DNA of 64,000 bases from an uncultured Phascolarctobacterium sp. (GTDB lineage: Bacteria; Bacillota; Negativicutes; Acidaminococcales; Acidaminococcaceae): assembly GCA_900545025.1 (NCBI GenBank), contig UQXH01000001.1, positions 55,206 to 119,205 of the forward strand. The letters are read 5' to 3'. The notes beneath the pieces were generated by a model. It was given only the letters and a program-made list of their open reading frames with translations. It had not been told where the DNA came from and did not search any database. Made by a program: the position numbers and the translations under genes. Shown here piece by piece: positions 1 to 64,000 of this stretch (positions are counted from its first letter, which is position 1; each line of letters begins with the position of its first letter).

Positions 1-1400
1 CCGGTGGTATCACCCAGCACATCGGTGCGTATAAAGTAAATTATCAGGGCAAACAGATTGTTTTCCTGGATACTCCTGGGCATGAAGCGTTTACCGCAAT
101 GCGTGCCCGCGGGGCGCAGGTTACTGACGTTGCTATCCTCGTTGTTGCTGCAGACGATGGTGTAATGCCGCAGACTATCGAAGCGATTAACCATGCTAAG
201 GCTGCCAAGGTGCCCATCATTGTTGCTATCAACAAGATTGACCGTCCCGGCTCTAATCCTGACCACGTAAAACAACAGTTGGCAGAACATGAGCTTATCC
301 CCGAAGACTGGGGCGGCGACACCATTATGGTACCGGTATCTGCCCACCAAAAAACCGGTATCAGTGATTTGCTGGAGATGATTTTGCTTGTTGCTGAAAT
401 GCAGGAACTGAAAGCAAATCCGAATCTGCCGGCTCATGGCACTATTATCGAAGCCCAGCTGGATAAAGGTCGCGGCCCTGTGGCTACCGTTCTTGTTCAA
501 AGAGGTACCCTGCATATAGGCGATACCATTATTGCCGGTACTGCGTATGGTAAAGTACGTGCCATGATCAATGACCGCGGTGAAAAAGTTAAAAAAGCGC
601 TGCCGTCTACTCCGGTAGAAGTACTGGGCCTCAACGATGTACCGCAGGCAGGCGATATTCTTGATTCTACTGATGAAAAGACTGCCCGCAGCGTTGCTGA
701 AAAACGTATCGCTAAGAAACGTGAAGAAGAAATCCAGGTTAACTCCAAAGTTTCTTTGGACGACTTGTTCCAACGTATTCAGGAAGGCGAGCTGAAAGAG
801 CTGAACATCGTTGTTAAAGCAGACGTTCAGGGTACTATCGAAGCGTTGAAAGCATCTCTGCAGAAAATTAAGAATGAAGAAGTAAAAGTAGTAGTAGTGC
901 ATGCAGGTGTAGGCTCCATTACTGAATCCGACGTTATGCTGGCTTCTGCTGCCAACGCTCTGATTATCGGCTTTAATGTACGTCCTGATGCTAATGCCCG
1001 TAAAGCTTCTGAAACTGAAAAAGTAGACGTACGTACTTATCGCGTAATTTATGATGCTCTCAACGATGTGGAAGCAGCTATCAAAGGTATGCTGGCGCCT
1101 AAGTTCAAAGAAGTTATTCAAGGACGCGTGGAAGTACGTCAGCTGATTACCATATCTAAACTCTTGATTGCAGGCTGCTATGTACTGGAAGGCAAGGTTA
1201 CCAACAGCTCTAAGGTTAGAGTAGTACGTGACGGCATTGTTGTACACGAAGGCGAAATTGAATCTCTGCGCCGCTTCAAAGACGATGTCAAAGAGGTTGC
1301 TCAAGGCTTCGAATGTGGTATTACTCTGGACAAATTCCGTGATCTCAAAGAGGGCGATATCTTTGAAATCTATAACATGGAAGAAATCAAAGAAGAATAG
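1..1400 (+). CDS. infB: Translation initiation factor IF-2, C-terminal ~466 aa (5' end lies outside the window)
   Basis: In-frame from base 3: [10 protein letters not shown]...[36 protein letters not shown] is the G-domain with G3 DTPGH. Downstream residues match IF-2 domains II/C. Followed by rbfA as in the conserved operon. Confidence 0.95.
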
Positions 1401-1417
1401 GCCGAAGCAGGTGTATT

Positions 1418-1783
1418 ATGGCAAGATTAAGAGTTGAAAAAGTACAGGAAGCCATTCAGCATGAAATAAGCAATATGCTTTTGCATGATGTCAAAGATCC
1501 GCGTATTCAGTTTGTGACTATTACAGGTGTAGAATTGACAGATGACATGAGCATAGCTAAGGTTTATGTAAGCCTGTATGGACCTGAAGACAAACAGGAA
1601 GAAACCTGGAAAGCTTTAAATAAAGCACTGGGCTTTATGCGCAGTGAAATAGCGAAACGCATTCGTCTGCGTTTCGCTCCCTCCCTGATTTTGGTTAAGG
1701 ATACTTCTATGGAATACAGTGCTCATATTCAAAGCATCCTTGACAAGATTAAGCAGGAGGAAGGCGGCACAAATGAGCAGTAA
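1418..1783 (+). CDS. rbfA: Ribosome-binding factor A
   Basis: 121 aa with RbfA-like sequence (KH-like fold) directly downstream of infB. Canonical infB-rbfA arrangement. Confidence 0.9.
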   Translation: MARLRVEKVQEAIQHEISNMLLHDVKDPRIQFVTITGVELTDDMSIAKVYVSLYGPEDKQEETWKALNKALGFMRSEIAKRIRLRFAPSLILVKDTSMEYSAHIQSILDKIKQEEGGTNEQ

Positions 1784-2723
1784 AATCAGTCTGCAGGAAA
1801 CAGGCAATCTCCTACTGCAGGCACAAAAAATTGTTTTGTGCTGTCATGTCAGTCCCGATGGAGATACATTAGGCTCAGCGTTGGGACTGATGCATATCCT
1901 TAAACGACTGGGAAAAGAAGTTACTGTCTTTGTCGACGATGAGATTGGCAGGGGGTTTGGTTTTTTGCCGGGTATCGAATGCTGCCAGCGTCCGGAATGC
2001 GGCAGTACAGTAAAGGCTGATATCCTGGTTGTCATTGATGCAAGTTCTTTTGATCGTGTTGGTATTGTAGGAGAGGTTGTGCAGGCGCCGTATATCCTGA
2101 ATATAGACCATCATATTTCTAATACGGAATTTGCCGACTATCTGTATCTTGATACAAAGGCTGCGGCTACCGGCGAGATTATGTGCGATCTGTTTGCAGC
2201 AATGCAGTGGCAGCATGATGAAGCAACGGCGCTTTGTTTGTATACTGCTATTTCTACAGACTGCGGCTCTTTCCGCTATTCCAATACGACTCGTAAGACC
2301 ATGCAGCGGGCTGCAGTGTTGCTTGATTATGGTGTACAGCCAAGTGTTATTTCCGATAACCTTGATATGCGTACCCGTGAAACTGTCGAGCTTTTGAGCA
2401 AAGTATTGCCATCCTTAACTTTTGCCTATGATGATAAGGTTGCGTATATTGCAATTCCCTATGAATTATATGATAAGGATATCCAAACTGACAGTTTTGT
2501 TTCTTATCCGCGTTATATAGAAGGCGTCGATATTGCCATCATGTTCAAAGCTGTCGAGGAAAATGTTACTCGTGTAAGTATGCGTTCCAGTCGTACTGAT
2601 GTAGCGCAGATTGCGCTTAGCTTTGGCGGCGGCGGACATATTCGTGCAGCCGGATGTACGATTTATGCACCTTTGGAAGATGCCAAAAAGCAGCTTTTGG
2701 AAGCTATAGGAAAGGCCTTATAA
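1773..2723 (+). CDS. nrnA: DHH/DHHA1 phosphoesterase (NrnA-like oligoribonuclease/pAp phosphatase)
   Basis: DHH motif (NIDHHISN) and DHHA1 GGGH motif (FGGGGHIRAAG). The ORF-track start 1719 overlaps rbfA, so the internal ATG at 1773 (MSSKISL) is preferred. Confidence 0.8.
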   Translation: MSSKISLQETGNLLLQAQKIVLCCHVSPDGDTLGSALGLMHILKRLGKEVTVFVDDEIGRGFGFLPGIECCQRPECGSTVKADILVVIDASSFDRVGIVGEVVQAPYILNIDHHISNTEFADYLYLDTKAAATGEIMCDLFAAMQWQHDEATALCLYTAISTDCGSFRYSNTTRKTMQRAAVLLDYGVQPSVISDNLDMRTRETVELLSKVLPSLTFAYDDKVAYIAIPYELYDKDIQTDSFVSYPRYIEGVDIAIMFKAVEENVTRVSMRSSRTDVAQIALSFGGGGHIRAAGCTIYAPLEDAKKQLLEAIGKAL

Positions 2724-3598
2724 TGGACGGTATCTTAAATGTTTTAAAACCACCGGGAATGACATCCCATGATGTGGTTGCTTATTTACGGCGAGTATTG
2801 AAAACCAAAAAGGCTGGACACGGAGGAACTCTTGACCCTGATGCGGCAGGAGTTCTCCCTGTGTTTATAGGCAGTGCAACCAGATTATTAGAATTTGCTG
2901 TTGAAGGATGCAAACAGTATCTTGTAGAAATTACCCTAGGTCAGCAGACTGATACAGGCGATGACAGTGGTACGGTTATTAAGACTATGCCGGTGCCGCA
3001 GCTATCCAAAGAAAAAATTCTGTCAGTTATGCAGCAGTTTACCGGTAAGATAATGCAGACTCCGCCTATGTATTCTGCTTTAAAAGTTGATGGCCAGAAA
3101 CTGTATGCTTTGGCACGTCAAGGTATCAATGTAGAAAGAGAAGCACGTCCTATTGAAGTATATAAATTAGAATTGCTTCATCAGGGAGACAATTCTTTGA
3201 CTTTAGCAGTAGAATGTTCTAAAGGAACATATATACGCGTACTTGGAGAAGATATTGCTGATGCATTAGGCACTTGCGGTACGATGAGTTTCTTACTGCG
3301 GACGCGGGTTGCAGGTTTTAAAATCGAAGAAGCTTTTACCTTGCAGGAGATTGCTGCTGCGCCGGAGAAATGCCTGGCTGCACCGTTATCAGCTGTAAGT
3401 AATATACCTAAGTTAGTGTTGACGGCAAGACAGGCAGAGCGTATTACTAATGGTGTACGTACTACTGTTGCCGGTACAACAGATGGCAGATATGTGCTTA
3501 TGGGGCCGGCAGAAGAATTTTTAGGTGTGGGCAGCTGCAGTGAGGAAAAAATACAGGCAGAAAAGGTTTTTTCGCATTATATAGTGCAAGAGGAATAA
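2723..3598 (+). CDS. truB: tRNA pseudouridine(55) synthase
   Basis: MDGILNVLKPPGMTSHDVV...GHGGTLDP is the TruB N-terminus with the catalytic Asp motif. Start overlaps the upstream stop (TAATG). Conserved position before ribF. Confidence 0.9.
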   Translation: MDGILNVLKPPGMTSHDVVAYLRRVLKTKKAGHGGTLDPDAAGVLPVFIGSATRLLEFAVEGCKQYLVEITLGQQTDTGDDSGTVIKTMPVPQLSKEKILSVMQQFTGKIMQTPPMYSALKVDGQKLYALARQGINVEREARPIEVYKLELLHQGDNSLTLAVECSKGTYIRVLGEDIADALGTCGTMSFLLRTRVAGFKIEEAFTLQEIAAAPEKCLAAPLSAVSNIPKLVLTARQAERITNGVRTTVAGTTDGRYVLMGPAEEFLGVGSCSEEKIQAEKVFSHYIVQEE

Positions 3599-3601
3599 AA
3601 G

Positions 3602-4528
3602 ATGGAGATTATTACTTCACTGAAAAACTTTCATAGTTTCGAGCGCCCATGTGTTATTGCTTTGGGAACTTTTGATGGACTGCATCTGGGACATCAGGAT
3701 GTTATCAGTTCGGCTGCTAAATATGCGCGAGAGCATGATTGCCGTCTTGCTGTCTTCACGTTCAGCAATCATCCTTTCTCTTTAATTAAGCCGTCAGAGG
3801 CGCCTGTGTCGTTGATTGGCAGTAAAGAAAAATATGCTTTGCTGGAACAGATGGGTGTCGACCTTTTGCTGGAAGTACCTTTTGACAGACAGCTGGCTGA
3901 ATTATCTCCTGATGAGTTTTTACAGCAGCTGCGAAAATTAAATTTTGTTTGTCTGGCTGTAGGGGAAAATTTTAATTTTGGCTGGCATGGGACAGGTAAT
4001 ATTGCAACTTTAAAGAATTTTGCTGCAGAACAAGGATTTAAGCTGATTGTCCGGCCGCTTGTCAGTGAAAACGGAATTATCATAAGCAGCACGGAAATAC
4101 GTAAGTTAATAAGCTCAGGTAATATAACAGACGCTAACAGGATGTTGGGACGTCCGTATGTGCTGGCAGGAGTCGTAAAAAAAGGATTCCAGCGCGGTCG
4201 ACTGCTTAATTTTCCAACAGCGAATATTGAACTTGATGCGGTACAGGAGGCTGTACCCCGTACCGGCGTCTATGCGGTGCGTGTGACAGTGGGAGGAACC
4301 CTTTATTATGGCATGGCTAATATAGGGATGAATCCAACTTTTGGCGATTTGGTATCTGCAAGATTGGAAACACATATTTTTGATTTTAAAGATGTCATTT
4401 ACGGTTGCCATTTGTCAGTAGAATTTCATCAGTTTATCCGCGCCGAGCAGAAATTTTCCTCTGTGGAAGAGCTGCAGAAGCAGCTGTTAGCGGATAGTAT
4501 GGAGTGCAGAAAATTTTTTGCTCTTTAA
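3602..4528 (+). CDS. ribF: Bifunctional riboflavin kinase / FMN adenylyltransferase
   Basis: 308 aa. N-terminal nucleotidyltransferase region (GTFDGLHLGHQ) and C-terminal riboflavin kinase region (GRPY...PTANI). Conserved truB-ribF-rpsO order. Confidence 0.9.
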   Translation: MEIITSLKNFHSFERPCVIALGTFDGLHLGHQDVISSAAKYAREHDCRLAVFTFSNHPFSLIKPSEAPVSLIGSKEKYALLEQMGVDLLLEVPFDRQLAELSPDEFLQQLRKLNFVCLAVGENFNFGWHGTGNIATLKNFAAEQGFKLIVRPLVSENGIIISSTEIRKLISSGNITDANRMLGRPYVLAGVVKKGFQRGRLLNFPTANIELDAVQEAVPRTGVYAVRVTVGGTLYYGMANIGMNPTFGDLVSARLETHIFDFKDVIYGCHLSVEFHQFIRAEQKFSSVEELQKQLLADSMECRKFFAL

Positions 4529-4557
4529 GTATATATTGTAAAAAATATAACAAATTA

Positions 4558-4590
4558 CTTGCTTTACGGTTTGCTGTTATGGTATACTGT
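4558..4590 (+). promoter_or_regulatory. Putative sigma70-type promoter and leader of rpsO
   Basis: TTGCTT, ~17-18 nt spacer, TATACT upstream of rpsO. A structured ~90-nt leader follows, a plausible S15 autoregulation site. Confidence 0.4.
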
Positions 4591-4676
4591 TATAGTATTT
4601 GAACCAAAGCTTGGAAGTGCGCAACTCCGACGGCTGCTATGCTTTGGGAATTGTAAATTTTAGGAGGAATTTTTAA

Positions 4677-4943
4677 ATGTTAACCAGCGAAACCAAACAA
4701 TCCATTATTCTTGACAATGCTCGTCATGAAGGCGACACCGGTTCCCCGGAAGTACAAATTGCAGTTCTGACCGAACGCATCAAATATTTGACCGAACATC
4801 TGAAAGAACATAAAAAAGATCATCATTCCCGTCGTGGCCTGTTGAAAATGGTAGGTAAACGTCGTGGTCTTTTGAACTACCTGATGGAAAAAGATATTGA
4901 ACGTTATCGTGCAATCATTGCCAAACTCGGTATCCGCAAATAA
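4677..4943 (+). CDS. rpsO: 30S ribosomal protein S15
   Basis: 88 aa ...[19 protein letters not shown]...[25 protein letters not shown] is a canonical S15 sequence. Confidence 0.95.
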
Positions 4944-4951
4944 GATTTTTC

Positions 4952-4980
4952 AGGCTTGCCTTAAGGCAAGCCTTTTTTAT
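4952..4980 (+). terminator. Rho-independent terminator after rpsO
   Basis: Hairpin aggcttgcc-ttaa-ggcaagcct followed by TTTTTTAT. Confidence 0.8.
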
Positions 4981-5055
4981 TTGTGTTATTGCTTGTAAAG
5001 ATTTTAATGACAGGATATAATAAAATTATAATTTATTAAGAGAGGTGTAAATAAC

Positions 5056-5493
5056 ATGAAAAAAATATTAGTATTGATGGGTTTATTGTTTTCTTTGCTT
5101 ATCAGTTCTGTAGCTATGGCTGCAGGAGCTGCTAATGACTTTGCCAAAGAAGAAGCTGCGGCTGACCTTTTTATTAAAGGATTGAATGATACGACTGTTA
5201 CCTATGAAACTGTAGCTGCTAATTTTACTCCTGCATTAAAAGAAAACTTTACGGCAGAAAAATATGCAGAACTGTTAAAACAGGTAAAGGAAAAATTTGG
5301 TAAGAATAAAGAGGCTAAATTTGCTGTCCTCCAGAGATTTGATAAGGCTGATCGTGTGATTTATCTTGGTTCTTTCAGTAAAGAAAATCTTGCTCAGCTG
5401 GTATTTGTTTTTGATACTACCGGCAGAAAACCGTTAATGTCAGATTTTGCACTGGTGCCTGTTCAAGCCCAGCAGCAGGAAGAAGCTAAATAA
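5056..5493 (+). CDS. Secreted hypothetical protein (signal peptide; DUF3887-like is a guess)
   Basis: N-terminal MKKILVLMGLLFSLLISSVAMAAGA signal peptide and a strong RBS (agagaggtg). It occupies the position where pnp usually follows rpsO. Confidence 0.6.
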   Translation: MKKILVLMGLLFSLLISSVAMAAGAANDFAKEEAAADLFIKGLNDTTVTYETVAANFTPALKENFTAEKYAELLKQVKEKFGKNKEAKFAVLQRFDKADRVIYLGSFSKENLAQLVFVFDTTGRKPLMSDFALVPVQAQQQEEAK

Positions 5494-5511
5494 TTTTTAT
5501 AATAGTGTAAT

Positions 5512-5546
5512 AACAGCTCACATATTTGTGGGCTGTTTATTTTTTA
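5512..5546 (+). terminator. Rho-independent terminator
   Basis: Hairpin aacagctcaca-tattt-gtgggctgtt followed by TATTTTTT. Confidence 0.7.
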
Positions 5547-5625
5547 TAGAATAGTGTTTAATAGTTTACGCTTATGAATAAATATGATACAATATATAAA
5601 ATGTAAAATGTAAAATTTATGTAAT

Positions 5626-6645
5626 ATGGTGCTGTTAATGCAGAAAGAATTTATTATTAAAATTTTGCCAACTGATTTTTGTCATGCATCTACACTTATA
5701 AGAGTGTCAGAAGATAAATTATTGTGTTGCTGGTTTGGAGGATACAAGGAAGGTTCCGATGATGTTGCCATATGGTGCAGCAGCAGGGATAATGAATGCT
5801 GGAGCAGTCCGCATAAACTGGCTGATAGTGCAGAAGCTAACTGGAATCCGGTATTGTTTTCAATCAAAGATAAAATTTTACTGTTCTTCAAAGAGGGGCA
5901 GAAAATTTCTGACTGGAAAACACTGGTTATGGAATCTGCTGACGGCGGCAAGAATTGGAGCAATCCCTCGGAGCTGGTTGCTGGTGATGTCAGCGGCGGG
6001 CGAGGGCCTGTACGCAATAAGCCTATTGTTCTGGCAAACGGCAGGATTATTGCCGGTGGTTCGATTGAACGGGGCCTATGGACATCATTCGCAGATTATA
6101 GTGATGATGGCGGTAAGACCTGGAAGAAGTCTTTGCCGATTGGTATTGCAGGCTTATTATATCAGGATGGTGAGAAAACTGCCGAAAGCAATATAGCTGT
6201 CAGTCAGCAGTCTTTTTATGGTCGTGGAGTTATTCAGCCAACTATTTGGGAAAGTACTCCTGGGCAGGTACATATACTGATGCGCAGTAGTGAAGGTTAT
6301 ATCTATCGCAGTGATTCAGCTGATAATGGTAATACCTGGAAGGAAGCTTATCCAACGCAGCTACCTAATAATAACAGCGGTATAGACCTTGTTAAAGTTC
6401 CTTTCAATAAGTTTTTATATTTGGTTTGCAATCCTGTTCAGGGTAATTGGGGCATGCGTTCACCCTTAAGCCTTTTTAGGTCAGATGATAACGGTGCCAG
6501 CTGGGAAAAAATACTTGATTTGGAAACAGAAACAGGGGAGTTTTCCTATCCTGCTGTGATTGCTGACAAAGATGGTTTAGATATCACTTATACCTGGCAG
6601 CGTAAGAATATTGTATACTGCCGCCTAAATAAAGAAGAGTTGTAA
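5626..6645 (+). CDS. BNR/Asp-box repeat beta-propeller protein (sialidase-like superfamily), no signal peptide
   Basis: Four S-x-D-x-G-x-T-W Asp-box motifs: SADGGKNWS, SDDGGKTWK, SADNGNTWK, SDDNGASWE. No N-terminal signal sequence. Confidence 0.7.
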   Translation: MVLLMQKEFIIKILPTDFCHASTLIRVSEDKLLCCWFGGYKEGSDDVAIWCSSRDNECWSSPHKLADSAEANWNPVLFSIKDKILLFFKEGQKISDWKTLVMESADGGKNWSNPSELVAGDVSGGRGPVRNKPIVLANGRIIAGGSIERGLWTSFADYSDDGGKTWKKSLPIGIAGLLYQDGEKTAESNIAVSQQSFYGRGVIQPTIWESTPGQVHILMRSSEGYIYRSDSADNGNTWKEAYPTQLPNNNSGIDLVKVPFNKFLYLVCNPVQGNWGMRSPLSLFRSDDNGASWEKILDLETETGEFSYPAVIADKDGLDITYTWQRKNIVYCRLNKEEL

Positions 6646-6686
6646 AAGGTTGTTGTAAAAATTTTTATAGAGGAGTGGCATGTATA

Positions 6687-7655
6687 ATGAAAAAGATTTT
6701 ATTTGTACTGGTATCGTTGCTAATGATGGCTATGATGATTGCCGGTTGCGGCGGCGACAGCAAAAAAGCTGCTTATCCTGCTGATGGCGATATTACTGTC
6801 ATCATTCCTAAAGCACCTGGTGGCGGTACTGATGTTTCTGCCAGAGGCTTGGTACAAATGCTGCAAAAAGAACTGCCTGGCAGCAAGTTTGTTCCTGTAA
6901 ATAAACCGGATGGCGGCGGTGTAACCGGTATGGTTGAATTGGCTAATGCTAAACCTGATGGGCATACCCTGGGTATGGTAACTGTAGAGCTGGCAATGTT
7001 TCCGCATCAGGGCAAATGCAAGAATACTTACAAAGATTATGCTTCTATCTGTGCACCGATTGCTGCTCCGGCAGCTTTGATTGTTCCGGCGGAAGCTCCT
7101 TACAACAGTCTGGACGAATTTGTTGCTTACGCTAAAGCAAATCCTGGTAAAGTACAGATGGGTAATTCCGGTATCGGGGCTATCTGGCATATTGCCGCTT
7201 TATCATTTGAAGATGAGTTTGGTGTGCAGCTGAAACATGTTCCTTATCCGAAAGGCTCTGCTGATATTGCAGCTGCTTTGGCTGGCAAACATATTGATGC
7301 AACCTTAGCTGATCCGTCCGTATTTAAAAGCCAGGTTGATGCAGGTAATCTGAAAATTTTGGCTATTATGGCTGATTCCCGTTCTCAGATTTATCCTGAT
7401 GCACCTACCTTTAAGGAATTGGGCCATGATATGACTATTCGTGCTTGGGCAGCGTTGGTGGCTCCTAAAGATACTCCAAAAGAAAAATTGGAAGTGTTGC
7501 GTGCTGCTGCCAAAGAAGTATGTGATTCCAAGGAATTCAAAGAATATTTCATGAAACAGGGTATTGATCCTACTGTAATTATCGGTGAAGATTGTGATAA
7601 GATGATGCAGGAAGACCATGAAATGTATCAGAAATATTTACAGATTGCTCAATAA
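6687..7655 (+). CDS. tctC: Tripartite tricarboxylate transporter substrate-binding lipoprotein (TctC/Bug family), orphan
   Basis: MKKILFVLVSLLMMAMMIAGCGG is a lipoprotein signal with lipobox. Bug/TctC-like body (GGGTDVSARG...). No tctA/tctB nearby. Confidence 0.75.
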   Translation: MKKILFVLVSLLMMAMMIAGCGGDSKKAAYPADGDITVIIPKAPGGGTDVSARGLVQMLQKELPGSKFVPVNKPDGGGVTGMVELANAKPDGHTLGMVTVELAMFPHQGKCKNTYKDYASICAPIAAPAALIVPAEAPYNSLDEFVAYAKANPGKVQMGNSGIGAIWHIAALSFEDEFGVQLKHVPYPKGSADIAAALAGKHIDATLADPSVFKSQVDAGNLKILAIMADSRSQIYPDAPTFKELGHDMTIRAWAALVAPKDTPKEKLEVLRAAAKEVCDSKEFKEYFMKQGIDPTVIIGEDCDKMMQEDHEMYQKYLQIAQ

Positions 7656-7666
7656 TAACAAACAGG

Positions 7667-7695
7667 TTTTATAATAAAAAAGACAGCGCAAGCTG
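7667..7695 (+). terminator. Rho-independent terminator after tctC
   Basis: aaaaaagacagc-gcaa-gctgtcttttttatt. Confidence 0.8.
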
Positions 7696-7805
7696 TCTTT
7701 TTTATTATCGTAAAATTTCGGTAAAAAGATTTTCTTGATTGGCATAAATTTCTAAAAATGTTATAATAATAAATATGTCATATTTGTGAACAAATAAATT
7801 TATAG

Positions 7806-9800
7806 GTGATGAGGATGAATTTATTCTTTATGGCTGCGGCTTGTTATGGCGCAGGCATACTTACGCTGCTTTTCCCGCATAAATGGCAGAAGACAGCTCA
7901 TTATGCGGCATGCTTGGCTGCTATCGCAGGCAGCGCTTTAGTAACATATAATGCTGGACTTGTCTTATTGGATATCTTGCTTATACCGACTGTACAATGG
8001 GGGTCCTATTCGCTTGCATGTGATAAATGGAGTGCTGCCTTTTTATTGTTGACTGGTTGCGCCGGAACCATTACCAGTATCTATGCTCTTGGTTATGCCC
8101 TTAGTTATTTGGGTAAAAGACTCAGAATGTTAGGTTCTTTATGGAATCTTTTCTTAGGCTCCATGGTATTTGTAGTGTTGGCTGGAGATGCCTTTAGCTT
8201 TCTCTTGTTCTGGGAGATTATGGCTGTTGCTTCATTCCTGCTTGTCAATCATGAAGCAGAAAAACGTGTAACCTGGAATGCGGCTTATCAGTATCTGGTT
8301 ATGACGCATATCGGGACTGCGGCTATTATGATTGCTTTTTTGCTGACAGGTACTTACAGTAAATCTTTTGCTTTTACTGATATGGCTAAGAATACTCTGT
8401 CTGACGGTATGAGCGGTATTGTGTTTTTAGCGGCTTTTATTGGTTTTGCTTTGAAAGCAGGCCTCGTACCTTTGCATGTATGGCTTCCTAAAGCGCATCC
8501 CGCAGCTCCAAGTCATGTATCGGCCTTGATGAGCGGTGTTATGCTGAAAATAGCTTTATATGGCTTTGGTCGTTTTGTCTTTTCTTTTCTGCCTGGCTGG
8601 AACTATTGGTGGTGCATCGTTATTATGCTGGCAGGACTGATTTCAGCTTTCTTGGGCGTACTTTATGCTCAGATGGAAACAGATATCAAGCGTATACTGG
8701 CTTATTCTTCAGTTGAAAATATGGGCATTATCTTTGCTGCTTTTGGTTGTGGTATGCTGTTAGAGGTTACTGCTGGCGAAGGCTGGGGAACGATTGGCTT
8801 TATGGCGGCATTAGTGCATTGCTATAATCATTCGGTTATCAAAGTGCTCATGTTTATGAGTGCCGGCAGCATTATGCACGCTACCGGAAGCAAGAATCTG
8901 GAGCTCTTTGGTGGCCTTCTGCGTAAGCTTCCTTACACAGCTGCCTTCTGTTTTGCTGGCTGTATGGCTTTGTCAGCGCTGCCTCTTACCAGTGGCTTTA
9001 TAGGTGAATGGATGACGCTGCAGAGCTTTATCACTTTGGCTTACAATGGTTATGAACAGGATATACGTTTGTGGTGTTCTTTAGCCTTTGTTTTACTTGG
9101 TTTAACTGGTGCGCTTGCATTAGGCTGCTTTGTACGCTTTTTCGGTATAGCATTCCTTGGCAGAGCACGCAGCCAAATAGCTGAACAGGCTCATGAATCT
9201 GATGGATTTATGCTGCTGGCTATGGGAATAAGTACTGTATTGATTTTTGTACTGGGAATTTATCCGGCGCCGCTGTTAAATGTATTAAGCGGCGTGCTTA
9301 CTGTTGATACCTCGGTTTATATGCCAGGTATTGCCGATGTGCTGCAAAGCGGCGGTGAATTGCTGCAGGCTTATGGTACAGTTTTAGCCTTGGTAGTGGT
9401 TTTAACAGGAGCATGCTTTGTCATAGCTGTCACTATGGCAAAAAAGGCATATGTTACCAGCGATGTAACATGGAACTGCGGTACTGTGCCTACGGCAAGA
9501 CAGCAATACTCTGCTACAGGTTTTTCCAAGCCGCTACGCAGGGCTTTTGATTATCTTTTAAAACCCAAACGCGAGGTTTCCTATGTCCGCAAGGATCATC
9601 CTTATTTTGGTCGTTTATTATCTTATAAACTGGAAATTCCTGATATGATTACTCAGAAGCTGTATCTGCCGCTGCAGAAATATTTTGTTGTTTCTTCTGC
9701 TTTTCTGCGTCGTTTGCAGCAGGGAAGTGTAAGACTATATGTTAGTTATGTTATGGCTGCGATGATCGCCGTGCTGATTTGGGGGGCAATATATAAATGA
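7806..9800 (+). CDS. Group-4 [NiFe]-hydrogenase membrane subunit, NuoL/HyfB/HycC-like
   Basis: 664 aa polytopic protein with conserved NuoL/MrpA-type antiporter-like motifs (WLPxAHxxAPSHVSALxSG). First gene of a six-gene operon with overlapping or closely spaced genes. Confidence 0.85.
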   Translation: MMRMNLFFMAAACYGAGILTLLFPHKWQKTAHYAACLAAIAGSALVTYNAGLVLLDILLIPTVQWGSYSLACDKWSAAFLLLTGCAGTITSIYALGYALSYLGKRLRMLGSLWNLFLGSMVFVVLAGDAFSFLLFWEIMAVASFLLVNHEAEKRVTWNAAYQYLVMTHIGTAAIMIAFLLTGTYSKSFAFTDMAKNTLSDGMSGIVFLAAFIGFALKAGLVPLHVWLPKAHPAAPSHVSALMSGVMLKIALYGFGRFVFSFLPGWNYWWCIVIMLAGLISAFLGVLYAQMETDIKRILAYSSVENMGIIFAAFGCGMLLEVTAGEGWGTIGFMAALVHCYNHSVIKVLMFMSAGSIMHATGSKNLELFGGLLRKLPYTAAFCFAGCMALSALPLTSGFIGEWMTLQSFITLAYNGYEQDIRLWCSLAFVLLGLTGALALGCFVRFFGIAFLGRARSQIAEQAHESDGFMLLAMGISTVLIFVLGIYPAPLLNVLSGVLTVDTSVYMPGIADVLQSGGELLQAYGTVLALVVVLTGACFVIAVTMAKKAYVTSDVTWNCGTVPTARQQYSATGFSKPLRRAFDYLLKPKREVSYVRKDHPYFGRLLSYKLEIPDMITQKLYLPLQKYFVVSSAFLRRLQQGSVRLYVSYVMAAMIAVLIWGAIYK

Positions 9801-10681
9801 TGACAGACTATCAAGGTTTAGGGTACAGTCTGTTGCAGGCTTTGGTATTGTTATTGGTAGCTCCGCTGATTGCCGGAATTATCAAAAAGCTGAAAGCACT
9901 GCTGCAGAACAGGATTGGCTCCAGTATCCTGCAGGAATATTTTGATTTATATAAATGGTGGCGTAAACCTACCTTTGTTACTCCGTATACGAGTATTATC
10001 TTCTTGGCGGCGCCGTGCGTATATTTTGCTTCTACCATAGCTGCAGCCTGCATGCTGCCGAATTTTTTCGGCAGAACGGTAACTTTTGGTGATGTATTTG
10101 TTTTTGTCTACATTATGGCATTAGGTCGTTTCTTGATGACGCTTTCTTCGTTGGATGCGGCTACTGCTTTTGGCGGTATGGGCGGCAGCAGGGAAATATA
10201 TGTTGCTGCTTTTGTTGAGCCTGTAATTATGCTGGCAATATTGTCTAATGTGCTGCATACCGGCAGTACTTTCTTGGGCGGTATGTCTTTGGACCCCGGA
10301 GAGGTTAATCTGACGGTAGCCGGTGTCTTGACCTGTATTGCTTTCTTTTTAGTCTTGCTGGCAGAAAATAGCCGTATACCGGTGGATAATCCGGATACGC
10401 ATCTGGAATTGACTATGATTCATGAATGTATGACTTTGGAATATTCCGGACGACTTTTGGCGTTAATACATTGGGCAAGTCAGCTCAAACTACTTATTTT
10501 TTTGGTTTTATTTTCATTGCTGTATCTGCCGCTTAACGTACCTGTTGTATTTAAGGTTCTCGGTTCTGCGGCATTGGTTGCAGTAGTAGAAACATTAAAT
10601 AACAAGATGCGTTTATTCAAAGTACGTGTATATCTGGCTGCCGCAGGCATTATGCTCCTGCTGGCTATTGCCGCACAGTAA
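9797..10681 (+). CDS. Hydrogenase membrane subunit, NuoH/HycD/HyfC-like
   Basis: 294 aa, ~8 TM segments, NuoH-like. Start overlaps the upstream stop (ATGA). Confidence 0.8.
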   Translation: MMTDYQGLGYSLLQALVLLLVAPLIAGIIKKLKALLQNRIGSSILQEYFDLYKWWRKPTFVTPYTSIIFLAAPCVYFASTIAAACMLPNFFGRTVTFGDVFVFVYIMALGRFLMTLSSLDAATAFGGMGGSREIYVAAFVEPVIMLAILSNVLHTGSTFLGGMSLDPGEVNLTVAGVLTCIAFFLVLLAENSRIPVDNPDTHLELTMIHECMTLEYSGRLLALIHWASQLKLLIFLVLFSLLYLPLNVPVVFKVLGSAALVAVVETLNNKMRLFKVRVYLAAAGIMLLLAIAAQ

Positions 10682-10693
10682 GGAGGGTAAATT

Positions 10694-11323
10694 GTGGAAT
10701 TTTTAGTAGTTACACTTATGTTTATCGTCTTTCTGCAAACGCGTATTATGGATTTGAAGCGTGGCATTTTTTGTCTTAGTATTCAATCGGCATTGATTGC
10801 GGCAGCGTGCCTTGCTGTCGGTATGAGCCACGGCGGTGGGCTGCATGCATTTTTACCGGGTGTGCTCACTATTGCAGTTAAGGTAATCTTTATTCCGTAT
10901 GCCATTTTGAAGGTTGTGCATAAGCTTAGTGATGAAAAAGAAATTGCCAGCGATATCAATGTCAATTATTCTACGGCAGCGGCGGCCGGCTTTCTGGCTT
11001 TAAGCTATGTAGTGCTGGACAGCCTGCTGCCCGGTGCACAGGGACGCGATATTGTAGCTTCATCCATCTTTATGATTATGACAGGATTGACGCTTATTGT
11101 TATGCGCAGCCGTGCAATTATGCAGATGATTGGTTTGATTACCATGGAAAACGGTATATATCTGCTTGGCCTTATTATGACCGAGGGATTGCCGCTGATT
11201 ATTGAATTAGGGATCTTCCTGGATGTATTGATTGCTGTAGTTATCCTGGTAATTCTTACTTCGCGTCTGCGTCTGTCTTTTAAAACGACAGATACTAATG
11301 TTCTGAGAAAGCTGAAAGGGTGA
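10694..11323 (+). CDS. Hydrogenase membrane subunit, HyfE/NuoK-like
   Basis: 209 aa hydrophobic protein. GTG start 7 nt after RBS AAGGAGGG. Positioned as HyfE in hyf operons. Confidence 0.7.
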   Translation: MEFLVVTLMFIVFLQTRIMDLKRGIFCLSIQSALIAAACLAVGMSHGGGLHAFLPGVLTIAVKVIFIPYAILKVVHKLSDEKEIASDINVNYSTAAAAGFLALSYVVLDSLLPGAQGRDIVASSIFMIMTGLTLIVMRSRAIMQMIGLITMENGIYLLGLIMTEGLPLIIELGIFLDVLIAVVILVILTSRLRLSFKTTDTNVLRKLKG

Positions 11324-11327
11324 GAAG

Positions 11328-12803
11328 ATGCTGGAAATTATTTATGCACTGTTATGTCTTCCGCCTTTATGCGCAGCTTTCGCGCTCAGCGGACGTTTTA
11401 CTAATACGTCTTTACATTGGCTGCATAGGATTACGGCTATCGGAGTAGGCACCTTAGTCTGCCAGTTGTTATATAATTTTAATCCAGCTCAGCCCTTTAA
11501 CAGCGAATATTTTTACTTGGATGCGCTAAATTGCTGGGTATTGATAATTATCACGACGCTTTATATGGCGGCTACCTGGACGGCGCGTTCCTATCTGGTG
11601 CGCGAGGAAAAAAGCGGTGTGCTGAAAAATGAACAGCTGCAGACAGGCAGATATTTTGCTTTGATGCAGATGTTTGTCTGGACTATGTTCATTGTTTTAT
11701 TGGTTAAGAATTTGGGTTTGATGTGGGTTGCCATAGAAGCTACCACATTGATTTCTGCACTCCTTATCTCCTTTAAATTTACCCGTAGTGCGCTGGAAGC
11801 AACCTGGAAATACATTATGGTATGTACAGTCGGTATCTGCCTGGCGCTTTTGGGAACCTTGATTCTCTATTATGCCCAAATTGACGCTTTGGGGAACGAT
11901 AATCCGCTTAGCTGGCTGTATCTTTATGAACATGCGGCTGTACTTGATCCTTCTTTAACCAAGATGGCGCTGCTGTTTATATTGATTGGCTACGGTACCA
12001 AGGTTGGTATGGCCCCTATGCATACTTGGCTGCCCGATGCCTATGCAGAGGCTCCGTCGTTGACCAGCGGCATGCTTTCCGGCGCTCTGTGCAGCTGTGC
12101 ATTATATGTATTACTGCGTAATTTGGTAATTTTATTGCCTACTGCCGGCGTGGAGATGATGAGCGGCATGCTTTTGTTCTTTGCCGTGCTTACTGTAGCT
12201 GTAGCGGTTCCTTTTGTAGTCGTACAGCGTGATGTGAAGCGTATTTTAGCATATTCCTCCATGGAGAATATCGGCATCATGGTAGCTGGTGTCGGTGTAT
12301 TTACAGCTTTTTCTCTGAAAGCTGTAATGCTGCACATGTATAGCCATGCGCTGATTAAATTCGTATTGTTCTATATTGCTGGTACTATCATTCAGGAGTA
12401 TCAGACCAGGAATCTGATGCGTATTCATGGCATGATTAAAGAAGTTCCGCATACGGCTACTTTGTGGCTTATCAGTATGCTTGGCATTCTGGGTCTGCCT
12501 CCGATGGGACTGTTCTTCAGTAAATTCTATATTCTGACAGCTCTTTTTAAAGAAGAACACTGGATAGCAGGAAGTCTGCTGATTATTCTTTTAGCAGGCG
12601 TATTGATTGGTATTTTATATCATGGCATGCGTATGCTGTGTGATCAGCCGCGACGTCCGTCTTTAGGGGATTTGCTGGATAAACTTGATACACCGGTATT
12701 GGCGATTTTATTATTGCTTACCTGTTTTGTCGGTGCCGGATTTGAAAATATTCCCTGGATTAATAATCTTTTAAATCATGCAGTTTTAATAATAGGAAGG
12801 TGA
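11328..12803 (+). CDS. Hydrogenase membrane subunit, NuoN/NuoM/HyfF-like antiporter-like subunit
   Basis: 491 aa with the same antiporter-like motif family as the first subunit (WLPDAYAEAPSLTSGMLSG). Confidence 0.8.
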   Translation: MLEIIYALLCLPPLCAAFALSGRFTNTSLHWLHRITAIGVGTLVCQLLYNFNPAQPFNSEYFYLDALNCWVLIIITTLYMAATWTARSYLVREEKSGVLKNEQLQTGRYFALMQMFVWTMFIVLLVKNLGLMWVAIEATTLISALLISFKFTRSALEATWKYIMVCTVGICLALLGTLILYYAQIDALGNDNPLSWLYLYEHAAVLDPSLTKMALLFILIGYGTKVGMAPMHTWLPDAYAEAPSLTSGMLSGALCSCALYVLLRNLVILLPTAGVEMMSGMLLFFAVLTVAVAVPFVVVQRDVKRILAYSSMENIGIMVAGVGVFTAFSLKAVMLHMYSHALIKFVLFYIAGTIIQEYQTRNLMRIHGMIKEVPHTATLWLISMLGILGLPPMGLFFSKFYILTALFKEEHWIAGSLLIILLAGVLIGILYHGMRMLCDQPRRPSLGDLLDKLDTPVLAILLLLTCFVGAGFENIPWINNLLNHAVLIIGR

Positions 12804-12807
12804 TAAC

Positions 12808-14313
12808 GTGCTGCAGGTACAACCGGAAAATTTGCGTGGCGCTGCCAATATTTTCAGTGCTGCGGGGAAAAATCCTCTTACTGCCATGTTTGGCGCGGAT
12901 GAAACCTTACATGACGGCGGACTGGCCGTTTATTGTTTATTTTATAATGTTGAAAAAAGAGATATGGATATTTTAAAGGCAGAGTTTCCGGCAGATGGAG
13001 ATTTAAGCTATCCTTCCTTAACGCCTATTCTGCCTGCTGCAGCCTGGTATGAAAGGGAGCTGCATGATATGTTTGGCTTTATTCCGCGTGAACATCCTGA
13101 TTTGCGGCCCTTGGTATTGCACGAAAGCTTTCCTGAAGATTTTCATCCCTTATTGAAAAAATATCCTGTTAACTATCAAGTTAGGGGTAAGAAAGAATAT
13201 GAGATGCTTACTTCTGCAGGCGAAGGTCTGTATGAAGTGCCTGTAGGCCCTATACATGCAGGCATTATTGAGCCAGGACATTTCCGTTTTAGTCAGGCTG
13301 GTGAGGCCATGTTGCAGTTAGATGCCAAGCTTTTTTATACTCATCGTGGCATTGAGAAGGCAGTGGAAGGTAAAACACCTTTTGAAGCATTGACTTTGGT
13401 AGAACGCATTTGCGGTGCATGCAGTGTAGCGAATACCTTAAGCTTTTGTCAGGCGGTAGAAAAGCTTTCAGAAGTGCAAGTGCCGAGAAGAGCATGGCTC
13501 ATCCGTACTTTAGCTGCAGAGTTGGAACGCCTGTATAATCATGTAGGCGATACGGGTAATATCTGTGCAGGTGTGGGCTTTTCTCCCATTATCAGCATGG
13601 GCAGCAGACTGAAAGAATATCTGATGCAGCTTAATGAAATGCTGGCTGGTAATCGTTTTCTGCGTGGGCTTATCGTACCGGGCGGAGTAAACTATGATGC
13701 TGATGAAAAATGTCTGGAAGAAATAGATGAAGTACTGCGTGAGTTGGAAAAGGAATACAAAGATATTGTCCATATCATGTGGGAGCAGAATAACTTTGTC
13801 AACAGAATTCGTACCACCGGTATTATCAGGCAGAATACAGCTTTTGAACTGGCTATGGTTGGCGTAGGAGCACGCGCCAGCGGCAGTACACGTGACAGCA
13901 GAAAGGACATGGGCTTTGGTATTTACGATGAGCTTGATTTTTCTGTTATCACTGAAACTGCTGGTGATGTGGAAGCGCGAATCAAAGTGCGCGTAGGTGA
14001 AGTATACGAAAGCATTAAACTTGTAAAACAGCTGATAACAAAGCTACGCAGGGAACCGGAAGAAAATCTGCGTGTCGATTTAGGCGATTTGCGTACTTCG
14101 GAAGGCAGCTGGGGAATCAGCGAATCGGCGCGTGGAGATAATCTGCACTGGCTTATGTTGGATGAAGAAGGTCGTATTGACAGGCTGTTTGTAAGGTCGG
14201 CTTCATATCCCAACTGGCCGGCGTTGACAGTGGCTGTACAGGGTGACATCATACCTGACTTTCCCTTGATAAATAAAAGCTTTGAGTTGTGCTATGCATG
14301 TCTTGACCGTTAG
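12808..14313 (+). CDS. [NiFe]-hydrogenase large subunit, fused NuoC-like/NuoD-like (HycE/HyfG/EchE-like)
   Basis: N-terminal 30-kDa-subunit-like domain (YERELHDMFGF). N-terminal Ni-binding motif RICGACSVAN. C-terminal motif ELCYACLDR, with the ORF ending right after the Arg, so there is no C-terminal extension. Confidence 0.85.
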   Translation: MLQVQPENLRGAANIFSAAGKNPLTAMFGADETLHDGGLAVYCLFYNVEKRDMDILKAEFPADGDLSYPSLTPILPAAAWYERELHDMFGFIPREHPDLRPLVLHESFPEDFHPLLKKYPVNYQVRGKKEYEMLTSAGEGLYEVPVGPIHAGIIEPGHFRFSQAGEAMLQLDAKLFYTHRGIEKAVEGKTPFEALTLVERICGACSVANTLSFCQAVEKLSEVQVPRRAWLIRTLAAELERLYNHVGDTGNICAGVGFSPIISMGSRLKEYLMQLNEMLAGNRFLRGLIVPGGVNYDADEKCLEEIDEVLRELEKEYKDIVHIMWEQNNFVNRIRTTGIIRQNTAFELAMVGVGARASGSTRDSRKDMGFGIYDELDFSVITETAGDVEARIKVRVGEVYESIKLVKQLITKLRREPEENLRVDLGDLRTSEGSWGISESARGDNLHWLMLDEEGRIDRLFVRSASYPNWPALTVAVQGDIIPDFPLINKSFELCYACLDR

Positions 14314-14328
14314 GAGGAAAAATTTACC

Positions 14329-15051
14329 ATGTTAAAAATGATTGAGGCTATTTTAAACAAAAAAATAGTCACGGAAAATATTTCTCTCTCCGGACATAAA
14401 AGAATGCGTGGACAGCTGCAGTGCATGAATTGCTGTGATGGTTGCGGACATTGCAGTGCAGTTTGCCCAGTCAAAGCTATCACTGTCTATGATGGTAAGC
14501 CGATTGTAGATTATAAAAAATGTATTTTCTGTGGTCGTTGTGTAGAAGCATGTGTACAGGGGGCTTTGCAGCATAGCAACAAAGATGTTTTAGGAAGTGT
14601 ACTGACAGAAGCACAAACTCAAATCAGCGATATGATTACAGCTAAACTTGGCAGATCTCTGCATGTGCGCCATCTTGATGCCGGCAGCTGTAATGCTTGT
14701 GATTTTGAAATGGGAGCTTTGAGTAATCCAATTTATGATTTGCATCGTTTTGGCATAGCATTTGTTGCTTCTCCCAGACATGCCGATATGTTGATGGTTA
14801 CCGGCGTAGTAACACGCAACCTGGAACAGGCTTTGCGTATGACGTACGATGCCATGCCGGAACCAAAGCTGGTCATGGCCTGTGGTGCCTGCGCCAGTGG
14901 TGGAGAAACATATGGAAGTACTTATGCCGTTTGTGGCAGTGCAGCTGATATTGTACCCGTGGATATTGCTGTACCTGGATGTCCGCCAAGGCCGAGCTCT
15001 ATGATTGCTGCAATGTGTGCTGCAGCTGATATACTTAATCAACGATTATAA
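14329..15051 (+). CDS. Fused 2x[4Fe-4S] ferredoxin (HycF/NuoI-like) and hydrogenase small subunit (HycG/NuoB-like)
   Basis: N-terminus CMNCCDGCGHCSAVCP...CIFCGRCVEACV carries two ferredoxin Cys clusters. C-terminus GSCNACDFE...MACGACASGG...VPGCPPRP carries the NuoB-type proximal-cluster ligands. One continuous 240-aa ORF. Confidence 0.8.
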   Translation: MLKMIEAILNKKIVTENISLSGHKRMRGQLQCMNCCDGCGHCSAVCPVKAITVYDGKPIVDYKKCIFCGRCVEACVQGALQHSNKDVLGSVLTEAQTQISDMITAKLGRSLHVRHLDAGSCNACDFEMGALSNPIYDLHRFGIAFVASPRHADMLMVTGVVTRNLEQALRMTYDAMPEPKLVMACGACASGGETYGSTYAVCGSAADIVPVDIAVPGCPPRPSSMIAAMCAAADILNQRL

Positions 15052-15135
15052 TAAATGTATATTTTATAAAATAATATTGTATAAACAGTCAATGAGTGGT
15101 AATATATCATTATACTTTTTGAGGAGTTGTTGAGG

Positions 15136-15621
15136 ATGATTACTTACAGAGCTGCCAAATTCAGTGACGTAGAAAATATACATAAACTTTTAAATGATTA
15201 TGCCCGTGAAGGCTTGATGCTGCCGCGCTCTCGTAACAGTATTTATGAAAATCTGCGTGATTATATTGTTGCTGTGGAAAATAACCGCCTTATTGGTTGC
15301 GGCGCGTTACATTTTGTTTGGGATAAGTTGGCAGAAATTCGTTCTTTAGCTGTTGACCCAGAATTAAAATGCTCCGGTATAGGTCGCAGGATTGTCGCGC
15401 TTTTAGAGCAGGAAGGAATTGAGAGGGGAGTAAAGATGTTCTTTACTTTGACTTATCAGCCAGGCTTTTTTTCTAAATGTGATTATATTGAAACAGCTAA
15501 GGAAAAATTGCCGCAGAAGGTTTGGAAAGAGTGCGTATATTGCCCACAATATCCTTATTGTAATGAGATTGCTTTTGTAAAGACTACGGTTGATTATCAG
15601 CCAGGTGATGTAATGTTTTAA
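15136..15621 (+). CDS. GNAT family N-acetyltransferase with C-terminal Cys motif
   Basis: GNAT motif A region (IRSLAVDPELKCSGIGRRIV). C-terminal C-x2-C-x5-C (CVYCPQYPYC). ATG at 15136 lies 9 nt after GAGGAG; the track start 15127 is a TTG. Confidence 0.7.
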   Translation: MITYRAAKFSDVENIHKLLNDYAREGLMLPRSRNSIYENLRDYIVAVENNRLIGCGALHFVWDKLAEIRSLAVDPELKCSGIGRRIVALLEQEGIERGVKMFFTLTYQPGFFSKCDYIETAKEKLPQKVWKECVYCPQYPYCNEIAFVKTTVDYQPGDVMF

Positions 15622-15636
15622 ATTTAATAAAATGTA

Positions 15637-15665
15637 TTGACATTTTTGTTATCTGCGAGTATAAT
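15637..15665 (+). promoter_or_regulatory. Consensus sigma70 promoter of tRNA-Leu
   Basis: TTGACA (15637-42), 17-nt spacer, TATAAT (15660-65). Confidence 0.7.
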
Positions 15666-15696
15666 ATCTATTGTTCCGAGTTGATTGGAACAATTT

Positions 15697-15784
15697 GCCG
15701 AAGTGGCGGAATTGGCAGACGCACTTGACTCAAAATCAAGCGTAGTAGCCCTACGTGCCGGTTCGAGTCCGGCCTTCGGCACCA
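15697..15784 (+). tRNA. tRNA-Leu (anticodon CAA), type II with long variable arm, CCA encoded
   Basis: Acceptor stem gccgaag/cttcggc. Anticodon loop ctCAAaa. Long variable arm gcgtagtagccctacgtgc. T-arm ggttcgagtcc. 3' ACCA. Confidence 0.9.
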
Positions 15785-15793
15785 AGGAAATAT

Positions 15794-15824
15794 GCGGTTC
15801 TACAGAGTTAGAACCGCTTTTTTA
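15794..15824 (+). terminator. Rho-independent terminator after tRNA-Leu
   Basis: gcggttctacagagttagaaccgc followed by TTTTTTATTT. Confidence 0.8.
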
Positions 15825-16125
15825 TTTGTCTAAAAACAGGTAAAAATGACTCCATTACTCCAAACATTTTCTCTAACGTTGATTCTACCTAGCAAAGTGC
15901 GGATTAAAATTTTGAAAAATTTATGGTAAATATTCTTGTTGAGAAAAATTTGAGAATTTTATGTTTTATATTATTTAAAATAGAAATGTATAATTTTACG
16001 TAGCTATAATAAATAGAAAGAATAAATTATATACTATTATAATTTTATATTCGTAAAAATTGGTAGATATCAATAGAATTTGTACTTTAATTATCAGAAA
16101 AAGAATGAATGCTATATAATGTTAT

Positions 16126-16175
16126 GCTAATAGTAAAGATCCAACCCGCCTAGCGGGTGGATCTTTACTATTAGC
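16126..16175. repeat. Near-perfect 50-bp palindrome (stem about 23 bp, one bulged A) in an AT-rich ORF-free spacer
   Basis: gctaatagtaaagatccaacccgcc-tag-cgggtggatctttactattagc, read directly from the sequence. Confidence 0.8.
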
Positions 16176-16225
16176 TATAAACTTTCTTGAACTACGCGCA
16201 TAGCGCGATATTTTCTTTATTCAAT

Positions 16226-16268
16226 AAAAGCAGAAGCATATACTTAATAGTATATGCTTCTGCTTTTA
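16226..16268. terminator. Bidirectional rho-independent terminator (serves the minus-strand nhaC)
   Basis: Perfect 19-bp stem aaaagcagaagcatatact-taat-agtatatgcttctgctttt, flanked by an A-tract and a T-tract. Confidence 0.8.
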
Positions 16269-16273
16269 TATAT

Positions 16274-17699
16274 TTAATTGTCTTTTTGATCTTTTATTTT
16301 AGCAATGCCGAATCCTGTGTAGCCGAAGATAATAGCAAAAATCATACTGCCGTAACATAAAATAGCCCAAGGCATATAATCAAATGTGGAAACGCCTAAT
16401 GTTGAAGCCATATATGTACCGGCAACGGACCAAGGCACTATAGGAACAGCGCAGGTACCGGCATCTTCCAAAGTCCTGGATAAATTTTTGGCTGCAAGAC
16501 CAAATTTTTTATATAAATCTTTAAACATTTCACCAGGAATTAAAAGTGCAAGATAAGAACTGCCGGTAACTATGCTCATGAATAAAGTTGATGCAACCGT
16601 TGCTGTAATGAGGTTACCTACCGAAGTAATAGAATTAACGATTCGTGTTAAGATTACTTCAATGCAGCCAGCTTTACTAAAGATTCCTGCAAAAGCGAAG
16701 GCGCAGAATACTAACATCTAATACAGTACTCATCATGCCCATTAACCCGCCTCTGTTCAAAAGGGTAGTGATGGCCTTTACAGATTCAGTGTGTGCGGAT
16801 GAAGCCAGCATATCTACCTTAAAACCATTTACAAATGCCATCATGGCTGTTTTTAAAGTAAAGTCTTGGAATATCATACCGAATGCGATACCTATAAGTG
16901 AAGACAGCAGCAACATCGGGATAGTTGGCTTTTTAGTATATGCTCCGTAGAACACAAGTATGGGAGGCAATAGTAAAATCCAATGGAAAGAATATAACTG
17001 TTCTAAATTTTTTAAAACTGCATTGACGGTTTCTGGATTTGCCATTGCTTCTACTGGTATCGAAAAACCTATGAAAGTATATGCTATTAGGCAAGTTATT
17101 GTAGCCGCACCAGTTGTATACAACATATGTCTGATGTGTTCATATAATTCACTTCCAGCAGCGATAGGTGCGAGTATGGTTGTGTCAGAGAAAGGTGAAA
17201 GTTTATCTCCGAATACAGCTCCAGAAATGACTGCACCTGCTGCTATTTCTAAAGGAACGCCTAAAGCAATCGCTATCCCCATTATAGCAACACCAGCGGT
17301 ACCTGCTGAGCCAAATGAAGTACCGGTAAAAGTTGAAATTACGGCAGTTACTAAAAAAGCTGTAACAAAAAGGAACTGAGGGTCAATAATCTTGATACCA
17401 TAATAAATCATCATTGGTATTGTTCCAGAAACCATCCAACTTGCTATCATTGCACCTACACAAACCATAACGAATAAAGAGGGCAGACTGCTGTGGATTT
17501 TATCACTTATGCCGTTAATCATGTCTCTCCATTCATAACCAACTCTTTTGGCAATAATAGAGGCAACAGCTGCAGCAATCAGTAATAATGCCTGGATAGG
17601 CAAACCGTATTTTCCGTAGCCTATGCCTAAAAGAAGTATCATTGCAAGTAAAGGAATTAATGCTTCCGTAAAAGTAGGTTTTCTAATCATTATAAACAC
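16274..17699 (-). pseudogene. nhaC: Na+/H+ antiporter NhaC family, split by a frameshift into a 340-aa N-terminal ORF (16677..17699) and a 147-aa C-terminal ORF (16274..16717)
   Basis: Both ORFs are polytopic NhaC-like. Together they give ~487 aa, the normal NhaC length. The reading frames overlap at 16677-16717. Confidence 0.6.
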
Positions 17700-17706
17700 C
17701 TTTCTT

Positions 17707-18255
17707 TTATTTTTTTCTGGTAATTGTCATTGCGCAGCCTTTTCCTTCGCCATCAGCAATAGTTGTTGGAAAGTCGATTTCTACATTAGGAAAAGGATGG
17801 CATATAGCATAATCGCAATGTCCTAACATATCACGACAGAACATTTTTATTTCTTCTTTATTTAATCCTAATTCTGTAAGTGCTTCTACGTGCGGACAGC
17901 AATTAAAAATTTTAACTGCTTTGTTGTCTTCCAATTCAACAATGTCTTGTTCAAATACAAGCAGTCCGCCGCGGGAAGTTTGCCCTAAAAGCGCTTCTTT
18001 AGGCCCTATGTTTTGGGCACCATATTTTTCAGCAATCTTTTGTCCTTGATACAAACCAAAATCCCAACTGCCTTCACGGATTACTTTGTTGGCATCAACG
18101 TCAGGATAAAGTTCTTTTAGTTTTTTCCATATGAAGTAAACCTGCCTTGTTCTATCTTTATAAGCATCTTTAACAGCTTTTTTGAATTCTTCGACACTTG
18201 CTGGTTCGTTAATTCCGCTTGCATCAATAAATTGCTTGATTTCTTCTTTGCTCAT
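17707..18255 (-). CDS. Small Cys-rich protein, possibly ATC-hydrolase-like (L-2-amino-thiazoline-4-carboxylate hydrolase, PF14196-like); family assignment tentative
   Basis: 182 aa. C-terminal cysteines (NCCPH...CRDMLGHCDYAICHPFP...CAMT). Good RBS. Family call is from memory only. Confidence 0.45.
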   Translation of the reverse strand: MSKEEIKQFIDASGINEPASVEEFKKAVKDAYKDRTRQVYFIWKKLKELYPDVDANKVIREGSWDFGLYQGQKIAEKYGAQNIGPKEALLGQTSRGGLLVFEQDIVELEDNKAVKIFNCCPHVEALTELGLNKEEIKMFCRDMLGHCDYAICHPFPNVEIDFPTTIADGEGKGCAMTITRKK

Positions 18256-18404
18256 AATAACCCTCCTAAAAATTGTATACTAATTTGATTTTACAATAAC
18301 TATATGTATATTACAACTAATAGAAAATGTATACACTAAATATGTAGAATAAATTAGCTGTTTAGAAAGTAAAAATTGAATTTTTAGGAAATATTTAGAC
18401 TAAA

Positions 18405-18908
18405 TTACGACAGTATCTTTTCATATGCAAGTTTATCACTTCCCTGGAAAACAACCGTTCCACAATATATATAGCCCTGTTTTTCCAATATATGCTGCAT
18501 TCTTTTGTTAGGAAAGTCTGTATCAACTCGAATGCTGCCGATATTTTTAGACAGGCAAAATTCTTCGATGAGAGTAAAAACTACTGCAGTAAGTCCGTTG
18601 TTTCTGAAGGTATGACCAAAAGCCATACGATGAATTACTGCATAAACTCCTGAAGCAGTAAGCCATTTGCCTTGAATATTTTGATAAGCAGGCTCGCCAT
18701 CAAAATCAATACACATGTAACAAGCAATACTTCCGTCTATTTTGAGGACATAACCTTTTTGTTTGTTAATATCGTCAAGAAGTGTTTCACGATTAGGATA
18801 ATCGTCTGTCCATTGAGTGAAACCTTGTTCTTGCTGAAAGAGTTTTCCTTCTGTAATTATACGAAAACAGATCTCTAATTCATTTGCCTGAGCTAAGGTA
18901 AGTTCCAT
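18405..18908 (-). CDS. GNAT family N-acetyltransferase
   Basis: 167 aa with a GNAT core (AVIHRMAFGHTFRNNGLTAVVF...). Divergent from the LysR gene. Confidence 0.7.
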   Translation of the reverse strand: MELTLAQANELEICFRIITEGKLFQQEQGFTQWTDDYPNRETLLDDINKQKGYVLKIDGSIACYMCIDFDGEPAYQNIQGKWLTASGVYAVIHRMAFGHTFRNNGLTAVVFTLIEEFCLSKNIGSIRVDTDFPNKRMQHILEKQGYIYCGTVVFQGSDKLAYEKILS

Positions 18909-19063
18909 TGTAATTGTCTCCTATATATTAGTATTTTTATGTATAAAGATTATTGTCCCTTGCACTTATGACAATTCTTTTTTATAATAACATTGAAAAA
19001 AGCTTAAAACAATTTGATGATTTTATAATTATAGTTTAATTAAATTTAAGCGTTGGAGTAACT

Positions 19064-19948
19064 ATGGACTTAAAATATCTTAATACTTTTCGTACAATAA
19101 TAGAAAATGGAAGCTTTGCTAAAGCTGCTGCACAACTAAATTACACACAGTCTGCTATTACATTTCAAATAATGCAACTTGAAAAAGAGCTTGGTGTACA
19201 GCTGTTTGAAAAAGCTGGCAGAAAAATGATTCCTACGCAGGCAGGGAGACAACTGATACCATATGTAAATGATGTGTTTGCATCAGTTGATAAGTTATAT
19301 TCTTTTACTGAAATTGTTTCTGAATGTCAGGGTGATTTATATATTGGTGCAGGGGAAACGCTGCTGTGTTATAAATTACCTGCAGTGTTGAAAGAGTTTC
19401 ATCGACAGGCGCCTAAAGCAAAGCTGCATCTGCGCTCCATGAACTGTTATGATATCCGGGATGAACTGCTTGATGGAAATCTCGATATTGGTGTTTTTTA
19501 TGAAGATGTAGGTGGTTTTGGCTCTAATCTGACTGTTTATCCCTGTGGAGAGTATCCTTTGGCATTGGTTGCTTCTCCAGATATGGGCAAAGTGTATTGT
19601 GATTTTGTAACAGGGGACAAAAAATTGCCAGTTTCTTTTATAATCAATGAAACTAATTGTATTTTCCGGCAGATATTTGAAGATTACTTGAAAGAAAAGT
19701 CGCTGATATTGGATCATACAATAGAGCTTTGGAGCATACCGACAATTAAGAATTTAGTCAAAAGTGATGTAGGCATTTCGTTCCTACCGCGTTTTGCTGT
19801 TGCCAGGGAATTAGCAGCAGGAGAGTTAGTAGAATTACCAACTGCTGTTTCTCATCCTTATATTAGGGCTGTATGTGCACATCATAAAAATAAGTGGATA
19901 AGCCCTTTAGTACAACTGTTTATTGATTTATGCAAGGGTATTGAATAA
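19064..19948 (+). CDS. LysR family transcriptional regulator
   Basis: N-terminal HTH (FAKAAAQLNYTQSAITFQIMQLEKELGVQLFEK) and LysR substrate-binding domain. Divergent from the GNAT gene. Confidence 0.85.
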   Translation: MDLKYLNTFRTIIENGSFAKAAAQLNYTQSAITFQIMQLEKELGVQLFEKAGRKMIPTQAGRQLIPYVNDVFASVDKLYSFTEIVSECQGDLYIGAGETLLCYKLPAVLKEFHRQAPKAKLHLRSMNCYDIRDELLDGNLDIGVFYEDVGGFGSNLTVYPCGEYPLALVASPDMGKVYCDFVTGDKKLPVSFIINETNCIFRQIFEDYLKEKSLILDHTIELWSIPTIKNLVKSDVGISFLPRFAVARELAAGELVELPTAVSHPYIRAVCAHHKNKWISPLVQLFIDLCKGIE

Positions 19949-20035
19949 AATATGCTTTAAATGTCGAAAAGTTTACTTATGTGGGAAATAAAAAGCTGAA
20001 AGATCATTTAGCTATTTATACTAAAGGTAGAATAT

Positions 20036-21652
20036 ATGAAGAAATTTTTTAGTAAATTGATATTGCCGTTAGCTATTGTTGCCAGTGTTATGTTTTGGCC
20101 ATTGCTGGTTTTAGCGGCTGAGAAGGATATAATTATTTTACATACTAATGATATTCACTGTGGTATTGAAGATAATATCGGGATGGCAGCAGTGGCTGAA
20201 TATAAAAACGAATTAAGCAAAAATAATTATGTTCTTTTAGTAGATGCCGGAGATGCGGTTCAGGGAGCGCCGCTGGGAAAATTGTCAGAAGGGGCAGCAA
20301 TAATCAAGGTGATGAATGCAGCAGGGTATGATTTTACTGTTCCCGGTAACCATGAGTTTGATTATGGGATGGACAGGTTTTTTCAATTATCCAAACAGTT
20401 AAAAGGCGGATATTACAGTGCCAATCTGCTGGATATGCGTACAGGTAAACTTGTTTTGCCGCCTTATAAAATATTTGATGTTGCAGGCGTTAAGATAGCT
20501 TTTATTGGTGTTACTACTCCAGAAACACTTGTTTCATCTACGCCGGCGTATTTTCAGGATAATAACGGGAATTTTATTTACGGATTTTATGAAAGTGATG
20601 ATGGCGGCAGATTGTACAGACAACTGCAAAAGTATATTGACGAGGCAAAAGCGCAGGGGGCAGAATATGTATTTTTAGTAGGACATCTCGGACTTAATGG
20701 GACATCACCTTATTACAGTAGTGCTGCGATAATACGTAACACGAGTGGCTTAAGTGCTGTGTTTGATGGGCATTCACATGAGCAGGTAGCTGGCTTGCAT
20801 GTTAAGGACAAAGAAGAAAAAGAAGTTTTATTAGGACAAACAGGCACAAGATTACAGACAATAGGAAAGCTGACGCTGAAAACTGACGGCAGTATGGATT
20901 ATAAGCTGGTCAAAGGTTTGCATAAAAAAGATAGTAAGATTAGTAAATTGGTTGCTGAAGAAAATGCTACATATGAATCTTTGTTACAGGAACCTGTTGG
21001 TAAGGCAATAGTACCGTTATATGTCAATGATCCGGTAACAGGTATCCGCATGGTACGCTGCAGAGAGTGCAGTATGGGCAATTTTGTTGCTGATGCTTAT
21101 CGAGCTGTCTTAAATACGGATGTTGCTATTGTTAATGGCGGCGGAATCAGGGCTGATTTTAAAACAGGCATGTTTAATTATAATGATGTTTTACAAGCAC
21201 TGCCCTTCGGTAATATATGCATGGCAATAGAGATAACAGGCCAGCAGCTTTTAGATGCTTTGGAGATGGGGGCTGCTGATTATCCTCAGGAGAGTGGTGC
21301 TTTTATGCAGGTTTCAGGTCTTTCGTATATGATTGACAGCAGTGTAGCTTCCTCGGTGTTGAAAGATGAGAAAGGTAATTTTAAAGGAGTTGGCGGGCAG
21401 TATCGGGTAAAAAATGTTAGTGTAGGAAATAGACCGCTGGAAATTAACAGAAAATATACCGTAGCCGGAAGTTCTTACATACTGAAAGATGGTGGTAACG
21501 GTATGACGATGTTTAAAGGAGCAAGAGTACTTCAGGCTGCTGCCGGCAATGAAACAGATGTTTTTATTGAATATGTTCAAAACCATTTAAACGCAATTAT
21601 CGGTGTGGCATATGCAGAGCCTTACGGAAATGGCAGAATAACACTGAAGTGA
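20036..21652 (+). CDS. Secreted bifunctional metallophosphatase / 5'-nucleotidase
   Basis: Signal peptide. Metallophosphatase motifs HTNDIHCG and GNHEFD. C-terminal 5'-nucleotidase substrate-binding domain. Confidence 0.85.
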   Translation: MKKFFSKLILPLAIVASVMFWPLLVLAAEKDIIILHTNDIHCGIEDNIGMAAVAEYKNELSKNNYVLLVDAGDAVQGAPLGKLSEGAAIIKVMNAAGYDFTVPGNHEFDYGMDRFFQLSKQLKGGYYSANLLDMRTGKLVLPPYKIFDVAGVKIAFIGVTTPETLVSSTPAYFQDNNGNFIYGFYESDDGGRLYRQLQKYIDEAKAQGAEYVFLVGHLGLNGTSPYYSSAAIIRNTSGLSAVFDGHSHEQVAGLHVKDKEEKEVLLGQTGTRLQTIGKLTLKTDGSMDYKLVKGLHKKDSKISKLVAEENATYESLLQEPVGKAIVPLYVNDPVTGIRMVRCRECSMGNFVADAYRAVLNTDVAIVNGGGIRADFKTGMFNYNDVLQALPFGNICMAIEITGQQLLDALEMGAADYPQESGAFMQVSGLSYMIDSSVASSVLKDEKGNFKGVGGQYRVKNVSVGNRPLEINRKYTVAGSSYILKDGGNGMTMFKGARVLQAAAGNETDVFIEYVQNHLNAIIGVAYAEPYGNGRITLK

Positions 21653-21708
21653 TACGGTAACTATCGGCTTATTTGACTTATATTTTTATATATGTTAAAC
21701 TAAATCAC

Positions 21709-22059
21709 GTGAGTGTGAAAGATAATCGCGGCTGGCGTAGGCCAGATGAGGAAAGTCCGAGCTCCATAGGGCAGGATGCCGGATAACGTCCGGCGAGGGT
21801 GACCTCAGGGAGAGTGCCACAGAAATGTGTACCGCCTGCTTTTGCAGGTAAGGGTGGAACGGTGCGGTAAGAGCGCACCAGCAGTTGGGTAACCAGCTGG
21901 CTAGGTAAACCCCATCCGGAGCAAGACCGAATAGGGAAGGGATGAAGCGGCCCGCTGATCCTTCCGGGTTGTGTCGCTTGAGCCTGTAAGTAATTACAGG
22001 CCTAGATAAATGATTATCACCGCTTGGCGGAACAGAACTCGGCTTAATGAGCACTCATA
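21709..22059 (+). ncRNA. rnpB: RNase P RNA, bacterial type A
   Basis: GAGGAAAGTCCGAGCTCCATAGGGCAGGATGCC, GGTAAGGGTGGAACGGTGCGGTAAGAGCGCACC and 3' ACAGAACTCGGCTTA match the type-A consensus, E. coli-like. P1 pairs tgagtg with cactca. The antisense ORF 21695..22054 is spurious. Confidence 0.85.
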
Positions 22060-22068
22060 CATGCAATC

Positions 22069-22097
22069 AAAGACACGTGGTTTCACGTGTCTTTTTC
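22069..22097 (+). terminator. Rho-independent terminator after rnpB
   Basis: aagacacgtg-gttt-cacgtgtctt followed by TTTCG. Confidence 0.75.
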
Positions 22098-22206
22098 GTG
22101 TTGTTTTTAGCAGGCGCCTTTATGGTTAAGATTGGTTTAATATTTGCAAACTATAATAAGTGTTAACTTTTAATCTTAATCTATTTATTGAATATGGTGG
22201 AACTTG

Positions 22207-23133
22207 ATGAAAAAAATTTCTATTGTCGTTCCTGTATATAACGAGCAGGACAATTTACGTGAATTTTATAAACGCCTCACAGCTATTATGTGTTTAGAAG
22301 ATTATGAATATAATCTTATCTTTGTTGACGATGGCTCTCAAGATAGCAGTGCTTTAATTTTAAAGCAGTTAGTTGAGCAAGATGAGCACGTAGAGGCCTA
22401 TCTGCTTTCGCGCAATTACGGGCATCAGATGGCATTAACCTGTGGTTTGGATAATGCGGATGGTAATGCTGTTATTACTATGGATGGCGATTTACAGCAT
22501 CCGCCGGAACTTCTGCCGAAGTTAATACGTTTGTGGGAAGAAGGCAGTGAAATTGTCATGACCAAGCGTTTGGCAACAGAAGATGCTGGTTTTCTTAAAA
22601 ATTTAACTTCTTCGTTGTATTATAAGCTGATTAATACCCTGTCTAAGGTCGAAATCACTCCCGGCGGCTCTGATTTTCGGCTGATGGATAAAAAAGCGGT
22701 AGAGGCTTTCAGATTATATCGTGAGCGGGCACGTTTTATCCGTGGTATGGTAAGTACTCTTGGCTTTAATGTATCTGTAGTAGAGTTTATTGCGCCGCCT
22801 CGTTTTGCCGGACACTCTAAATTCAACCTGCATAAAATGCTGCATTTTGCGTTGGATGGCATTACTGCTTTTTCTAACCTGCCTTTACGTTGGGCGTTTT
22901 ATCTGGGTCTTTTCTTTGGCTTATGCAGTATGCTGCTGTTAGGACATGTTTTTTATGTTAAATTTATCAGTGATGATGCAGTTCCGGGTTGGGCTACAAC
23001 TACAGTAAGCATACTTTTCCTTGGTGGTATCCAATTAGTGGGAATTGGGATTTTAGGTGAATATATAGGTCGTATATTTGAAGAAATTAAGCATAGACCA
23101 CTTTATTTAGTATCAAAACACCTGAAAAAATGA
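22207..23133 (+). CDS. GT2 family polyprenyl-phosphate glycosyltransferase (ArnC/GtrB/DPM1-like) with C-terminal TM helices
   Basis: IVVPVYNEQDNL...FVDDGSQD and DGDLQHPPE (DXD region). Two C-terminal TM segments. Confidence 0.8.
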   Translation: MKKISIVVPVYNEQDNLREFYKRLTAIMCLEDYEYNLIFVDDGSQDSSALILKQLVEQDEHVEAYLLSRNYGHQMALTCGLDNADGNAVITMDGDLQHPPELLPKLIRLWEEGSEIVMTKRLATEDAGFLKNLTSSLYYKLINTLSKVEITPGGSDFRLMDKKAVEAFRLYRERARFIRGMVSTLGFNVSVVEFIAPPRFAGHSKFNLHKMLHFALDGITAFSNLPLRWAFYLGLFFGLCSMLLLGHVFYVKFISDDAVPGWATTTVSILFLGGIQLVGIGILGEYIGRIFEEIKHRPLYLVSKHLKK

Positions 23134-23191
23134 TTTTTATTTTACAGAAAGCCTTTTTTATGCTAAAATGTATGTGTATTAGGCGGAAAGG

Positions 23192-23872
23192 ATGTGGATG
23201 CCTTTGGGAAAAAAGAAACTGTTTATAACTTTAACTTTTACCCTTTTGTTTTCCTTAACAAATGCTATTGCCGCATTTGCGTCTTTTGAACGTGGAGATG
23301 ACGGTCAGGATGTAATGGCTATTCAAAAGCGTTTGGTGGAATTAAGTTACACTATTACTAATATAGATGGTGATTTTGGCCCTGAGACCGAGAATGCTGT
23401 TAAAAAATTTCAGGCTGACAGAGGTTTGGAAGTCGATGGTGTAATTGGTCCTGATACATACAGAGCGTTAATGAACAAAGATATTCCGCCTAACCGTGGC
23501 AGAAGTTCTATTGTACGCCGCGTATTGAGCGCAGCTTATAGCGTCATTGGCACTCCATATGTATTTGGAGGTACGTCTCCTTATGGATTTGATTGTTCCG
23601 GATTTACCCAGTATGCTTTTGCGCAGGCTGGCATTTCTATTCCTAGGACAGCGGACAGCCAGCTGTATTATGGACGTCAGGTATCCATGAACAATTTGCG
23701 TGTAGGTGATTTAATTTTCTTTACCACTTATGAGCCTGGCGCATCCCATTGCGGTATTTATGTAGGTAATGGCAATTTTATTCATGCTGGTACAAGCACA
23801 GGTGTAACTGTAGCTTCTGCTTTTACCGGTTACTGGGGAGCTCGTTATTACGGAGCTTGCAGAATTTTATAA
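23192..23872 (+). CDS. Secreted peptidoglycan-binding (PG_binding_1) + NlpC/P60 (C40) cell-wall peptidase
   Basis: Signal peptide. PG-binding repeat (DVMAIQKRLVELSY...DGDFGPETENAVKKFQ). NlpC/P60 catalytic Cys (DCSGFTQYAF) and His (HCGIYVG). Confidence 0.85.
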   Translation: MWMPLGKKKLFITLTFTLLFSLTNAIAAFASFERGDDGQDVMAIQKRLVELSYTITNIDGDFGPETENAVKKFQADRGLEVDGVIGPDTYRALMNKDIPPNRGRSSIVRRVLSAAYSVIGTPYVFGGTSPYGFDCSGFTQYAFAQAGISIPRTADSQLYYGRQVSMNNLRVGDLIFFTTYEPGASHCGIYVGNGNFIHAGTSTGVTVASAFTGYWGARYYGACRIL

Positions 23873-23880
23873 TTTTCTAA

Positions 23881-23910
23881 ACAGACAGGCATATCGCCTG
23901 TCTGTTTTCG
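23881..23910 (+). terminator. Rho-independent terminator
   Basis: acagacaggc-atat-cgcctgtctgt followed by TTTCG. Confidence 0.75.
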
Positions 23911-24007
23911 TTTAGATAGAAAATTTAAATAAGCAGTTAAAATTTTTCTGTGATATTGGTTTTTTGACTTGTATGTGATATAATATCAAAGTAATTCCTT
24001 ATATGAG

Positions 24008-24235
24008 TGCTTTTCAGCTTAAATGGTTAGAAGATTTTCAATCGCTACGGTCCCGCCGCTGTGCAAGTATATGCTTAAGTCAGCAGCCAACTCATATAGA
24101 TAGCTATAATCCACGAGCGATGGAGGCAGCAATGATAAGCCATGACTAAGGTCTGTGGTAAATTGATTGTGTCTTAAAGACTTCTGTCGTTCTGGCAGGA
24201 GTCTTTCTTGTTTATCAGTAATATTTTGCATTTGA
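24008..24235 (+). promoter_or_regulatory. Cobalamin (B12) riboswitch leader of the cbi operon, preceded by an extended -10 promoter (TGaTATAAT at ~23974-23985)
   Basis: The B12-box-like core GGTCCCGCCGCTGT at 24049-24062 is close to the consensus CCCGCCACTGT. The ~250-nt structured untranslated leader sits directly upstream of cbiD. Confidence 0.55.
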
Positions 24236-24259
24236 GAGTTTATTAAAGGAGTTGTGGCT

Positions 24260-25396
24260 GTGGAAGAATATCAATTTTCCCAAGGTAAAAATCTGCGTTG
24301 TGGATACACTACCGGTAGCTGCGCAGCTGCTGCTTCTAAAGCTGCCGCGGCTATGCTTTTGAGCGGCAATAGGGTAGACGTGGTAAAAATAGATACTCCT
24401 AAAGGTATTGTGCTGGAATTAGAACCGCTCAATGTTGAAATTACTCCAGAATATGCAGTATGTGCAATTCGTAAGGATTCCGGTGATGACCCTGATGATA
24501 CTAATGGCGTATTGGTTTATGCTAAAGTAGAAAAAAATTCAGGAACCGGAGTGGAAATTGAGGGTGGTATAGGCGTAGGTCGAGTTACTAAGCCAGGTCT
24601 TGCATGCGCCGTAGGTGGTCCGGCTATCAATCCTACACCGAGAAAGATGATTACGGATGAGGTTACTTCTGTTGCGGTAGCTGCCGGGTATAATGGCGCG
24701 TTAAAAGTTACTGTTTCCATACCGGAAGGAGTAGAGATTGCAAAGAAAACCTTTAATCCCAGACTTGGAATAGTAGGAGGATTATCAGTTTTAGGTACCA
24801 GCGGTATTGTTGAGCCGATGAGTGATAAAGCGTTGGTTGATACAATGTATGTAGAAATAAATGCTCAAAAAGCTAAAGGAAATAAAAATCTTTTGGTATT
24901 CTTTGGCAATTATGGAGAAGATTTCACTCGCGACGCGCTAAAGCTTGATTTATCAGATTCTGTTACCTGCAGTAATTTTGTAGGAGAATTATTAGATTAT
25001 GCTGTTTTCTGCGGATTTGAAAGCCTGCTTCTAATTGGGCACTCCGGTAAGCTGATAAAGCTTGCTCAGGGAGTCATGAACACCCATTCTAAATACGCCG
25101 ATTGTCGTACAGAGCTTTTAGCGCTGCAGGCAATGTTCCATGGCGCATCTGTTGAAGTAGGTAAAGAAATTTACAAATGCCTTACTACAGATGAAGTTAT
25201 TAAGATTCTGCAGCGTGAAAAACTGCAGGAACAGGTTATGCAGGAAATTACTGCTAAAATTGATTTTTACATGCAGCATCGTGTGCATGGTAAAATAAAG
25301 ACCGCGGCGCTGATGTTTTCCAACGTTTACGGCGTTTTAGGTGAAACTGAGCATGCGGAAGAGCTTATCAAACTACATGTAAAAAAAGGAGAATGA
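24260..25396 (+). CDS. cbiD: Cobalt-precorrin-5B (C1)-methyltransferase
   Basis: LRCGYTTGSCAAAASKAAA is the CbiD N-terminal signature. GTG at 24260 is 8 nt after AAAGGAG; the track start 24254 is too close to the RBS. Confidence 0.85.
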   Translation: MEEYQFSQGKNLRCGYTTGSCAAAASKAAAAMLLSGNRVDVVKIDTPKGIVLELEPLNVEITPEYAVCAIRKDSGDDPDDTNGVLVYAKVEKNSGTGVEIEGGIGVGRVTKPGLACAVGGPAINPTPRKMITDEVTSVAVAAGYNGALKVTVSIPEGVEIAKKTFNPRLGIVGGLSVLGTSGIVEPMSDKALVDTMYVEINAQKAKGNKNLLVFFGNYGEDFTRDALKLDLSDSVTCSNFVGELLDYAVFCGFESLLLIGHSGKLIKLAQGVMNTHSKYADCRTELLALQAMFHGASVEVGKEIYKCLTTDEVIKILQREKLQEQVMQEITAKIDFYMQHRVHGKIKTAALMFSNVYGVLGETEHAEELIKLHVKKGE

Positions 25397-25403
25397 GAGA
25401 AAT

Positions 25404-26105
25404 ATGAGAGGTAAACTTTACAGTGTTGGTATCGGCCCCGGAGATCCGGAACTTTTGACCTTAAAAGCTGTACGCCTGTTGAAAGAATGTGATGTCGTTG
25501 CATTGCCGAAAGGTGATACTGATGTAATGACTGCAAAAAATATTGTTAATCAGGTTGTAAATCTTGATGAAAAAGAACAACTGATTATCTATATGCCTAT
25601 GACTAAAGATATGGCTGCTATGGACAAAGCACATCGTGAAGGTGCTGAAGCGGTTATCAAGCTTCTTGACCAAGGCAAAAACGTTGTCTTCATTACTTTA
25701 GGCTGTCCGACAGTATATGCAACCTGCATCTATGTACATAAACTTGTTCTTGCTGCGGGTTATGATGCTGAACTGGTTGCTGGTGTAACCTCCATATGTG
25801 CTGTTGCTGCAAGATTGAACACTTCTTTGTGTGAAAGAGCCGAACCGCTGATTATCCTTCCTGGCAGCTATAAAGAAGCAGCTAAGTTCCTCGATGGCCC
25901 TGGCAACAAGGTGTTAATGAAATCTGCCAGCGAAATCGGACGTGTGCGTGAAGAGCTGAGAGAACGCGGATTGATTGCTAATGCTGCTATGGTTGAACGC
26001 TGCGGTCTTCCCGGTGAAAAAGTTTACCGTGATTTGGAACAGATTGATCCTAACAGCAGTTATTTCTCTGTTATATTGGTCAAAGAAAAGGAGTTTGATA
26101 AATAA
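25404..26105 (+). CDS. cbiL: Cobalt-precorrin-2 C20-methyltransferase
   Basis: GKLYSVGIGPGDPELLTLKAV is the tetrapyrrole methylase N-terminus. ~233 aa and position after cbiD. Confidence 0.8.
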   Translation: MRGKLYSVGIGPGDPELLTLKAVRLLKECDVVALPKGDTDVMTAKNIVNQVVNLDEKEQLIIYMPMTKDMAAMDKAHREGAEAVIKLLDQGKNVVFITLGCPTVYATCIYVHKLVLAAGYDAELVAGVTSICAVAARLNTSLCERAEPLIILPGSYKEAAKFLDGPGNKVLMKSASEIGRVREELRERGLIANAAMVERCGLPGEKVYRDLEQIDPNSSYFSVILVKEKEFDK

Positions 26106-26890
26106 TGATTTACTTTATTGGTGCAGGACCTGGTGCTGTTGATCTGATTACTGTTAAAGGTAAAGAATTGCTTGAAAAAGCCGATTTAATTATTTATGCA
26201 GGCTCTCTGGTTAATCCCGGTTTATTGCAATACGCTAAACCGGAATGTGTTATTATGGACAGCGCAAAAATGACTTTGGAAGAAGTTATTGCTGCTATGG
26301 TACCGGCTGCTCAAGCTGGTAAACTTGTTGTACGCTTGCATACTGGTGACCCCAGTGTATATGGTGCACATCGTGAACAAATTGATATGCTGCGCAGCTA
26401 CAATCTGGACTTTGAAATTGTGCCTGGTGTAAGTTCTTTCTGTGCCGCAGCTGCTGCGTTAGATGCAGAATATACTCTGCCGAATGTTAGCCAGTCTGTA
26501 ATTATTACTCGTATGGAAGGACGCACTCCCGTTCCTAACAAACAAAAGATTGCTGATTATGCAGCTCATAAAGCTACCATGGTTATTTTCCTCAGCTCCG
26601 GTATGCTGGAAAAACTGCAGGGCGAGCTGATTAAAGGCGGTTATACTGCTGATACTCCGGCAGCTATTGTTTACAAAGCTTCCTGGCCAGATGAAAAAGT
26701 TGTACGCTGCACCGTAGGTACTCTTGCTGAAAGTGCTGCTAAATACAATATTACTAAGACTGCGCTTATCACTGTAGGTAACTTCCTCGGCAGCGAATAT
26801 GACCGCAGCGAACTTTACAATCCTACCTTTGCTCACGGCTATCGTGAAGCAGATCCTACAAAGCTGGATCTTAAACCAGAGGTAAAATAA
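26105..26890 (+). CDS. cbiF: Cobalt-precorrin-4 C11-methyltransferase
   Basis: MIYFIGAGPGAVDLITVKG. ~260 aa CbiF/CobM-like. Confidence 0.8.
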   Translation: MIYFIGAGPGAVDLITVKGKELLEKADLIIYAGSLVNPGLLQYAKPECVIMDSAKMTLEEVIAAMVPAAQAGKLVVRLHTGDPSVYGAHREQIDMLRSYNLDFEIVPGVSSFCAAAAALDAEYTLPNVSQSVIITRMEGRTPVPNKQKIADYAAHKATMVIFLSSGMLEKLQGELIKGGYTADTPAAIVYKASWPDEKVVRCTVGTLAESAAKYNITKTALITVGNFLGSEYDRSELYNPTFAHGYREADPTKLDLKPEVK

Positions 26891-27961
26891 ATGCAGGCGG
26901 TTGTCTATTCCTTTTCACGGCGCGGAGCTGAGCTTAGTAAAAAAGTATGTGCGTGTTTAACAGCAGCAGGATATAATGCTGCAGCTCAAACTTTGCCTAA
27001 ATATGCAGCTGACGCTGGAATAGGAGTAATGCTGCCGGATTATAAAACTGCGTGTGCAGAAGCTTTTGACAAGTGCGGAATAATTGTTTTTGTTGGTGCG
27101 GCCGGAATAGCTGTGCGAACCATTGCTCCTTACATAAAAAGCAAACTGACTGATCCGGCAGTTATTTCTGTTGATGAAAAAGGTAATTTTGTTATACCTC
27201 TTTTAGCTGGTCATATTGGCGGCGCTAATGAGATAGCTCGTTATCTGGCTGAGTTTTTAGGGGGGATAGCTTGTGTAACAACAGCTACTGATGTTAATGG
27301 ACTATTTGCAGTAGATGAATGGGCAGCGCGTAATCGAATGACAATTGATTCTATGCATGCTGCTAAAGAATTTGCTGCTGCGCTTGTGGCAGAAGAGATT
27401 GTAGGTCTGACAAGTGAATTTCCTGTTGTAAGTGCATTGCCGAAAGGTATGCAGCTTTATGGGGAAGACAGCATTTTTCCTGTAGGTCTGAATATTGCTT
27501 TGAATACCAGCAATACTAAATTTGCAACAACACTTCATGTGCTGCCGCGTATTGTTCATCTTGGTATAGGTTGCAGACGCGGCACTGCATGCGCCAATAT
27601 TGCTGCACTTGTGCTGCCTGAATTAGAACGATTGCATATAGATAAACGTTCTGTCTGCAGCATAGCTTCTGTTGATTTGAAAAAAGATGAACAGGGATTG
27701 CTGGAATTTGCTGCAGTTAATGGGTGGCAGGCTAATTTTTATACAGCGGATGAACTCAATGCTGTTGCGGGTGAATTTACATCTTCGGCCTTCGTTAGAG
27801 GTATAGTAGGTGTAGATAATGTCTGTGAACGCAGTGCAGTGAAGGACAGTAACGGCGGAAGCCTGCTGTTGCATAAGACCAGTAAAAATGGTGTAACATT
27901 AGCGGTAGCTGTAGAAGATATAGTTATAGATTTTTTTAAGACAGGTTTAAAAACTGAGTAA
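26891..27961 (+). CDS. cbiG: Cobalt-precorrin-5A hydrolase
   Basis: 356 aa with CbiG N- and C-domains (LGIGCRRG). Conserved position between cbiF and cbiH. Confidence 0.8.
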   Translation: MQAVVYSFSRRGAELSKKVCACLTAAGYNAAAQTLPKYAADAGIGVMLPDYKTACAEAFDKCGIIVFVGAAGIAVRTIAPYIKSKLTDPAVISVDEKGNFVIPLLAGHIGGANEIARYLAEFLGGIACVTTATDVNGLFAVDEWAARNRMTIDSMHAAKEFAAALVAEEIVGLTSEFPVVSALPKGMQLYGEDSIFPVGLNIALNTSNTKFATTLHVLPRIVHLGIGCRRGTACANIAALVLPELERLHIDKRSVCSIASVDLKKDEQGLLEFAAVNGWQANFYTADELNAVAGEFTSSAFVRGIVGVDNVCERSAVKDSNGGSLLLHKTSKNGVTLAVAVEDIVIDFFKTGLKTE

Positions 27962-27983
27962 ATAATAAGGATGGTTATTATAT

Positions 27984-28715
27984 ATGTCTAAATTGTATGT
28001 TGTTGGCCTCGGTCCTGGCGGCGTTGAACAAATGACTAAAAGAGCTTATGAAGCGCTGCAGTCCTGTGACGTTATCGCAGGTTATCATGTTTATGTTAAT
28101 CTGATTAAGGAAGATTTCAAGGAAAAAGAATTTCTTTCTACCGGTATGCGTAAGGAAGTAGATCGCTGCAAGCTGGCTCTTGATGAAGCACTTAAAGGTA
28201 AAACTGTTGCCATGATTTCCAGTGGTGATGCTGGTGTTTATGGCATGGCTGGCATTATGTTTCAGGTTGCTGCAGATCACCCTGAAGTGGAAATCGAGGT
28301 TGTTCCTGGCATTACAGCAGCTTGCTCTGGCGCAGCTGTACTTGGTGCTCCGCTTATCAGCGATTTTTGTCTTATCTCTTTAAGCGATTTGCTTACTCCG
28401 TGGGAAAAAATTGAAAAAAGACTGGATTGTGCATCTCAAGCTGATTTTTGCATCTGTCTTTACAATCCTTCCAGCATCAAACGTCATGATTATCTGCAAA
28501 AAGCTTGTGATATTATGTTGAAAAATCAAAATGGCGATGTTCCTGCAGGCATTGTACGCAATATTGGTCGTGAAGGTGAAAGCTACGAATTAACTACTCT
28601 GCGTGAGCTGCGTGATAAACAAGTAGATATGTTCTCTACCGTTATTATCGGTAACTCTCAAACACAAGTTATTAACGGCCGTCTTGTTACTCCGCGTGGT
28701 TATAAACTGGTATGA
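27984..28715 (+). CDS. cbiH: Cobalt-factor III / precorrin-3B C17-methyltransferase
   Basis: MSKLYVVGLGPGGVEQMTKRA is the tetrapyrrole methylase fold. 243 aa. Confidence 0.8.
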   Translation: MSKLYVVGLGPGGVEQMTKRAYEALQSCDVIAGYHVYVNLIKEDFKEKEFLSTGMRKEVDRCKLALDEALKGKTVAMISSGDAGVYGMAGIMFQVAADHPEVEIEVVPGITAACSGAAVLGAPLISDFCLISLSDLLTPWEKIEKRLDCASQADFCICLYNPSSIKRHDYLQKACDIMLKNQNGDVPAGIVRNIGREGESYELTTLRELRDKQVDMFSTVIIGNSQTQVINGRLVTPRGYKLV

Positions 28716-29485
28716 AACCGGTAATTTGGATTATTGGCGGTACCAGTGAGGGACGTAATCTTTTAAAAGCTTTGGCAAGTTTTAATCTTGATATTTACGT
28801 TTCTGTTGCTACAGAGTATGGGGCAGAACTTATTGATAAACAGGATAACGTTAAAGTAATGGCTTCAAGAATGGATTTGGCAGCAATGAGAGAATTTCTG
28901 CAGATTCATCGTCCGGAATGCGTTATTGATGCTACTCATCCCTATGCAACAGTGGTAACGGCAACTGTCAAAGAAGCTTGTGCTTTAGAAGATTGTAAGT
29001 ATTTACGTTTATTGCGTCCTTCAAGTGAAAGCGGCGATTATATTACTGTAAGTGACTTTGGTGAAGCAGTTGAGTTGCTTAACCATATGGATGGTAATAT
29101 TTTTCTGACTACCGGCAGTAAGAACCTTAAAGATTTTACTGCTGTCAGAGATTATGCGGAACGTATAGCGCTACGTATCCTGCCAATGGAAGAATCATTG
29201 CATACAGCACTGCAGCTTGGTTATAAACCAGCTAATGTAATTTGTATGCAGGGTCCTTTTTCTAAGGATTTGAATATTACTATGTTAAAAAAATATCGTA
29301 GCAAATTCATGGTAACGAAAGATTCCGGTGCAGCAGGCGGTTTTGATGATAAAGTTGAAGCAGCGGCAGAAGCTGGAGCAAAACTGTTGGTGATTGGTCG
29401 TGAGCCGGAAGAAGGTTCAGGTTACAGTGAAGTATTAAATTATTTGTATCAGCAATATGCGGATACTCGAGTTTCTAAAAATTAA
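28712..29485 (+). CDS. cbiJ: Cobalt-precorrin-6A reductase
   Basis: MKPVIWIIGGTSEGR is the CbiJ/CobK N-terminus. 257 aa. Confidence 0.8.
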   Translation: MKPVIWIIGGTSEGRNLLKALASFNLDIYVSVATEYGAELIDKQDNVKVMASRMDLAAMREFLQIHRPECVIDATHPYATVVTATVKEACALEDCKYLRLLRPSSESGDYITVSDFGEAVELLNHMDGNIFLTTGSKNLKDFTAVRDYAERIALRILPMEESLHTALQLGYKPANVICMQGPFSKDLNITMLKKYRSKFMVTKDSGAAGGFDDKVEAAAEAGAKLLVIGREPEEGSGYSEVLNYLYQQYADTRVSKN

Positions 29486-29497
29486 GGAGTGCTGATT

Positions 29498-30712
29498 ATG
29501 CTGCGAGTTAATATTGTAGGTATCGGACCAGGAAATCCTGAATTACTTACAGGCGCTGCAATAAAAGCTATTAAGGAAAGTAATATCCTTATCGGCGACA
29601 AAAGGATGCTGGCAGCATTTGCTGAAGCAGATAAAAAAATTTACGACACTATCAAGACTGCGGATATAGTAGAAATTGCAGCGTCGGCTAATCCTGAAAA
29701 AGATGTTCTTGCAGTGCTTGTATCAGGTGATGTTGGCTTTTTCAGCTTAGCTAAAACCATCAGCGGGAAATTGCCTGATTGTGAATGTGTACGTTACTGT
29801 GGTATCAGCAGTCTGGTATATTTTGCAGCAAAATTGCAGATGGCATGGGATGATGCAAAAATTGTCAGCATGCATGGCAGAAAGCAGAATTTGATTGCGG
29901 CTGTAGCAGAAAATCAAAAAGTATTTTCTCTTACTGGCGGCGAGCATACGCCACAAATGTTGTGTGCACGACTTTGTGAACATGGCTTGGATGATGTACA
30001 GGTATATGTTGGTGAGAATCTTTCTTACCCGGAAGAAAAGATTACTGTTGGTACTGCTGCAGAAATCAGCAAACAGACTTTTCCTTCACTGTCTGTCATG
30101 ATGATTATCAATGAACAGGCAGCAAAGTACCAGCCAGTTGTGCATGGCCTGGCTGATGAATTATTTACCCGCAGCAAGGTACCGATGACTAAACAGGAAG
30201 TGCGCAGTGTTTCCATGTCTAAATTGATGCCGAAAGCAACCGACAAGATTTATGACATTGGTGCCGGTACCGGTTCATGTTCTGTCGAGCTGGCGTTATT
30301 AGCTAATAAAGGGCGCGTATGGGCTTTTGAACGTAATCCGGAAGCTGTAGCGCTTATTCATAAAAACAGAGACTTGTTTGGTATCGAAAATTTAGAAGTA
30401 ATTGCCGGAGAAGCTTTAGAAAATATTAAGAATATGCCTGCACCTGATTGCGTTTTCGTCGGCGGCAGCGGCGGCGATTTATGCGAAATGCTGGATATCA
30501 TTTATACAAAAAATCCTGATTGTCGTGTGGTTATTAACGCTATAACTATCGAAACGCTGGCAGAAGTTGCTGATTATTATAAAAAGCATCAGGATTATGC
30601 TTTAGAAATTGTCAATGTCTGTGTTGCACGCAGCCGTAAACTTGGCAGCTATAATCTGATGATGGCACAGAATCCCGTATATGTTATGACTGCTTTGAAG
30701 AAGGTTGATTAA
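29498..30712 (+). CDS. cbiET: Fused cobalt-precorrin-6B C5,C15-methyltransferase / decarboxylase (CbiE-CbiT)
   Basis: N-terminal tetrapyrrole methylase (VNIVGIGPGNPELLT). C-terminal class-I SAM MTase domain (KIYDIGAGTGSCS). ATG at 29498 is 9 nt after AGGAG. Confidence 0.8.
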   Translation: MLRVNIVGIGPGNPELLTGAAIKAIKESNILIGDKRMLAAFAEADKKIYDTIKTADIVEIAASANPEKDVLAVLVSGDVGFFSLAKTISGKLPDCECVRYCGISSLVYFAAKLQMAWDDAKIVSMHGRKQNLIAAVAENQKVFSLTGGEHTPQMLCARLCEHGLDDVQVYVGENLSYPEEKITVGTAAEISKQTFPSLSVMMIINEQAAKYQPVVHGLADELFTRSKVPMTKQEVRSVSMSKLMPKATDKIYDIGAGTGSCSVELALLANKGRVWAFERNPEAVALIHKNRDLFGIENLEVIAGEALENIKNMPAPDCVFVGGSGGDLCEMLDIIYTKNPDCRVVINAITIETLAEVADYYKKHQDYALEIVNVCVARSRKLGSYNLMMAQNPVYVMTALKKVD

Positions 30713-30713
30713 A

Positions 30714-32078
30714 ATGGCTGAATTACAAGTTCCTCGGATAATGATAAGTGCTCCTGGCAGCGGCAGCGGCAAGACCACTATTGTATGCGGTCTTTTAAAT
30801 GCACTGATGAATATGGGCTTTAAAACTGCAGCTTTTAAATCCGGCCCAGATTATATTGACCCGATGTTTCATTCTAAAGTCATTGGAGCAAAGTCAAGAA
30901 ATCTTGATTTATTTATGCTTGGAGAGGAAACAACCAAATATTTAGCAGCAAAAAATTCTTGTGATGCGGATATTGCCGTTTTTGAAGGTGCAATGGGCTT
31001 TTATGACGGTATGGGGAAAACATTGGAAGCAAGCGCTTATAAACTTGCCTGTACCTGTGATGTACCTGTAATATTGGTTGTTAACGGCAAAGGAGCGGCT
31101 TTATCTTTAGCAGCACAAATTAAAGGTTTTAAAGATTTTCGTCCTGATAGTCATATTGTGGGAGCTATTATCAATAATGTTAATCCTATGAGCTATATGT
31201 TCTATAAGGATGTTATAGAACGTGAGACAGGAGTTAAGCTGATAGGTTATTTTCCGATTATGGCTGACTGCAATTTTGAAAGCAGGCATCTTGGCCTTGT
31301 AACAGCTGAAGAAATTGGCGATTTGCAGTCCATAGTTGATAGACTTGCTGCACAAGCTGCCAAATCTATTGATATGGAAGCATTATTAGAAATTGCACGA
31401 AAAGCTTGTCCTTTGCAATATGAGGAGCAGAATATAGAGTCTATTGGAAAAGTGCGTATTGCAGTAGCACAAGATAAAGCTTTTTGTTTCTATTATCAGG
31501 ATGCTCTGGATTTACTCTCTGAACTTGGTGCAGAGCTTGTTCCGTTTAGTCCGCTTAATGACAAATATTTGCCGGAAAACTGTCAGGGAATAATCCTTGG
31601 CGGCGGCTATCCTGAAATCTACGCTCAACAGCTTGCTGATAATCACACTATGCTGGAAAGTATTCGCGAGGCTGTGCTGCAAGGAATGCCCTGTTTTGCT
31701 GAATGCGGCGGGTTTATGTATTTGCTGGAACGTTATTGTGAAGGCGATAAAATTTATTCATGGGTAGGAGCCGTAGAAGGCGAAACGAGCATGACCAAAA
31801 AGCTTAATCGTTTTGGTTATGTACATCTTACTGCTCAGCATGATAATATGCTCTGCTGTAAAGGTGAAATGATTAACGGACATGAGTTCCATTATTCTGA
31901 CAGCTGCAATAACGGCAGCAGCTTTTTGGCAGAAAAGGCTTCCGGAAAAGGAGCTTGGCACTGTGCTCATGCAGGAAAAACTCTTTATGCCGGGTATCCG
32001 CATATACATTTATGGGGAAATCCTGAGTTTGCACGCAATTTTGTTAAATGCTGCTGTGAATATAAACAAGAAAAATAA
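30714..32078 (+). CDS. cbiA: Cobyrinate a,c-diamide synthase
   Basis: ISAPGSGSGKTT P-loop. C-terminal glutamine amidotransferase domain (CFAECGGFMYL). First ATG after the cbiET stop. Confidence 0.85.
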   Translation: MAELQVPRIMISAPGSGSGKTTIVCGLLNALMNMGFKTAAFKSGPDYIDPMFHSKVIGAKSRNLDLFMLGEETTKYLAAKNSCDADIAVFEGAMGFYDGMGKTLEASAYKLACTCDVPVILVVNGKGAALSLAAQIKGFKDFRPDSHIVGAIINNVNPMSYMFYKDVIERETGVKLIGYFPIMADCNFESRHLGLVTAEEIGDLQSIVDRLAAQAAKSIDMEALLEIARKACPLQYEEQNIESIGKVRIAVAQDKAFCFYYQDALDLLSELGAELVPFSPLNDKYLPENCQGIILGGGYPEIYAQQLADNHTMLESIREAVLQGMPCFAECGGFMYLLERYCEGDKIYSWVGAVEGETSMTKKLNRFGYVHLTAQHDNMLCCKGEMINGHEFHYSDSCNNGSSFLAEKASGKGAWHCAHAGKTLYAGYPHIHLWGNPEFARNFVKCCCEYKQEK

Positions 32079-32107
32079 AAAGCCCATGGGCTAAGGGGAC
32101 TTTGTTT

Positions 32108-33076
32108 ATGATGACATTAGCTGCCATTACGGCAGGTTTTATCTTGGACCTTCTTTTTGGAGATCCCCATTGGCTGCCGCATCCTATTTGCCTGATAGGT
32201 AATTTAATAGGTTTTCTGGAAAAAAATCTGCGCAAAATTTTTGCGTTTAGTAATATAGCACTTTTAATAAGCGGCAGTTTTATGGTACTGATAGTTTTAT
32301 TATGTACCTATTTGATTCCGTATTTCATTTTGCAGGAAGCTGAAAAAATCAGCATTTGGCTGGCATTTGCTCTGGAGACATTAATGTTTTACCAGATATT
32401 TGCTACTAAATGCTTGCGTGATGAAAGCATGAAGGTTTTTGATGCGCTGCAGAAAGGTGATTTGGCTGATGCCAGAGTCAAATTGTCATGGATTGTAGGC
32501 AGAGATACCAAAAATCTGACTAGTGAAGAAGTAACTAAGGGTGCAGTCGAAACTGTTGCAGAAAATACTGCAGATGGAGTAATTGCTCCGATGTTCTATA
32601 TGTTTATCGGTGGGGCTCCACTTACTTTTTTATACAAAGGAATCAATACCATGGATTCTATGGTAGGTTATAAAAATGATAAATATCTGTATTTTGGCAG
32701 ATGTGCTGCTAAATTAGACGATTTAGCTAATTTTATTCCGGCACGTATTTCAGGTATGGTTATGATGCTGGCAGCATATTTTCTTAACCTTGATAGCAAG
32801 CAGGCGTGGAAAACATTCTGGCGTGACAGATATAATCATTTAAGCCCTAATTCTGCTATGACAGAGTCTGTTGCTGCAGGTGCGCTGAATATCCAGCTTG
32901 GCGGCGGTCATTTTTATTTTGGGAAATGGGTTCCTAAAGATACTATAGGCGATGATATCAGACCGGTAGTGGCTGAAGATATTGTTGCAGTGAATAATTT
33001 ACTATATATGTCAGCTGTAATAAGTATTTTATTTTTTGCATTAATATATTTGCTTAAAATATTTATAGCAGCCTGA
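32108..33076 (+). CDS. cbiB: Adenosylcobinamide-phosphate synthase
   Basis: Membrane protein LAAITAGFILDLLFGDPHWLPHPICLIGNLIGF is the CbiB/CobD-family signature. ATG at 32108 is 7 nt after AAGGGGAC. Confidence 0.85.
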   Translation: MMTLAAITAGFILDLLFGDPHWLPHPICLIGNLIGFLEKNLRKIFAFSNIALLISGSFMVLIVLLCTYLIPYFILQEAEKISIWLAFALETLMFYQIFATKCLRDESMKVFDALQKGDLADARVKLSWIVGRDTKNLTSEEVTKGAVETVAENTADGVIAPMFYMFIGGAPLTFLYKGINTMDSMVGYKNDKYLYFGRCAAKLDDLANFIPARISGMVMMLAAYFLNLDSKQAWKTFWRDRYNHLSPNSAMTESVAAGALNIQLGGGHFYFGKWVPKDTIGDDIRPVVAEDIVAVNNLLYMSAVISILFFALIYLLKIFIAA

Positions 33077-33095
33077 TTTCAGAGGATGGGAAGTT

Positions 33096-34184
33096 ATGTA
33101 TACTTACGTTCATGGTGGGGATATTTATACTCAGAAGCAAACTGCAGCTGGTAAAGACATGATTGATTTTTCAGCAAATATCAATCCCCTGGGCTTGCCT
33201 GCGGGTGTTAAAACTGCTATTAAAACTGCTATTAAAAAATGTGTAAATTATCCTGACCCGTTTTGCCGTGAGTTGACGCAGGCAACAGCTGATTTTCTGC
33301 ATATAGATAAAGAATGGCTGTTTTTCGGTAATGGTGCTGCTGATGTACTTTTCCGACTGGCACTGGCGATAAAGCCTAAGAAAGCATTGCTTTTGGCACC
33401 AACATTTGCTGATTATGAAAAAGCATTGCGTTCTGTTGATTGCGGCATAAGCTACTACAATTTACCCAGCAAGCATGAATTTATTGTGCAAAAGGATATT
33501 TTGCGCCGTATTACGACCAGGACAGATATAGTAGTTATCTGTAATCCTAATAATCCTACCGGTCAGCTGACTGACAGAAGCTTGCTTGAACATATTCTTG
33601 CAAAGTGTAATGAAGTAGGCGCCTATCTGTTGCTTGATGAATGTTTTATGGATTTTGTTGATGAAGATAAAGCATTCAGTATGCGCGATGTACTGGCTGC
33701 TAATCACAGATTGATTATTCTCAAAGCGTTTACCAAGACTTTTGCTATTCCTGGTGTAAGGCTTGGGTATTGTATGAATGCAGATGCTGCTTTATGTAAG
33801 GCTTTGCACGAAAGCGGTCAGGACTGGAGTGTTTCTGTCTTAGCGCAGGAAGCAGGCTGTGCGGCTTTGCAGGAAAAAGAATATTTAAATGAATCTTATA
33901 TACTGATCAAAGAAGAACGTCAGTATCTTATAAATCAGCTGAAAGCCTTGGGAGCAGAAGTATATGGCTCCCATGCAAACTACATATTTTTCTATATGGA
34001 AAAACCAGCTCAGCTTAAGGAATTACTGTATCAACAGGGATATATGATTCGTTCCTGTGCCAATTACCATAATCTGGGTGAGGGTTATTACAGAATCGCG
34101 GTAAAAACAAGGGTGCTGAACCGTGGTCTTATTAAAGCAATTAAGGAAGCAAGAAAAAATGCGCTCATTACTGGTACTTATTGA
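33096..34184 (+). CDS. cobD: L-threonine-O-3-phosphate decarboxylase (class I/II aminotransferase fold)
   Basis: PLP-lysine region (KAFTKTFAIPGVRLGY). Size (362 aa) and position between cbiB and cbiP typical of CobD. Confidence 0.75.
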   Translation: MYTYVHGGDIYTQKQTAAGKDMIDFSANINPLGLPAGVKTAIKTAIKKCVNYPDPFCRELTQATADFLHIDKEWLFFGNGAADVLFRLALAIKPKKALLLAPTFADYEKALRSVDCGISYYNLPSKHEFIVQKDILRRITTRTDIVVICNPNNPTGQLTDRSLLEHILAKCNEVGAYLLLDECFMDFVDEDKAFSMRDVLAANHRLIILKAFTKTFAIPGVRLGYCMNADAALCKALHESGQDWSVSVLAQEAGCAALQEKEYLNESYILIKEERQYLINQLKALGAEVYGSHANYIFFYMEKPAQLKELLYQQGYMIRSCANYHNLGEGYYRIAVKTRVLNRGLIKAIKEARKNALITGTY

Positions 34185-35286
34185 TGGTTTAGGTGATGAA
34201 CCAATTCCTGACTGGAAAGGGCTTACACCTTTTCAGAGGGCACAACATAATAACATAGATAAATTACTGGACGGAAAAGTTGCAGCAGAAATTTCTATTT
34301 GTGGAAATGATATTATACCAGAAAGCTGCAGTTGTATTCTGCGCCTATTAGGGGTGAAGAATAACTATATTCCACGAAGCCGTTCCTATTTGGAATTGCT
34401 TGCGCATAACAGAGATATTTCAGAATTTGAAATGGTACTCAGATGCAACCTTGTAGCTGTCAATGAGCATAATATTATGACTGCCTTCAACGGAACAGGA
34501 CTGAATATTGTAGAAATGCAGAAAGCTGCTGCGGTATGCAATGATATTTTAAAAGAAATAGAGTTTATCCATTTGTCTGAATATCGTAATCTGATGATTT
34601 TAAACAGAGAGCAACAGGTATTAAGCTGTCATGTTCCGCCGCCACATGAAAATGTAGGTGAAAATATTTATTTTTTGCTTACAGAGCTGATGCAAAATTC
34701 GCTGGCTATGAAATATTTTCTGGAAGTTGCAGAACAAAGATTGCAGAAATTCAGCAGAAACGGTCTGAGATATATGCTGTATCCGTGGGGAGCTGCTGAC
34801 AGATGTGTGCTGCCGTCTTTTTTTGAGCTGCACCATGTAAAGGGAGCTGCAGTATGCAAAGCAGAAATTGTCGCCGGTATTGCTACAGCACTTGGTATGC
34901 AGGTAGAAATTCCTGCTAATGCTACCGGTGATATCGATACTGACATAGAGGCTAAAACAACTTCTGCGCTTAATCTGTTACAGGACAATGATTTTGTGAT
35001 AGCCCACTTTAACGGCAGTGATGAAGCTTCTCATCGATATGATGCTGAAGGCAAGCTGCATTTTATTGAAAAAATTGACGAATATTTTCTCGGCAGGATT
35101 ATGCAGGAGTATCATGAGCCTTTACGAATAGTTGTCTGCGGCGACCATGTAACCAGTTCTGTAAGTGGCAAGCATGGTCGAGGCGCAGTACCCGTAGTTG
35201 CAGGCAGCATAAATTGCAGCGCCCAAGATATCGATATCAATTCCTATAAAGAAATACTAAACTTTTTGATGAGAGAGAGTGATTGA
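34159..35286 (+). CDS. Alkaline-phosphatase-superfamily protein resembling archaeal-type cofactor-independent phosphoglycerate mutase (ApgM-like), embedded in the B12 operon
   Basis: N-terminus [15 protein letters not shown] resembles the ApgM-type MxxxLxIxDGxGD start. ~375 aa. Translationally coupled between cobD and cbiP. Confidence 0.55.
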
Positions 35287-35287
35287 T

Positions 35288-36808
35288 GTGGCAAAAGCTA
35301 TAATGGTACAGGGAACAATGTCTAATGCAGGTAAAAGCCTGGTAACTGCCGGTTTGTGCCGTGTATTTAATCAGGATGGTAAAAAAGTAGCTCCGTTTAA
35401 ATCACAGAATATGGCTTTAAACTCCTTTATTACCAAAGAAGGAGCTGAAATGGGTCGTGCGCAGGTAGTACAGGCTGAAGCAGCTAACATTGAACCCAGC
35501 GCCTTAATGAATCCTATCCTGTTAAAGCCTACAAGTGACAGCGGCTCTCAGGTAATCGTGAACGGCGAAGCTATTGGTACCATGACTGCTGCTGAATATT
35601 TTAAATTCAAGACTAATCTCATTCCTGATATAATGAAAGCTTACAATCAGCTTGATGCAGCTTATGATGTCATTGTGCTGGAAGGTGCAGGCAGCCCAGC
35701 AGAAATCAATCTTAAAACTCAGGATATAGTAAACATGGGTATGGCTAAAATGGCCAAAGCTCCTGTATTATTGGTTGCTGACATTGATCGCGGCGGTGTA
35801 TTCGCTTCTATCTATGGCACTTTGATGTTGATGGATGAAGATGAACGTGCCATGGTTAAAGGCGTTATCATTAATAAATTCCGTGGTGATGTTGATATTC
35901 TGCGTCCTGGTCTGGACATGATTGAAGCAAAGACAGGAGTGCCTGTTGTGGGCGTTCTGCCGATGCTGCATATAGATATAGAAGATGAGGATAGTCTTTC
36001 TGAAAGACTGACAGCACATACTGAAGTTAAATTGGTGGATATAGCTGTTGTCAGAATCCCGCGTATGTCCAACTATACAGACTTTAATGTATTTGAACTG
36101 ATTCCCGGAGTATCACTGCGTTATGTAACTTCCGTAAAAGAACTTGGCACCCCGGATATGATTATTATTCCTGGTACAAAGAACACTATCGGTGACTTGA
36201 AATGGCTGCGTCAAAGCGGACTTGAAGCTGAAATTAAGAAAAAAGCCAGCGAAGGTACAGTTATTTTCGGTGTATGCGGCGGCTATCAGATGTTAGGTAA
36301 AAATATCTCTGATCCCTATGGCGTAGAAGAAGGCGGAGATACTCCTGGTATTGGTCTTTTGGATGTAGAGACAATCTTTGCAGAGAAAAAACGTACTATC
36401 CAAATGTCTGGAAAATTTGCTGCAGTGCAGGGTATTTTTGCTAATTTGAGTGATAAACCTTTGGTTGGTTATGAAATTCACTCCGGTGTAACAAATTTTG
36501 CTGCTGAAAATGCTATGACTGAGATTAAGCCTATTCATGAGGCTGGCGAAGCAATGCTGGAAGGTTCGCAAAATGTTACCGAAAAAATAAATGTTTACGG
36601 TACATATGTACATGGCATTTTCGATGGTGACGGAATTGCCGCTGCAGTTGTGGAAGCATTGCTGGCGAAAAAAGGCCTGAAAATGGAAGATATAAAAACT
36701 GTTAATTTTGCTGATTATAAAAAACAGCAATACGATATTCTGGCCGACAGTATCAGAAAGAATTTAGATATGGAAAAAATTTATGCTATATTGGAAGCAG
36801 GTGTCTAA
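35288..36808 (+). CDS. cbiP: Cobyric acid synthase
   Basis: With the GTG start at 35288 the N-terminus reads (M)[16 protein letters not shown], the CobQ/CbiP consensus. C-terminal GATase (GVCGGYQML). Confidence 0.85.
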
Positions 36809-37339
36809 ATGAAAGACGGCGGCCTGATACATATATATTGCGGTGACGGTAAAGGCAAAACAACAGCTGCTGTAGGTTTAGCTGTGCGTTGCAGTGGACA
36901 TGGTAATAAGGTATTGCTGGTGCAGTTTTTGAAAAGCAGGCCTACCGGAGAGCTTAAATCACTTGCTTTACTGCCAGGTATCGAAATATTGCGCGGCAAA
37001 GAGAATAATAAATTTACTTTTCAGATGACTGTGGAGGAAAAGGCTGTTGTATTGAAAAATCATATGGACTTATTTGCCAAGGTCCAAGGAAAATGCCTGC
37101 AGGATAAAATAGATTTGCTTATTTTAGACGAGGTTATCGGAGCCTGCAATACCGGTGTTTTTGAATTAGAGGCTTTGCTTAAATTTTTACAAAACAAACC
37201 GCAAGAACTGGAAGTTGTGCTTACAGGACGTAATCCTGCTGCTGAATTAGTTGAGCTGGCAGATTATGTATCAGAAATCTGTAAGCGTAAACATCCTTTT
37301 GATAAAGGTATCCCGGCAAGAACCGGGGTAGAAAGGTAG
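36809..37339 (+). CDS. cobO: Cob(I)yrinic acid a,c-diamide adenosyltransferase (CobA/BtuR/CobO type)
   Basis: GLIHIYCGDGKGKTTAAVGLAVR P-loop. 176 aa. Confidence 0.8.
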   Translation: MKDGGLIHIYCGDGKGKTTAAVGLAVRCSGHGNKVLLVQFLKSRPTGELKSLALLPGIEILRGKENNKFTFQMTVEEKAVVLKNHMDLFAKVQGKCLQDKIDLLILDEVIGACNTGVFELEALLKFLQNKPQELEVVLTGRNPAAELVELADYVSEICKRKHPFDKGIPARTGVER

Positions 37340-37348
37340 GTTATTTAA

Positions 37349-37978
37349 ATGCAGTTGCAAAATGTGTTGCCTGCGGATATTGAAAACCGCAGCATGGAAA
37401 TTATCGGTGAAGAACTTGGTGAAATTAAGCTTGATCCTGAAAAAATCGATATTGTAAAACGTGTAATCCATACATCTGCTGATTTTGATTATGCACGTAC
37501 TTTGCATTTTTCTGAAGGCGTTGTAGAAAAAGCACTTACTGCATTAAAAAATGGTGCAACCATTGTTACTGATACTAATATGGCTTGTACAGGTATCAAT
37601 AAAATGGGTTTGAACAAGCTTGGGGCAAAAGCAGTTTGCTTTATGGCTGATGCCGATGTGGCTGCCCGTGCTAAAGAGGCTGGCTCTACAAGGGCGGCTG
37701 CCTGCATGGAAAAAGCTTGCAGTATTGAAGGGCCTGTTATTATTGCGGTAGGTAATGCCCCAACAGCTTTAGTACGTCTTGACGAATTGGTAAAAGAAGG
37801 AAGAATTAAACCTGAACTTGTTATTGGTGTACCCGTAGGCTTCGTCAATGTAGTAGAATCCAAAGAAATTATCATGAAAACAGGAATCCCTTATATTGTT
37901 GCACGTGGCCGTAAAGGCGGCAGTAATGTTGCTGCAGCCATCTGCAATGCGCTTATTTATAAATTAACCAGAAAATAG
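37349..37978 (+). CDS. cbiC: Cobalt-precorrin-8 methylmutase
   Basis: 209 aa CbiC/CobH-like (IVKRVIHTSADFDY...VIGVPVGFV). Confidence 0.8.
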   Translation: MQLQNVLPADIENRSMEIIGEELGEIKLDPEKIDIVKRVIHTSADFDYARTLHFSEGVVEKALTALKNGATIVTDTNMACTGINKMGLNKLGAKAVCFMADADVAARAKEAGSTRAAACMEKACSIEGPVIIAVGNAPTALVRLDELVKEGRIKPELVIGVPVGFVNVVESKEIIMKTGIPYIVARGRKGGSNVAAAICNALIYKLTRK

Positions 37979-37986
37979 ATTATAGC

Positions 37987-38015
37987 TTGACAGTTAGTCA
38001 ACGAATTGCTATAAT
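37987..38015 (+). promoter_or_regulatory. Consensus sigma70 promoter of tRNA-Asn
   Basis: TTGACA (37987-92), 17-nt spacer, TATAAT (38010-15). Confidence 0.7.
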
Positions 38016-38035
38016 AATCTCTGTTAACTGATTAT

Positions 38036-38111
38036 TCCCCGATAGTTCAGCCGGTAGAACACCTGACTGTTAATCAGGGCGTCGTAGGTTCGAGTCCTAC
38101 TCGGGGAGCCA
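38036..38111 (+). tRNA. tRNA-Asn (anticodon GTT), CCA encoded
   Basis: Acceptor tccccga/tcgggga. Anticodon loop ctGTTaa. T-arm ggttcgagtcc. Discriminator G then CCA. Confidence 0.9.
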
Positions 38112-38118
38112 GTAAAAA

Positions 38119-38152
38119 ATAACGCTGTAGCTTAGGTTACGGCGTTTTTTGT
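38119..38152 (+). terminator. Rho-independent terminator after tRNA-Asn
   Basis: aacgctgtagcttaggttacggcgtt followed by TTTTGTTTT. Confidence 0.7.
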
Positions 38153-38212
38153 TTTATGTTGGAAATGGCGGGCACAATTTATCAGCGTGTTTTGGGCACG
38201 ATATGGTCACGA

Positions 38213-39340
38213 TTAACCGGAAATCTCATAAATCTTGGCTACCTGATCGGCGACCATCTTATCCATATTTGGTATTGCGTGGCCATATAAATTGAGTGTA
38301 TGTGATGGCTTGGAATGGCCAAGTCTTTTGCATACTTCAAGTAGCGGAACGCCGCCGGAAAGCAACTGAGTAGCATGCGTGTGTCTTAGGCAGTGAAACT
38401 TTTTATAATTTACTTCGGCACCTTTTAGTATTACAGACCAGGCACGGCGCATATTGGAAGGCAGAAATGGCGTTCCTGCACGCGTTCTGAACACATAATC
38501 CAGCTTATCCATATAAAGTATCTTGCCGGACTTTTTTAAGGCCAGCAGGGCTGCTGTAACGCGTTCAGGAATAGTAATATATCTGCGCCCTGCGGCAGTT
38601 TTGGTTGGCATGTCTTCAGGCGGTCTGCCTGGTAATGCCTGCAGGGTGGATACTATTTTGATTGTATTTTCTTTGGTATCTACATTTTTCCATCGCAGTG
38701 ACAGGAGTTCTCCTAACCTGGCACCCGTTGTTGCTGCCAAGAGAATGAAAGCATAATGCCGCCTTAATCTGGATGGGGTAGTGGGATTCTGCAGATAATC
38801 CAGAATCTTTTTAATTTCAGCCTGGGTAAATATCTCAACCTCTTCATGTGTAACCTTTGGCGGTTCAACAAGATCCATGAAGTTTTTGTTTATGATGCCT
38901 AGCATGTAGGCTTTTTTTACAGCGGCAGATAGAAGCTGGTAAATCTTATATTTGCTGCTGCTGGCCATGGTATCAGGCAGGCCATTTAAAAACCGTTGTA
39001 CGGTAAGATTAGCAGATTTTGCCTGCAGCGGCATATCAGCTATTGGCTCTATGTGAGAGAAGGACTGCAGGTACTGCAGCTTAGATTTTGGCCGGAGATT
39101 TGCTTTGTACGTCTTGATCCACTCAATGATCCAGTCGGAGATGGTCATATCATTGGGGGCAACATAGGTATCACGGGCAAACTGAGAGCGTATATCAGTC
39201 AGCCAGTCTTTTGCTTCTTCACGGGTGTTGAAGCGTTTGAAGAGTCTCTGACCGTATGGATCAGTAATTGCTGCTCTGTATTTGTTACGTTGTTTATCGA
39301 AGTAAACAGTTCCTTCGCCATTTTCACGTTTTTTAGGCAT
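38213..39340 (-). CDS. int: Phage tyrosine integrase (site-specific recombinase)
   Basis: 375 aa. C-terminal catalytic residues in the context ...HCLRHTHATQLLSGGVPLLEVCKRLGHSKPSHTLNLYGH. N-terminal SAM-like domain. Adjacent to the tRNA. Confidence 0.9.
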   Translation of the reverse strand: MPKKRENGEGTVYFDKQRNKYRAAITDPYGQRLFKRFNTREEAKDWLTDIRSQFARDTYVAPNDMTISDWIIEWIKTYKANLRPKSKLQYLQSFSHIEPIADMPLQAKSANLTVQRFLNGLPDTMASSSKYKIYQLLSAAVKKAYMLGIINKNFMDLVEPPKVTHEEVEIFTQAEIKKILDYLQNPTTPSRLRRHYAFILLAATTGARLGELLSLRWKNVDTKENTIKIVSTLQALPGRPPEDMPTKTAAGRRYITIPERVTAALLALKKSGKILYMDKLDYVFRTRAGTPFLPSNMRRAWSVILKGAEVNYKKFHCLRHTHATQLLSGGVPLLEVCKRLGHSKPSHTLNLYGHAIPNMDKMVADQVAKIYEISG

Positions 39341-39511
39341 AAAAAATCAGCTCCTTTACTTATTTTGGGTATAAGGTAGCAGAGCTGATTAAATCATGTT
39401 ATAATTAAATAGATAATCAGCCTGCTGTGGTAGGTGGGTAGGTTATATAGCAGTAATTGTTGGTAGCTTTTACTGCACGTCCCTCGGTGTTGGTAGCACC
39501 GGGGGATTTTT

Positions 39512-40723
39512 TTATTGTTCTGTTTTAAACATTAATAAATTTAACTTATAATACTTAACCCTGTTATTCGTTGAAACAATAATATGTTCTTTTGGCAAAG
39601 AGTCTAATCTATTTTTTATTGTTCCTTTAGATTTTTCTGATAGTTTTACCAATTCAGTCATTGATATTCCTTGCCCATAGAATAAAGCAGCTTGTAACAA
39701 AACATAATAAATGTTTGCAAGAAGCGTATCATGTGAAGCAATTTCATTTATTTTCTTTTTATATATTTCTATTTGAGATTTTTTACGAGTTAAAATATTT
39801 ATTGTGTCGTTAAACGTATCAAGCAGGAGATTAAGAAAACCAATTATAAAAGGTGTCATATCACCACGGTTTAATTCACTGTCAGCTTCTGAAAAGAGTG
39901 CATAATATTTTGCTCTGTTTTTCTTTATTAATACTGATAATCGTAATGCTGCTATTTTATGAAAATGTTTAGAAAGATAGTATGAAGTAATAAACCTGTC
40001 TGTTCTACCATTTCCGTCATAAAAAGGGTGAATGTAGGCAAATAGATAGTGAAATAAGCTAATTCTAATAAGAAAAGGTAAATTGGGATTATTTAGTATA
40101 TTTAAAGTAGATTCTACTGCTTCTATAATTTTTGACTCAGGCACAATACCTCGATGAATGGTTTTTCCGGATGCGGAAGCTACGTCAACAGGTTCCAATC
40201 TAAAAATAGTTCCATCAAGAGCATTTTCGGGTTTTTCTGCAATTACTTCTTTGTGAGCAAAATCATCATAAAAATCTCTTATATCTTGACATGTTTCAAA
40301 CTTAATTTCAGTATCGCTTAAAAGACTGTGGTATTTATTTACTACACTTGCAAACCGAGCATTATGTGGAGCAGTACCGTCAATTATATCTCTAAGTTCT
40401 TTTCTTGTACTATGCACACCTTCGATATCATTAGTAGATTTTACTTCTTCTAATATTGATAATAGTGAAAATTGGTGCAGTACTACAGGTGGGACAGAAT
40501 GTATTACATATAGAAAGTTTTCGTAGGCTTTGTAGATTTTTTCTATTAACAATACTATATTTTCAGAGTAGTTAAAAAAAGCTGGATAAGAATTTCTATG
40601 ATTGTATTGTTTTATTATAATGTCTAAATGCTGTACAAAAGGTGAGTTATAACGTTTTTGGTATTCAGCCTCATGCAAATTTTCGTTTTTATAATAAATT
40701 TTTGTCAGGCTATCGTATGTCAT
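39512..40723 (-). CDS. Fic-family AMPylase-like protein, class II (N-terminal inhibitory (S/T)xxxE(G/N) motif)
   Basis: Fic core motif HPFYDGNGRTDR exactly matches HxFx(D/E)GNGRxxR. Upstream TNDIEG fits the auto-inhibitory motif. 403 aa. Lies between integrase and repressor. Confidence 0.85.
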   Translation of the reverse strand: MTYDSLTKIYYKNENLHEAEYQKRYNSPFVQHLDIIIKQYNHRNSYPAFFNYSENIVLLIEKIYKAYENFLYVIHSVPPVVLHQFSLLSILEEVKSTNDIEGVHSTRKELRDIIDGTAPHNARFASVVNKYHSLLSDTEIKFETCQDIRDFYDDFAHKEVIAEKPENALDGTIFRLEPVDVASASGKTIHRGIVPESKIIEAVESTLNILNNPNLPFLIRISLFHYLFAYIHPFYDGNGRTDRFITSYYLSKHFHKIAALRLSVLIKKNRAKYYALFSEADSELNRGDMTPFIIGFLNLLLDTFNDTINILTRKKSQIEIYKKKINEIASHDTLLANIYYVLLQAALFYGQGISMTELVKLSEKSKGTIKNRLDSLPKEHIIVSTNNRVKYYKLNLLMFKTEQ

Positions 40724-40939
40724 AAATCCTCCTAAGTATCTTTTACAAAAAAGCTGAATTTTGAAAAAGACGTTTTTGTTTTTTACAAAAAAGCTGGATT
40801 TTGGAAAAGCGGGTAAAAATCGGCATAAGACTGGTCGATTTTTATAGGAAAAGCATAAATGAACTTAATCTACATTTTTATTTTTCTATAAACTGGTCGA
40901 ATTCGACCAGTTTATATTAGCTCCATCTAAGTGGAAAAA

Positions 40940-41311
40940 TTATCCTGCCGCATTTTGTGTAGCTTTATTTGTGGATTTTTGGTTATCTAACTTTAGCTTT
41001 ATAATTCCGTCAATTTCTTTTTTATTGTTATCGTTTAATTTACGATAAATTTTTAGATGTTTAGTTTCCTGTTCGGTTAAAGAAATAGATGATATTGTAG
41101 GTGGAAACAAATCATTTATACTAATTTCTAAGGCGTTTGCAATTTTAAAAAGAATATCTTGTTCAGCTTCATTAGTTGCATTTTCGTATCCTGATACAGT
41201 ATTGTGTTTAACTCCAATTTTATTACCTAATTCTTTTTGTGTTAAACCTCGCATTTTTCGATATTCTCTTATTTTATTTGAAACATATTGTCTAATATCC
41301 ACATTTTTCAC
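40940..41311 (-). CDS. XRE-family HTH repressor (CI-like)
   Basis: HTH LTQKELGNKIGVKHNTVSGYENA. Divergent from the Cro-like gene. Confidence 0.8.
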   Translation of the reverse strand: MKNVDIRQYVSNKIREYRKMRGLTQKELGNKIGVKHNTVSGYENATNEAEQDILFKIANALEISINDLFPPTISSISLTEQETKHLKIYRKLNDNNKKEIDGIIKLKLDNQKSTNKATQNAAG

Positions 41312-41327
41312 CTCTTTTATTAACTAC

Positions 41328-41417
41328 ATAATACACGAAACAATGATGCTTTTCAAGAAAAATATTTCGTAAAACATGAAGAAAATTGTTGACATGGTTA
41401 CAAACTTCGAGTATTAT
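41328..41417. promoter_or_regulatory. Divergent lysogeny-switch promoters, both near-consensus: minus strand TTGAAA-17-TATTAT (41328-41356) and plus strand TTGACA-17-TATTAT (41389-41417)
   Basis: Hexamers and spacers read directly from the sequence. They sit back-to-back between the repressor and cro-like genes. Confidence 0.7.
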
Positions 41418-41439
41418 GAAGTAGCAAGGAGGCGATAAA

Positions 41440-41667
41440 ATGCAAGTTTTACTTGAATCAATAAGACGAGCGAATAAAGAAAGTCAAGAAAGTATAGCTA
41501 AATTAATTGGTGTAGATGTTAGAACTTATCAGAATAAGGAAAAAGGGATTACTCAATTCAAACAGAATGAAATGTTCTTAATTGCTAAACATTTTAATAA
41601 AAAGATTGATGAAATTTTTTTACCTACAAACTTCGAGAATCAAGAAGTTTGTAGTACGAAAAAGTAA
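41440..41667 (+). CDS. XRE-family HTH protein (Cro-like)
   Basis: 75 aa with an HTH (IAKLIGVDVRTYQNKEKG). RBS AAGGAGG. Confidence 0.75.
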   Translation: MQVLLESIRRANKESQESIAKLIGVDVRTYQNKEKGITQFKQNEMFLIAKHFNKKIDEIFLPTNFENQEVCSTKK

Positions 41668-41690
41668 TTATGGTAGTGGAGGTGATAATA

Positions 41691-41885
41691 ATGCGTAGAT
41701 TTGGATGGAAAAACAAAAGCCAACCGTCAGAAACGATTGGCTGGTGGAAAATAAAATGCAATTATTGTGGGGAAAATATAGTATTTATTCTAAATCCTAA
41801 AACACTAAGGTTTCACAACAATAAAAGAATAAGAGCTTTTTTGAAATCATATACGGCACATAAAGTAGTTAAGCAAAAGAGATGA
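41691..41885 (+). CDS. Small hypothetical phage protein (single CxxC)
   Basis: ATG 41691 lies 6 nt after GGAGGTGA. Its 3' end overlaps the convergent minus-strand gene by ~38 nt. Confidence 0.45.
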   Translation: MRRFGWKNKSQPSETIGWWKIKCNYCGENIVFILNPKTLRFHNNKRIRAFLKSYTAHKVVKQKR

Positions 41886-42407
41886 AATGGGTGCAGTAAT
41901 CCAAGAATTTTTCTGCATTATTCCAGAAAATTTAGATAACATCCCTGGCTTGCAGTTCCCGCTATTGAGATTAGTTTTTAATGTATCAATTAGTTCTTGA
42001 AAATCTTCTCTTTTTGCACCATTAGCAGAGATTACCTTGTACAAATCGTCAACAGAAGCACATTGATAAATACTTGAAGAATTTGGACCAAAGGCTGAGC
42101 CATAAGCATTATTAACATTAAAAATAAAGTTTTGATTTTCTTGTGCAGTTGGCTTAGTTCCTTCTACATGAATGAAGTCTATTTCACCACCCATTATAGT
42201 TGGTTCTTTTGTTATGTCAGTAACGATAAACTCAAAACCTGTTATGTCAGATTTAATAATATCGTTTATTTGAACATCACAATTATATGGCAAGTCTGCG
42301 GAATATTTATCGTGGTATAAACCTGTTACTGTAGCAATCTTTGTACCGTTTCTAAAAATAGAGTATTTTTTTCCTGCATTATAAACTAAATCATCAAATA
42401 TACGCAT
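41847..42407 (-). CDS. Orphan hypothetical protein with its own promoter, oriented against the phage early operon (candidate moron)
   Basis: 186 aa. Perfect RBS AAGGAGGTG 7 nt upstream of the ATG. Minus-strand promoter ATGACA-17-TATAAT at 42433-42461. No recognisable motifs. Confidence 0.7.
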   Translation of the reverse strand: MRIFDDLVYNAGKKYSIFRNGTKIATVTGLYHDKYSADLPYNCDVQINDIIKSDITGFEFIVTDITKEPTIMGGEIDFIHVEGTKPTAQENQNFIFNVNNAYGSAFGPNSSSIYQCASVDDLYKVISANGAKREDFQELIDTLKTNLNSGNCKPGMLSKFSGIMQKNSWITAPISSLLLNYFMCRI

Positions 42408-42505
42408 CTCAGCACCTCCTTTCTTTGATTAAATTATAACAGTAGATGTTCAATTTGTCATAACAATAAAATCCTACCGTATGGCAGGGCAGTGGAGGTG
42501 AGGAT

Positions 42506-42595
42506 ATGGAGAAAATCAATATATATCTGATTCTTATTATTTCTATTGTTTGTTCTATTTTAGTAAGCCTTTTAACCATAACGTTATTAGTGTGA
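42506..42595 (+). CDS. 29-aa single-TM hydrophobic peptide (MEKINIYLILIISIVCSILVSLLTITLLV)
   Basis: Strong RBS GGAGGTGAGG 5 nt upstream. Almost entirely hydrophobic. Divergent from the 186-aa gene. Below the ORF-track size cut-off. Confidence 0.4.
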   Translation: MEKINIYLILIISIVCSILVSLLTITLLV

Positions 42596-42598
42596 CAG

Positions 42599-42781
42599 TT
42601 GATAAAGAAAGGAAAAAATATGAAAGAAAAAATTCAACAAGCTTATGAACAGATGATTTTAGAAAAGATAGAAGCAACAAAAAAGCTTCCAGTAGAATCT
42701 ATTTCAATAGAATTACTGAAAGCTTTACAAGATGCTGTTGAGATTATTTCAAAAGATTATTGCAGAGATTTTTTGTCATAA
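42599..42781 (+). CDS. Small hypothetical phage protein
   Basis: 60 aa, RBS AGGAAA, helical and charged. Confidence 0.4.
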   Translation: MIKKGKNMKEKIQQAYEQMILEKIEATKKLPVESISIELLKALQDAVEIISKDYCRDFLS

Positions 42782-43000
42782 GCAACTAAGGCTTTGATGA
42801 TTGCATTGGCGATGGCTGATACTTGTTCCGGTGCAAAGCAAGGTTGACATTTTGAATCGCTGGCACGATTCAAATCTTGTCTTATAGCGTTGTAGATAGC
42901 AAGTACATCTTTGCTTTCCAATTAAAACAACACCCCTTCCGCTACCAATTATAACAGCGGCACAGAGGGTTGAAAATAATTAAAAAAGAGGTAATGCGCA

Positions 43001-43738
43001 ATGAATGATTTATTAAAAATTGAAGTAAACAGTAATCAGGAACAGACCGTAAGCGGCAGAGAGCTGCATATGTTTTTAGGGATAGAAACTCGATACAATG
43101 ATTGGTTTAATCGTATGCTGCAATATGGGTTTGAAGATGAAAAAGACTTTTACTCAATTTTGAGTAAAACTTCTGAAAATGGCAGACCGAGCACTGACCA
43201 CATCATGAAGTTGGACATGGCTAAAGAGCTCTGCATGCTGGCCCGTAACGAAAAAGGCAAACAGGCCCGCCAATACTTTCTTGAAGTGGAGAGGGAGTGG
43301 AACAGCCCGGAAAAAGTAATGGCCAGAGCGTTGAAGTTGGCTGAAGCCAAGCTGAATGAAGTTAAGGCGTTTGCTGCTGAACAGACTAAACAGCTGGAAG
43401 CAGCTCAGCCAAAAGTTGTTTTCGCGGATGCTGTAGCAACAGCACAAACCTCAATCCTTATTGGTGATCTGGCCAAAATCCTTAAGCAGAATGGCGTCAA
43501 CACCGAACAGAAACGCCTGTTTGAGTGGATGCGCCAAAACGGTTATCTTATCAAGCGAAAAGGTGCAGACTATAATAGCCCAACTCAAAGAGCTATGGAG
43601 CAAAAATTGTTTGAAATCAAAGAAACGTCCGTAGCCATGCCGGATGGTGGTATTAAAATCACACGCACCACAAAGGTTACCGGCAAAGGCCAGATCTATT
43701 TTGTCAACTTGTTCAAAAAACAGAGTAATGCGGGGTGA
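43001..43738 (+). CDS. ant: Phage antirepressor (ORF6N/Rha-like N-domain + KilA-C/ANT C-domain)
   Basis: N-terminus VSGRELHMFLGIETRYNDWFNRM (ORF6N-like). C-terminus NGYLIKRKG...TQRAMEQKLF (ANT/KilAC-like). Confidence 0.7.
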   Translation: MNDLLKIEVNSNQEQTVSGRELHMFLGIETRYNDWFNRMLQYGFEDEKDFYSILSKTSENGRPSTDHIMKLDMAKELCMLARNEKGKQARQYFLEVEREWNSPEKVMARALKLAEAKLNEVKAFAAEQTKQLEAAQPKVVFADAVATAQTSILIGDLAKILKQNGVNTEQKRLFEWMRQNGYLIKRKGADYNSPTQRAMEQKLFEIKETSVAMPDGGIKITRTTKVTGKGQIYFVNLFKKQSNAG

Positions 43739-43744
43739 CAAGCC

Positions 43745-43999
43745 GTGAAGCTCATGAATGCTAAAAAATACGCAGCATCACGTGGCTTGCCACTGGCGAC
43801 TGTTCGCAAGCTGTGCCGCAATAAAATCCTGAAGCATCTGCTTGCAGGAAGGGTGTACCTAATTGACGTTGAGGCTGCTGATACTTATTTCAGTGAGCAT
43901 TTGACGAAGCCCGGTAAGCCTGCAGTAAAGCATCAACCGGTATATTCCGGCAAAAACTTTGGCCAACGTCTGGCAAGTCTGCGGGCAGAACTGCTATGA
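43745..43999 (+). CDS. Small HTH DNA-binding protein (excisionase/MerR-like)
   Basis: AASRGLPLATVRKLCRNKIL is an HTH of the Xis/AlpA type. 84 aa. Confidence 0.5.
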   Translation: MKLMNAKKYAASRGLPLATVRKLCRNKILKHLLAGRVYLIDVEAADTYFSEHLTKPGKPAVKHQPVYSGKNFGQRLASLRAELL

Positions 44000-44166
44000 G
44001 GTACAAGCTAAGATGCAGTAGGTGCGGACGTTTTCTGACGCACGCTCATTATGTTGATGGCCTGCCAGTATGTGCTGACGATAGGCTCTGTTATCCTGGA
44101 AAGTTTCTAACAAAAAGAGAAAAGAAGTTAGCGGAGCTGAAGCGTAGATATGCCGGCAGAGATTAA
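43996..44166 (+). CDS. Small zinc-ribbon-like protein (56 aa; CxxC...Cx6C)
   Basis: MRYKLRCSRCGRF...VCADDRLC. ATGA overlap with the upstream gene. Preferred over the antisense ORF 43994..44332. Confidence 0.35.
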   Translation: MRYKLRCSRCGRFLTHAHYVDGLPVCADDRLCYPGKFLTKREKKLAELKRRYAGRD

Positions 44167-44183
44167 AAGAAAAGGGGATGCTT

Positions 44184-44351
44184 ATGGATTCAAAAAAGGT
44201 TGATATGTATATGTCCGATAGAAAAACGTACAGAGATTGTATAGTTTGTACAGCACATGATATAGCTAACGTCGGACATCTATTGTCTGCAGGTTCATTA
44301 GAAGAATTAGTGGACTCTTTAAGAAAAAGCATTGACGAGTTAGTTAGTTAG
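44184..44351 (+). CDS. Small hypothetical phage protein (55 aa)
   Basis: ATG after AAAGGGG. Same orientation as the surrounding early genes. Confidence 0.3.
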   Translation: MDSKKVDMYMSDRKTYRDCIVCTAHDIANVGHLLSAGSLEELVDSLRKSIDELVS

Positions 44352-44419
44352 TATTGAGAATGAATTGCAGAAAATAACAGGTTTGTTACCTTGTAATTTT
44401 AATCAGCTGTTGAAGAAAG

Positions 44420-44722
44420 GTGATGAGGCAGATGAGAACGCTTAAACTTATTATTTTTACCAGTTTACTGCTGTTTCTGATGCTGTTTTTTGGCAGCTGC
44501 CACGGGCAGACGCAAAGCATTACTGTACCAGTAACAGTAAAAGCTGGTGATACTTTAGACGGACTTATTATTAAGCTGGCTGATCAGTATGGTGATACCC
44601 GGGATTATCGCGAAATCCGCTGCCAGGTTAAACATGATAACCAAAAAAGCGATAGCAGCATTTTTCCAGGCGAAGTCCTAAACATCCGCTTAGAGGTACA
44701 GAAAAATGAAAAAGACCGCTGA
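44420..44722 (+). CDS. Small secreted/lipoprotein-like protein with a LysM-like domain
   Basis: Signal peptide ending LFFGSC. VKAGDTLDGLIIKLADQYG...IFPGEVLNI resembles LysM. Confidence 0.55.
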   Translation: MMRQMRTLKLIIFTSLLLFLMLFFGSCHGQTQSITVPVTVKAGDTLDGLIIKLADQYGDTRDYREIRCQVKHDNQKSDSSIFPGEVLNIRLEVQKNEKDR

Positions 44723-44791
44723 TGTTGGCGCATCAAACGGTCTAAAGGTGAATATTTCAAGCCCGAGATATTCACCTACATTATATCACAA

Positions 44792-45256
44792 ATGGAGGCA
44801 AAGACAATGGATTTAAACATTAACGTAAAAATCAAACTGGACGAAACTCCGGAATTATTGAATACCTTGACTACTTTCTGCGAGGTGGTTAGAGCAGTGG
44901 CACCACTGACAATGACGGCTCATACGGTTGCTGATATCCCAACATCTGCAGCACCTGTTGAGTCACGCCCGCTGCAGCCTGTTCCTGAACCGGCACAGGT
45001 AATCATGCAACAGCCGGCAGCTCAACCGGTACCAATACAGCATCCTGCTCCGGCAGCTGCAGTACCGACTGCAGCACCGAAACAGTACACTCTGCCCGAA
45101 ATCCAGGCAGCCTGCGGTCCGCTGATGGATGCCGGCAAAATGAATGAGCTGGCTGAAGTCATCAAGAGCTTTGGTGTAGCGTCATTAATGGAGTTGCCTG
45201 CAGATCAGTACGGAAACCTGGTTATCAAGCTGCGTGCACTGGGGGCTAGATTATGA
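44792..45256 (+). CDS. Hypothetical phage protein with Pro/Ala-rich linker
   Basis: 154 aa. Central PVPEPAQVIMQQPAAQPVPIQHPAPAAAVPTAAP low-complexity linker. Confidence 0.5.
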   Translation: MEAKTMDLNINVKIKLDETPELLNTLTTFCEVVRAVAPLTMTAHTVADIPTSAAPVESRPLQPVPEPAQVIMQQPAAQPVPIQHPAPAAAVPTAAPKQYTLPEIQAACGPLMDAGKMNELAEVIKSFGVASLMELPADQYGNLVIKLRALGARL

Positions 45257-46440
45257 CGGCGCATGCAAGACTTTCTGCTTCAGGTGCGCACCGCTGGATG
45301 GCTTGCACACCGTCCGCTAAGCTGGAAGAAAATTTTCCGGATACCGGCAGTGTGTATGCCGCAGAAGGAACTCTTGCGCATAGTGTAGCAGAATTAAAAG
45401 TTCGCAAATACACGGTTGAGCCGATGAGTACACGCACATATAACAGCCGGTTGAAGAAGCTGAAAGAAAATGAGCTGTGGCAGTCAGAGATGGATGAGCA
45501 CACAGATGAATACCTTGACTATATCAAGAGTGTTATGCTGGCATACCCAACTACACCCTTTGTTACTGTAGAACGCCGTGTAGACTTCTCAGACATTGTG
45601 CCAGGTGGTTTTGGTACTGCTGACTGTCTGATTCTAGCTGGGAATATCCTGCATGTTATTGATTTTAAGTATGGAAAAGGCGTACAGGTAGAGGCTGAGG
45701 ATAATCCGCAGATGCGTCTATATGCCTATGGCGCTGCAAAAGCCTATTCAATGCTTTATACCTTTGAAAAGGTCATCATGAGTATAGTGCAGCCGCGACT
45801 AAACCATATCAGCGTTGCAGAGATATCCGTAGAAGAGCTGACCAGTTGGGCTAATAATGTCGTTAAGCCTCTTGCCGTAATGGCCAATAAAGGTGAAGGC
45901 GAGTATCATCCTGGGCCGCACTGCAAGTTCTGTAAAGCAAAAGCTGAATGCAAAGCCAGGGCAGATGCATGCATGGCGCTGCTGCCAGAAGCAGAAAACT
46001 GGCGCAAAAATGGCGGGGTAGTAAAAGCAGCAGGTCTGTATACCGTTGAAGAACTCAGTAAATATCTAAAAGCCGGTGTGCTACTTAATGACTGGTACGC
46101 CGATATCTCAGCACACGCATTAACGTTATGTCTCAATGGTACTGAAGTACCTGGCTATAAAGCCGTAGAAGGCCGTGGCAGCCGAGAATTTACGAGTCTT
46201 GATGACGCATTTGCAGTGCTGCAAAAAAACGGCATAGCCGAAGCTGTGCTGTATGAACGCAAACCTTTAACTCTTGCGCAGGCCGAAAAAGTCATCGGCG
46301 CTAAAAAGTTTGCCGAGCTTGTCGGCAGTTACATTATCAAAAAACCTGGCAAACCGACACTGGTAGCAGCCAGTGACAGACGCCAGGCTATTACTAATCA
46401 GCCAAAAGCTGAAGATGTTTTTACGAAATTGGAGGAATAA
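45253..46440 (+). CDS. DUF2800-family PD-(D/E)XK (Cas4-like) nuclease of a phage replication module
   Basis: N-terminus LSASGAHRWMACTPSAKLE and C-terminal Cys cluster (GPHCKFCKAKAECKA) are typical of DUF2800. Immediately followed by DUF2815 and PolA. Confidence 0.65.
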   Translation: MTAHARLSASGAHRWMACTPSAKLEENFPDTGSVYAAEGTLAHSVAELKVRKYTVEPMSTRTYNSRLKKLKENELWQSEMDEHTDEYLDYIKSVMLAYPTTPFVTVERRVDFSDIVPGGFGTADCLILAGNILHVIDFKYGKGVQVEAEDNPQMRLYAYGAAKAYSMLYTFEKVIMSIVQPRLNHISVAEISVEELTSWANNVVKPLAVMANKGEGEYHPGPHCKFCKAKAECKARADACMALLPEAENWRKNGGVVKAAGLYTVEELSKYLKAGVLLNDWYADISAHALTLCLNGTEVPGYKAVEGRGSREFTSLDDAFAVLQKNGIAEAVLYERKPLTLAQAEKVIGAKKFAELVGSYIIKKPGKPTLVAASDRRQAITNQPKAEDVFTKLEE

Positions 46441-46443
46441 ATT

Positions 46444-47031
46444 ATGTCTAACACTTCTGTAACTTTACTTAACGTTCGTTTATCCTATGTTCACCTTATG
46501 AAACCTTATTCAAATGATCCTTCTATGGAAGCCAAATACAGCTGCACTATCCTGCTTCCCAAAACAGATCTGCAGGGTAAAGCGGCTATTGATGCAGCTA
46601 TTGAAGCGGCAAAACAAGCCGGATTACAGAAAAAATTCGGTGGAGTACTACCACCGAAATTACCAGTCCCTGTATATGATGGCGACGGTTTTACCGCGTC
46701 TGGCAATAAGTTTGGCCCGGAATGTGCTGGCTGCTGGGTGTTCACCGCTTCCAGCGCAGCAGACAAACCGGTAGAGATTGTGGATCGTAACATGAATCGT
46801 ATCCTTGATGCTACTCAGGTATATAGCGGTATGTACGCTAATATTAACGTCAACTTTTTCCCGTATGCAGCTCCGGGACGTAAAGGTATTGGCTGCGGAC
46901 TGGGGCCTGTGCAAAAAGTTCGTGATGGTGAAGCGTTAGGCGGCAGTGCTCCTGCAGCAAGCAGCTGCTTCAGTGCAATGGGGGACGAACAACCTGTAAA
47001 AATCAATCCCGTAACAGGGCTGCCAATGTAA
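46444..47031 (+). CDS. DUF2815-family protein (phage ssDNA-binding-like)
   Basis: N-terminus VTLLNVRLSYVHLMKPY is a DUF2815-type start. Conserved partner of DUF2800 and PolA. Confidence 0.6.
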   Translation: MSNTSVTLLNVRLSYVHLMKPYSNDPSMEAKYSCTILLPKTDLQGKAAIDAAIEAAKQAGLQKKFGGVLPPKLPVPVYDGDGFTASGNKFGPECAGCWVFTASSAADKPVEIVDRNMNRILDATQVYSGMYANINVNFFPYAAPGRKGIGCGLGPVQKVRDGEALGGSAPAASSCFSAMGDEQPVKINPVTGLPM

Positions 47032-47046
47032 TCGAATACTATCAGC

Positions 47047-47078
47047 TAAACGGGAACTTCGGTTCCCGTTTAATTCTA
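47047..47078 (+). terminator. Hairpin/terminator
   Basis: aaacgggaac-ttcg-gttcccgttt followed by AATTCT. The T-tract is weak. Confidence 0.5.
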
Positions 47079-47099
47079 AGATAAGGACGGTAATAAAAA

Positions 47100-47540
47100 A
47101 TGGATTATTTAAAACCACAAATGGAAGCCATTAAATTTTTACATAAAGGTTTTGGGTGCATTGGATATTGTCGCCTTGAAGGCTTTATAGGTATTAATCC
47201 TGGCAATAATGCTGTAGTTATTTTTGTTCCAGAAACAACGTTTCATTTAGATATCAATCATAGATTCTCAGAGTTTAAGTTAGACACATTAATTGATGTT
47301 AAACGAGCTTATGAATCTGCAAGCCTTACAGCCGAGTGTAGATTAGAAGGTAAGGTTTTATTGCGGAAAATAATCTCTGCGAGCGGTTGGCAGACATGGA
47401 TAGATGATAAGTTGTTTAACCAATATTTTAAAGGGTGCAAATTAAGAATTTGTAATAATCCTGCATATTCAGTGAAAGTGTATGTTTTAGGGAAATTAGT
47501 AGGTTTACTTACACCGCGGCAGCGTGTAGCGGAGAAGTAA
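47100..47540 (+). CDS. Hypothetical protein inserted between DUF2815 and the DNA polymerase (possible moron)
   Basis: 146 aa, no recognisable motifs. Preceded by a hairpin. Confidence 0.5.
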   Translation: MDYLKPQMEAIKFLHKGFGCIGYCRLEGFIGINPGNNAVVIFVPETTFHLDINHRFSEFKLDTLIDVKRAYESASLTAECRLEGKVLLRKIISASGWQTWIDDKLFNQYFKGCKLRICNNPAYSVKVYVLGKLVGLLTPRQRVAEK

Positions 47541-47541
47541 A

Positions 47542-49521
47542 ATGAAGCATTTAAGTATCGATATTGAAACTTATAGCGATGTGGATCTCACCAAAGCAGG
47601 TCTGTATCGCTACTGTGATACTCCGGCTTTTGAAATACTGCTTTTTGCATATAGCGTTGACTTTGGCCCTGTAAAGATTATTGATTTTACTGCCGGCGAA
47701 AAAATTCCTGCAGATATATTTAATGCACTGTCAGATGAAAAAGTTCAAAAGCACGCATACAATGCAGCTTTTGAGATTACATGCCTGAACCGTGCCGGGT
47801 TTAATACTCCGCCTGAACAATGGCGCTGCACTATGCTGCATGGTATGTATCTGGGCTATCCTGCAGGATTAGCTAAACTTGGTGAGGCTCTTGGACTGCC
47901 GGATGATAAAAAGAAAATGGGTGTAGGCAAGGCCTTAATCAGATATTTTTGTGTTCCTTGTACGCCGACAAAAAGTAACGGTAATAGAACCCGTAATCTT
48001 CCGAAACATGAACCTGAAAAATGGCAGCTTTTTAAAACCTATTGTTGCCAGGATGTTGTAACCGAAATGGAAGATTTAAAAAGGCTGTTAGCATTTCCTG
48101 TGCCGCAAGAGGTTCAGGATGACTGGGTTATTGATTATCAGATTAACAGCAGAGGTATTGCCGTTGATGATGACTTAGTGAACGGTGCTTTGACAATAGA
48201 TGCTGAATACAAGAATGAATTAACTGCAAAGGCGATTGCTATTACCGGATTAAGTAACCCGAATAGTCGATCGCAGTTATTATCCTGGTTAAATGAGAAT
48301 ACCAGCCTTGACCTTCCGGATCTGACTAAAGCAACGGTAACAGCTAATCTCAATGTGGATGATAAAACAGCAGCGGAAATACTTGATATACGCAGAGAGC
48401 TATCTAAAAGCAGTGTATCCAAGTACAAGGCCATGGAAACTGCGATGTGCTGCGATAATCGTGTGCGTGGACTCCTGCAGTTTTATGGTGCAAGCCGTAC
48501 AGGGCGTTGGGCCGGAAGACTTGTTCAAGTTCAGAACCTGCCTCGTAACTACATCGAAAATCTTGATACTGCCAGGGAATTAGTAAAAAGCCATAACCGG
48601 CAGGGCCTCAACCTGCTGTATGGCGATGTGGCAGATACTCTCTCTCAGCTCATCCGGACGGCGTTTATTGCGCCGGAAGGGAATACGTTATGCGTTGCAG
48701 ATTTTAGTGCTATTGAAGCACGTGTTCTGTCATGGCTTGCCGGTGAGCAGTGGCGCATGGAAGTTTTTGCATCCCATGGCAAAATCTATGAAGCAGCAGC
48801 CAGTATGATGTTTGGTGTGCCAATTGAAAAAATCAGTAAAGGCAATCCGGAATACGCTCTGAGGCAAAAAGGAAAGGTTGCCGAACTGGCCCTTGGCTAT
48901 CAGGGAGGAGCAAATGCTTTGATCAGTATGGGCGCGCTTAAAATGGGCCTGACTGAAGATGAGCTGCCGGACATAGTACACCGTTGGCGTCAAGCGAATA
49001 AACGAATCTGCGACTTCTGGTATGCGGTAGATCAAGCGGCATTATCCGTGTTGGAGACAGCACAGCCAGCCGGAGTAGGCCATAATATCATCCTGGCCAG
49101 AGAGTTTAACGCGGTATATGGTTTAGATTTTTTGACTGTCCAGCTGCCGAGTGGCCGTAAATTATTTTATCCGGCGCCTTTCTTGGCTGAAAATCAGTTC
49201 GGGCGGGCTGCCATTCATTATAAAACGCAGATTGCGAACAAATGGTGCTGCACATCAACCTATGGCGGTAAGCTTGTCGAGAATATTACCCAAGCTGTAG
49301 CACGAGATTGCCTGGCAATTACTCTGAGAAGACTTGTTGCTGCAGGATATAAACCTCTGATGCATATTCATGATGAGGTTGTGTGTGAAGTTCCTTTAAC
49401 TTCATTGCATGATGATGAAGTGGAGCGTATGAGCCAAATAATGTGCCAGCCTATAGATTGGGCACCAGGATTACTTCTCAACGCAGCTGGTTTCCAAAAT
49501 AAATATTACATGAAGGATTAA
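47542..49521 (+). CDS. Family A DNA polymerase (phage PolA with 3'-5' exonuclease domain)
   Basis: Exo I motif LSIDIETYS. Pol motif A DFSAIEARVL. Motif B RQKGKVAELALGYQGG. Motif C HIHDEVVCEV. Confidence 0.9.
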   Translation: MKHLSIDIETYSDVDLTKAGLYRYCDTPAFEILLFAYSVDFGPVKIIDFTAGEKIPADIFNALSDEKVQKHAYNAAFEITCLNRAGFNTPPEQWRCTMLHGMYLGYPAGLAKLGEALGLPDDKKKMGVGKALIRYFCVPCTPTKSNGNRTRNLPKHEPEKWQLFKTYCCQDVVTEMEDLKRLLAFPVPQEVQDDWVIDYQINSRGIAVDDDLVNGALTIDAEYKNELTAKAIAITGLSNPNSRSQLLSWLNENTSLDLPDLTKATVTANLNVDDKTAAEILDIRRELSKSSVSKYKAMETAMCCDNRVRGLLQFYGASRTGRWAGRLVQVQNLPRNYIENLDTARELVKSHNRQGLNLLYGDVADTLSQLIRTAFIAPEGNTLCVADFSAIEARVLSWLAGEQWRMEVFASHGKIYEAAASMMFGVPIEKISKGNPEYALRQKGKVAELALGYQGGANALISMGALKMGLTEDELPDIVHRWRQANKRICDFWYAVDQAALSVLETAQPAGVGHNIILAREFNAVYGLDFLTVQLPSGRKLFYPAPFLAENQFGRAAIHYKTQIANKWCCTSTYGGKLVENITQAVARDCLAITLRRLVAAGYKPLMHIHDEVVCEVPLTSLHDDEVERMSQIMCQPIDWAPGLLLNAAGFQNKYYMKD

Positions 49522-49570
49522 TGTTACAAAAATCAGCAACATTAACATCTAAAAAAACAGGTGAAAAAAT

Positions 49571-49849
49571 ATGAATACAAACTTATTAGGAATAGCTGAT
49601 GGACGCGAAGTTACGATAAAAATAAAAATACCAAAAGGTGATAAATGCAGACGTTGCAAAGCTAAGTATACAATTAGTAAATACTTTGGCAATTATATAT
49701 GCTTGCTGTATGGCAAGAAATTGGCTTGTACGAGTTACGAAACATCTGAACGCCATTACGATTTTGGGCCGAAAGTTATAAAATACGCTTGCAAAAAATG
49801 TGAAGAATGTCTGAACGGTAGTCAAGATTATGCAATAAAAGGAAGGTAA
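49571..49849 (+). CDS. Cys-rich hypothetical protein (zinc-ribbon-like)
   Basis: 92 aa with CRRC...CKKCEEC pairs. Confidence 0.45.
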   Translation: MNTNLLGIADGREVTIKIKIPKGDKCRRCKAKYTISKYFGNYICLLYGKKLACTSYETSERHYDFGPKVIKYACKKCEECLNGSQDYAIKGR

Positions 49850-49854
49850 TTATT

Positions 49855-50085
49855 ATGGCTAAAAACTTAGCTGATTTAAACGAAATTTTGTTCAACCAAT
49901 TAACTAGATTATCCGATCCCGGATTAAAGGGCGATGACTTAACCGCTGAAATCAACCGAACAGAAGCCATTACTAAGGTTGCAGGTCAGTTTATCAGCAG
50001 TGCTAATACTACCTTAAATGCTCTGAAGCTGCAGAACGATGCTATGGACGCAACGCTTAAATTACCATCAGTGCTCGAGGGATGA
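49855..50085 (+). CDS. Hypothetical phage protein
   Basis: 76 aa, helical. RBS AAGGAAGG upstream. Confidence 0.4.
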   Translation: MAKNLADLNEILFNQLTRLSDPGLKGDDLTAEINRTEAITKVAGQFISSANTTLNALKLQNDAMDATLKLPSVLEG

Positions 50086-50091
50086 TCTGTC

Positions 50092-50889
50092 ATGGCTCAG
50101 AAATATACAGCTGAACACATTGAGTATTTGCGGACGATTGCTCCTGGGCGATATATATGCCAAATAGTTCAGCTGATGAATGAAAAATTTGGGCTAGATT
50201 TATCATATGCTCAGATTAAAGCTTTAATGAGTAATCGCGGCATCAGAAATGGTATGAAGCTAAGATGTAGGCCAGAAAAAGTACACAGGCTCACAACTTT
50301 GGAACAGGATGAATGGATTAAAGCCAATGCTTTAGGTAAAAGTTGCACTGAATTGATCGATATGATTAAAAATAAATTCGGTATCATTTTTACACCGGAA
50401 CAAATAAAAAATTATAAATCTCGAAAACACATAAATACTGGATTAACCGGACATTTTAAAAAAGGTTCGGTGCCAAAGAATAAAGGGAAAAAAATGTCGC
50501 CTGAGCTTTACGAAAAGGCTGCACCTACAATGTTCAAAAAGGGGCACCGGCCTAGTAATTATTGTCCTGTAGGCACAGTGCGCGTCAAATGCGATGGCTA
50601 CACCTACGTTAAAATTGCTGATCCTGGAGTTTGGAAACAAAAGCATGTCCTTGTTTGGGAAGCGGCGAATGGGCCTAGACCTAAAGGGCATAAGCTGATA
50701 TTTGCCGATGGCAATAAGCAAAACTTTAGGCTCGAAAATATTATTCTGGTAAGTAATGATGAACATGTGCGATTAAACCAAAATCATCTTATTTCGGATA
50801 ATGCTGATATAACTAAAGCGGGAGTTTTGTTGGCTAAGCTAATTACTAAGTCTGCAAAGCTCAAGCGAGGTGATGACCTTGATAAATGA
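50092..50889 (+). CDS. HNH homing-endonuclease-like protein (HNH_3 with two N-terminal DNA-binding repeats)
   Basis: C-terminus HKLIFADGNKQNFRLENIILVSNDEH is an HNH_3-type motif. Two ~45-aa N-terminal repeats. Inserted between PolA and primase. Confidence 0.7.
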   Translation: MAQKYTAEHIEYLRTIAPGRYICQIVQLMNEKFGLDLSYAQIKALMSNRGIRNGMKLRCRPEKVHRLTTLEQDEWIKANALGKSCTELIDMIKNKFGIIFTPEQIKNYKSRKHINTGLTGHFKKGSVPKNKGKKMSPELYEKAAPTMFKKGHRPSNYCPVGTVRVKCDGYTYVKIADPGVWKQKHVLVWEAANGPRPKGHKLIFADGNKQNFRLENIILVSNDEHVRLNQNHLISDNADITKAGVLLAKLITKSAKLKRGDDLDK

Positions 50890-53281
50890 CAGAATGCTGG
50901 CAATCTCCGTGGGTAACAGCCGTAAATCAACGAACTGGATCAGAACAGATATTCTCTGGTCCGAGTTTATTGAACGGCTACACACCCCACAGAGAACGCC
51001 AGAAACCATAAAAGAATATCTGAATATGTCCAAGGCGCAGCAAGGTCAGCTAAAAGACATCGGCGGCTTTGTAGGAGGAACGTTATATGGTCCGCAACGC
51101 AAAGCTGCTGCTGTTACCGGGCGCGACTTAGTAACGCTTGATATGGATAATATACCAAGCGGTGATACCGAAAAGGTTTTGCGTCATGTTGATAGCCTGG
51201 GCGCGGGTTATGTTATCTATTCAACACGCAGCCATGCGGATTGGCGCCCTCGTCTACGTGTTATTCTGCCTTTAGATAGGACAGTAACAGCAGACGAATA
51301 CGAACCTATAGCCCGCAAGGTTGCCAGCTTAATCGGAATAGAATTTTGCGATCCTACAACGTTTGAGGCAAGTCGATTAATGTACTGGCCAGCTTGTAGC
51401 TGTGATAGCAAATACGTCTTTTTATCTGCAGACAAACCCTTTATTTCAGCTGACGGGATACTGAATCAATATAGTGATTGGCATGACGTAACCGTTTGGC
51501 CGCAGGTACCTGGAGAAGCAGTAAAAGCTAAAGCTCTGCTGGCCAAGCAAGCTGATCCTACATCTAAGGAAGGTATTGTCGGCGCATTCTGCCGCGTATT
51601 CAATATTTACCAAGCGATTGAAAATTTCATACCAAACGCATATGAAGCTACTGATCATGAGGATAGATTAACTTATACTGGCGGTACTACTGTTGCCGGT
51701 GCAGTTGTTTATGATGGCGGTAATTTTCTTTACAGCCATCATGCAACTGATCCGTGCAGCGGGCAGCTGGTAAATGCTTTTGATTTGGTCCGCTTACATC
51801 TGTATGGAGACCAGGATGATAACGCAAAGCCAGGGACACCTACGAATAAGCAGGCAAGCTATAACTCGATGAAAAAGCTGGCTTTGGGGACTGAAGCTGT
51901 GGCCAGCGATTTAAACCAACATTTTGCCGAAAAGGCATCTGACGTATTTACCGCAATGGATACTGTGGAGGCAGCATCAGACGTTGAGTGGATGGCTGCT
52001 GCTAAACTTGCTTATGATCAGAACACTGGCCGGCCAAAAAAGACACGCGACAATATTATTCGCATATTAAATAACGATCCTCTTCTGAAGGGGAAAATAG
52101 CAACCGATGATTTTGCGGTCAGAGGGTTAGCGCTTGGGGCACTTCCGTGGAACCAGGAGCCCGGAAAAAGATTATGGACGGATGCAGATGATGCCGGCAT
52201 TGCCTGGTATCTTGAAAATAAATATGACATTACCGGCCGTGAAAAAGTCGACGGCGCGCTGCTTCTGGTATCAGAGATGAATAAAATCAACGAAGTAAAA
52301 GATTATCTTGCCGCGCTTAAATGGGATGGCGTTTCGCGGCTTGACACTTTACTTAGTGACTATCTTGGTGCTGAGGATAACCCTTATACGCGCGCAGTAT
52401 CTCGTAAGAGTTTTACTGCAGCTGTTGCAAGGGTAATGAGCCCTGGCTGTAAATATGACTATGTGCCAGTTTTTGTTGGGCCGCAAGGTATCGGTAAAAG
52501 TACATTTCTGGCCACATTAGGCAAAGAGTGGTTTAGTGACAGTCTGCAAAGTTTTGAAGGCAAAGAAGCTGCTGAGATGATCCAGGGCGTATGGATTAAT
52601 GAACTTGGCGAAATGACCGGTTATACACGCGGAGAAGTAAACACCATCAAACAGTTCTTAACTAAACGCGAGGATATTTATCGGCAGGCTTATGGCCGCA
52701 GAACAGGTCGTTATCCACGTAAGTGTGTTTTCTTCGGTACCTGTAACCAGTTTGAGTTTTTGAAAGATTTAACCGGCAACAGACGTTTTTGGCCTGTCGA
52801 TGTAGGCATACAAAAAGCACCCAAAAGCGTTTGGCACGATCTGCCCGGTGAGGTTGATCAGATATGGGCGGAAGCCGTGATGCGATGGACTCTAGGAGAA
52901 CCACTTTATCTGGAAAACGTAGAGCTGGATACTTACGCTAAAGCTGAACAGGAAAAACACAGAGAAGCTAACGTCAAGGAAGGCGTCATTCGTGGCTTTT
53001 TGGAAAAGCCGGTACCAGTCAATTACGCATCAATGGATTTAAGTGCTCGACGAATGTATTGGTCCGGTGGCGCCCATGATGCGGAAACGAGAACACGCGA
53101 TAAAGTATGCGCTCTTGAGATATGGTGTGAATGCTTTGGCGGTGATGTTAAGCTGATGAAACGTGCTGACGCGATGGAAATTAATCAGATATTGGATAAC
53201 ACGCCTGGGTGGAAACGTAATTCCAGTAGCCGTAGATTTGGTTACTGTGGTACGCAAAAAGGATTTGACCGTATGAATTAA
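50873..53281 (+). CDS. Phage DNA primase/helicase (primase-polymerase-like N-domain + VirE/D5-like P-loop NTPase)
   Basis: Walker A VFVGPQGIGKST. Large N-terminal primase-like region. 803 aa. Confidence 0.75.
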   Translation: MTLINDRMLAISVGNSRKSTNWIRTDILWSEFIERLHTPQRTPETIKEYLNMSKAQQGQLKDIGGFVGGTLYGPQRKAAAVTGRDLVTLDMDNIPSGDTEKVLRHVDSLGAGYVIYSTRSHADWRPRLRVILPLDRTVTADEYEPIARKVASLIGIEFCDPTTFEASRLMYWPACSCDSKYVFLSADKPFISADGILNQYSDWHDVTVWPQVPGEAVKAKALLAKQADPTSKEGIVGAFCRVFNIYQAIENFIPNAYEATDHEDRLTYTGGTTVAGAVVYDGGNFLYSHHATDPCSGQLVNAFDLVRLHLYGDQDDNAKPGTPTNKQASYNSMKKLALGTEAVASDLNQHFAEKASDVFTAMDTVEAASDVEWMAAAKLAYDQNTGRPKKTRDNIIRILNNDPLLKGKIATDDFAVRGLALGALPWNQEPGKRLWTDADDAGIAWYLENKYDITGREKVDGALLLVSEMNKINEVKDYLAALKWDGVSRLDTLLSDYLGAEDNPYTRAVSRKSFTAAVARVMSPGCKYDYVPVFVGPQGIGKSTFLATLGKEWFSDSLQSFEGKEAAEMIQGVWINELGEMTGYTRGEVNTIKQFLTKREDIYRQAYGRRTGRYPRKCVFFGTCNQFEFLKDLTGNRRFWPVDVGIQKAPKSVWHDLPGEVDQIWAEAVMRWTLGEPLYLENVELDTYAKAEQEKHREANVKEGVIRGFLEKPVPVNYASMDLSARRMYWSGGAHDAETRTRDKVCALEIWCECFGGDVKLMKRADAMEINQILDNTPGWKRNSSSRRFGYCGTQKGFDRMN

Positions 53282-53289
53282 TTATCTAT

Positions 53290-53600
53290 GTAAATGATGT
53301 CAACTTTCTCTAAAAATAGGGATAAAACGTCAACTTTCTAATATGGCAGATGTCAACTTTGAAAGTTGACGTTTTTAAGAGAAAGTTGACGCCATAGTTG
53401 ACAGTTAGAACCCGCATGAAATCAAGGTTTTTCTATAAACGTCAACCTGTCAACTTTCTCAATGATAAATATATAAAACTAAGACTGTATGAGTGAATAT
53501 ACGTGTATATTGTGTAACATATGTTACACAGGAAAACGCCTACGCCCATACGCGCGTAATATATAGGCAATTTGGTATTCAAAGTTGACGGTTGAAAATT
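53290..53600. repeat. Iteron cluster: at least 8 copies of GTCAACTTT / AAAGTTGAC in both orientations (one forming a 20-bp palindrome at 53352-53371), plus a separate perfect 20-bp palindrome TGTGTAACATATGTTACACA (53511-53530)
   Basis: Motif copies read at 53299, 53329, 53352/53363, 53385, 53396, 53431, 53439, 53583. AT-rich. Between the primase and VRR-NUC genes. Confidence 0.7.
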
Positions 53601-53611
53601 TGGAGGAAAAA

Positions 53612-53914
53612 ATGGCAGAAAAAGACATAGAAAGATTTTTGGTAAACAGTATAAAAAAACTGGGCGGTGTGGCCTATAAATTCGTATCTCCGGGTAATGC
53701 TGGAGTGCCAGACAGATTAATAGTAATGCCGGGCGGCAGGGTTTATTTCGTTGAGCTGAAAACAGATGCCGGTTATGCAACGGTACTGCAAAAGCGGCAG
53801 ATGGATAGGCTTCTGCGTCTGGGCTGCAATGTGAACCTGGTTCGCGGGTTGGACGGTATAAAAAATTTACTGGCAAGGATTACTGCCGAACAGAAAGAAG
53901 GTGATGCCGTATGA
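53612..53914 (+). CDS. VRR-NUC domain nuclease
   Basis: AGVPDRLIVMPGGRVYFVELKTDAGYATVLQ is the VRR-NUC PD-(D/E)XK core. Typically precedes a phage SNF2 helicase. Confidence 0.7.
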   Translation: MAEKDIERFLVNSIKKLGGVAYKFVSPGNAGVPDRLIVMPGGRVYFVELKTDAGYATVLQKRQMDRLLRLGCNVNLVRGLDGIKNLLARITAEQKEGDAV

Positions 53915-55295
53915 TGTTCAGACCACATCCGTATCAGAAATACTGCCTGCAACAGGTAGTAAATAAGCCTGCTTTAGGATTGTTTTTGGACATGGGTTAG
54001 GTTTAGGAAAAACCATTATTACCCTGATGGCAATAAACGAACTTAAATACGGCAGGTTTTGTGTGCAGAAGGTTTTGGTTATAGCGCCGAAAAAGGTTGC
54101 CGAGGCGACTTGGCAGCGTGAGGCTGCAAAGTGGGATAATGTAAAGCACCTGCGGATATCGACAGTGCTGGGCAGCGAGCAGAAGCGCATCCGGGCGCTG
54201 AACACACCGGCAGATATTTATATCATCAACCGCGAAAACGTGGTGTGGCTGGTTGACTACTACAAAAATGACTGGCCGTTTGACATGGTGGTGGTTGATG
54301 AGTTTAGCAGTTTTAAAAGCCACAGCGCCAAAAGGTTTAAAGCGCTTGCGGCAATAAGAAACCACATCAGCCGTATTGTGGGGCTGACAGGAACGCCAAG
54401 CCCCAACGGGTTAAATGATTTGTGGGCGCAGGTTTACCTGCTTGACCAGGGCGCAAGGCTGGGTAAATATTATACCGGCTTCCGGAACAGATATTTTGAA
54501 CCGGGCAAGCGCAGCCGCGATGTGATTTATACCTATGACCCGAAAGCCGGTGCGGAAGATGCGGTAATGCAGAAAATTTCCGATATCTGCATAAGCATGA
54601 AAGCTGATGACTACCTGCAGTTGCCGGATATTGTTTATGACGATGTTCCGGTTGTGCTGGATGCCAAAGCCGCAAAGGCATACGAGGAACTGGAACGCAA
54701 GATGATTCTGGAGTTGGACGACCAGGAAGTTATTGACGTTACCAGTGCGGCGGCGTTAAGCAATAAACTGCAGCAGCTTGCCAACGGCGCGGTTTATGAC
54801 GGAGATAAAGTATGGCATGAAGTGCATAACTGCAAAATCGAAGCTTTTACGGAACTGATAGAGCAGTTAAACGGCAAGCCGGCACTGGTATTTTATAACT
54901 TTAAGCATGACCTTGAACGTATTGAAGCGGCGCTGTCAAAATGCAAACTGCGGGTGCGGAAGCTATCCGGGCCGCAGGACGAACTTGACTGGAACGCCGG
55001 CAAGATTGATGTGCTGCTTGCGCATCCGGCAAGCGCAGCATACGGGCTTAACTTACAGGATGGCGGCAATCATGTTGTGTGGTTTGGGCTGAACTGGTCT
55101 TTGGAATTATACCAGCAGGCAAATAAAAGGCTGCATCGCCAAGGGCAGAAAGAAAAAGTTATCATACATCATCTTGTCTGCGAAGGAACCCGTGATGATG
55201 ACCTGATAGCGGCATTAGCTGAAAAAGATAAAGCCCAGGAGTTTGTAATGCAAAGCTTGAAAGCAAGGATTGACCGTGTAAGAAAGGCGGGATGA
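53911..55295 (+). pseudogene. Phage SNF2-family helicase, disrupted by a 5-nt tandem duplication inside Walker A
   Basis: Frame 1 reads MMFRPHPYQ...GLFLDMG then TAG at 53998. In the +2 frame it continues LGKTIITLMAINELKY... to 55295, with DEF(S) box VVVDEFSSF and helicase C motifs. Deleting one copy of ttagg (53997-54007 reads ttagg-t-ttagg) restores GLFLDMGLGKT. Confidence 0.65.
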
Positions 55296-55298
55296 AAT

Positions 55299-55496
55299 TT
55301 GAAAGCTAAAAAGTTTTTGAAAATAGTAAAGCATATGTGCACCGATGAAAACTGCGAATATGGCAAGTGCCCTATGGCGGTTAAAGAAGAAAATTATACA
55401 AGCTGTCTGATGATTGCGTCGGAAAATATACCTGACGGTTGGAAAATAAAGAAAATTTTAAAAGCCGTTAAGAAAGCGAGGAAACACTTATGTTAA
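55299..55496 (+). CDS. Small Cys-rich hypothetical protein
   Basis: 65 aa with CTDENCEYGKC. Confidence 0.35.
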   Translation: MKAKKFLKIVKHMCTDENCEYGKCPMAVKEENYTSCLMIASENIPDGWKIKKILKAVKKARKHLC

Positions 55497-55840
55497 ATAA
55501 CAGCGGAAATGATTTTGTAGAATCAGTGGTACAGACGTTTAAAGAGGCCATTGATTTGTTTGTTAAGAAAAATGCGCAATATGGTGTAAATGACCCGTTG
55601 GCGAATTTTAGGGCAGGTGCACTACTTGAAACCGGCTTTGATACCTACCCGGCAATGTATAACGAAGCAAAAGCTTATTCCCGAAAGCATATTGGTCAGG
55701 TATACGGACCTAAGCAAAACATTGCAACACCTAAAGTAGACGAAAGTTTGGCAGACATAATGGTTTATGCAGCAATTCTTTTGTATCTGCATGATAAATA
55801 CCAAGAGCAGCTGTCGGAGGTTGAAAAAGATGAGAGATGA
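55490..55840 (+). CDS. Hypothetical phage protein
   Basis: 116 aa. Overlaps neighbours by a few nt, which suggests translational coupling. Confidence 0.45.
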   Translation: MLNNSGNDFVESVVQTFKEAIDLFVKKNAQYGVNDPLANFRAGALLETGFDTYPAMYNEAKAYSRKHIGQVYGPKQNIATPKVDESLADIMVYAAILLYLHDKYQEQLSEVEKDER

Positions 55841-56330
55841 TAACCGGCTGCTGCTGAGTGGATGTGAGATTTTAGATGCGTGTTGCGGAAGCAAAATGTT
55901 TTGGTATGACCGTGATAATAAGCATACTTGTTATGTTGATTGCCGGAAAGTTGATGAAACTTTATGTGATGGCAGAAGACTTGAAGTAAAACCTGACGTA
56001 CTGGCAGATTTTAGGAATTTGCCTTTTCCGGATAACACATTTAACCTGGTGGTTTTTGACCCGCCGCATTTATACCGTGCCGGAGCCAACAGTTGGCTGG
56101 CCAAAAAGTACGGAGTATTACCGCCGGAGTTTGAATGGCAGGATTATTTAAAAGCAGGGTTCGCAGAATGCTACCGTGTTTTAAAGCCTTTTGGGGTATT
56201 ACTTTTTAAGTGGAACAGTGATCAGATCCCTTTTGCCGAAGTAATTAAATTCGCACCAGAAAAGCCACTTTTGGGTGATAGGACCGGTAAAACTAGGTGG
56301 ACGGTATTTGTGAAAGGAGCGAGAAGGTGA
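55830..56330 (+). CDS. Orphan phage DNA methyltransferase (SAM-dependent, DPPH motif IV)
   Basis: Motif I-like ILDACCGSKMF and motif IV VVFDPPH (D/N-PP-Y/F/H). No adjacent restriction endonuclease gene. Confidence 0.6.
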   Translation: MRDDNRLLLSGCEILDACCGSKMFWYDRDNKHTCYVDCRKVDETLCDGRRLEVKPDVLADFRNLPFPDNTFNLVVFDPPHLYRAGANSWLAKKYGVLPPEFEWQDYLKAGFAECYRVLKPFGVLLFKWNSDQIPFAEVIKFAPEKPLLGDRTGKTRWTVFVKGARR

Positions 56331-56746
56331 CCAAAGAGGAATTAAAACGTAAACTTCGCAGCGCTTTTGCTATACAGAAACAGATTGAAGCTGAATATGT
56401 AGAACTGCAAAACCTGCGTGACAACGCAAACCGTATCACACCGGCGTACAGTTTGGCGCCAGGTAGCGGTGGAAACGGGCAGCGGATTGAAAACGCCATG
56501 GCTAAAATTGTGGACGCAGAAAATATAATCCAGTCTGAAATGGAAATTTTGATGGTAGCGCTTGGCGAAATCCGTCAGCTTATCACATTGGTTGATGACC
56601 CGGTTTTAAGGCTGATACTACATAAGCGCTACCTGTGCTACCAAAAATGGGAGCAGATTGCAGCGGACTTGAATTATAGCAGGCAATGGGTACATAAGAT
56701 GCACGCAAAGGCGCTGCGGGAGATATTGAAAAAAGCATCCGCGTAA
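56327..56746 (+). CDS. Phage late-gene transcriptional activator (ArpU/RinA-like, sigma70 region-4-like HTH)
   Basis: C-terminus LRLILHKRYLCYQKWEQIAADLNYSRQWVHKMHAKALREIL resembles a sigma r4/ArpU HTH. Last gene before the terminase. GTG 56327 is 8 nt after AGGAG. Confidence 0.55.
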   Translation: MTKEELKRKLRSAFAIQKQIEAEYVELQNLRDNANRITPAYSLAPGSGGNGQRIENAMAKIVDAENIIQSEMEILMVALGEIRQLITLVDDPVLRLILHKRYLCYQKWEQIAADLNYSRQWVHKMHAKALREILKKASA

Positions 56747-56848
56747 AAGAGGCGATAGAAAGCGAGTATCTTGACATGCTATAATGTATAATAGCAAAAG
56801 CGATAAGATAAAGACTAATTCAGGCATTAGATAGCACCTTTCCCGTGA

Positions 56849-56885
56849 AAGCCGTCAGTTAATAGCTGGCGGCTTTTGTGGTATA
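56849..56885 (+). terminator. Hairpin/terminator between the activator gene and terS
   Basis: aagccgtcag-ttaatag-ctggcggctt followed by TTGTGG. Confidence 0.45.
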
Positions 56886-57044
56886 TTGATACCGCTGATG
56901 TCCACGAGAGAAAAACATTCAGTAGGTACTTTCTGGGAAAAACGGAAGCCGAGGGTCTTTCGAGCCCCAAAAACAGATTAGATATTAAAAAATTTTAATC
57001 TACTTCTTTCTCTTATGGGTAGACAGATGAGGAGGTGACAAGCT

Positions 57045-57548
57045 TTGGCAGGTAAAAATAAGCAAGAGAAACGTGGTAGTAGCGCAGATTTGGCCGCTAT
57101 TCTGATGATTACAACGCGCAGAATTAATCAGCTCGTTGATGAGGAAATATTATCGCGCGAACCGGAAGGCGATTTTAACCTGCCGACAGCTGTTGCCGCA
57201 TATTACGAATACAAATATGCTGACAAAAACGAGACAGATTATCTAAGCGAAAAAGCACGGCATGAAAAAACAAAACGTGAGCTTGCGGAGCTCGAATTAC
57301 AAAAACGCCGGAATGAAGTGCATGATGCAGCTGATGTTGAACTGCTTATGACTGATATGCTTACCAATTTGCGAACACAGCTTTTGGGGATTCCGGCTAA
57401 AATGGCCACACAATTAGCTAATCGTGATAAGGAATATATTGACCAGGTATTGACTGATGAGATAAACAGCCGTTTAACTGAATTAAGCGATTATAATCCG
57501 GAAATGTTTACTGCAGTAGGTGACTTTGATGCATCAGAAAACGATTAA
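57045..57548 (+). CDS. terS: Terminase small subunit (putative; HTH-containing)
   Basis: 167 aa. N-terminal basic/HTH region (DLAAILMITTRRINQLVDEEIL). Directly precedes the GpA-like large terminase. TTG start 6 nt after GAGGAGGTGA. Confidence 0.55.
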   Translation: MAGKNKQEKRGSSADLAAILMITTRRINQLVDEEILSREPEGDFNLPTAVAAYYEYKYADKNETDYLSEKARHEKTKRELAELELQKRRNEVHDAADVELLMTDMLTNLRTQLLGIPAKMATQLANRDKEYIDQVLTDEINSRLTELSDYNPEMFTAVGDFDASEND

Positions 57549-59496
57549 GCTTTTTCAGCGTATAGCAAAACAATCATTGCAGCCGCTGCCAAACCTGTCG
57601 GTTTCAGTGTGGGCAGATTCATATAGAATGCTGTCGGCTGAAGCTTCGTCAGAACCTGGACGTTGGCGTACTGATCGGGCACCGTATCAACGTGAAATCA
57701 TGGACGCTTTTTCACAACATAAAATCTGGAAAGTTGTAGTTATGTCAGCATCACAGATTGGTAAATCTGATATTATGAACAATGTCATTGGCAGATATGC
57801 TCATCTAGCGCCAGCACCAATAATGATGATTCAACCAACTATTGAGCTTGCACAGGATTACAGCAAAAGCCGTATATCTCCAATGATTAGAGATACTAAA
57901 GCGTTAACTGCTATTTTCAGGGAAGCTAAGAGCCGTGACGGCGGTAATACTATATTGTCTAAGCTTTTCCCAGGCGGGCGCCTTATTATGGGTGGAGCAA
58001 ACAGCCCGGCAGGGCTCGCCAGTAGACCAATTAAGATTTTACTTGCAGATGAGGTTGATCGTTTTCCTGACAGCGCCGGCACTGAAGGTGATCCGGTTGA
58101 CTTGGCAGCTAAACGTATGACGACTTTCTGGGATAAACGCCTTGGACTTTTTTCCACTCCTACTATTGAGGGTGAAAGCCGCATTTATGAGGAATATCTG
58201 CAAGGAACTCAGGAAGAGTGGCAGCATGAATGTCCGAACTGCCATGAATTCCACTTAATAACTCACCGGAATATGACAACAGATCATAAGACGGTAATTG
58301 ATAAAAAGGGCAAAAAACATGCAACAGTGTACAGCGTAAAATGGCGTTGTCCTGACTGTGGTTTTAGCTTTACGGAAGAACAGATGCGGCGCGCACCGCA
58401 AAGATTTGTTGCGCAAAATGCTTCGGCGCTTACTAAAGGCGTCCGGAGCTTTTTTGTTAATTGCTGGACTTCACCATGGCTGACATGGTCAGAAGTAATG
58501 CAGGAATGGTTAGAAGCAGAGGGAGATCCGGAACGTGAAAAAGTTGTAGTGAACACGCGTTTTGGTGAGCCATATGAAAGAAAAGGTGCTTTTGACAGTA
58601 CCGATCAGTTTTTAAAGCGGCGTGAGCCCTATGGCGCTGAGCTTCCTGATGGCGTATTGATACTCACAGCAGCCGTAGACGTACAGGATAATCGTTTAGA
58701 ATATGAAATCTGTGGCTGGGGTAAAGGTGAAGAATGTTGGGGTATAAAAAAAGACATAATTCTTGGAGTACCTGAAAATCCGGAAGTATGGGACGCATTA
58801 ACAGAACAGCTTGACCGTGAATATCGGTTTAAAAATGGTACAGGCCTTATCGTGCCGCGTACTTTTATAGACAGCGGCGGTCATTACAGCAAAGAAGTTT
58901 ATGCTTATAGCCAGCGTCGTCTTGCACGTCAATGCTTTGCCGTTAAAGGCGCATCAACGTCAGGCGTTCCGATAATCTATAAATATTCTAAAGCTAGGGT
59001 ATCGCAAGGACGAACAATTCCGCTCGTTTTCATAGGTACAGACAGCGGCAAACAATATGTCATGGACAGACTATCCATTGATGTTCCCGGTCCTAAGTAC
59101 TTCCATTTTCCGCTTGATAAGCAGGAAAACGAGGCGGTCAGTGAGATTTTATGGAACCGCGGCTATGATGATATTTATTTTCGCGGTCTTATTGCCGAAC
59201 AGAAGGTTGCCCGTAAAAAAAACGGACGTATAGTATGGCAATGGGAAAATATCGCTAAAGATAAAAGAAATGAACCTCTTGACTTGCGTGTATATAATCT
59301 GGCGTGCCTGCATAGCATGAATGTGGACTGGGAGAAGCTAGATGATCTGGTTAATGGTAGAAGCGTTACAGTAAAACCACAGAAAAAGGAATTAAGCGTT
59401 ACAGTAAAACCACAGAAAAAGGAATTAAGGGTTACTAAAACCGCCGGAAAACGTAAGTATGGGTGCATAAAAAGAGGTTTAAGAGGTGATTTTTAG
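57520..59496 (+). CDS. terL: Terminase large subunit, lambda GpA family
   Basis: ATPase region (VVMSASQIGKSD is Walker A-like; ILLADEVDRF is Walker B). 658 aa. Contains a perfect 33-bp in-frame tandem duplication near the C-terminus. Confidence 0.85.
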   Translation: MTLMHQKTIKLFQRIAKQSLQPLPNLSVSVWADSYRMLSAEASSEPGRWRTDRAPYQREIMDAFSQHKIWKVVVMSASQIGKSDIMNNVIGRYAHLAPAPIMMIQPTIELAQDYSKSRISPMIRDTKALTAIFREAKSRDGGNTILSKLFPGGRLIMGGANSPAGLASRPIKILLADEVDRFPDSAGTEGDPVDLAAKRMTTFWDKRLGLFSTPTIEGESRIYEEYLQGTQEEWQHECPNCHEFHLITHRNMTTDHKTVIDKKGKKHATVYSVKWRCPDCGFSFTEEQMRRAPQRFVAQNASALTKGVRSFFVNCWTSPWLTWSEVMQEWLEAEGDPEREKVVVNTRFGEPYERKGAFDSTDQFLKRREPYGAELPDGVLILTAAVDVQDNRLEYEICGWGKGEECWGIKKDIILGVPENPEVWDALTEQLDREYRFKNGTGLIVPRTFIDSGGHYSKEVYAYSQRRLARQCFAVKGASTSGVPIIYKYSKARVSQGRTIPLVFIGTDSGKQYVMDRLSIDVPGPKYFHFPLDKQENEAVSEILWNRGYDDIYFRGLIAEQKVARKKNGRIVWQWENIAKDKRNEPLDLRVYNLACLHSMNVDWEKLDDLVNGRSVTVKPQKKELSVTVKPQKKELRVTKTAGKRKYGCIKRGLRGDF

Positions 59497-59720
59497 TGGC
59501 AAATGAGATGTTAAACGCCAGATTAATGCAATATTTAGAGGCTGAAAAAGCTATTTTAATCACTGGGCAAAGCTATAAAATCGGAAATCGAACATTAACC
59601 AGAGCGGATTTATCTGAAATACGAGACGCAATTAATCATCTTTTGGCTGCTGGAGCTACCTTAGATGGCAGTCAAAACGGACCTCGTAAACGCGCTTTGC
59701 AGGTTATTATGCGGGATTGA
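59496..59720 (+). CDS. Head-tail joining protein (lambda gpW-like)
   Basis: 74 aa between terL and the portal, as in lambda (A-W-B order). Confidence 0.55.
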   Translation: MANEMLNARLMQYLEAEKAILITGQSYKIGNRTLTRADLSEIRDAINHLLAAGATLDGSQNGPRKRALQVIMRD

Positions 59721-59732
59721 GGTGGTTAACAA

Positions 59733-61346
59733 ATGAAAAAACGTAAGAAAACATATCCGGCACGAGCGCGGCACCCTACCAATAGTGGAATACCGCGTAT
59801 TATTAACAGCGGCTACAGTGAAGGAGGGGCAAGTAGAACACGAACTGCTTTGAAAGGTTATTATCCGCTAAAATCCAGTACAAAAGCAGATGTAGATGTT
59901 AATTTGCCTCTTCTGCGTAGCCGCAGTACAGATTTGTACTATAATTCGGCAGTTGGCGCCGGCGCTATTAATAGCAGTCGCAATAACGTTATTGGTGCTG
60001 GGTTGCGTGTATCGCCGAAAATAGACTATAAGCTGTTAGGATTTACTGCAGAACAGGCGAAAGAATGGCAGCGTAAAACATTACGGGAATTTAACCTTTG
60101 GGCAGAGAGCAAAGCCTGTGATCTTTATCGTAAAAATAATTTTTATGATATGCAGGATATTGTGTATTTGTCATATCTTATTGATGGTGATGCCTGGGCG
60201 GCAATTAAATACAGAAAACCTCTGCCGACTTGCCCATACTGCACACGAATCCAGCTATTTGAAGCGAGTCGCGTGTGTAATCCCGATGCCTCTACTGTTT
60301 ATGGTACAGCTTCACCCTGGGCCGTTGAAACTATTAACCCGAAAACCGGTAATCGTATAATCAGCGGCGTTGAAATTGATCAAGATGGAGCCGTTGTAGC
60401 ATATTGGATTGCAAACCGAGTACCATTCGACTTAACTAATCCGGCCGGAAAACTGGACTGGGTAAGAGTAGAAGCCTATGGCAAACGAAGTGGCCGGCAA
60501 AACGTGCTGCAGATATCTCACGAGGAACGTCCGGAACAGTACCGTGGTGTACCATACATCGCGCCGGCAATCGAAGTTTTAAAACAAGTAAGCAGCTATA
60601 CATCAGCTGAGTTAACTGCGGCAATTGTAAAATCCTATTTTACTCTGTTTTTTACATCAAAAAACAACGGAAGTACTAGCAGCCTGGATGATGTACTGAG
60701 TAGCACTTATGCTCCACATGAAAGAGTAGCGCCGGAAGATTTGGACGGTATTGAGGTTGGCGCAGGTACGCTTAATCTTTTGCCAGAAGGCATAGATGTT
60801 AAAGCTATTGATGGCAGCCGCAATTTGTCTACATTTGAGCCGTTTGTCAATAATCTGATCTGTCAGATTGGCGCATCATTAGGTATACCGTCTGAGGTAT
60901 TGCTTAGTCGCTTTCAGTCTTCGTATTCTGCAGCACGTGCTGCTTTATTGCAGGCCGCTGCAGTATTTAGGACAAGACGTACCTGGTTTGCTAGGGATTT
61001 TTGCCAGCCCGTATATGAAAGCTGGCTTGCTGAAGCGGTAGCAATTGGAAGAGTAAAGGCACCAGGTTTTGGTAGCGATCCTGTTATTACAAAAGCCTGG
61101 TCTGGCGCTGATTGGTTTGGTCCTGTTATGGGCCTGCTTGATCCGGTTAAGGAAGTTAACGGTGCTGCATTGCGCATTAAATACGGGTTCTCTACAGCTG
61201 AGAGAGAGGCAGCAGAGCTTATGGGTACTGACTTTGACAGTAATGTCGATCAGATTTCTATCGAACACGGCACTTGGGATGCTAAAGGTATAGAAGTTCC
61301 GAAAGCGGATAAAACAGGGGGTGAAAGAACAAACGATGAAGGATAG
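59733..61346 (+). CDS. Portal protein (lambda gpB family)
   Basis: 537 aa. Position after gpW-like and before the protease. Phage_portal_2-like sequence. Confidence 0.8.
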   Translation: MKKRKKTYPARARHPTNSGIPRIINSGYSEGGASRTRTALKGYYPLKSSTKADVDVNLPLLRSRSTDLYYNSAVGAGAINSSRNNVIGAGLRVSPKIDYKLLGFTAEQAKEWQRKTLREFNLWAESKACDLYRKNNFYDMQDIVYLSYLIDGDAWAAIKYRKPLPTCPYCTRIQLFEASRVCNPDASTVYGTASPWAVETINPKTGNRIISGVEIDQDGAVVAYWIANRVPFDLTNPAGKLDWVRVEAYGKRSGRQNVLQISHEERPEQYRGVPYIAPAIEVLKQVSSYTSAELTAAIVKSYFTLFFTSKNNGSTSSLDDVLSSTYAPHERVAPEDLDGIEVGAGTLNLLPEGIDVKAIDGSRNLSTFEPFVNNLICQIGASLGIPSEVLLSRFQSSYSAARAALLQAAAVFRTRRTWFARDFCQPVYESWLAEAVAIGRVKAPGFGSDPVITKAWSGADWFGPVMGLLDPVKEVNGAALRIKYGFSTAEREAAELMGTDFDSNVDQISIEHGTWDAKGIEVPKADKTGGERTNDEG

Positions 61347-62469
61347 GTTTTGGCAGATTAAAAACCAGGTAAACGGCAGTGGGGAAATCCTTTTATATGG
61401 CCCTATTGCCAGCAGCCGCAGTTGGTTTAATGATACGGTAACACCGCAGGAATTTGCGAGAGATTTGGAAAACCTGAACGGTAAAGATGTTACTGTACGT
61501 ATCAATTCTGGTGGCGGTGATGTTTTTGCTGCACACGCTATTCATAACCAGCTTGTAGCTTATAAGGGCAGGGTAACGGTCATTATTGACGGACTTGCAG
61601 CGTCAGCAGCAACGATAGTCGCTATGGCCGGACAAAAAATCATTATGCCAAGTAACAGTATGATGATGATTCACAATCCGGCTATCGGTATGGATGATTA
61701 CTATACTGCAGAAGACCTGCAAAAATATGTAGATGCACTGACAGCTATAAAAGGCAGTATAGTTGCCGCATATAAAAAACGCTGCAAACTTTCATCTGAA
61801 GAACTGGAAATCCTTATGGATGCAGAAACATGGATGGGTGCGCAAGAATGCCTGGATAAAGGCTTTGCTGATGAAATAAACGGCAGTATTGAAACTGTTT
61901 TAAACGGTAATACGCTCATTATCAATTCTGCAAAGTATGATCTTACCGCATATAAGAATGCAGCAAGTATAAAAAATTGTATCAACGAAAAGGAGAAGAA
62001 CATGAGTAAACTGGAAGAAATCTTGGATTCTTTGGGATTGAAAATTGTTGACAGTCCTAAAGCACAAAATACTACAGTACAGGTTGCGACACCAGTAAGT
62101 CCGCAGCCGACAGATAATTCTGCAGCTATTGAGGCAGCTGTTGTAGCAGAGCGTCAGCGTATTGTTGATCTTGAAGCTTTAGACAGCGGTGATAATGCTG
62201 CAGTTAAGGCAATTATTAATCAGGCTAAAGCTGATGGTAAAACAGTTGCAGAGGTTCAGCCATATATCGATGCTGTGAAAACTGTACCGGCAGCACAGAA
62301 TGCTGCTCAGAGGGCTGTAGCTGATATGATTGCAGATAATAAAGACAGCGGCGCAGATGGTATTGCAAGTGGTGCTACCGATGATGCAGCTCTGGAAAAG
62401 GCTGCTGATGCAAAAGCCATGGATAACATGGTCGAAATCATGAATAAAAAATTTGGAGGTGTGAAATAA
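61321..62469 (+). CDS. Head maturation protease (ClpP/S49-like) fused to a scaffold domain (lambda gpC/Nu3-like)
   Basis: N-terminal ClpP-like fold (VTVRINSGGGDVFAAHAIHNQL...AASAATIVAMAG). C-terminal Ala/Asp-rich helical scaffold-like tail. Confidence 0.8.
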   Translation: MKEQTMKDRFWQIKNQVNGSGEILLYGPIASSRSWFNDTVTPQEFARDLENLNGKDVTVRINSGGGDVFAAHAIHNQLVAYKGRVTVIIDGLAASAATIVAMAGQKIIMPSNSMMMIHNPAIGMDDYYTAEDLQKYVDALTAIKGSIVAAYKKRCKLSSEELEILMDAETWMGAQECLDKGFADEINGSIETVLNGNTLIINSAKYDLTAYKNAASIKNCINEKEKNMSKLEEILDSLGLKIVDSPKAQNTTVQVATPVSPQPTDNSAAIEAAVVAERQRIVDLEALDSGDNAAVKAIINQAKADGKTVAEVQPYIDAVKTVPAAQNAAQRAVADMIADNKDSGADGIASGATDDAALEKAADAKAMDNMVEIMNKKFGGVK

Positions 62470-62846
62470 TGGCATATGTTGAAGATGTTCAAGGCGTACA
62501 CTATGAAGAACTTATTGGCAGTACCGCAGTAACTCCGTTACTTAAAAATGGTACTCTGTCCGGAGTAGCTTCCCAAAATGTTGTGAAAAAAGGTACCTTG
62601 CTTGCTATTGATGCCGCTAGTAAGAAATACATCGTTGCAGCTAAAGCCGGCGACAGTGTTCCTACAGCATGCGCAATCCTGGCTAAGGAAGTTACTCAAG
62701 GAAGCGGTTCTGATGATATCACAGTAACTGTATATACTCGCGGTATGTTTAATCGCGAGAAGCTGGTAGCAGCCAGTGAAGACACCGTTGATGCCCATGA
62801 AGAAGAACTGCGAGATGTAGGTATTTATCTTACCAGTGTAAAATAA
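62469..62846 (+). CDS. Head decoration protein (lambda gpD-like)
   Basis: 125 aa between the protease and the major capsid. Sequence typical of the D family. Confidence 0.6.
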   Translation: MAYVEDVQGVHYEELIGSTAVTPLLKNGTLSGVASQNVVKKGTLLAIDAASKKYIVAAKAGDSVPTACAILAKEVTQGSGSDDITVTVYTRGMFNREKLVAASEDTVDAHEEELRDVGIYLTSVK

Positions 62847-62859
62847 GGAGGAACAAATA

Positions 62860-63921
62860 ATGGCATTTAATTATGACGATACCAGAACACTTTTAGGCGT
62901 TGTTGATCGCAGTATGAAGCCGACTACTACGCTGATTGATACATTTTTTCCGGAGATTCGTACCTTCGTTACTGAAACAGTAGAAATGGAATACCGTAAA
63001 GGGGCACGTAAAATGGCGCCCTATGTTGTTCCTGGTACTAAAGGTGTTAACCTGGCACGTACCGGCAGCAATATTCGTACCTATAAAGCACCTTTGGTGA
63101 AACCTAAACGCATAATTGAAGCTTCTGACCTTATGCGTCGTAGCTTCGGCGAAACGGTTTACAGCCAACGTACTCCGGAAGAACGTGCTCAAGAACTGCG
63201 CGCCCGCGACATGGCAGAATTGATTGAAAGCTGTGTGCGCCGCGAAGAATGGATGGCAGCTCAAGTACTTTTGACTGGCAGCTGCAAAATTGAAGGGTAT
63301 GCGGATGATGGCGCTACAAAAGTAATTGATACTGTTACTTTTGACGGCTTCGACAATAAAATTACTATCAGCGGCGGTGGTACTACCTGGGATAACGTAT
63401 CCACGGCTAAACCTTATGATGATATGGGCGATGCTTCTCAAATGATTCGCCGTAACGCAGGTCGTATTCCTACTGTGGCAATTTGTGCTGCTAATGTTTC
63501 CGAATATTTGATTAATAACGAACAGCTGCGTCAATACATGCTTGTACCTAGCCGAGATAACATGGCTATGATGAGCATTCAACCTCGCTTGGTGCGTCCG
63601 GATCTGATGCGTGTAGGTTACATTTCTGCACTGAATCTTGACATCTATGCATATGATGGCGGGTATGAGAATGAAAGCGGCGAATTTACCCCATATATTC
63701 CTGATGATCACATGATTATCGGTATTCCTGGCAGAGGCAAGCGCCTCTATGGTGCAGTAACACAGCTTGAGCCGGACCGCCAATATCATACTTTTGAAGG
63801 TCAATATGTACCGAAAGTTACTATCGATCTTGAAAGCGATACATCTAGTCTGGCAATCAGCAGCCGTTGTGTTGTATGCCCTGAATTCCTGGATGACTGG
63901 GCTGTACTGAAAGTAAAATAA
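62860..63921 (+). CDS. Major capsid protein (lambda gpE family)
   Basis: 353 aa. Strong RBS GGAGGAACAAATA. Conserved position. The 303-aa antisense ORF 62893..63804 is spurious. Confidence 0.85.
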   Translation: MAFNYDDTRTLLGVVDRSMKPTTTLIDTFFPEIRTFVTETVEMEYRKGARKMAPYVVPGTKGVNLARTGSNIRTYKAPLVKPKRIIEASDLMRRSFGETVYSQRTPEERAQELRARDMAELIESCVRREEWMAAQVLLTGSCKIEGYADDGATKVIDTVTFDGFDNKITISGGGTTWDNVSTAKPYDDMGDASQMIRRNAGRIPTVAICAANVSEYLINNEQLRQYMLVPSRDNMAMMSIQPRLVRPDLMRVGYISALNLDIYAYDGGYENESGEFTPYIPDDHMIIGIPGRGKRLYGAVTQLEPDRQYHTFEGQYVPKVTIDLESDTSSLAISSRCVVCPEFLDDWAVLKVK

Positions 63922-63936
63922 GGGGGAAGTAAACCG

Positions 63937-64000
63937 TGAATATTCGTGTGAAAAAGTTTAAACTGCGTTACGCAGGCGAAACATTTGGTGCCGGCACTGT
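63937..64000 (+). CDS. 5' end of the next phage head/tail gene (partial)
   Basis: GTG start after AAGGGGGAAG. The reading frame is open to the window end. Confidence 0.4.

Follow-up and report, generated by a model that had tools for sequence, protein, structure and literature searches.

We found that a fic gene at one end of a prophage in a gut Negativicute almost certainly encodes a class II Fic protein with a C-terminal winged helix (Fic-wHTH), and that the gene is very probably moron-type cargo in the slot between the immunity repressor and the integrase. The prophage is integrated at tRNA-Asn, and comparison of related loci showed that this slot is hypervariable and that the fic cassette is mobile. 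The cassette is self-contained: it comprises putative tandem operators, a ribosome binding site (RBS), and fic itself. The tandem elements are inverted repeats (dyads) that are linked to fic across the family, and by analogy with the Fic proteins CccR and SoFic they are probably the operator of the Fic protein. The relevant features of the window (the whole stretch of 64,000 nucleotides that was analyzed) are as follows.

38036-38111, plus strand: tRNA-Asn (GTT), the integration site and left prophage boundary (ARAGORN; Rfam tRNA, 69.3 bits)
38213-39340, minus strand: tyrosine integrase, 375 aa (Pfam Phage_integrase, 9.4e-26)
39345-39390, minus strand: inverted repeat AATCAGCTC-N28-GAGCTGATT, read from the sequence; its 3' arm covers the integrase RBS
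39397-39514, plus strand: candidate sRNA of ~105 nt (predicted transcript 39411-39514), antisense to the fic-int junction
39512-40723, minus strand: fic, encoding a 403-aa class II Fic protein, with an ATG start
40728-40733, minus strand: RBS AGGAGG, read from the sequence, 4 nt ahead of the fic ATG
40940-41311, minus strand: CI-like Xre-family repressor, 123 aa (Pfam HTH_3, 9.9e-16; PHROG transcriptional repressor families)
41440-41667, plus strand: Cro-like HTH protein (Pfam HTH_3, 2.4e-7), divergent from the repressor, at the start of the early lytic operon

Architecture of the Fic protein

The fic ORF is genuine. An earlier note on this DNA had placed it at exactly these positions, between an integrase and a repressor, and the ORF and Pfam matches confirm both the gene and its flanks. 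Pfam Fic (PF02661) matches residues 179-250 with 45.7 bits (cutoff 24) and is the only Pfam family to match at E <= 0.01; neither DUF4172/Fic_N nor a SoFic C-terminal family was found. The dN/dS of fic, calculated against the relative in locus L001, is ~0.09 and is even over the N-terminus, the Fic core, and the wHTH. The Fic motif HPFYDGNGRTDR (H232-PFYDGNGRTD-R243, residues 232-243) is intact, as the note had claimed, and is the sole match to H.F.[DE]GN[GK]R..R in the protein. TNDIEG (residues 97-102), which had been proposed as the inhibitory (S/T)xxxE(G/N) helix, is likewise the sole match to [ST]xxxE[GN] and lies N-terminal to the Fic motif. A lone match of this kind might be due to chance, a doubt that is countered by the invariance of E101, G102, and the entire Fic motif among 52 homologues of 55-92% identity. 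In a PDB sequence search, which matched the protein to 4rgl, Coxiella Fic2 (8cil), and SoFic, TNDIEG aligned with TSAIEG, the experimentally defined inhibitory helix of Coxiella Fic2 (PMC10628234). The assignment to class II thus stands: the catalytic motif is intact, and the inhibitory helix precedes it on the same chain. In class II Fic proteins the inhibitory Glu touches the second Arg of the motif and prevents productive ATP binding, and AMPylation is activated by an E-to-G change; the Glu of the TNDIEG helix would likewise obstruct the ATP site of the AMP-transferase in cis.

An AF2 model of the protein (pLDDT 92.5, pTM 0.90) has the Fido alpha-helical fold, and Foldseek matched it to more than 40 Fic structures with a probability of 1.00. 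Full-length matches were obtained to SoFic (3eqx, 3zec, and 3zcn; TM 0.56-0.65 over ~360 aligned columns) and also to 4rgl, 8cil, and 7xux, and the C-terminus matched the MarR-type wHTH of 4l9j. The predicted segments are as follows.

Residues 1-53: N-terminal extension of two helices and a beta-hairpin (AF2 model)
Residues 54-76: helix aligning with the dimer interface of Coxiella burnetii Fic2 (CbFic2), and probably a dimerization helix
Residues 79-101: inhibitory-motif helix, carrying T97-N-D-I-E101-G102
Residues 290-328: long linker helix (AF2 model)
Residues 333-399: winged helix-turn-helix (helices 333-346, 355-362, and 366-375; beta-wing 381-394)

The C-terminal DNA-binding domain had been overlooked in the earlier note. 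The architecture is of the bifunctional type seen in SoFic, CccR, and CbFic2, and fic is nothing out of the ordinary within a known class of genes that are often labeled as anti-phage defense genes. The protein matched the PADLOC SoFic model PDLC03963 (1.7e-33; residues 86-393 against model positions 53-350 of 361), which stands for a single-gene system, and it also matched phrog_5978 (6.7e-39). SoFic has been reported as a single-gene defense system (bioRxiv 10.1101/2022.05.11.491447). Matches to the PADLOC SoFic model are, however, weak evidence of defense, because they are reported in ~94% of Bifidobacterium genomes (bioRxiv 10.1101/2025.01.20.633837); the model evidently also catches housekeeping Fic-wHTH proteins. 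The NCBIfam SoFic equivalog NF046030 aligned just with residues 209-374 and scored 51.7 bits against a curated cutoff of 550, so the protein is SoFic-like rather than a SoFic orthologue.

Shewanella oneidensis SoFic (SO_4266/MloA; 3EQX, 3ZCN, and 3ZEC) shares with this protein the class II inhibitory (S/T)xxxE(G/N) helix, the HPFx(D/E)GNGRxxR motif, and the C-terminal winged helix. The identity between the two is only 18-20%, and the protein described here differs in having ~50 additional residues at the N-terminus, which include a beta-hairpin, in lacking a match to Pfam DUF4172 or to the SoFic C-terminal domain, and in being carried by a prophage of a Gram-negative-type Firmicute. CbFic2 (8CIL; 19-20% identity), the PDB match that aligns through the inhibitory helix, shares the Fic-wHTH layout and has a dimer interface formed by an N-terminal helix; binding to DNA modulates its (de)AMPylation (PMC10628234). 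Unlike the prophage protein, CbFic2 is a eukaryote-directed effector that acts on histone H3, and its DNA binding is apparently non-specific.

An exchangeable slot between repressor and integrase

The repressor, fic, and int all lie on one strand, and the divergent Cro-like gene has a sigma-70-like promoter (TTGACA-17-TATTAT) at 41389-41417. The closest relatives with names come from Phascolarctobacterium, Dialister, and Acidaminococcus, and the assignment of the host is based on homologues from these. The GC content of fic is 29.4%, compared with 40.9% for the host and 43.8% for the remaining prophage, and the immunity genes beside fic are as AT-rich as fic. The tRNA-Asn abuts the integrase, and a tRNA of identical sequence abuts the recombinase in sibling loci. 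Relatives of fic at 76-99% identity keep the order repressor, fic, recombinase. Next to some of these close relatives the recombinase is a tyrosine integrase and next to others a large serine recombinase; the repressors are of unrelated types.

We sampled the slot by exact-protein look-ups of members of the integrase cluster; an IMG/VR search for relatives of the integrase, made for the same purpose, returned only two marginal matches. Where an integrase from this 90% cluster occupies the tRNA-Asn/cbiC site, the slot holds a gene for Fic, KilA-N, Mrr_cat (an Mrr-type nuclease), or a deaminase, or genes of unknown type, and all of the alternative cargos rejoin the window sequence at 39512-39520. 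A sibling prophage (L225) is 97.6% identical across the immunity region and the dyads and retains just the first 16 codons of fic. This replacement polymorphism at a single site, together with the L225 remnant, bears out the earlier proposal of a moron between integrase and repressor. The dyads and the RBS move together with fic, and the RBS sequence AGGAGG is invariant in six aligned loci.

The same arrangement recurs in viral genomes. A recombinase lies no more than two genes downstream of fic in 11 of 23 non-redundant viral contigs, an Xre HTH gene lies upstream in 8 of the 23, and in Faecalibacterium phage Aster, an isolated phage, the genes again run orf30-Fic-integrase. Lactococcus phage TP901-1 ORF56, Aster orf29, and the MloA of Streptococcus 'Javan' satellite prophages belong to the same family (30-37% identity) and sit at prophage ends: Aster orf29 adjoins the integrase, and ORF56 is at the lysin-proximal end of the TP901-1 genome. 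A survey of 77 species-representative genomes found just 6 homologues with a recombinase directly downstream. On this evidence the family in general is not specific to phages, and the case for a moron is built on the close relatives and the viral contigs.

Downstream of fic, two elements stay with the integrase. The inverted repeat at 39345-39390 is part of the integrase module and not of fic; in loci with a serine recombinase, the arms at the equivalent place are ACCAGCCTT and AAGGCTGGT, a compensatory change. The candidate sRNA has an extended -10 box, TGTTATAAT (39397-39405), and three stem-loops, with a predicted fold energy of -44.2 kcal/mol (z -4.9). The terminator scan placed its end at a hairpin (39479-39507) with a T7 run behind it, abutting the fic stop codon; the cargo slot has its right-hand boundary at this hairpin. 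Its TGnTATAAT is kept in five loci, n being the only variable base. A role for this RNA as a Fic-specific antitoxin was rejected, as it stays with the integrase module under any cargo. An Rfam scan of 37.9-43.1 kb found only the tRNA and returned no match for the candidate sRNA; weak matches of miRNA models to the palindrome and dyads described below were due to chance.

Tandem dyads and a palindrome upstream of fic

The 216-bp region upstream of fic contains repeats only. It includes the following elements, none of which is assigned to a strand.

40739-40770: proximal dyad, a putative operator; in the fic sense, TCTTTTTCAAAA-TTCAGCTT-TTTTGTAAAAGA
40779-40810: distal dyad copy, 40 bp from the proximal dyad; degenerate, with arms that match at 9 of 12 positions
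40830-40841: isolated palindrome half-site ACTGGTCGATTT, preceded in the fic sense by TCCTATAAAAA, in the immunity-side intergenic region
40887-40916: perfect 30-bp palindrome with halves TATAAACTGGTCGAA and TTCGACCAGTTTATA, 24 nt past the repressor stop codon

The earlier note had mentioned, in passing, a 27-bp imperfect direct repeat in this region. The repeat is real, with an actual length of 29 nt (40741-40769 and 40781-40809, 27/29 identical, spacing 40 nt), and it is the element that travels with fic. Each repeat unit contains a dyad of the form arm-AAAA-N6-8-TTTT-arm. The 12-nt arms of the proximal dyad match at 11 positions, and this dyad ends 15 nt ahead of the ATG.

Comparison of loci showed that the dyad is linked to fic across the family: 57 of 101 non-redundant loci have it upstream of fic, compared with 3.1 of 101 for shuffled sequences and 63 of 6733 other windows (0.94%). 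The A-tract is fixed at 5-8 nt from the dyad center. There are two to four copies per locus (three in the sibling locus L220), and the spacing between tandem copies is 31, 40-41, or 51-52 bp, which corresponds to three, four, or five helical turns and to a phasing in multiples of ~10.3 bp. The repeat is kept in every close locus; its sequence varies between loci, and both copies change in concert. At many loci the dyad lies across a -35/-10 promoter or immediately after it, and in the window no convincing sigma-70 -35/-10 elements for fic were found on the minus strand between 40724 and 40940. The arm sequences group with variants of the wHTH recognition helix, a correlation that is confounded by shared ancestry.

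Two precedents suggest which protein might bind the dyads. CccR (Yersinia pseudotuberculosis YPK_0951) is, like the protein described here, a class II Fic protein with a C-terminal HTH, and it acts both as a toxin and as an autorepressor; its dimer represses its own promoter through a palindromic inverted repeat that is bound by the C-terminal HTH (PMC9755527), and the dyads occupy the equivalent place upstream of fic. SoFic, as a dimer, binds the 100-bp stretch that precedes its own start codon, and it AMPylates EF-Tu (bioRxiv 10.64898/2026.07.09.737422). The operators are not alike in detail: that of CccR is a single copy with 10-bp arms 26 bp apart, whereas the dyads have arms of ~12 bp that include an A4-5 tract, a core of 6-8 bp, and two to four phased tandem copies. 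A similar layout is seen at TP901-1 ORF56, where an array of four 40-bp tandem repeats, each with an internal palindrome, lies directly before the RBS. Dyad sequences and spacers in the phage-borne homologues (TP901-1, Aster, and Javan) differ from those here. We infer from the linkage to fic, the helical phasing, and these analogies that the Fic protein may bind the dyads, and we consider it quite likely that fic is autoregulated through them.

It is distinctly unlikely, in our judgment, that the dyads instead act as RNA hairpins in the 5' UTR, affecting translation or stability, or as binding sites for some other protein, for instance the phage repressor or a host factor. Every dyad can form an A/U-rich hairpin in mRNA, and those in the window sit between a possible upstream promoter and the RBS. 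A spacing of 31, 41, or 52 bp, however, is a property of duplex DNA rather than RNA, and a dyad that overlaps a -35 or -10 box, as in many loci, would escape transcription. A site for another protein is hard to reconcile with arms that differ by lineage while the repressor type varies independently, fic being the only constant neighbor; the direct precedents of CccR (PMC9755527) and SoFic (bioRxiv 10.64898/2026.07.09.737422) also speak against these alternatives.

The earlier note had offered a different candidate operator, a perfect 26-bp palindrome at 40877-40902. The palindrome exists and is perfect, but the 26 bp lie at 40889-40914, an offset of 12 nt, and the perfect symmetry extends to 30 bp (40887-40916). 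Control of fic by this element is very unlikely. The palindrome is statistically exceptional (unique in the window, 0 expected by shuffling); its distance upstream of fic is ~165 nt, and 50 nt nearer to the gene there is a third half-site (the 9-mer ACTGGTCGA at 40830-40838; three copies of the 9-mer, 0.15 expected). IMG/VR contains 51 exact matches to the 22-nt core of the palindrome, in unrelated phage contexts, and in other phage contigs the core sits in an operator-like position between a TATAAA box and an RBS. About half of the 51 exact copies, however, are inside KilA-N genes. The palindrome is also missing from three fic loci that have the dyads and a different repressor (L005, L003, and L001), it is kept with the immunity region in L220 and, unchanged, in the fic-deleted L225, and the DNA similarity among fic cassettes begins downstream of it, at the dyads (window positions about 40791-40809). 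It thus co-occurs with the repressor allele rather than with fic, and on the comparison of loci it belongs to the immunity region, outside the fic cassette.

Three other explanations of the palindrome were rejected. As an intrinsic terminator it would form a strong hairpin (-21 kcal/mol, z -4.9), but no U-tract follows on either strand. A role as the CI/Cro operator was rejected because the repressor-cro intergenic region contains no further copy with two mismatches allowed, and matches elsewhere are at the level of chance (12, with 12.2 expected); the earlier note had suggested looking for further copies in the prophage. It is not the remnant of a KilA-N gene, as the window contains no KilA-N homologue: tblastn found just the nine-residue palindrome itself with a marginal extension (E = 0.03), and the KilA-N gene of the sibling L225 lacks the exact palindrome.

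Possible roles of the Fic protein

The explanation that we favor, and hold on balance to be probable, is that fic is a self-regulated class II Fic-wHTH cargo gene with an abortive-infection-type role. The gene would be expressed in the lysogen, because it is co-oriented with the repressor and the terminator scan found no intrinsic terminator ahead of it. A Fic dimer would bind the pair of dyad operators that lie, helically phased, directly before the fic RBS, and this binding would repress fic and hold a potentially toxic enzyme at a low level. Relief of auto-inhibition, for example upon infection by another phage, would then lead to AMPylation of an essential host protein, and the resulting arrest of growth or translation would give the lysogen population abortive-infection-type protection. 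The target could be EF-Tu (as for SoFic), FtsZ, or GyrB/ParE. CccR is a T6SS effector that AMPylates FtsZ; fic, in contrast, has no secretion context. AMPylation, toxicity, the target, and a defense phenotype are all suggested here by analogy, and for an anti-phage or exclusion role, taken by itself, we would put the chance at somewhat below even.

A more specific version for this widespread phage-borne subfamily, which we think improbable, is that occupancy of the operators by Fic dimers sets the AMPylation/deAMPylation state and that titration during superinfection is the trigger by which a silent repressor becomes a toxin. This idea is modeled on the DNA binding of Coxiella Fic2 and the dimerization of SoFic; incoming phage DNA, or replicating copies of the operator, would titrate the Fic protein off its operators. 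If it is true, a single protein would make up an abortive-infection system and would sense infection through its binding to DNA.

The Fic protein could instead be mainly a regulator of lysogen or host physiology, and so a lysogenic-conversion factor rather than a defense toxin: a transcription factor with a reversible AMPylase/deAMPylase activity that tunes translation, division, or functions of the prophage such as integrase expression. There is precedent in SoFic, which constitutively deAMPylates EF-Tu and for which its authors propose a dual role in regulating transcription and translation (bioRxiv 10.64898/2026.07.09.737422), and in CccR, which is both a gene regulator and a toxin (PMC9755527). 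The position of int directly downstream of fic, on the same strand and with no terminator in that direction, would suit such a role, and the family is common in non-phage chromosomal contexts. We nevertheless regard a mainly regulatory role as unlikely. The cargo of the slot is interchangeable and includes obvious defense or nuclease genes (Mrr_cat and the deaminase); prophages such as L225 do well without fic, so that a central part in the control of lysogeny is less plausible; and the dyad is found in the window only upstream of fic, so that no wider regulon is visible there.

Fic and Doc toxins are classic addiction modules, and fic might stabilize the prophage by post-segregational killing in the manner of Doc/Phd or class I FicT/FicA, either with an intramolecular antitoxin or with a labile factor such as the adjacent candidate sRNA. 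That structured RNA does abut the fic stop codon. EcSofic, whose toxicity needs the catalytic His and dimerization, requires the small downstream antitoxin AS1 (PMC12249575). Here, however, no ORF of at least 20 aa that might encode an AS1-like antitoxin lies between fic and int on the fic strand, and the 216 bp upstream hold no antitoxin ORF. Class I FicT/FicA and Doc/Phd are Fido-fold toxins of mobile elements that modify GyrB/ParE or EF-Tu; they lack a wHTH, and a separate antitoxin gene supplies their inhibitory helix, whereas the helix of the prophage protein is in cis (class II), and no small antitoxin gene with the inhibitory motif adjoins fic. As part of the integrase module, the candidate sRNA is found under any cargo, and the natural fic-deleted sibling at the same site indicates that loss of fic is tolerated. 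An addiction module is accordingly a very doubtful explanation.

Genes encoding Fic-wHTH ('SoFic-like') proteins are among the commonest matches in censuses of defense systems, and their trigger, their targets, and how often they truly serve in defense are poorly known. The locus described here is a clean example from nature, in which an exchangeable cassette between repressor and integrase in prophages of gut Negativicutes encodes a class II Fic protein that is intact and under strong constraint; a natural fic-deleted sibling prophage offers a comparison. Apart from the family-wide cis element, the finding is an ordinary one. That element (arm-AAAA-N6-8-TTTT-arm, in two to four phased copies) is the one result that can be generalized. 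It provides a putative operator with which autoregulation can be tested in many phages, the model phage TP901-1 among them, and it could help annotation to tell self-regulated mobile Fic cassettes from housekeeping Fic genes.

The fic gene and its product

The fic gene lies near the left end of the prophage, in the following setting.

Genes of the prophage's left end and of the adjoining host flank (the three cobalamin genes are named by comparison with annotated sibling loci)
35279-36808, CobQ/CbiP-like gene
36809-37339, CobO-like gene
37349-37978, CbiC-like gene
38036-38111, tRNA-Asn, adjoining the integrase
38213-39340, minus strand, tyrosine integrase
39512-40723, minus strand, fic, 403 aa
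40940-41311, minus strand, Xre/CI-type repressor
41440-41667, Cro-like gene, divergent from the repressor
43001-43738, AntA/KilAC antirepressor, after the Cro-like gene

Because tRNA-Asn adjoins the integrase, we place the left end of the prophage at about 38.1 kb; the prophage extends past the end of the window. The GC content is 29.4% in fic, 40.9% in the host flank, and 43.8% in the remaining prophage, and the neighbouring immunity genes are as AT-rich as fic. The host flank (24254-37978) is a cobalamin-biosynthesis cluster that terminates at tRNA-Asn and is uninterrupted by the insertion. At this tRNA, the window (38034-38111) is 100% identical over 78 nt to the related locus L003 (8902-8979), whose prophage has a large serine recombinase where that of the window has a tyrosine integrase. 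As the two prophages share tRNA-Asn, two recombinase classes target one chromosomal site beside cbiC.

Within the 403-aa product of fic, we found a single match to the Fic signature (HPFYDGNGRTDR, residues 232-243) and a single match to the inhibitory-helix pattern [ST]xxxE[GN] (TNDIEG, residues 97-102). The earlier note had pointed out both elements, the first as an intact active-site motif and the second as an N-terminal inhibitory helix, and both identifications hold: E101, G102, and the complete Fic motif are invariant among homologues of 55-92% identity in a 52-sequence alignment, and alignment to Coxiella Fic2 (CbFic2, 8cil) puts TNDIEG onto TSAIEG, the experimentally defined inhibitory helix of that protein (PMC10628234). 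Pfam recognized the Fic core at 45.7 bits (cutoff 24), the PADLOC SoFic model matched residues 86-393 (1.7e-33), and phrog_5978, a PHROG of unknown function, was matched at 6.7e-39; the score against the NCBIfam SoFic equivalog was 51.7 bits, below the cutoff of 550. The solved structures closest by sequence are 4rgl, 8cil, and SoFic.

An AF2 model built from the 52-sequence alignment (pLDDT 92.5) begins with an extension of about 50 residues containing a beta-hairpin, followed by two long helices, the second of which bears the inhibitory motif, and then by the Fic core, from which a long linker helix leads to a winged helix-turn-helix (wHTH) at the C-terminus, a DNA-binding domain that the earlier note had missed. 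In Foldseek searches the entire chain aligned to SoFic (about 360 columns, TM about 0.6) and also to 4rgl, CbFic2, 7xux, and one mycobacterial Fic, and the C-terminus resembled a MarR-type wHTH. Relative to a 92%-identical homologue, dN/dS was 0.09, with similar values across the N-terminal, Fic, and wHTH thirds. Sequence and model together identify the product as a class II Fic-wHTH protein, intact and under constraint, whose architecture resembles that of SoFic although it is no SoFic orthologue.

A variable cargo slot between repressor and integrase

Among the closest relatives (76-99% identity), the order is always repressor, fic, recombinase, and the partners vary among loci. As recombinase, the window, L005, and L220 have a tyrosine integrase, and L001 and L003 have a large serine recombinase; as repressor, a locus encodes either a 123-aa HTH_3 protein, a 30%-identical allele, or a 373-aa HTH+M78 protein. 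Several of these prophages share the cbiC/tRNA-Asn site of the window. We sampled the slot by exact look-ups of integrases from the 90% cluster of the window integrase, and within this cluster its content was hypervariable.

Content of the repressor-integrase slot in related loci
L231-L233, Fic
L225-L227, KilA-N
L230, SWIM and Mrr_cat nuclease
L234, deaminase
L228 and L229, unknown genes

One of these loci, L225, matches the window at 97.6% identity between 42500 and 40677, a stretch that covers the repressor, the palindrome between repressor and fic, the dyads upstream of fic, the ribosome-binding site (RBS), and fic as far as codon 16, after which comes a stop codon; similarity returns at the hairpin beside the fic stop codon. 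The fic remnant (dyads, RBS, and 16 codons; about 97% identity) lies at 3640-3700 of L225, and a KilA-N gene fills the slot. This locus is a natural fic-loss or replacement derivative, which, together with the variable cargo, bears out the earlier proposal that fic is a moron carried between integrase and repressor. Because all alternative cargos regain the window sequence at 39512-39520 and DNA similarity among fic cassettes starts at the dyads (about 40791-40809), the mobile cassette consists of dyads, RBS, and fic.

Relatives of the protein are encoded on 191 IMG/VR contigs. Of 25 non-redundant IMG/VR loci, 23 have downstream genes, and a recombinase lies within two genes downstream of fic in 11 of the 23; an Xre HTH gene lies within two genes upstream in 8 of the 25, with an S24 domain in four of the eight and an M78 domain in three. 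Faecalibacterium phage Aster likewise has the order orf30-Fic-integrase. At other loci the neighbours of fic are lysis genes of the opposite prophage end, a position shared by ORF56 of Lactococcus phage TP901-1. A recombinase was next door in only 6 of 77 species-representative genomes, and the broad family is not phage-restricted.

At the int-fic junction we noted a candidate small RNA, about 105 nt long (39397-39514, plus strand), antisense to both genes and without an Rfam match. Its extended -10 box, TGnTATAAT, is conserved in five loci, n being the sole varying base; it is predicted to form three stem-loops (-44.2 kcal/mol, z -4.9), and its terminator, with T7, adjoins the fic stop codon. 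The element travels with the integrase module regardless of cargo and is found with tyrosine and serine recombinases. At 39345-39390, a hairpin, AATCAGCTC...GAGCTGATT, contains the recombinase RBS in its 3' arm; in the serine-recombinase loci L001 and L003 the arms are ACCAGCCTT/AAGGCTGGT, and the preservation of this structure by compensatory changes suggests translational control of the integrase, conserved across recombinase types. The hairpin after fic (39479-39507, AAAAAATCCCCCGGTGCTACC...) is present in two copies, one per cargo unit, in the sibling prophages L225 (3889-3944 and 4823 onward) and L226 (3923-3955 and 4825 onward). It forms the exact junction of alternative cargos with the integrase module and may serve repeatedly as the boundary at which recombination exchanges cassettes.

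Dyads and palindrome upstream of fic

A direct repeat of 29 nt (27/29 identical) is found at 40741-40769 and 40781-40809, its copies 40 nt apart; the earlier note had seen this imperfect repeat but gave its length as 27 bp. In an alignment of upstream regions from close relatives, it is kept as two copies in every locus, and its sequence varies by locus, the two copies changing in step. Each unit is a dyad, which in the window is GTCTTTTtCAAAA-N7-TTTTGtAAAAGAC. We scanned up to 150 nt upstream of fic for a 12-nt arm ending in A3-4, a spacer of 4-10 nt, and a complementary arm. At least one dyad was present in 57 of 101 non-redundant loci, compared with 3.1 of 101 (maximum 7) for shuffled upstream regions and 63 of 6733 (0.94%) for other 150-nt windows from the same loci. 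The A-tract is fixed at 5-8 nt from the centre, with a G/C-richer core inside and (C/T)T outward. Two to four copies occur in 15 loci, at spacings that cluster at 31, 40-41, and 51-52 bp (three, four, and five helical turns); the 99%-identical sibling L220 has three copies, versus two in the window. At many loci the dyad lies directly 3' of a TTGACA-17-TATAAT promoter or includes its -35 box. Arm sequences cluster by predicted recognition-helix variant (residues 364-375), a correspondence confounded by shared ancestry.

We favour the interpretation that the dyads are the DNA operator of the dimeric Fic-wHTH protein itself, because they are helically phased, overlap promoters, and have lineage-specific arms, and because fic is the sole gene constantly linked to them. 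The same phasing and promoter overlap disfavour the alternatives that the dyads act at the RNA level or are bound by another protein. Autoregulation through the dyads would agree with published systems: CccR represses its own promoter via a palindrome to which its HTH binds (PMC9755527), and SoFic binds, in a dimer-dependent manner, the first 100 bp upstream of its own start codon (bioRxiv 10.64898/2026.07.09.737422). No convincing fic promoter was located in the window, and fic may be co-transcribed with the repressor. In TP901-1 (L236, 2040-2200), the RBS of the Fic-family ORF56 is directly preceded by a tandem array of four 40-bp repeats, perfect or nearly so, each of which includes the palindrome ATTTGATAAAATATCAAAT.

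The perfect palindrome between fic and the repressor spans 30 bp (40887-40916). The earlier note had recognized it as perfect but reported it as 26 bp at 40877-40902 (the quoted 26-mer lies at 40889-40914), and its suggestion that the element might be a fic operator is contradicted by the distribution: the palindrome occurs in L220 and L225, whose repressor is that of the window and of which L225 lacks fic, but not in L005, L003, or L001, where fic is accompanied by other immunity regions. It is thus part of the intergenic region on the immunity side, outside the fic cassette. Another half-site, the third, is found at 40830-40841. The palindrome is predicted to fold into a 13-bp stem (-21 kcal/mol, z -4.9), with no U-tract in either direction. 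Its 22-nt core, AACTGGTCGAATTCGACCAGTT, has 51 exact matches in IMG/VR (loci L169-L219), a count that carries no conservation signal because the search demanded exact matches. Twenty-seven of these fall within genes of the KilA-N type, about 285 aa long, in which the core codes for the self-complementary peptide KLVEFDQF; the remainder are non-coding, several flanked by a TATAAA box on one side and the RBS of an amidase-type or lysin-like gene on the other, and one contig (L218) has a pair of copies at a distance of 53 bp. The core may represent a palindrome used by many phages in regulation or recombination.

A 186-aa ORF (41847-42407, minus strand), which points opposite to the early lytic operon within the AT-rich 39-43 kb block, matched phrog_21028 at 5.5e-14 and had no Pfam or PADLOC match. 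A homologue (47% identity) in locus L205 lies about 1.4 kb from a KilA-N gene bearing the palindrome. The ORF is a candidate second moron.

Proposed function of the cassette

The prophage carries, in a cargo hotspot, a mobile cassette of dyads and an intact class II Fic-wHTH gene. Because fic is co-oriented with the repressor and is not separated from it by a terminator, it would be expressed in the lysogen, where its product would repress its own gene via the phased dyads and hold a latent AMP-transferase activity restrained by E101. Activation would lead to modification of an essential host protein and to growth or translation arrest, aborting the superinfecting phage. [quoted passage not shown]

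The defence role, argued by analogy, is the weakest step: SoFic-model matches are almost ubiquitous in some genera, occurring in about 94% of Bifidobacterium genomes (bioRxiv 10.1101/2025.01.20.633837), and the fic product is about 20% identical to any tested protein. A rival explanation is that the product is a physiological or transcriptional regulator. An addiction module is disfavoured, as a natural fic-loss sibling exists and fic has no partner gene.

Prophage-borne SoFic-like genes are routine in defensome surveys (e.g., PMC11883136), and the autoregulatory logic proposed for fic has precedent. What this locus adds is modest: a family-wide operator architecture, a documented cassette slot, and a natural deletion sibling, with which the hypotheses of autoregulation and of defence can be tested directly.
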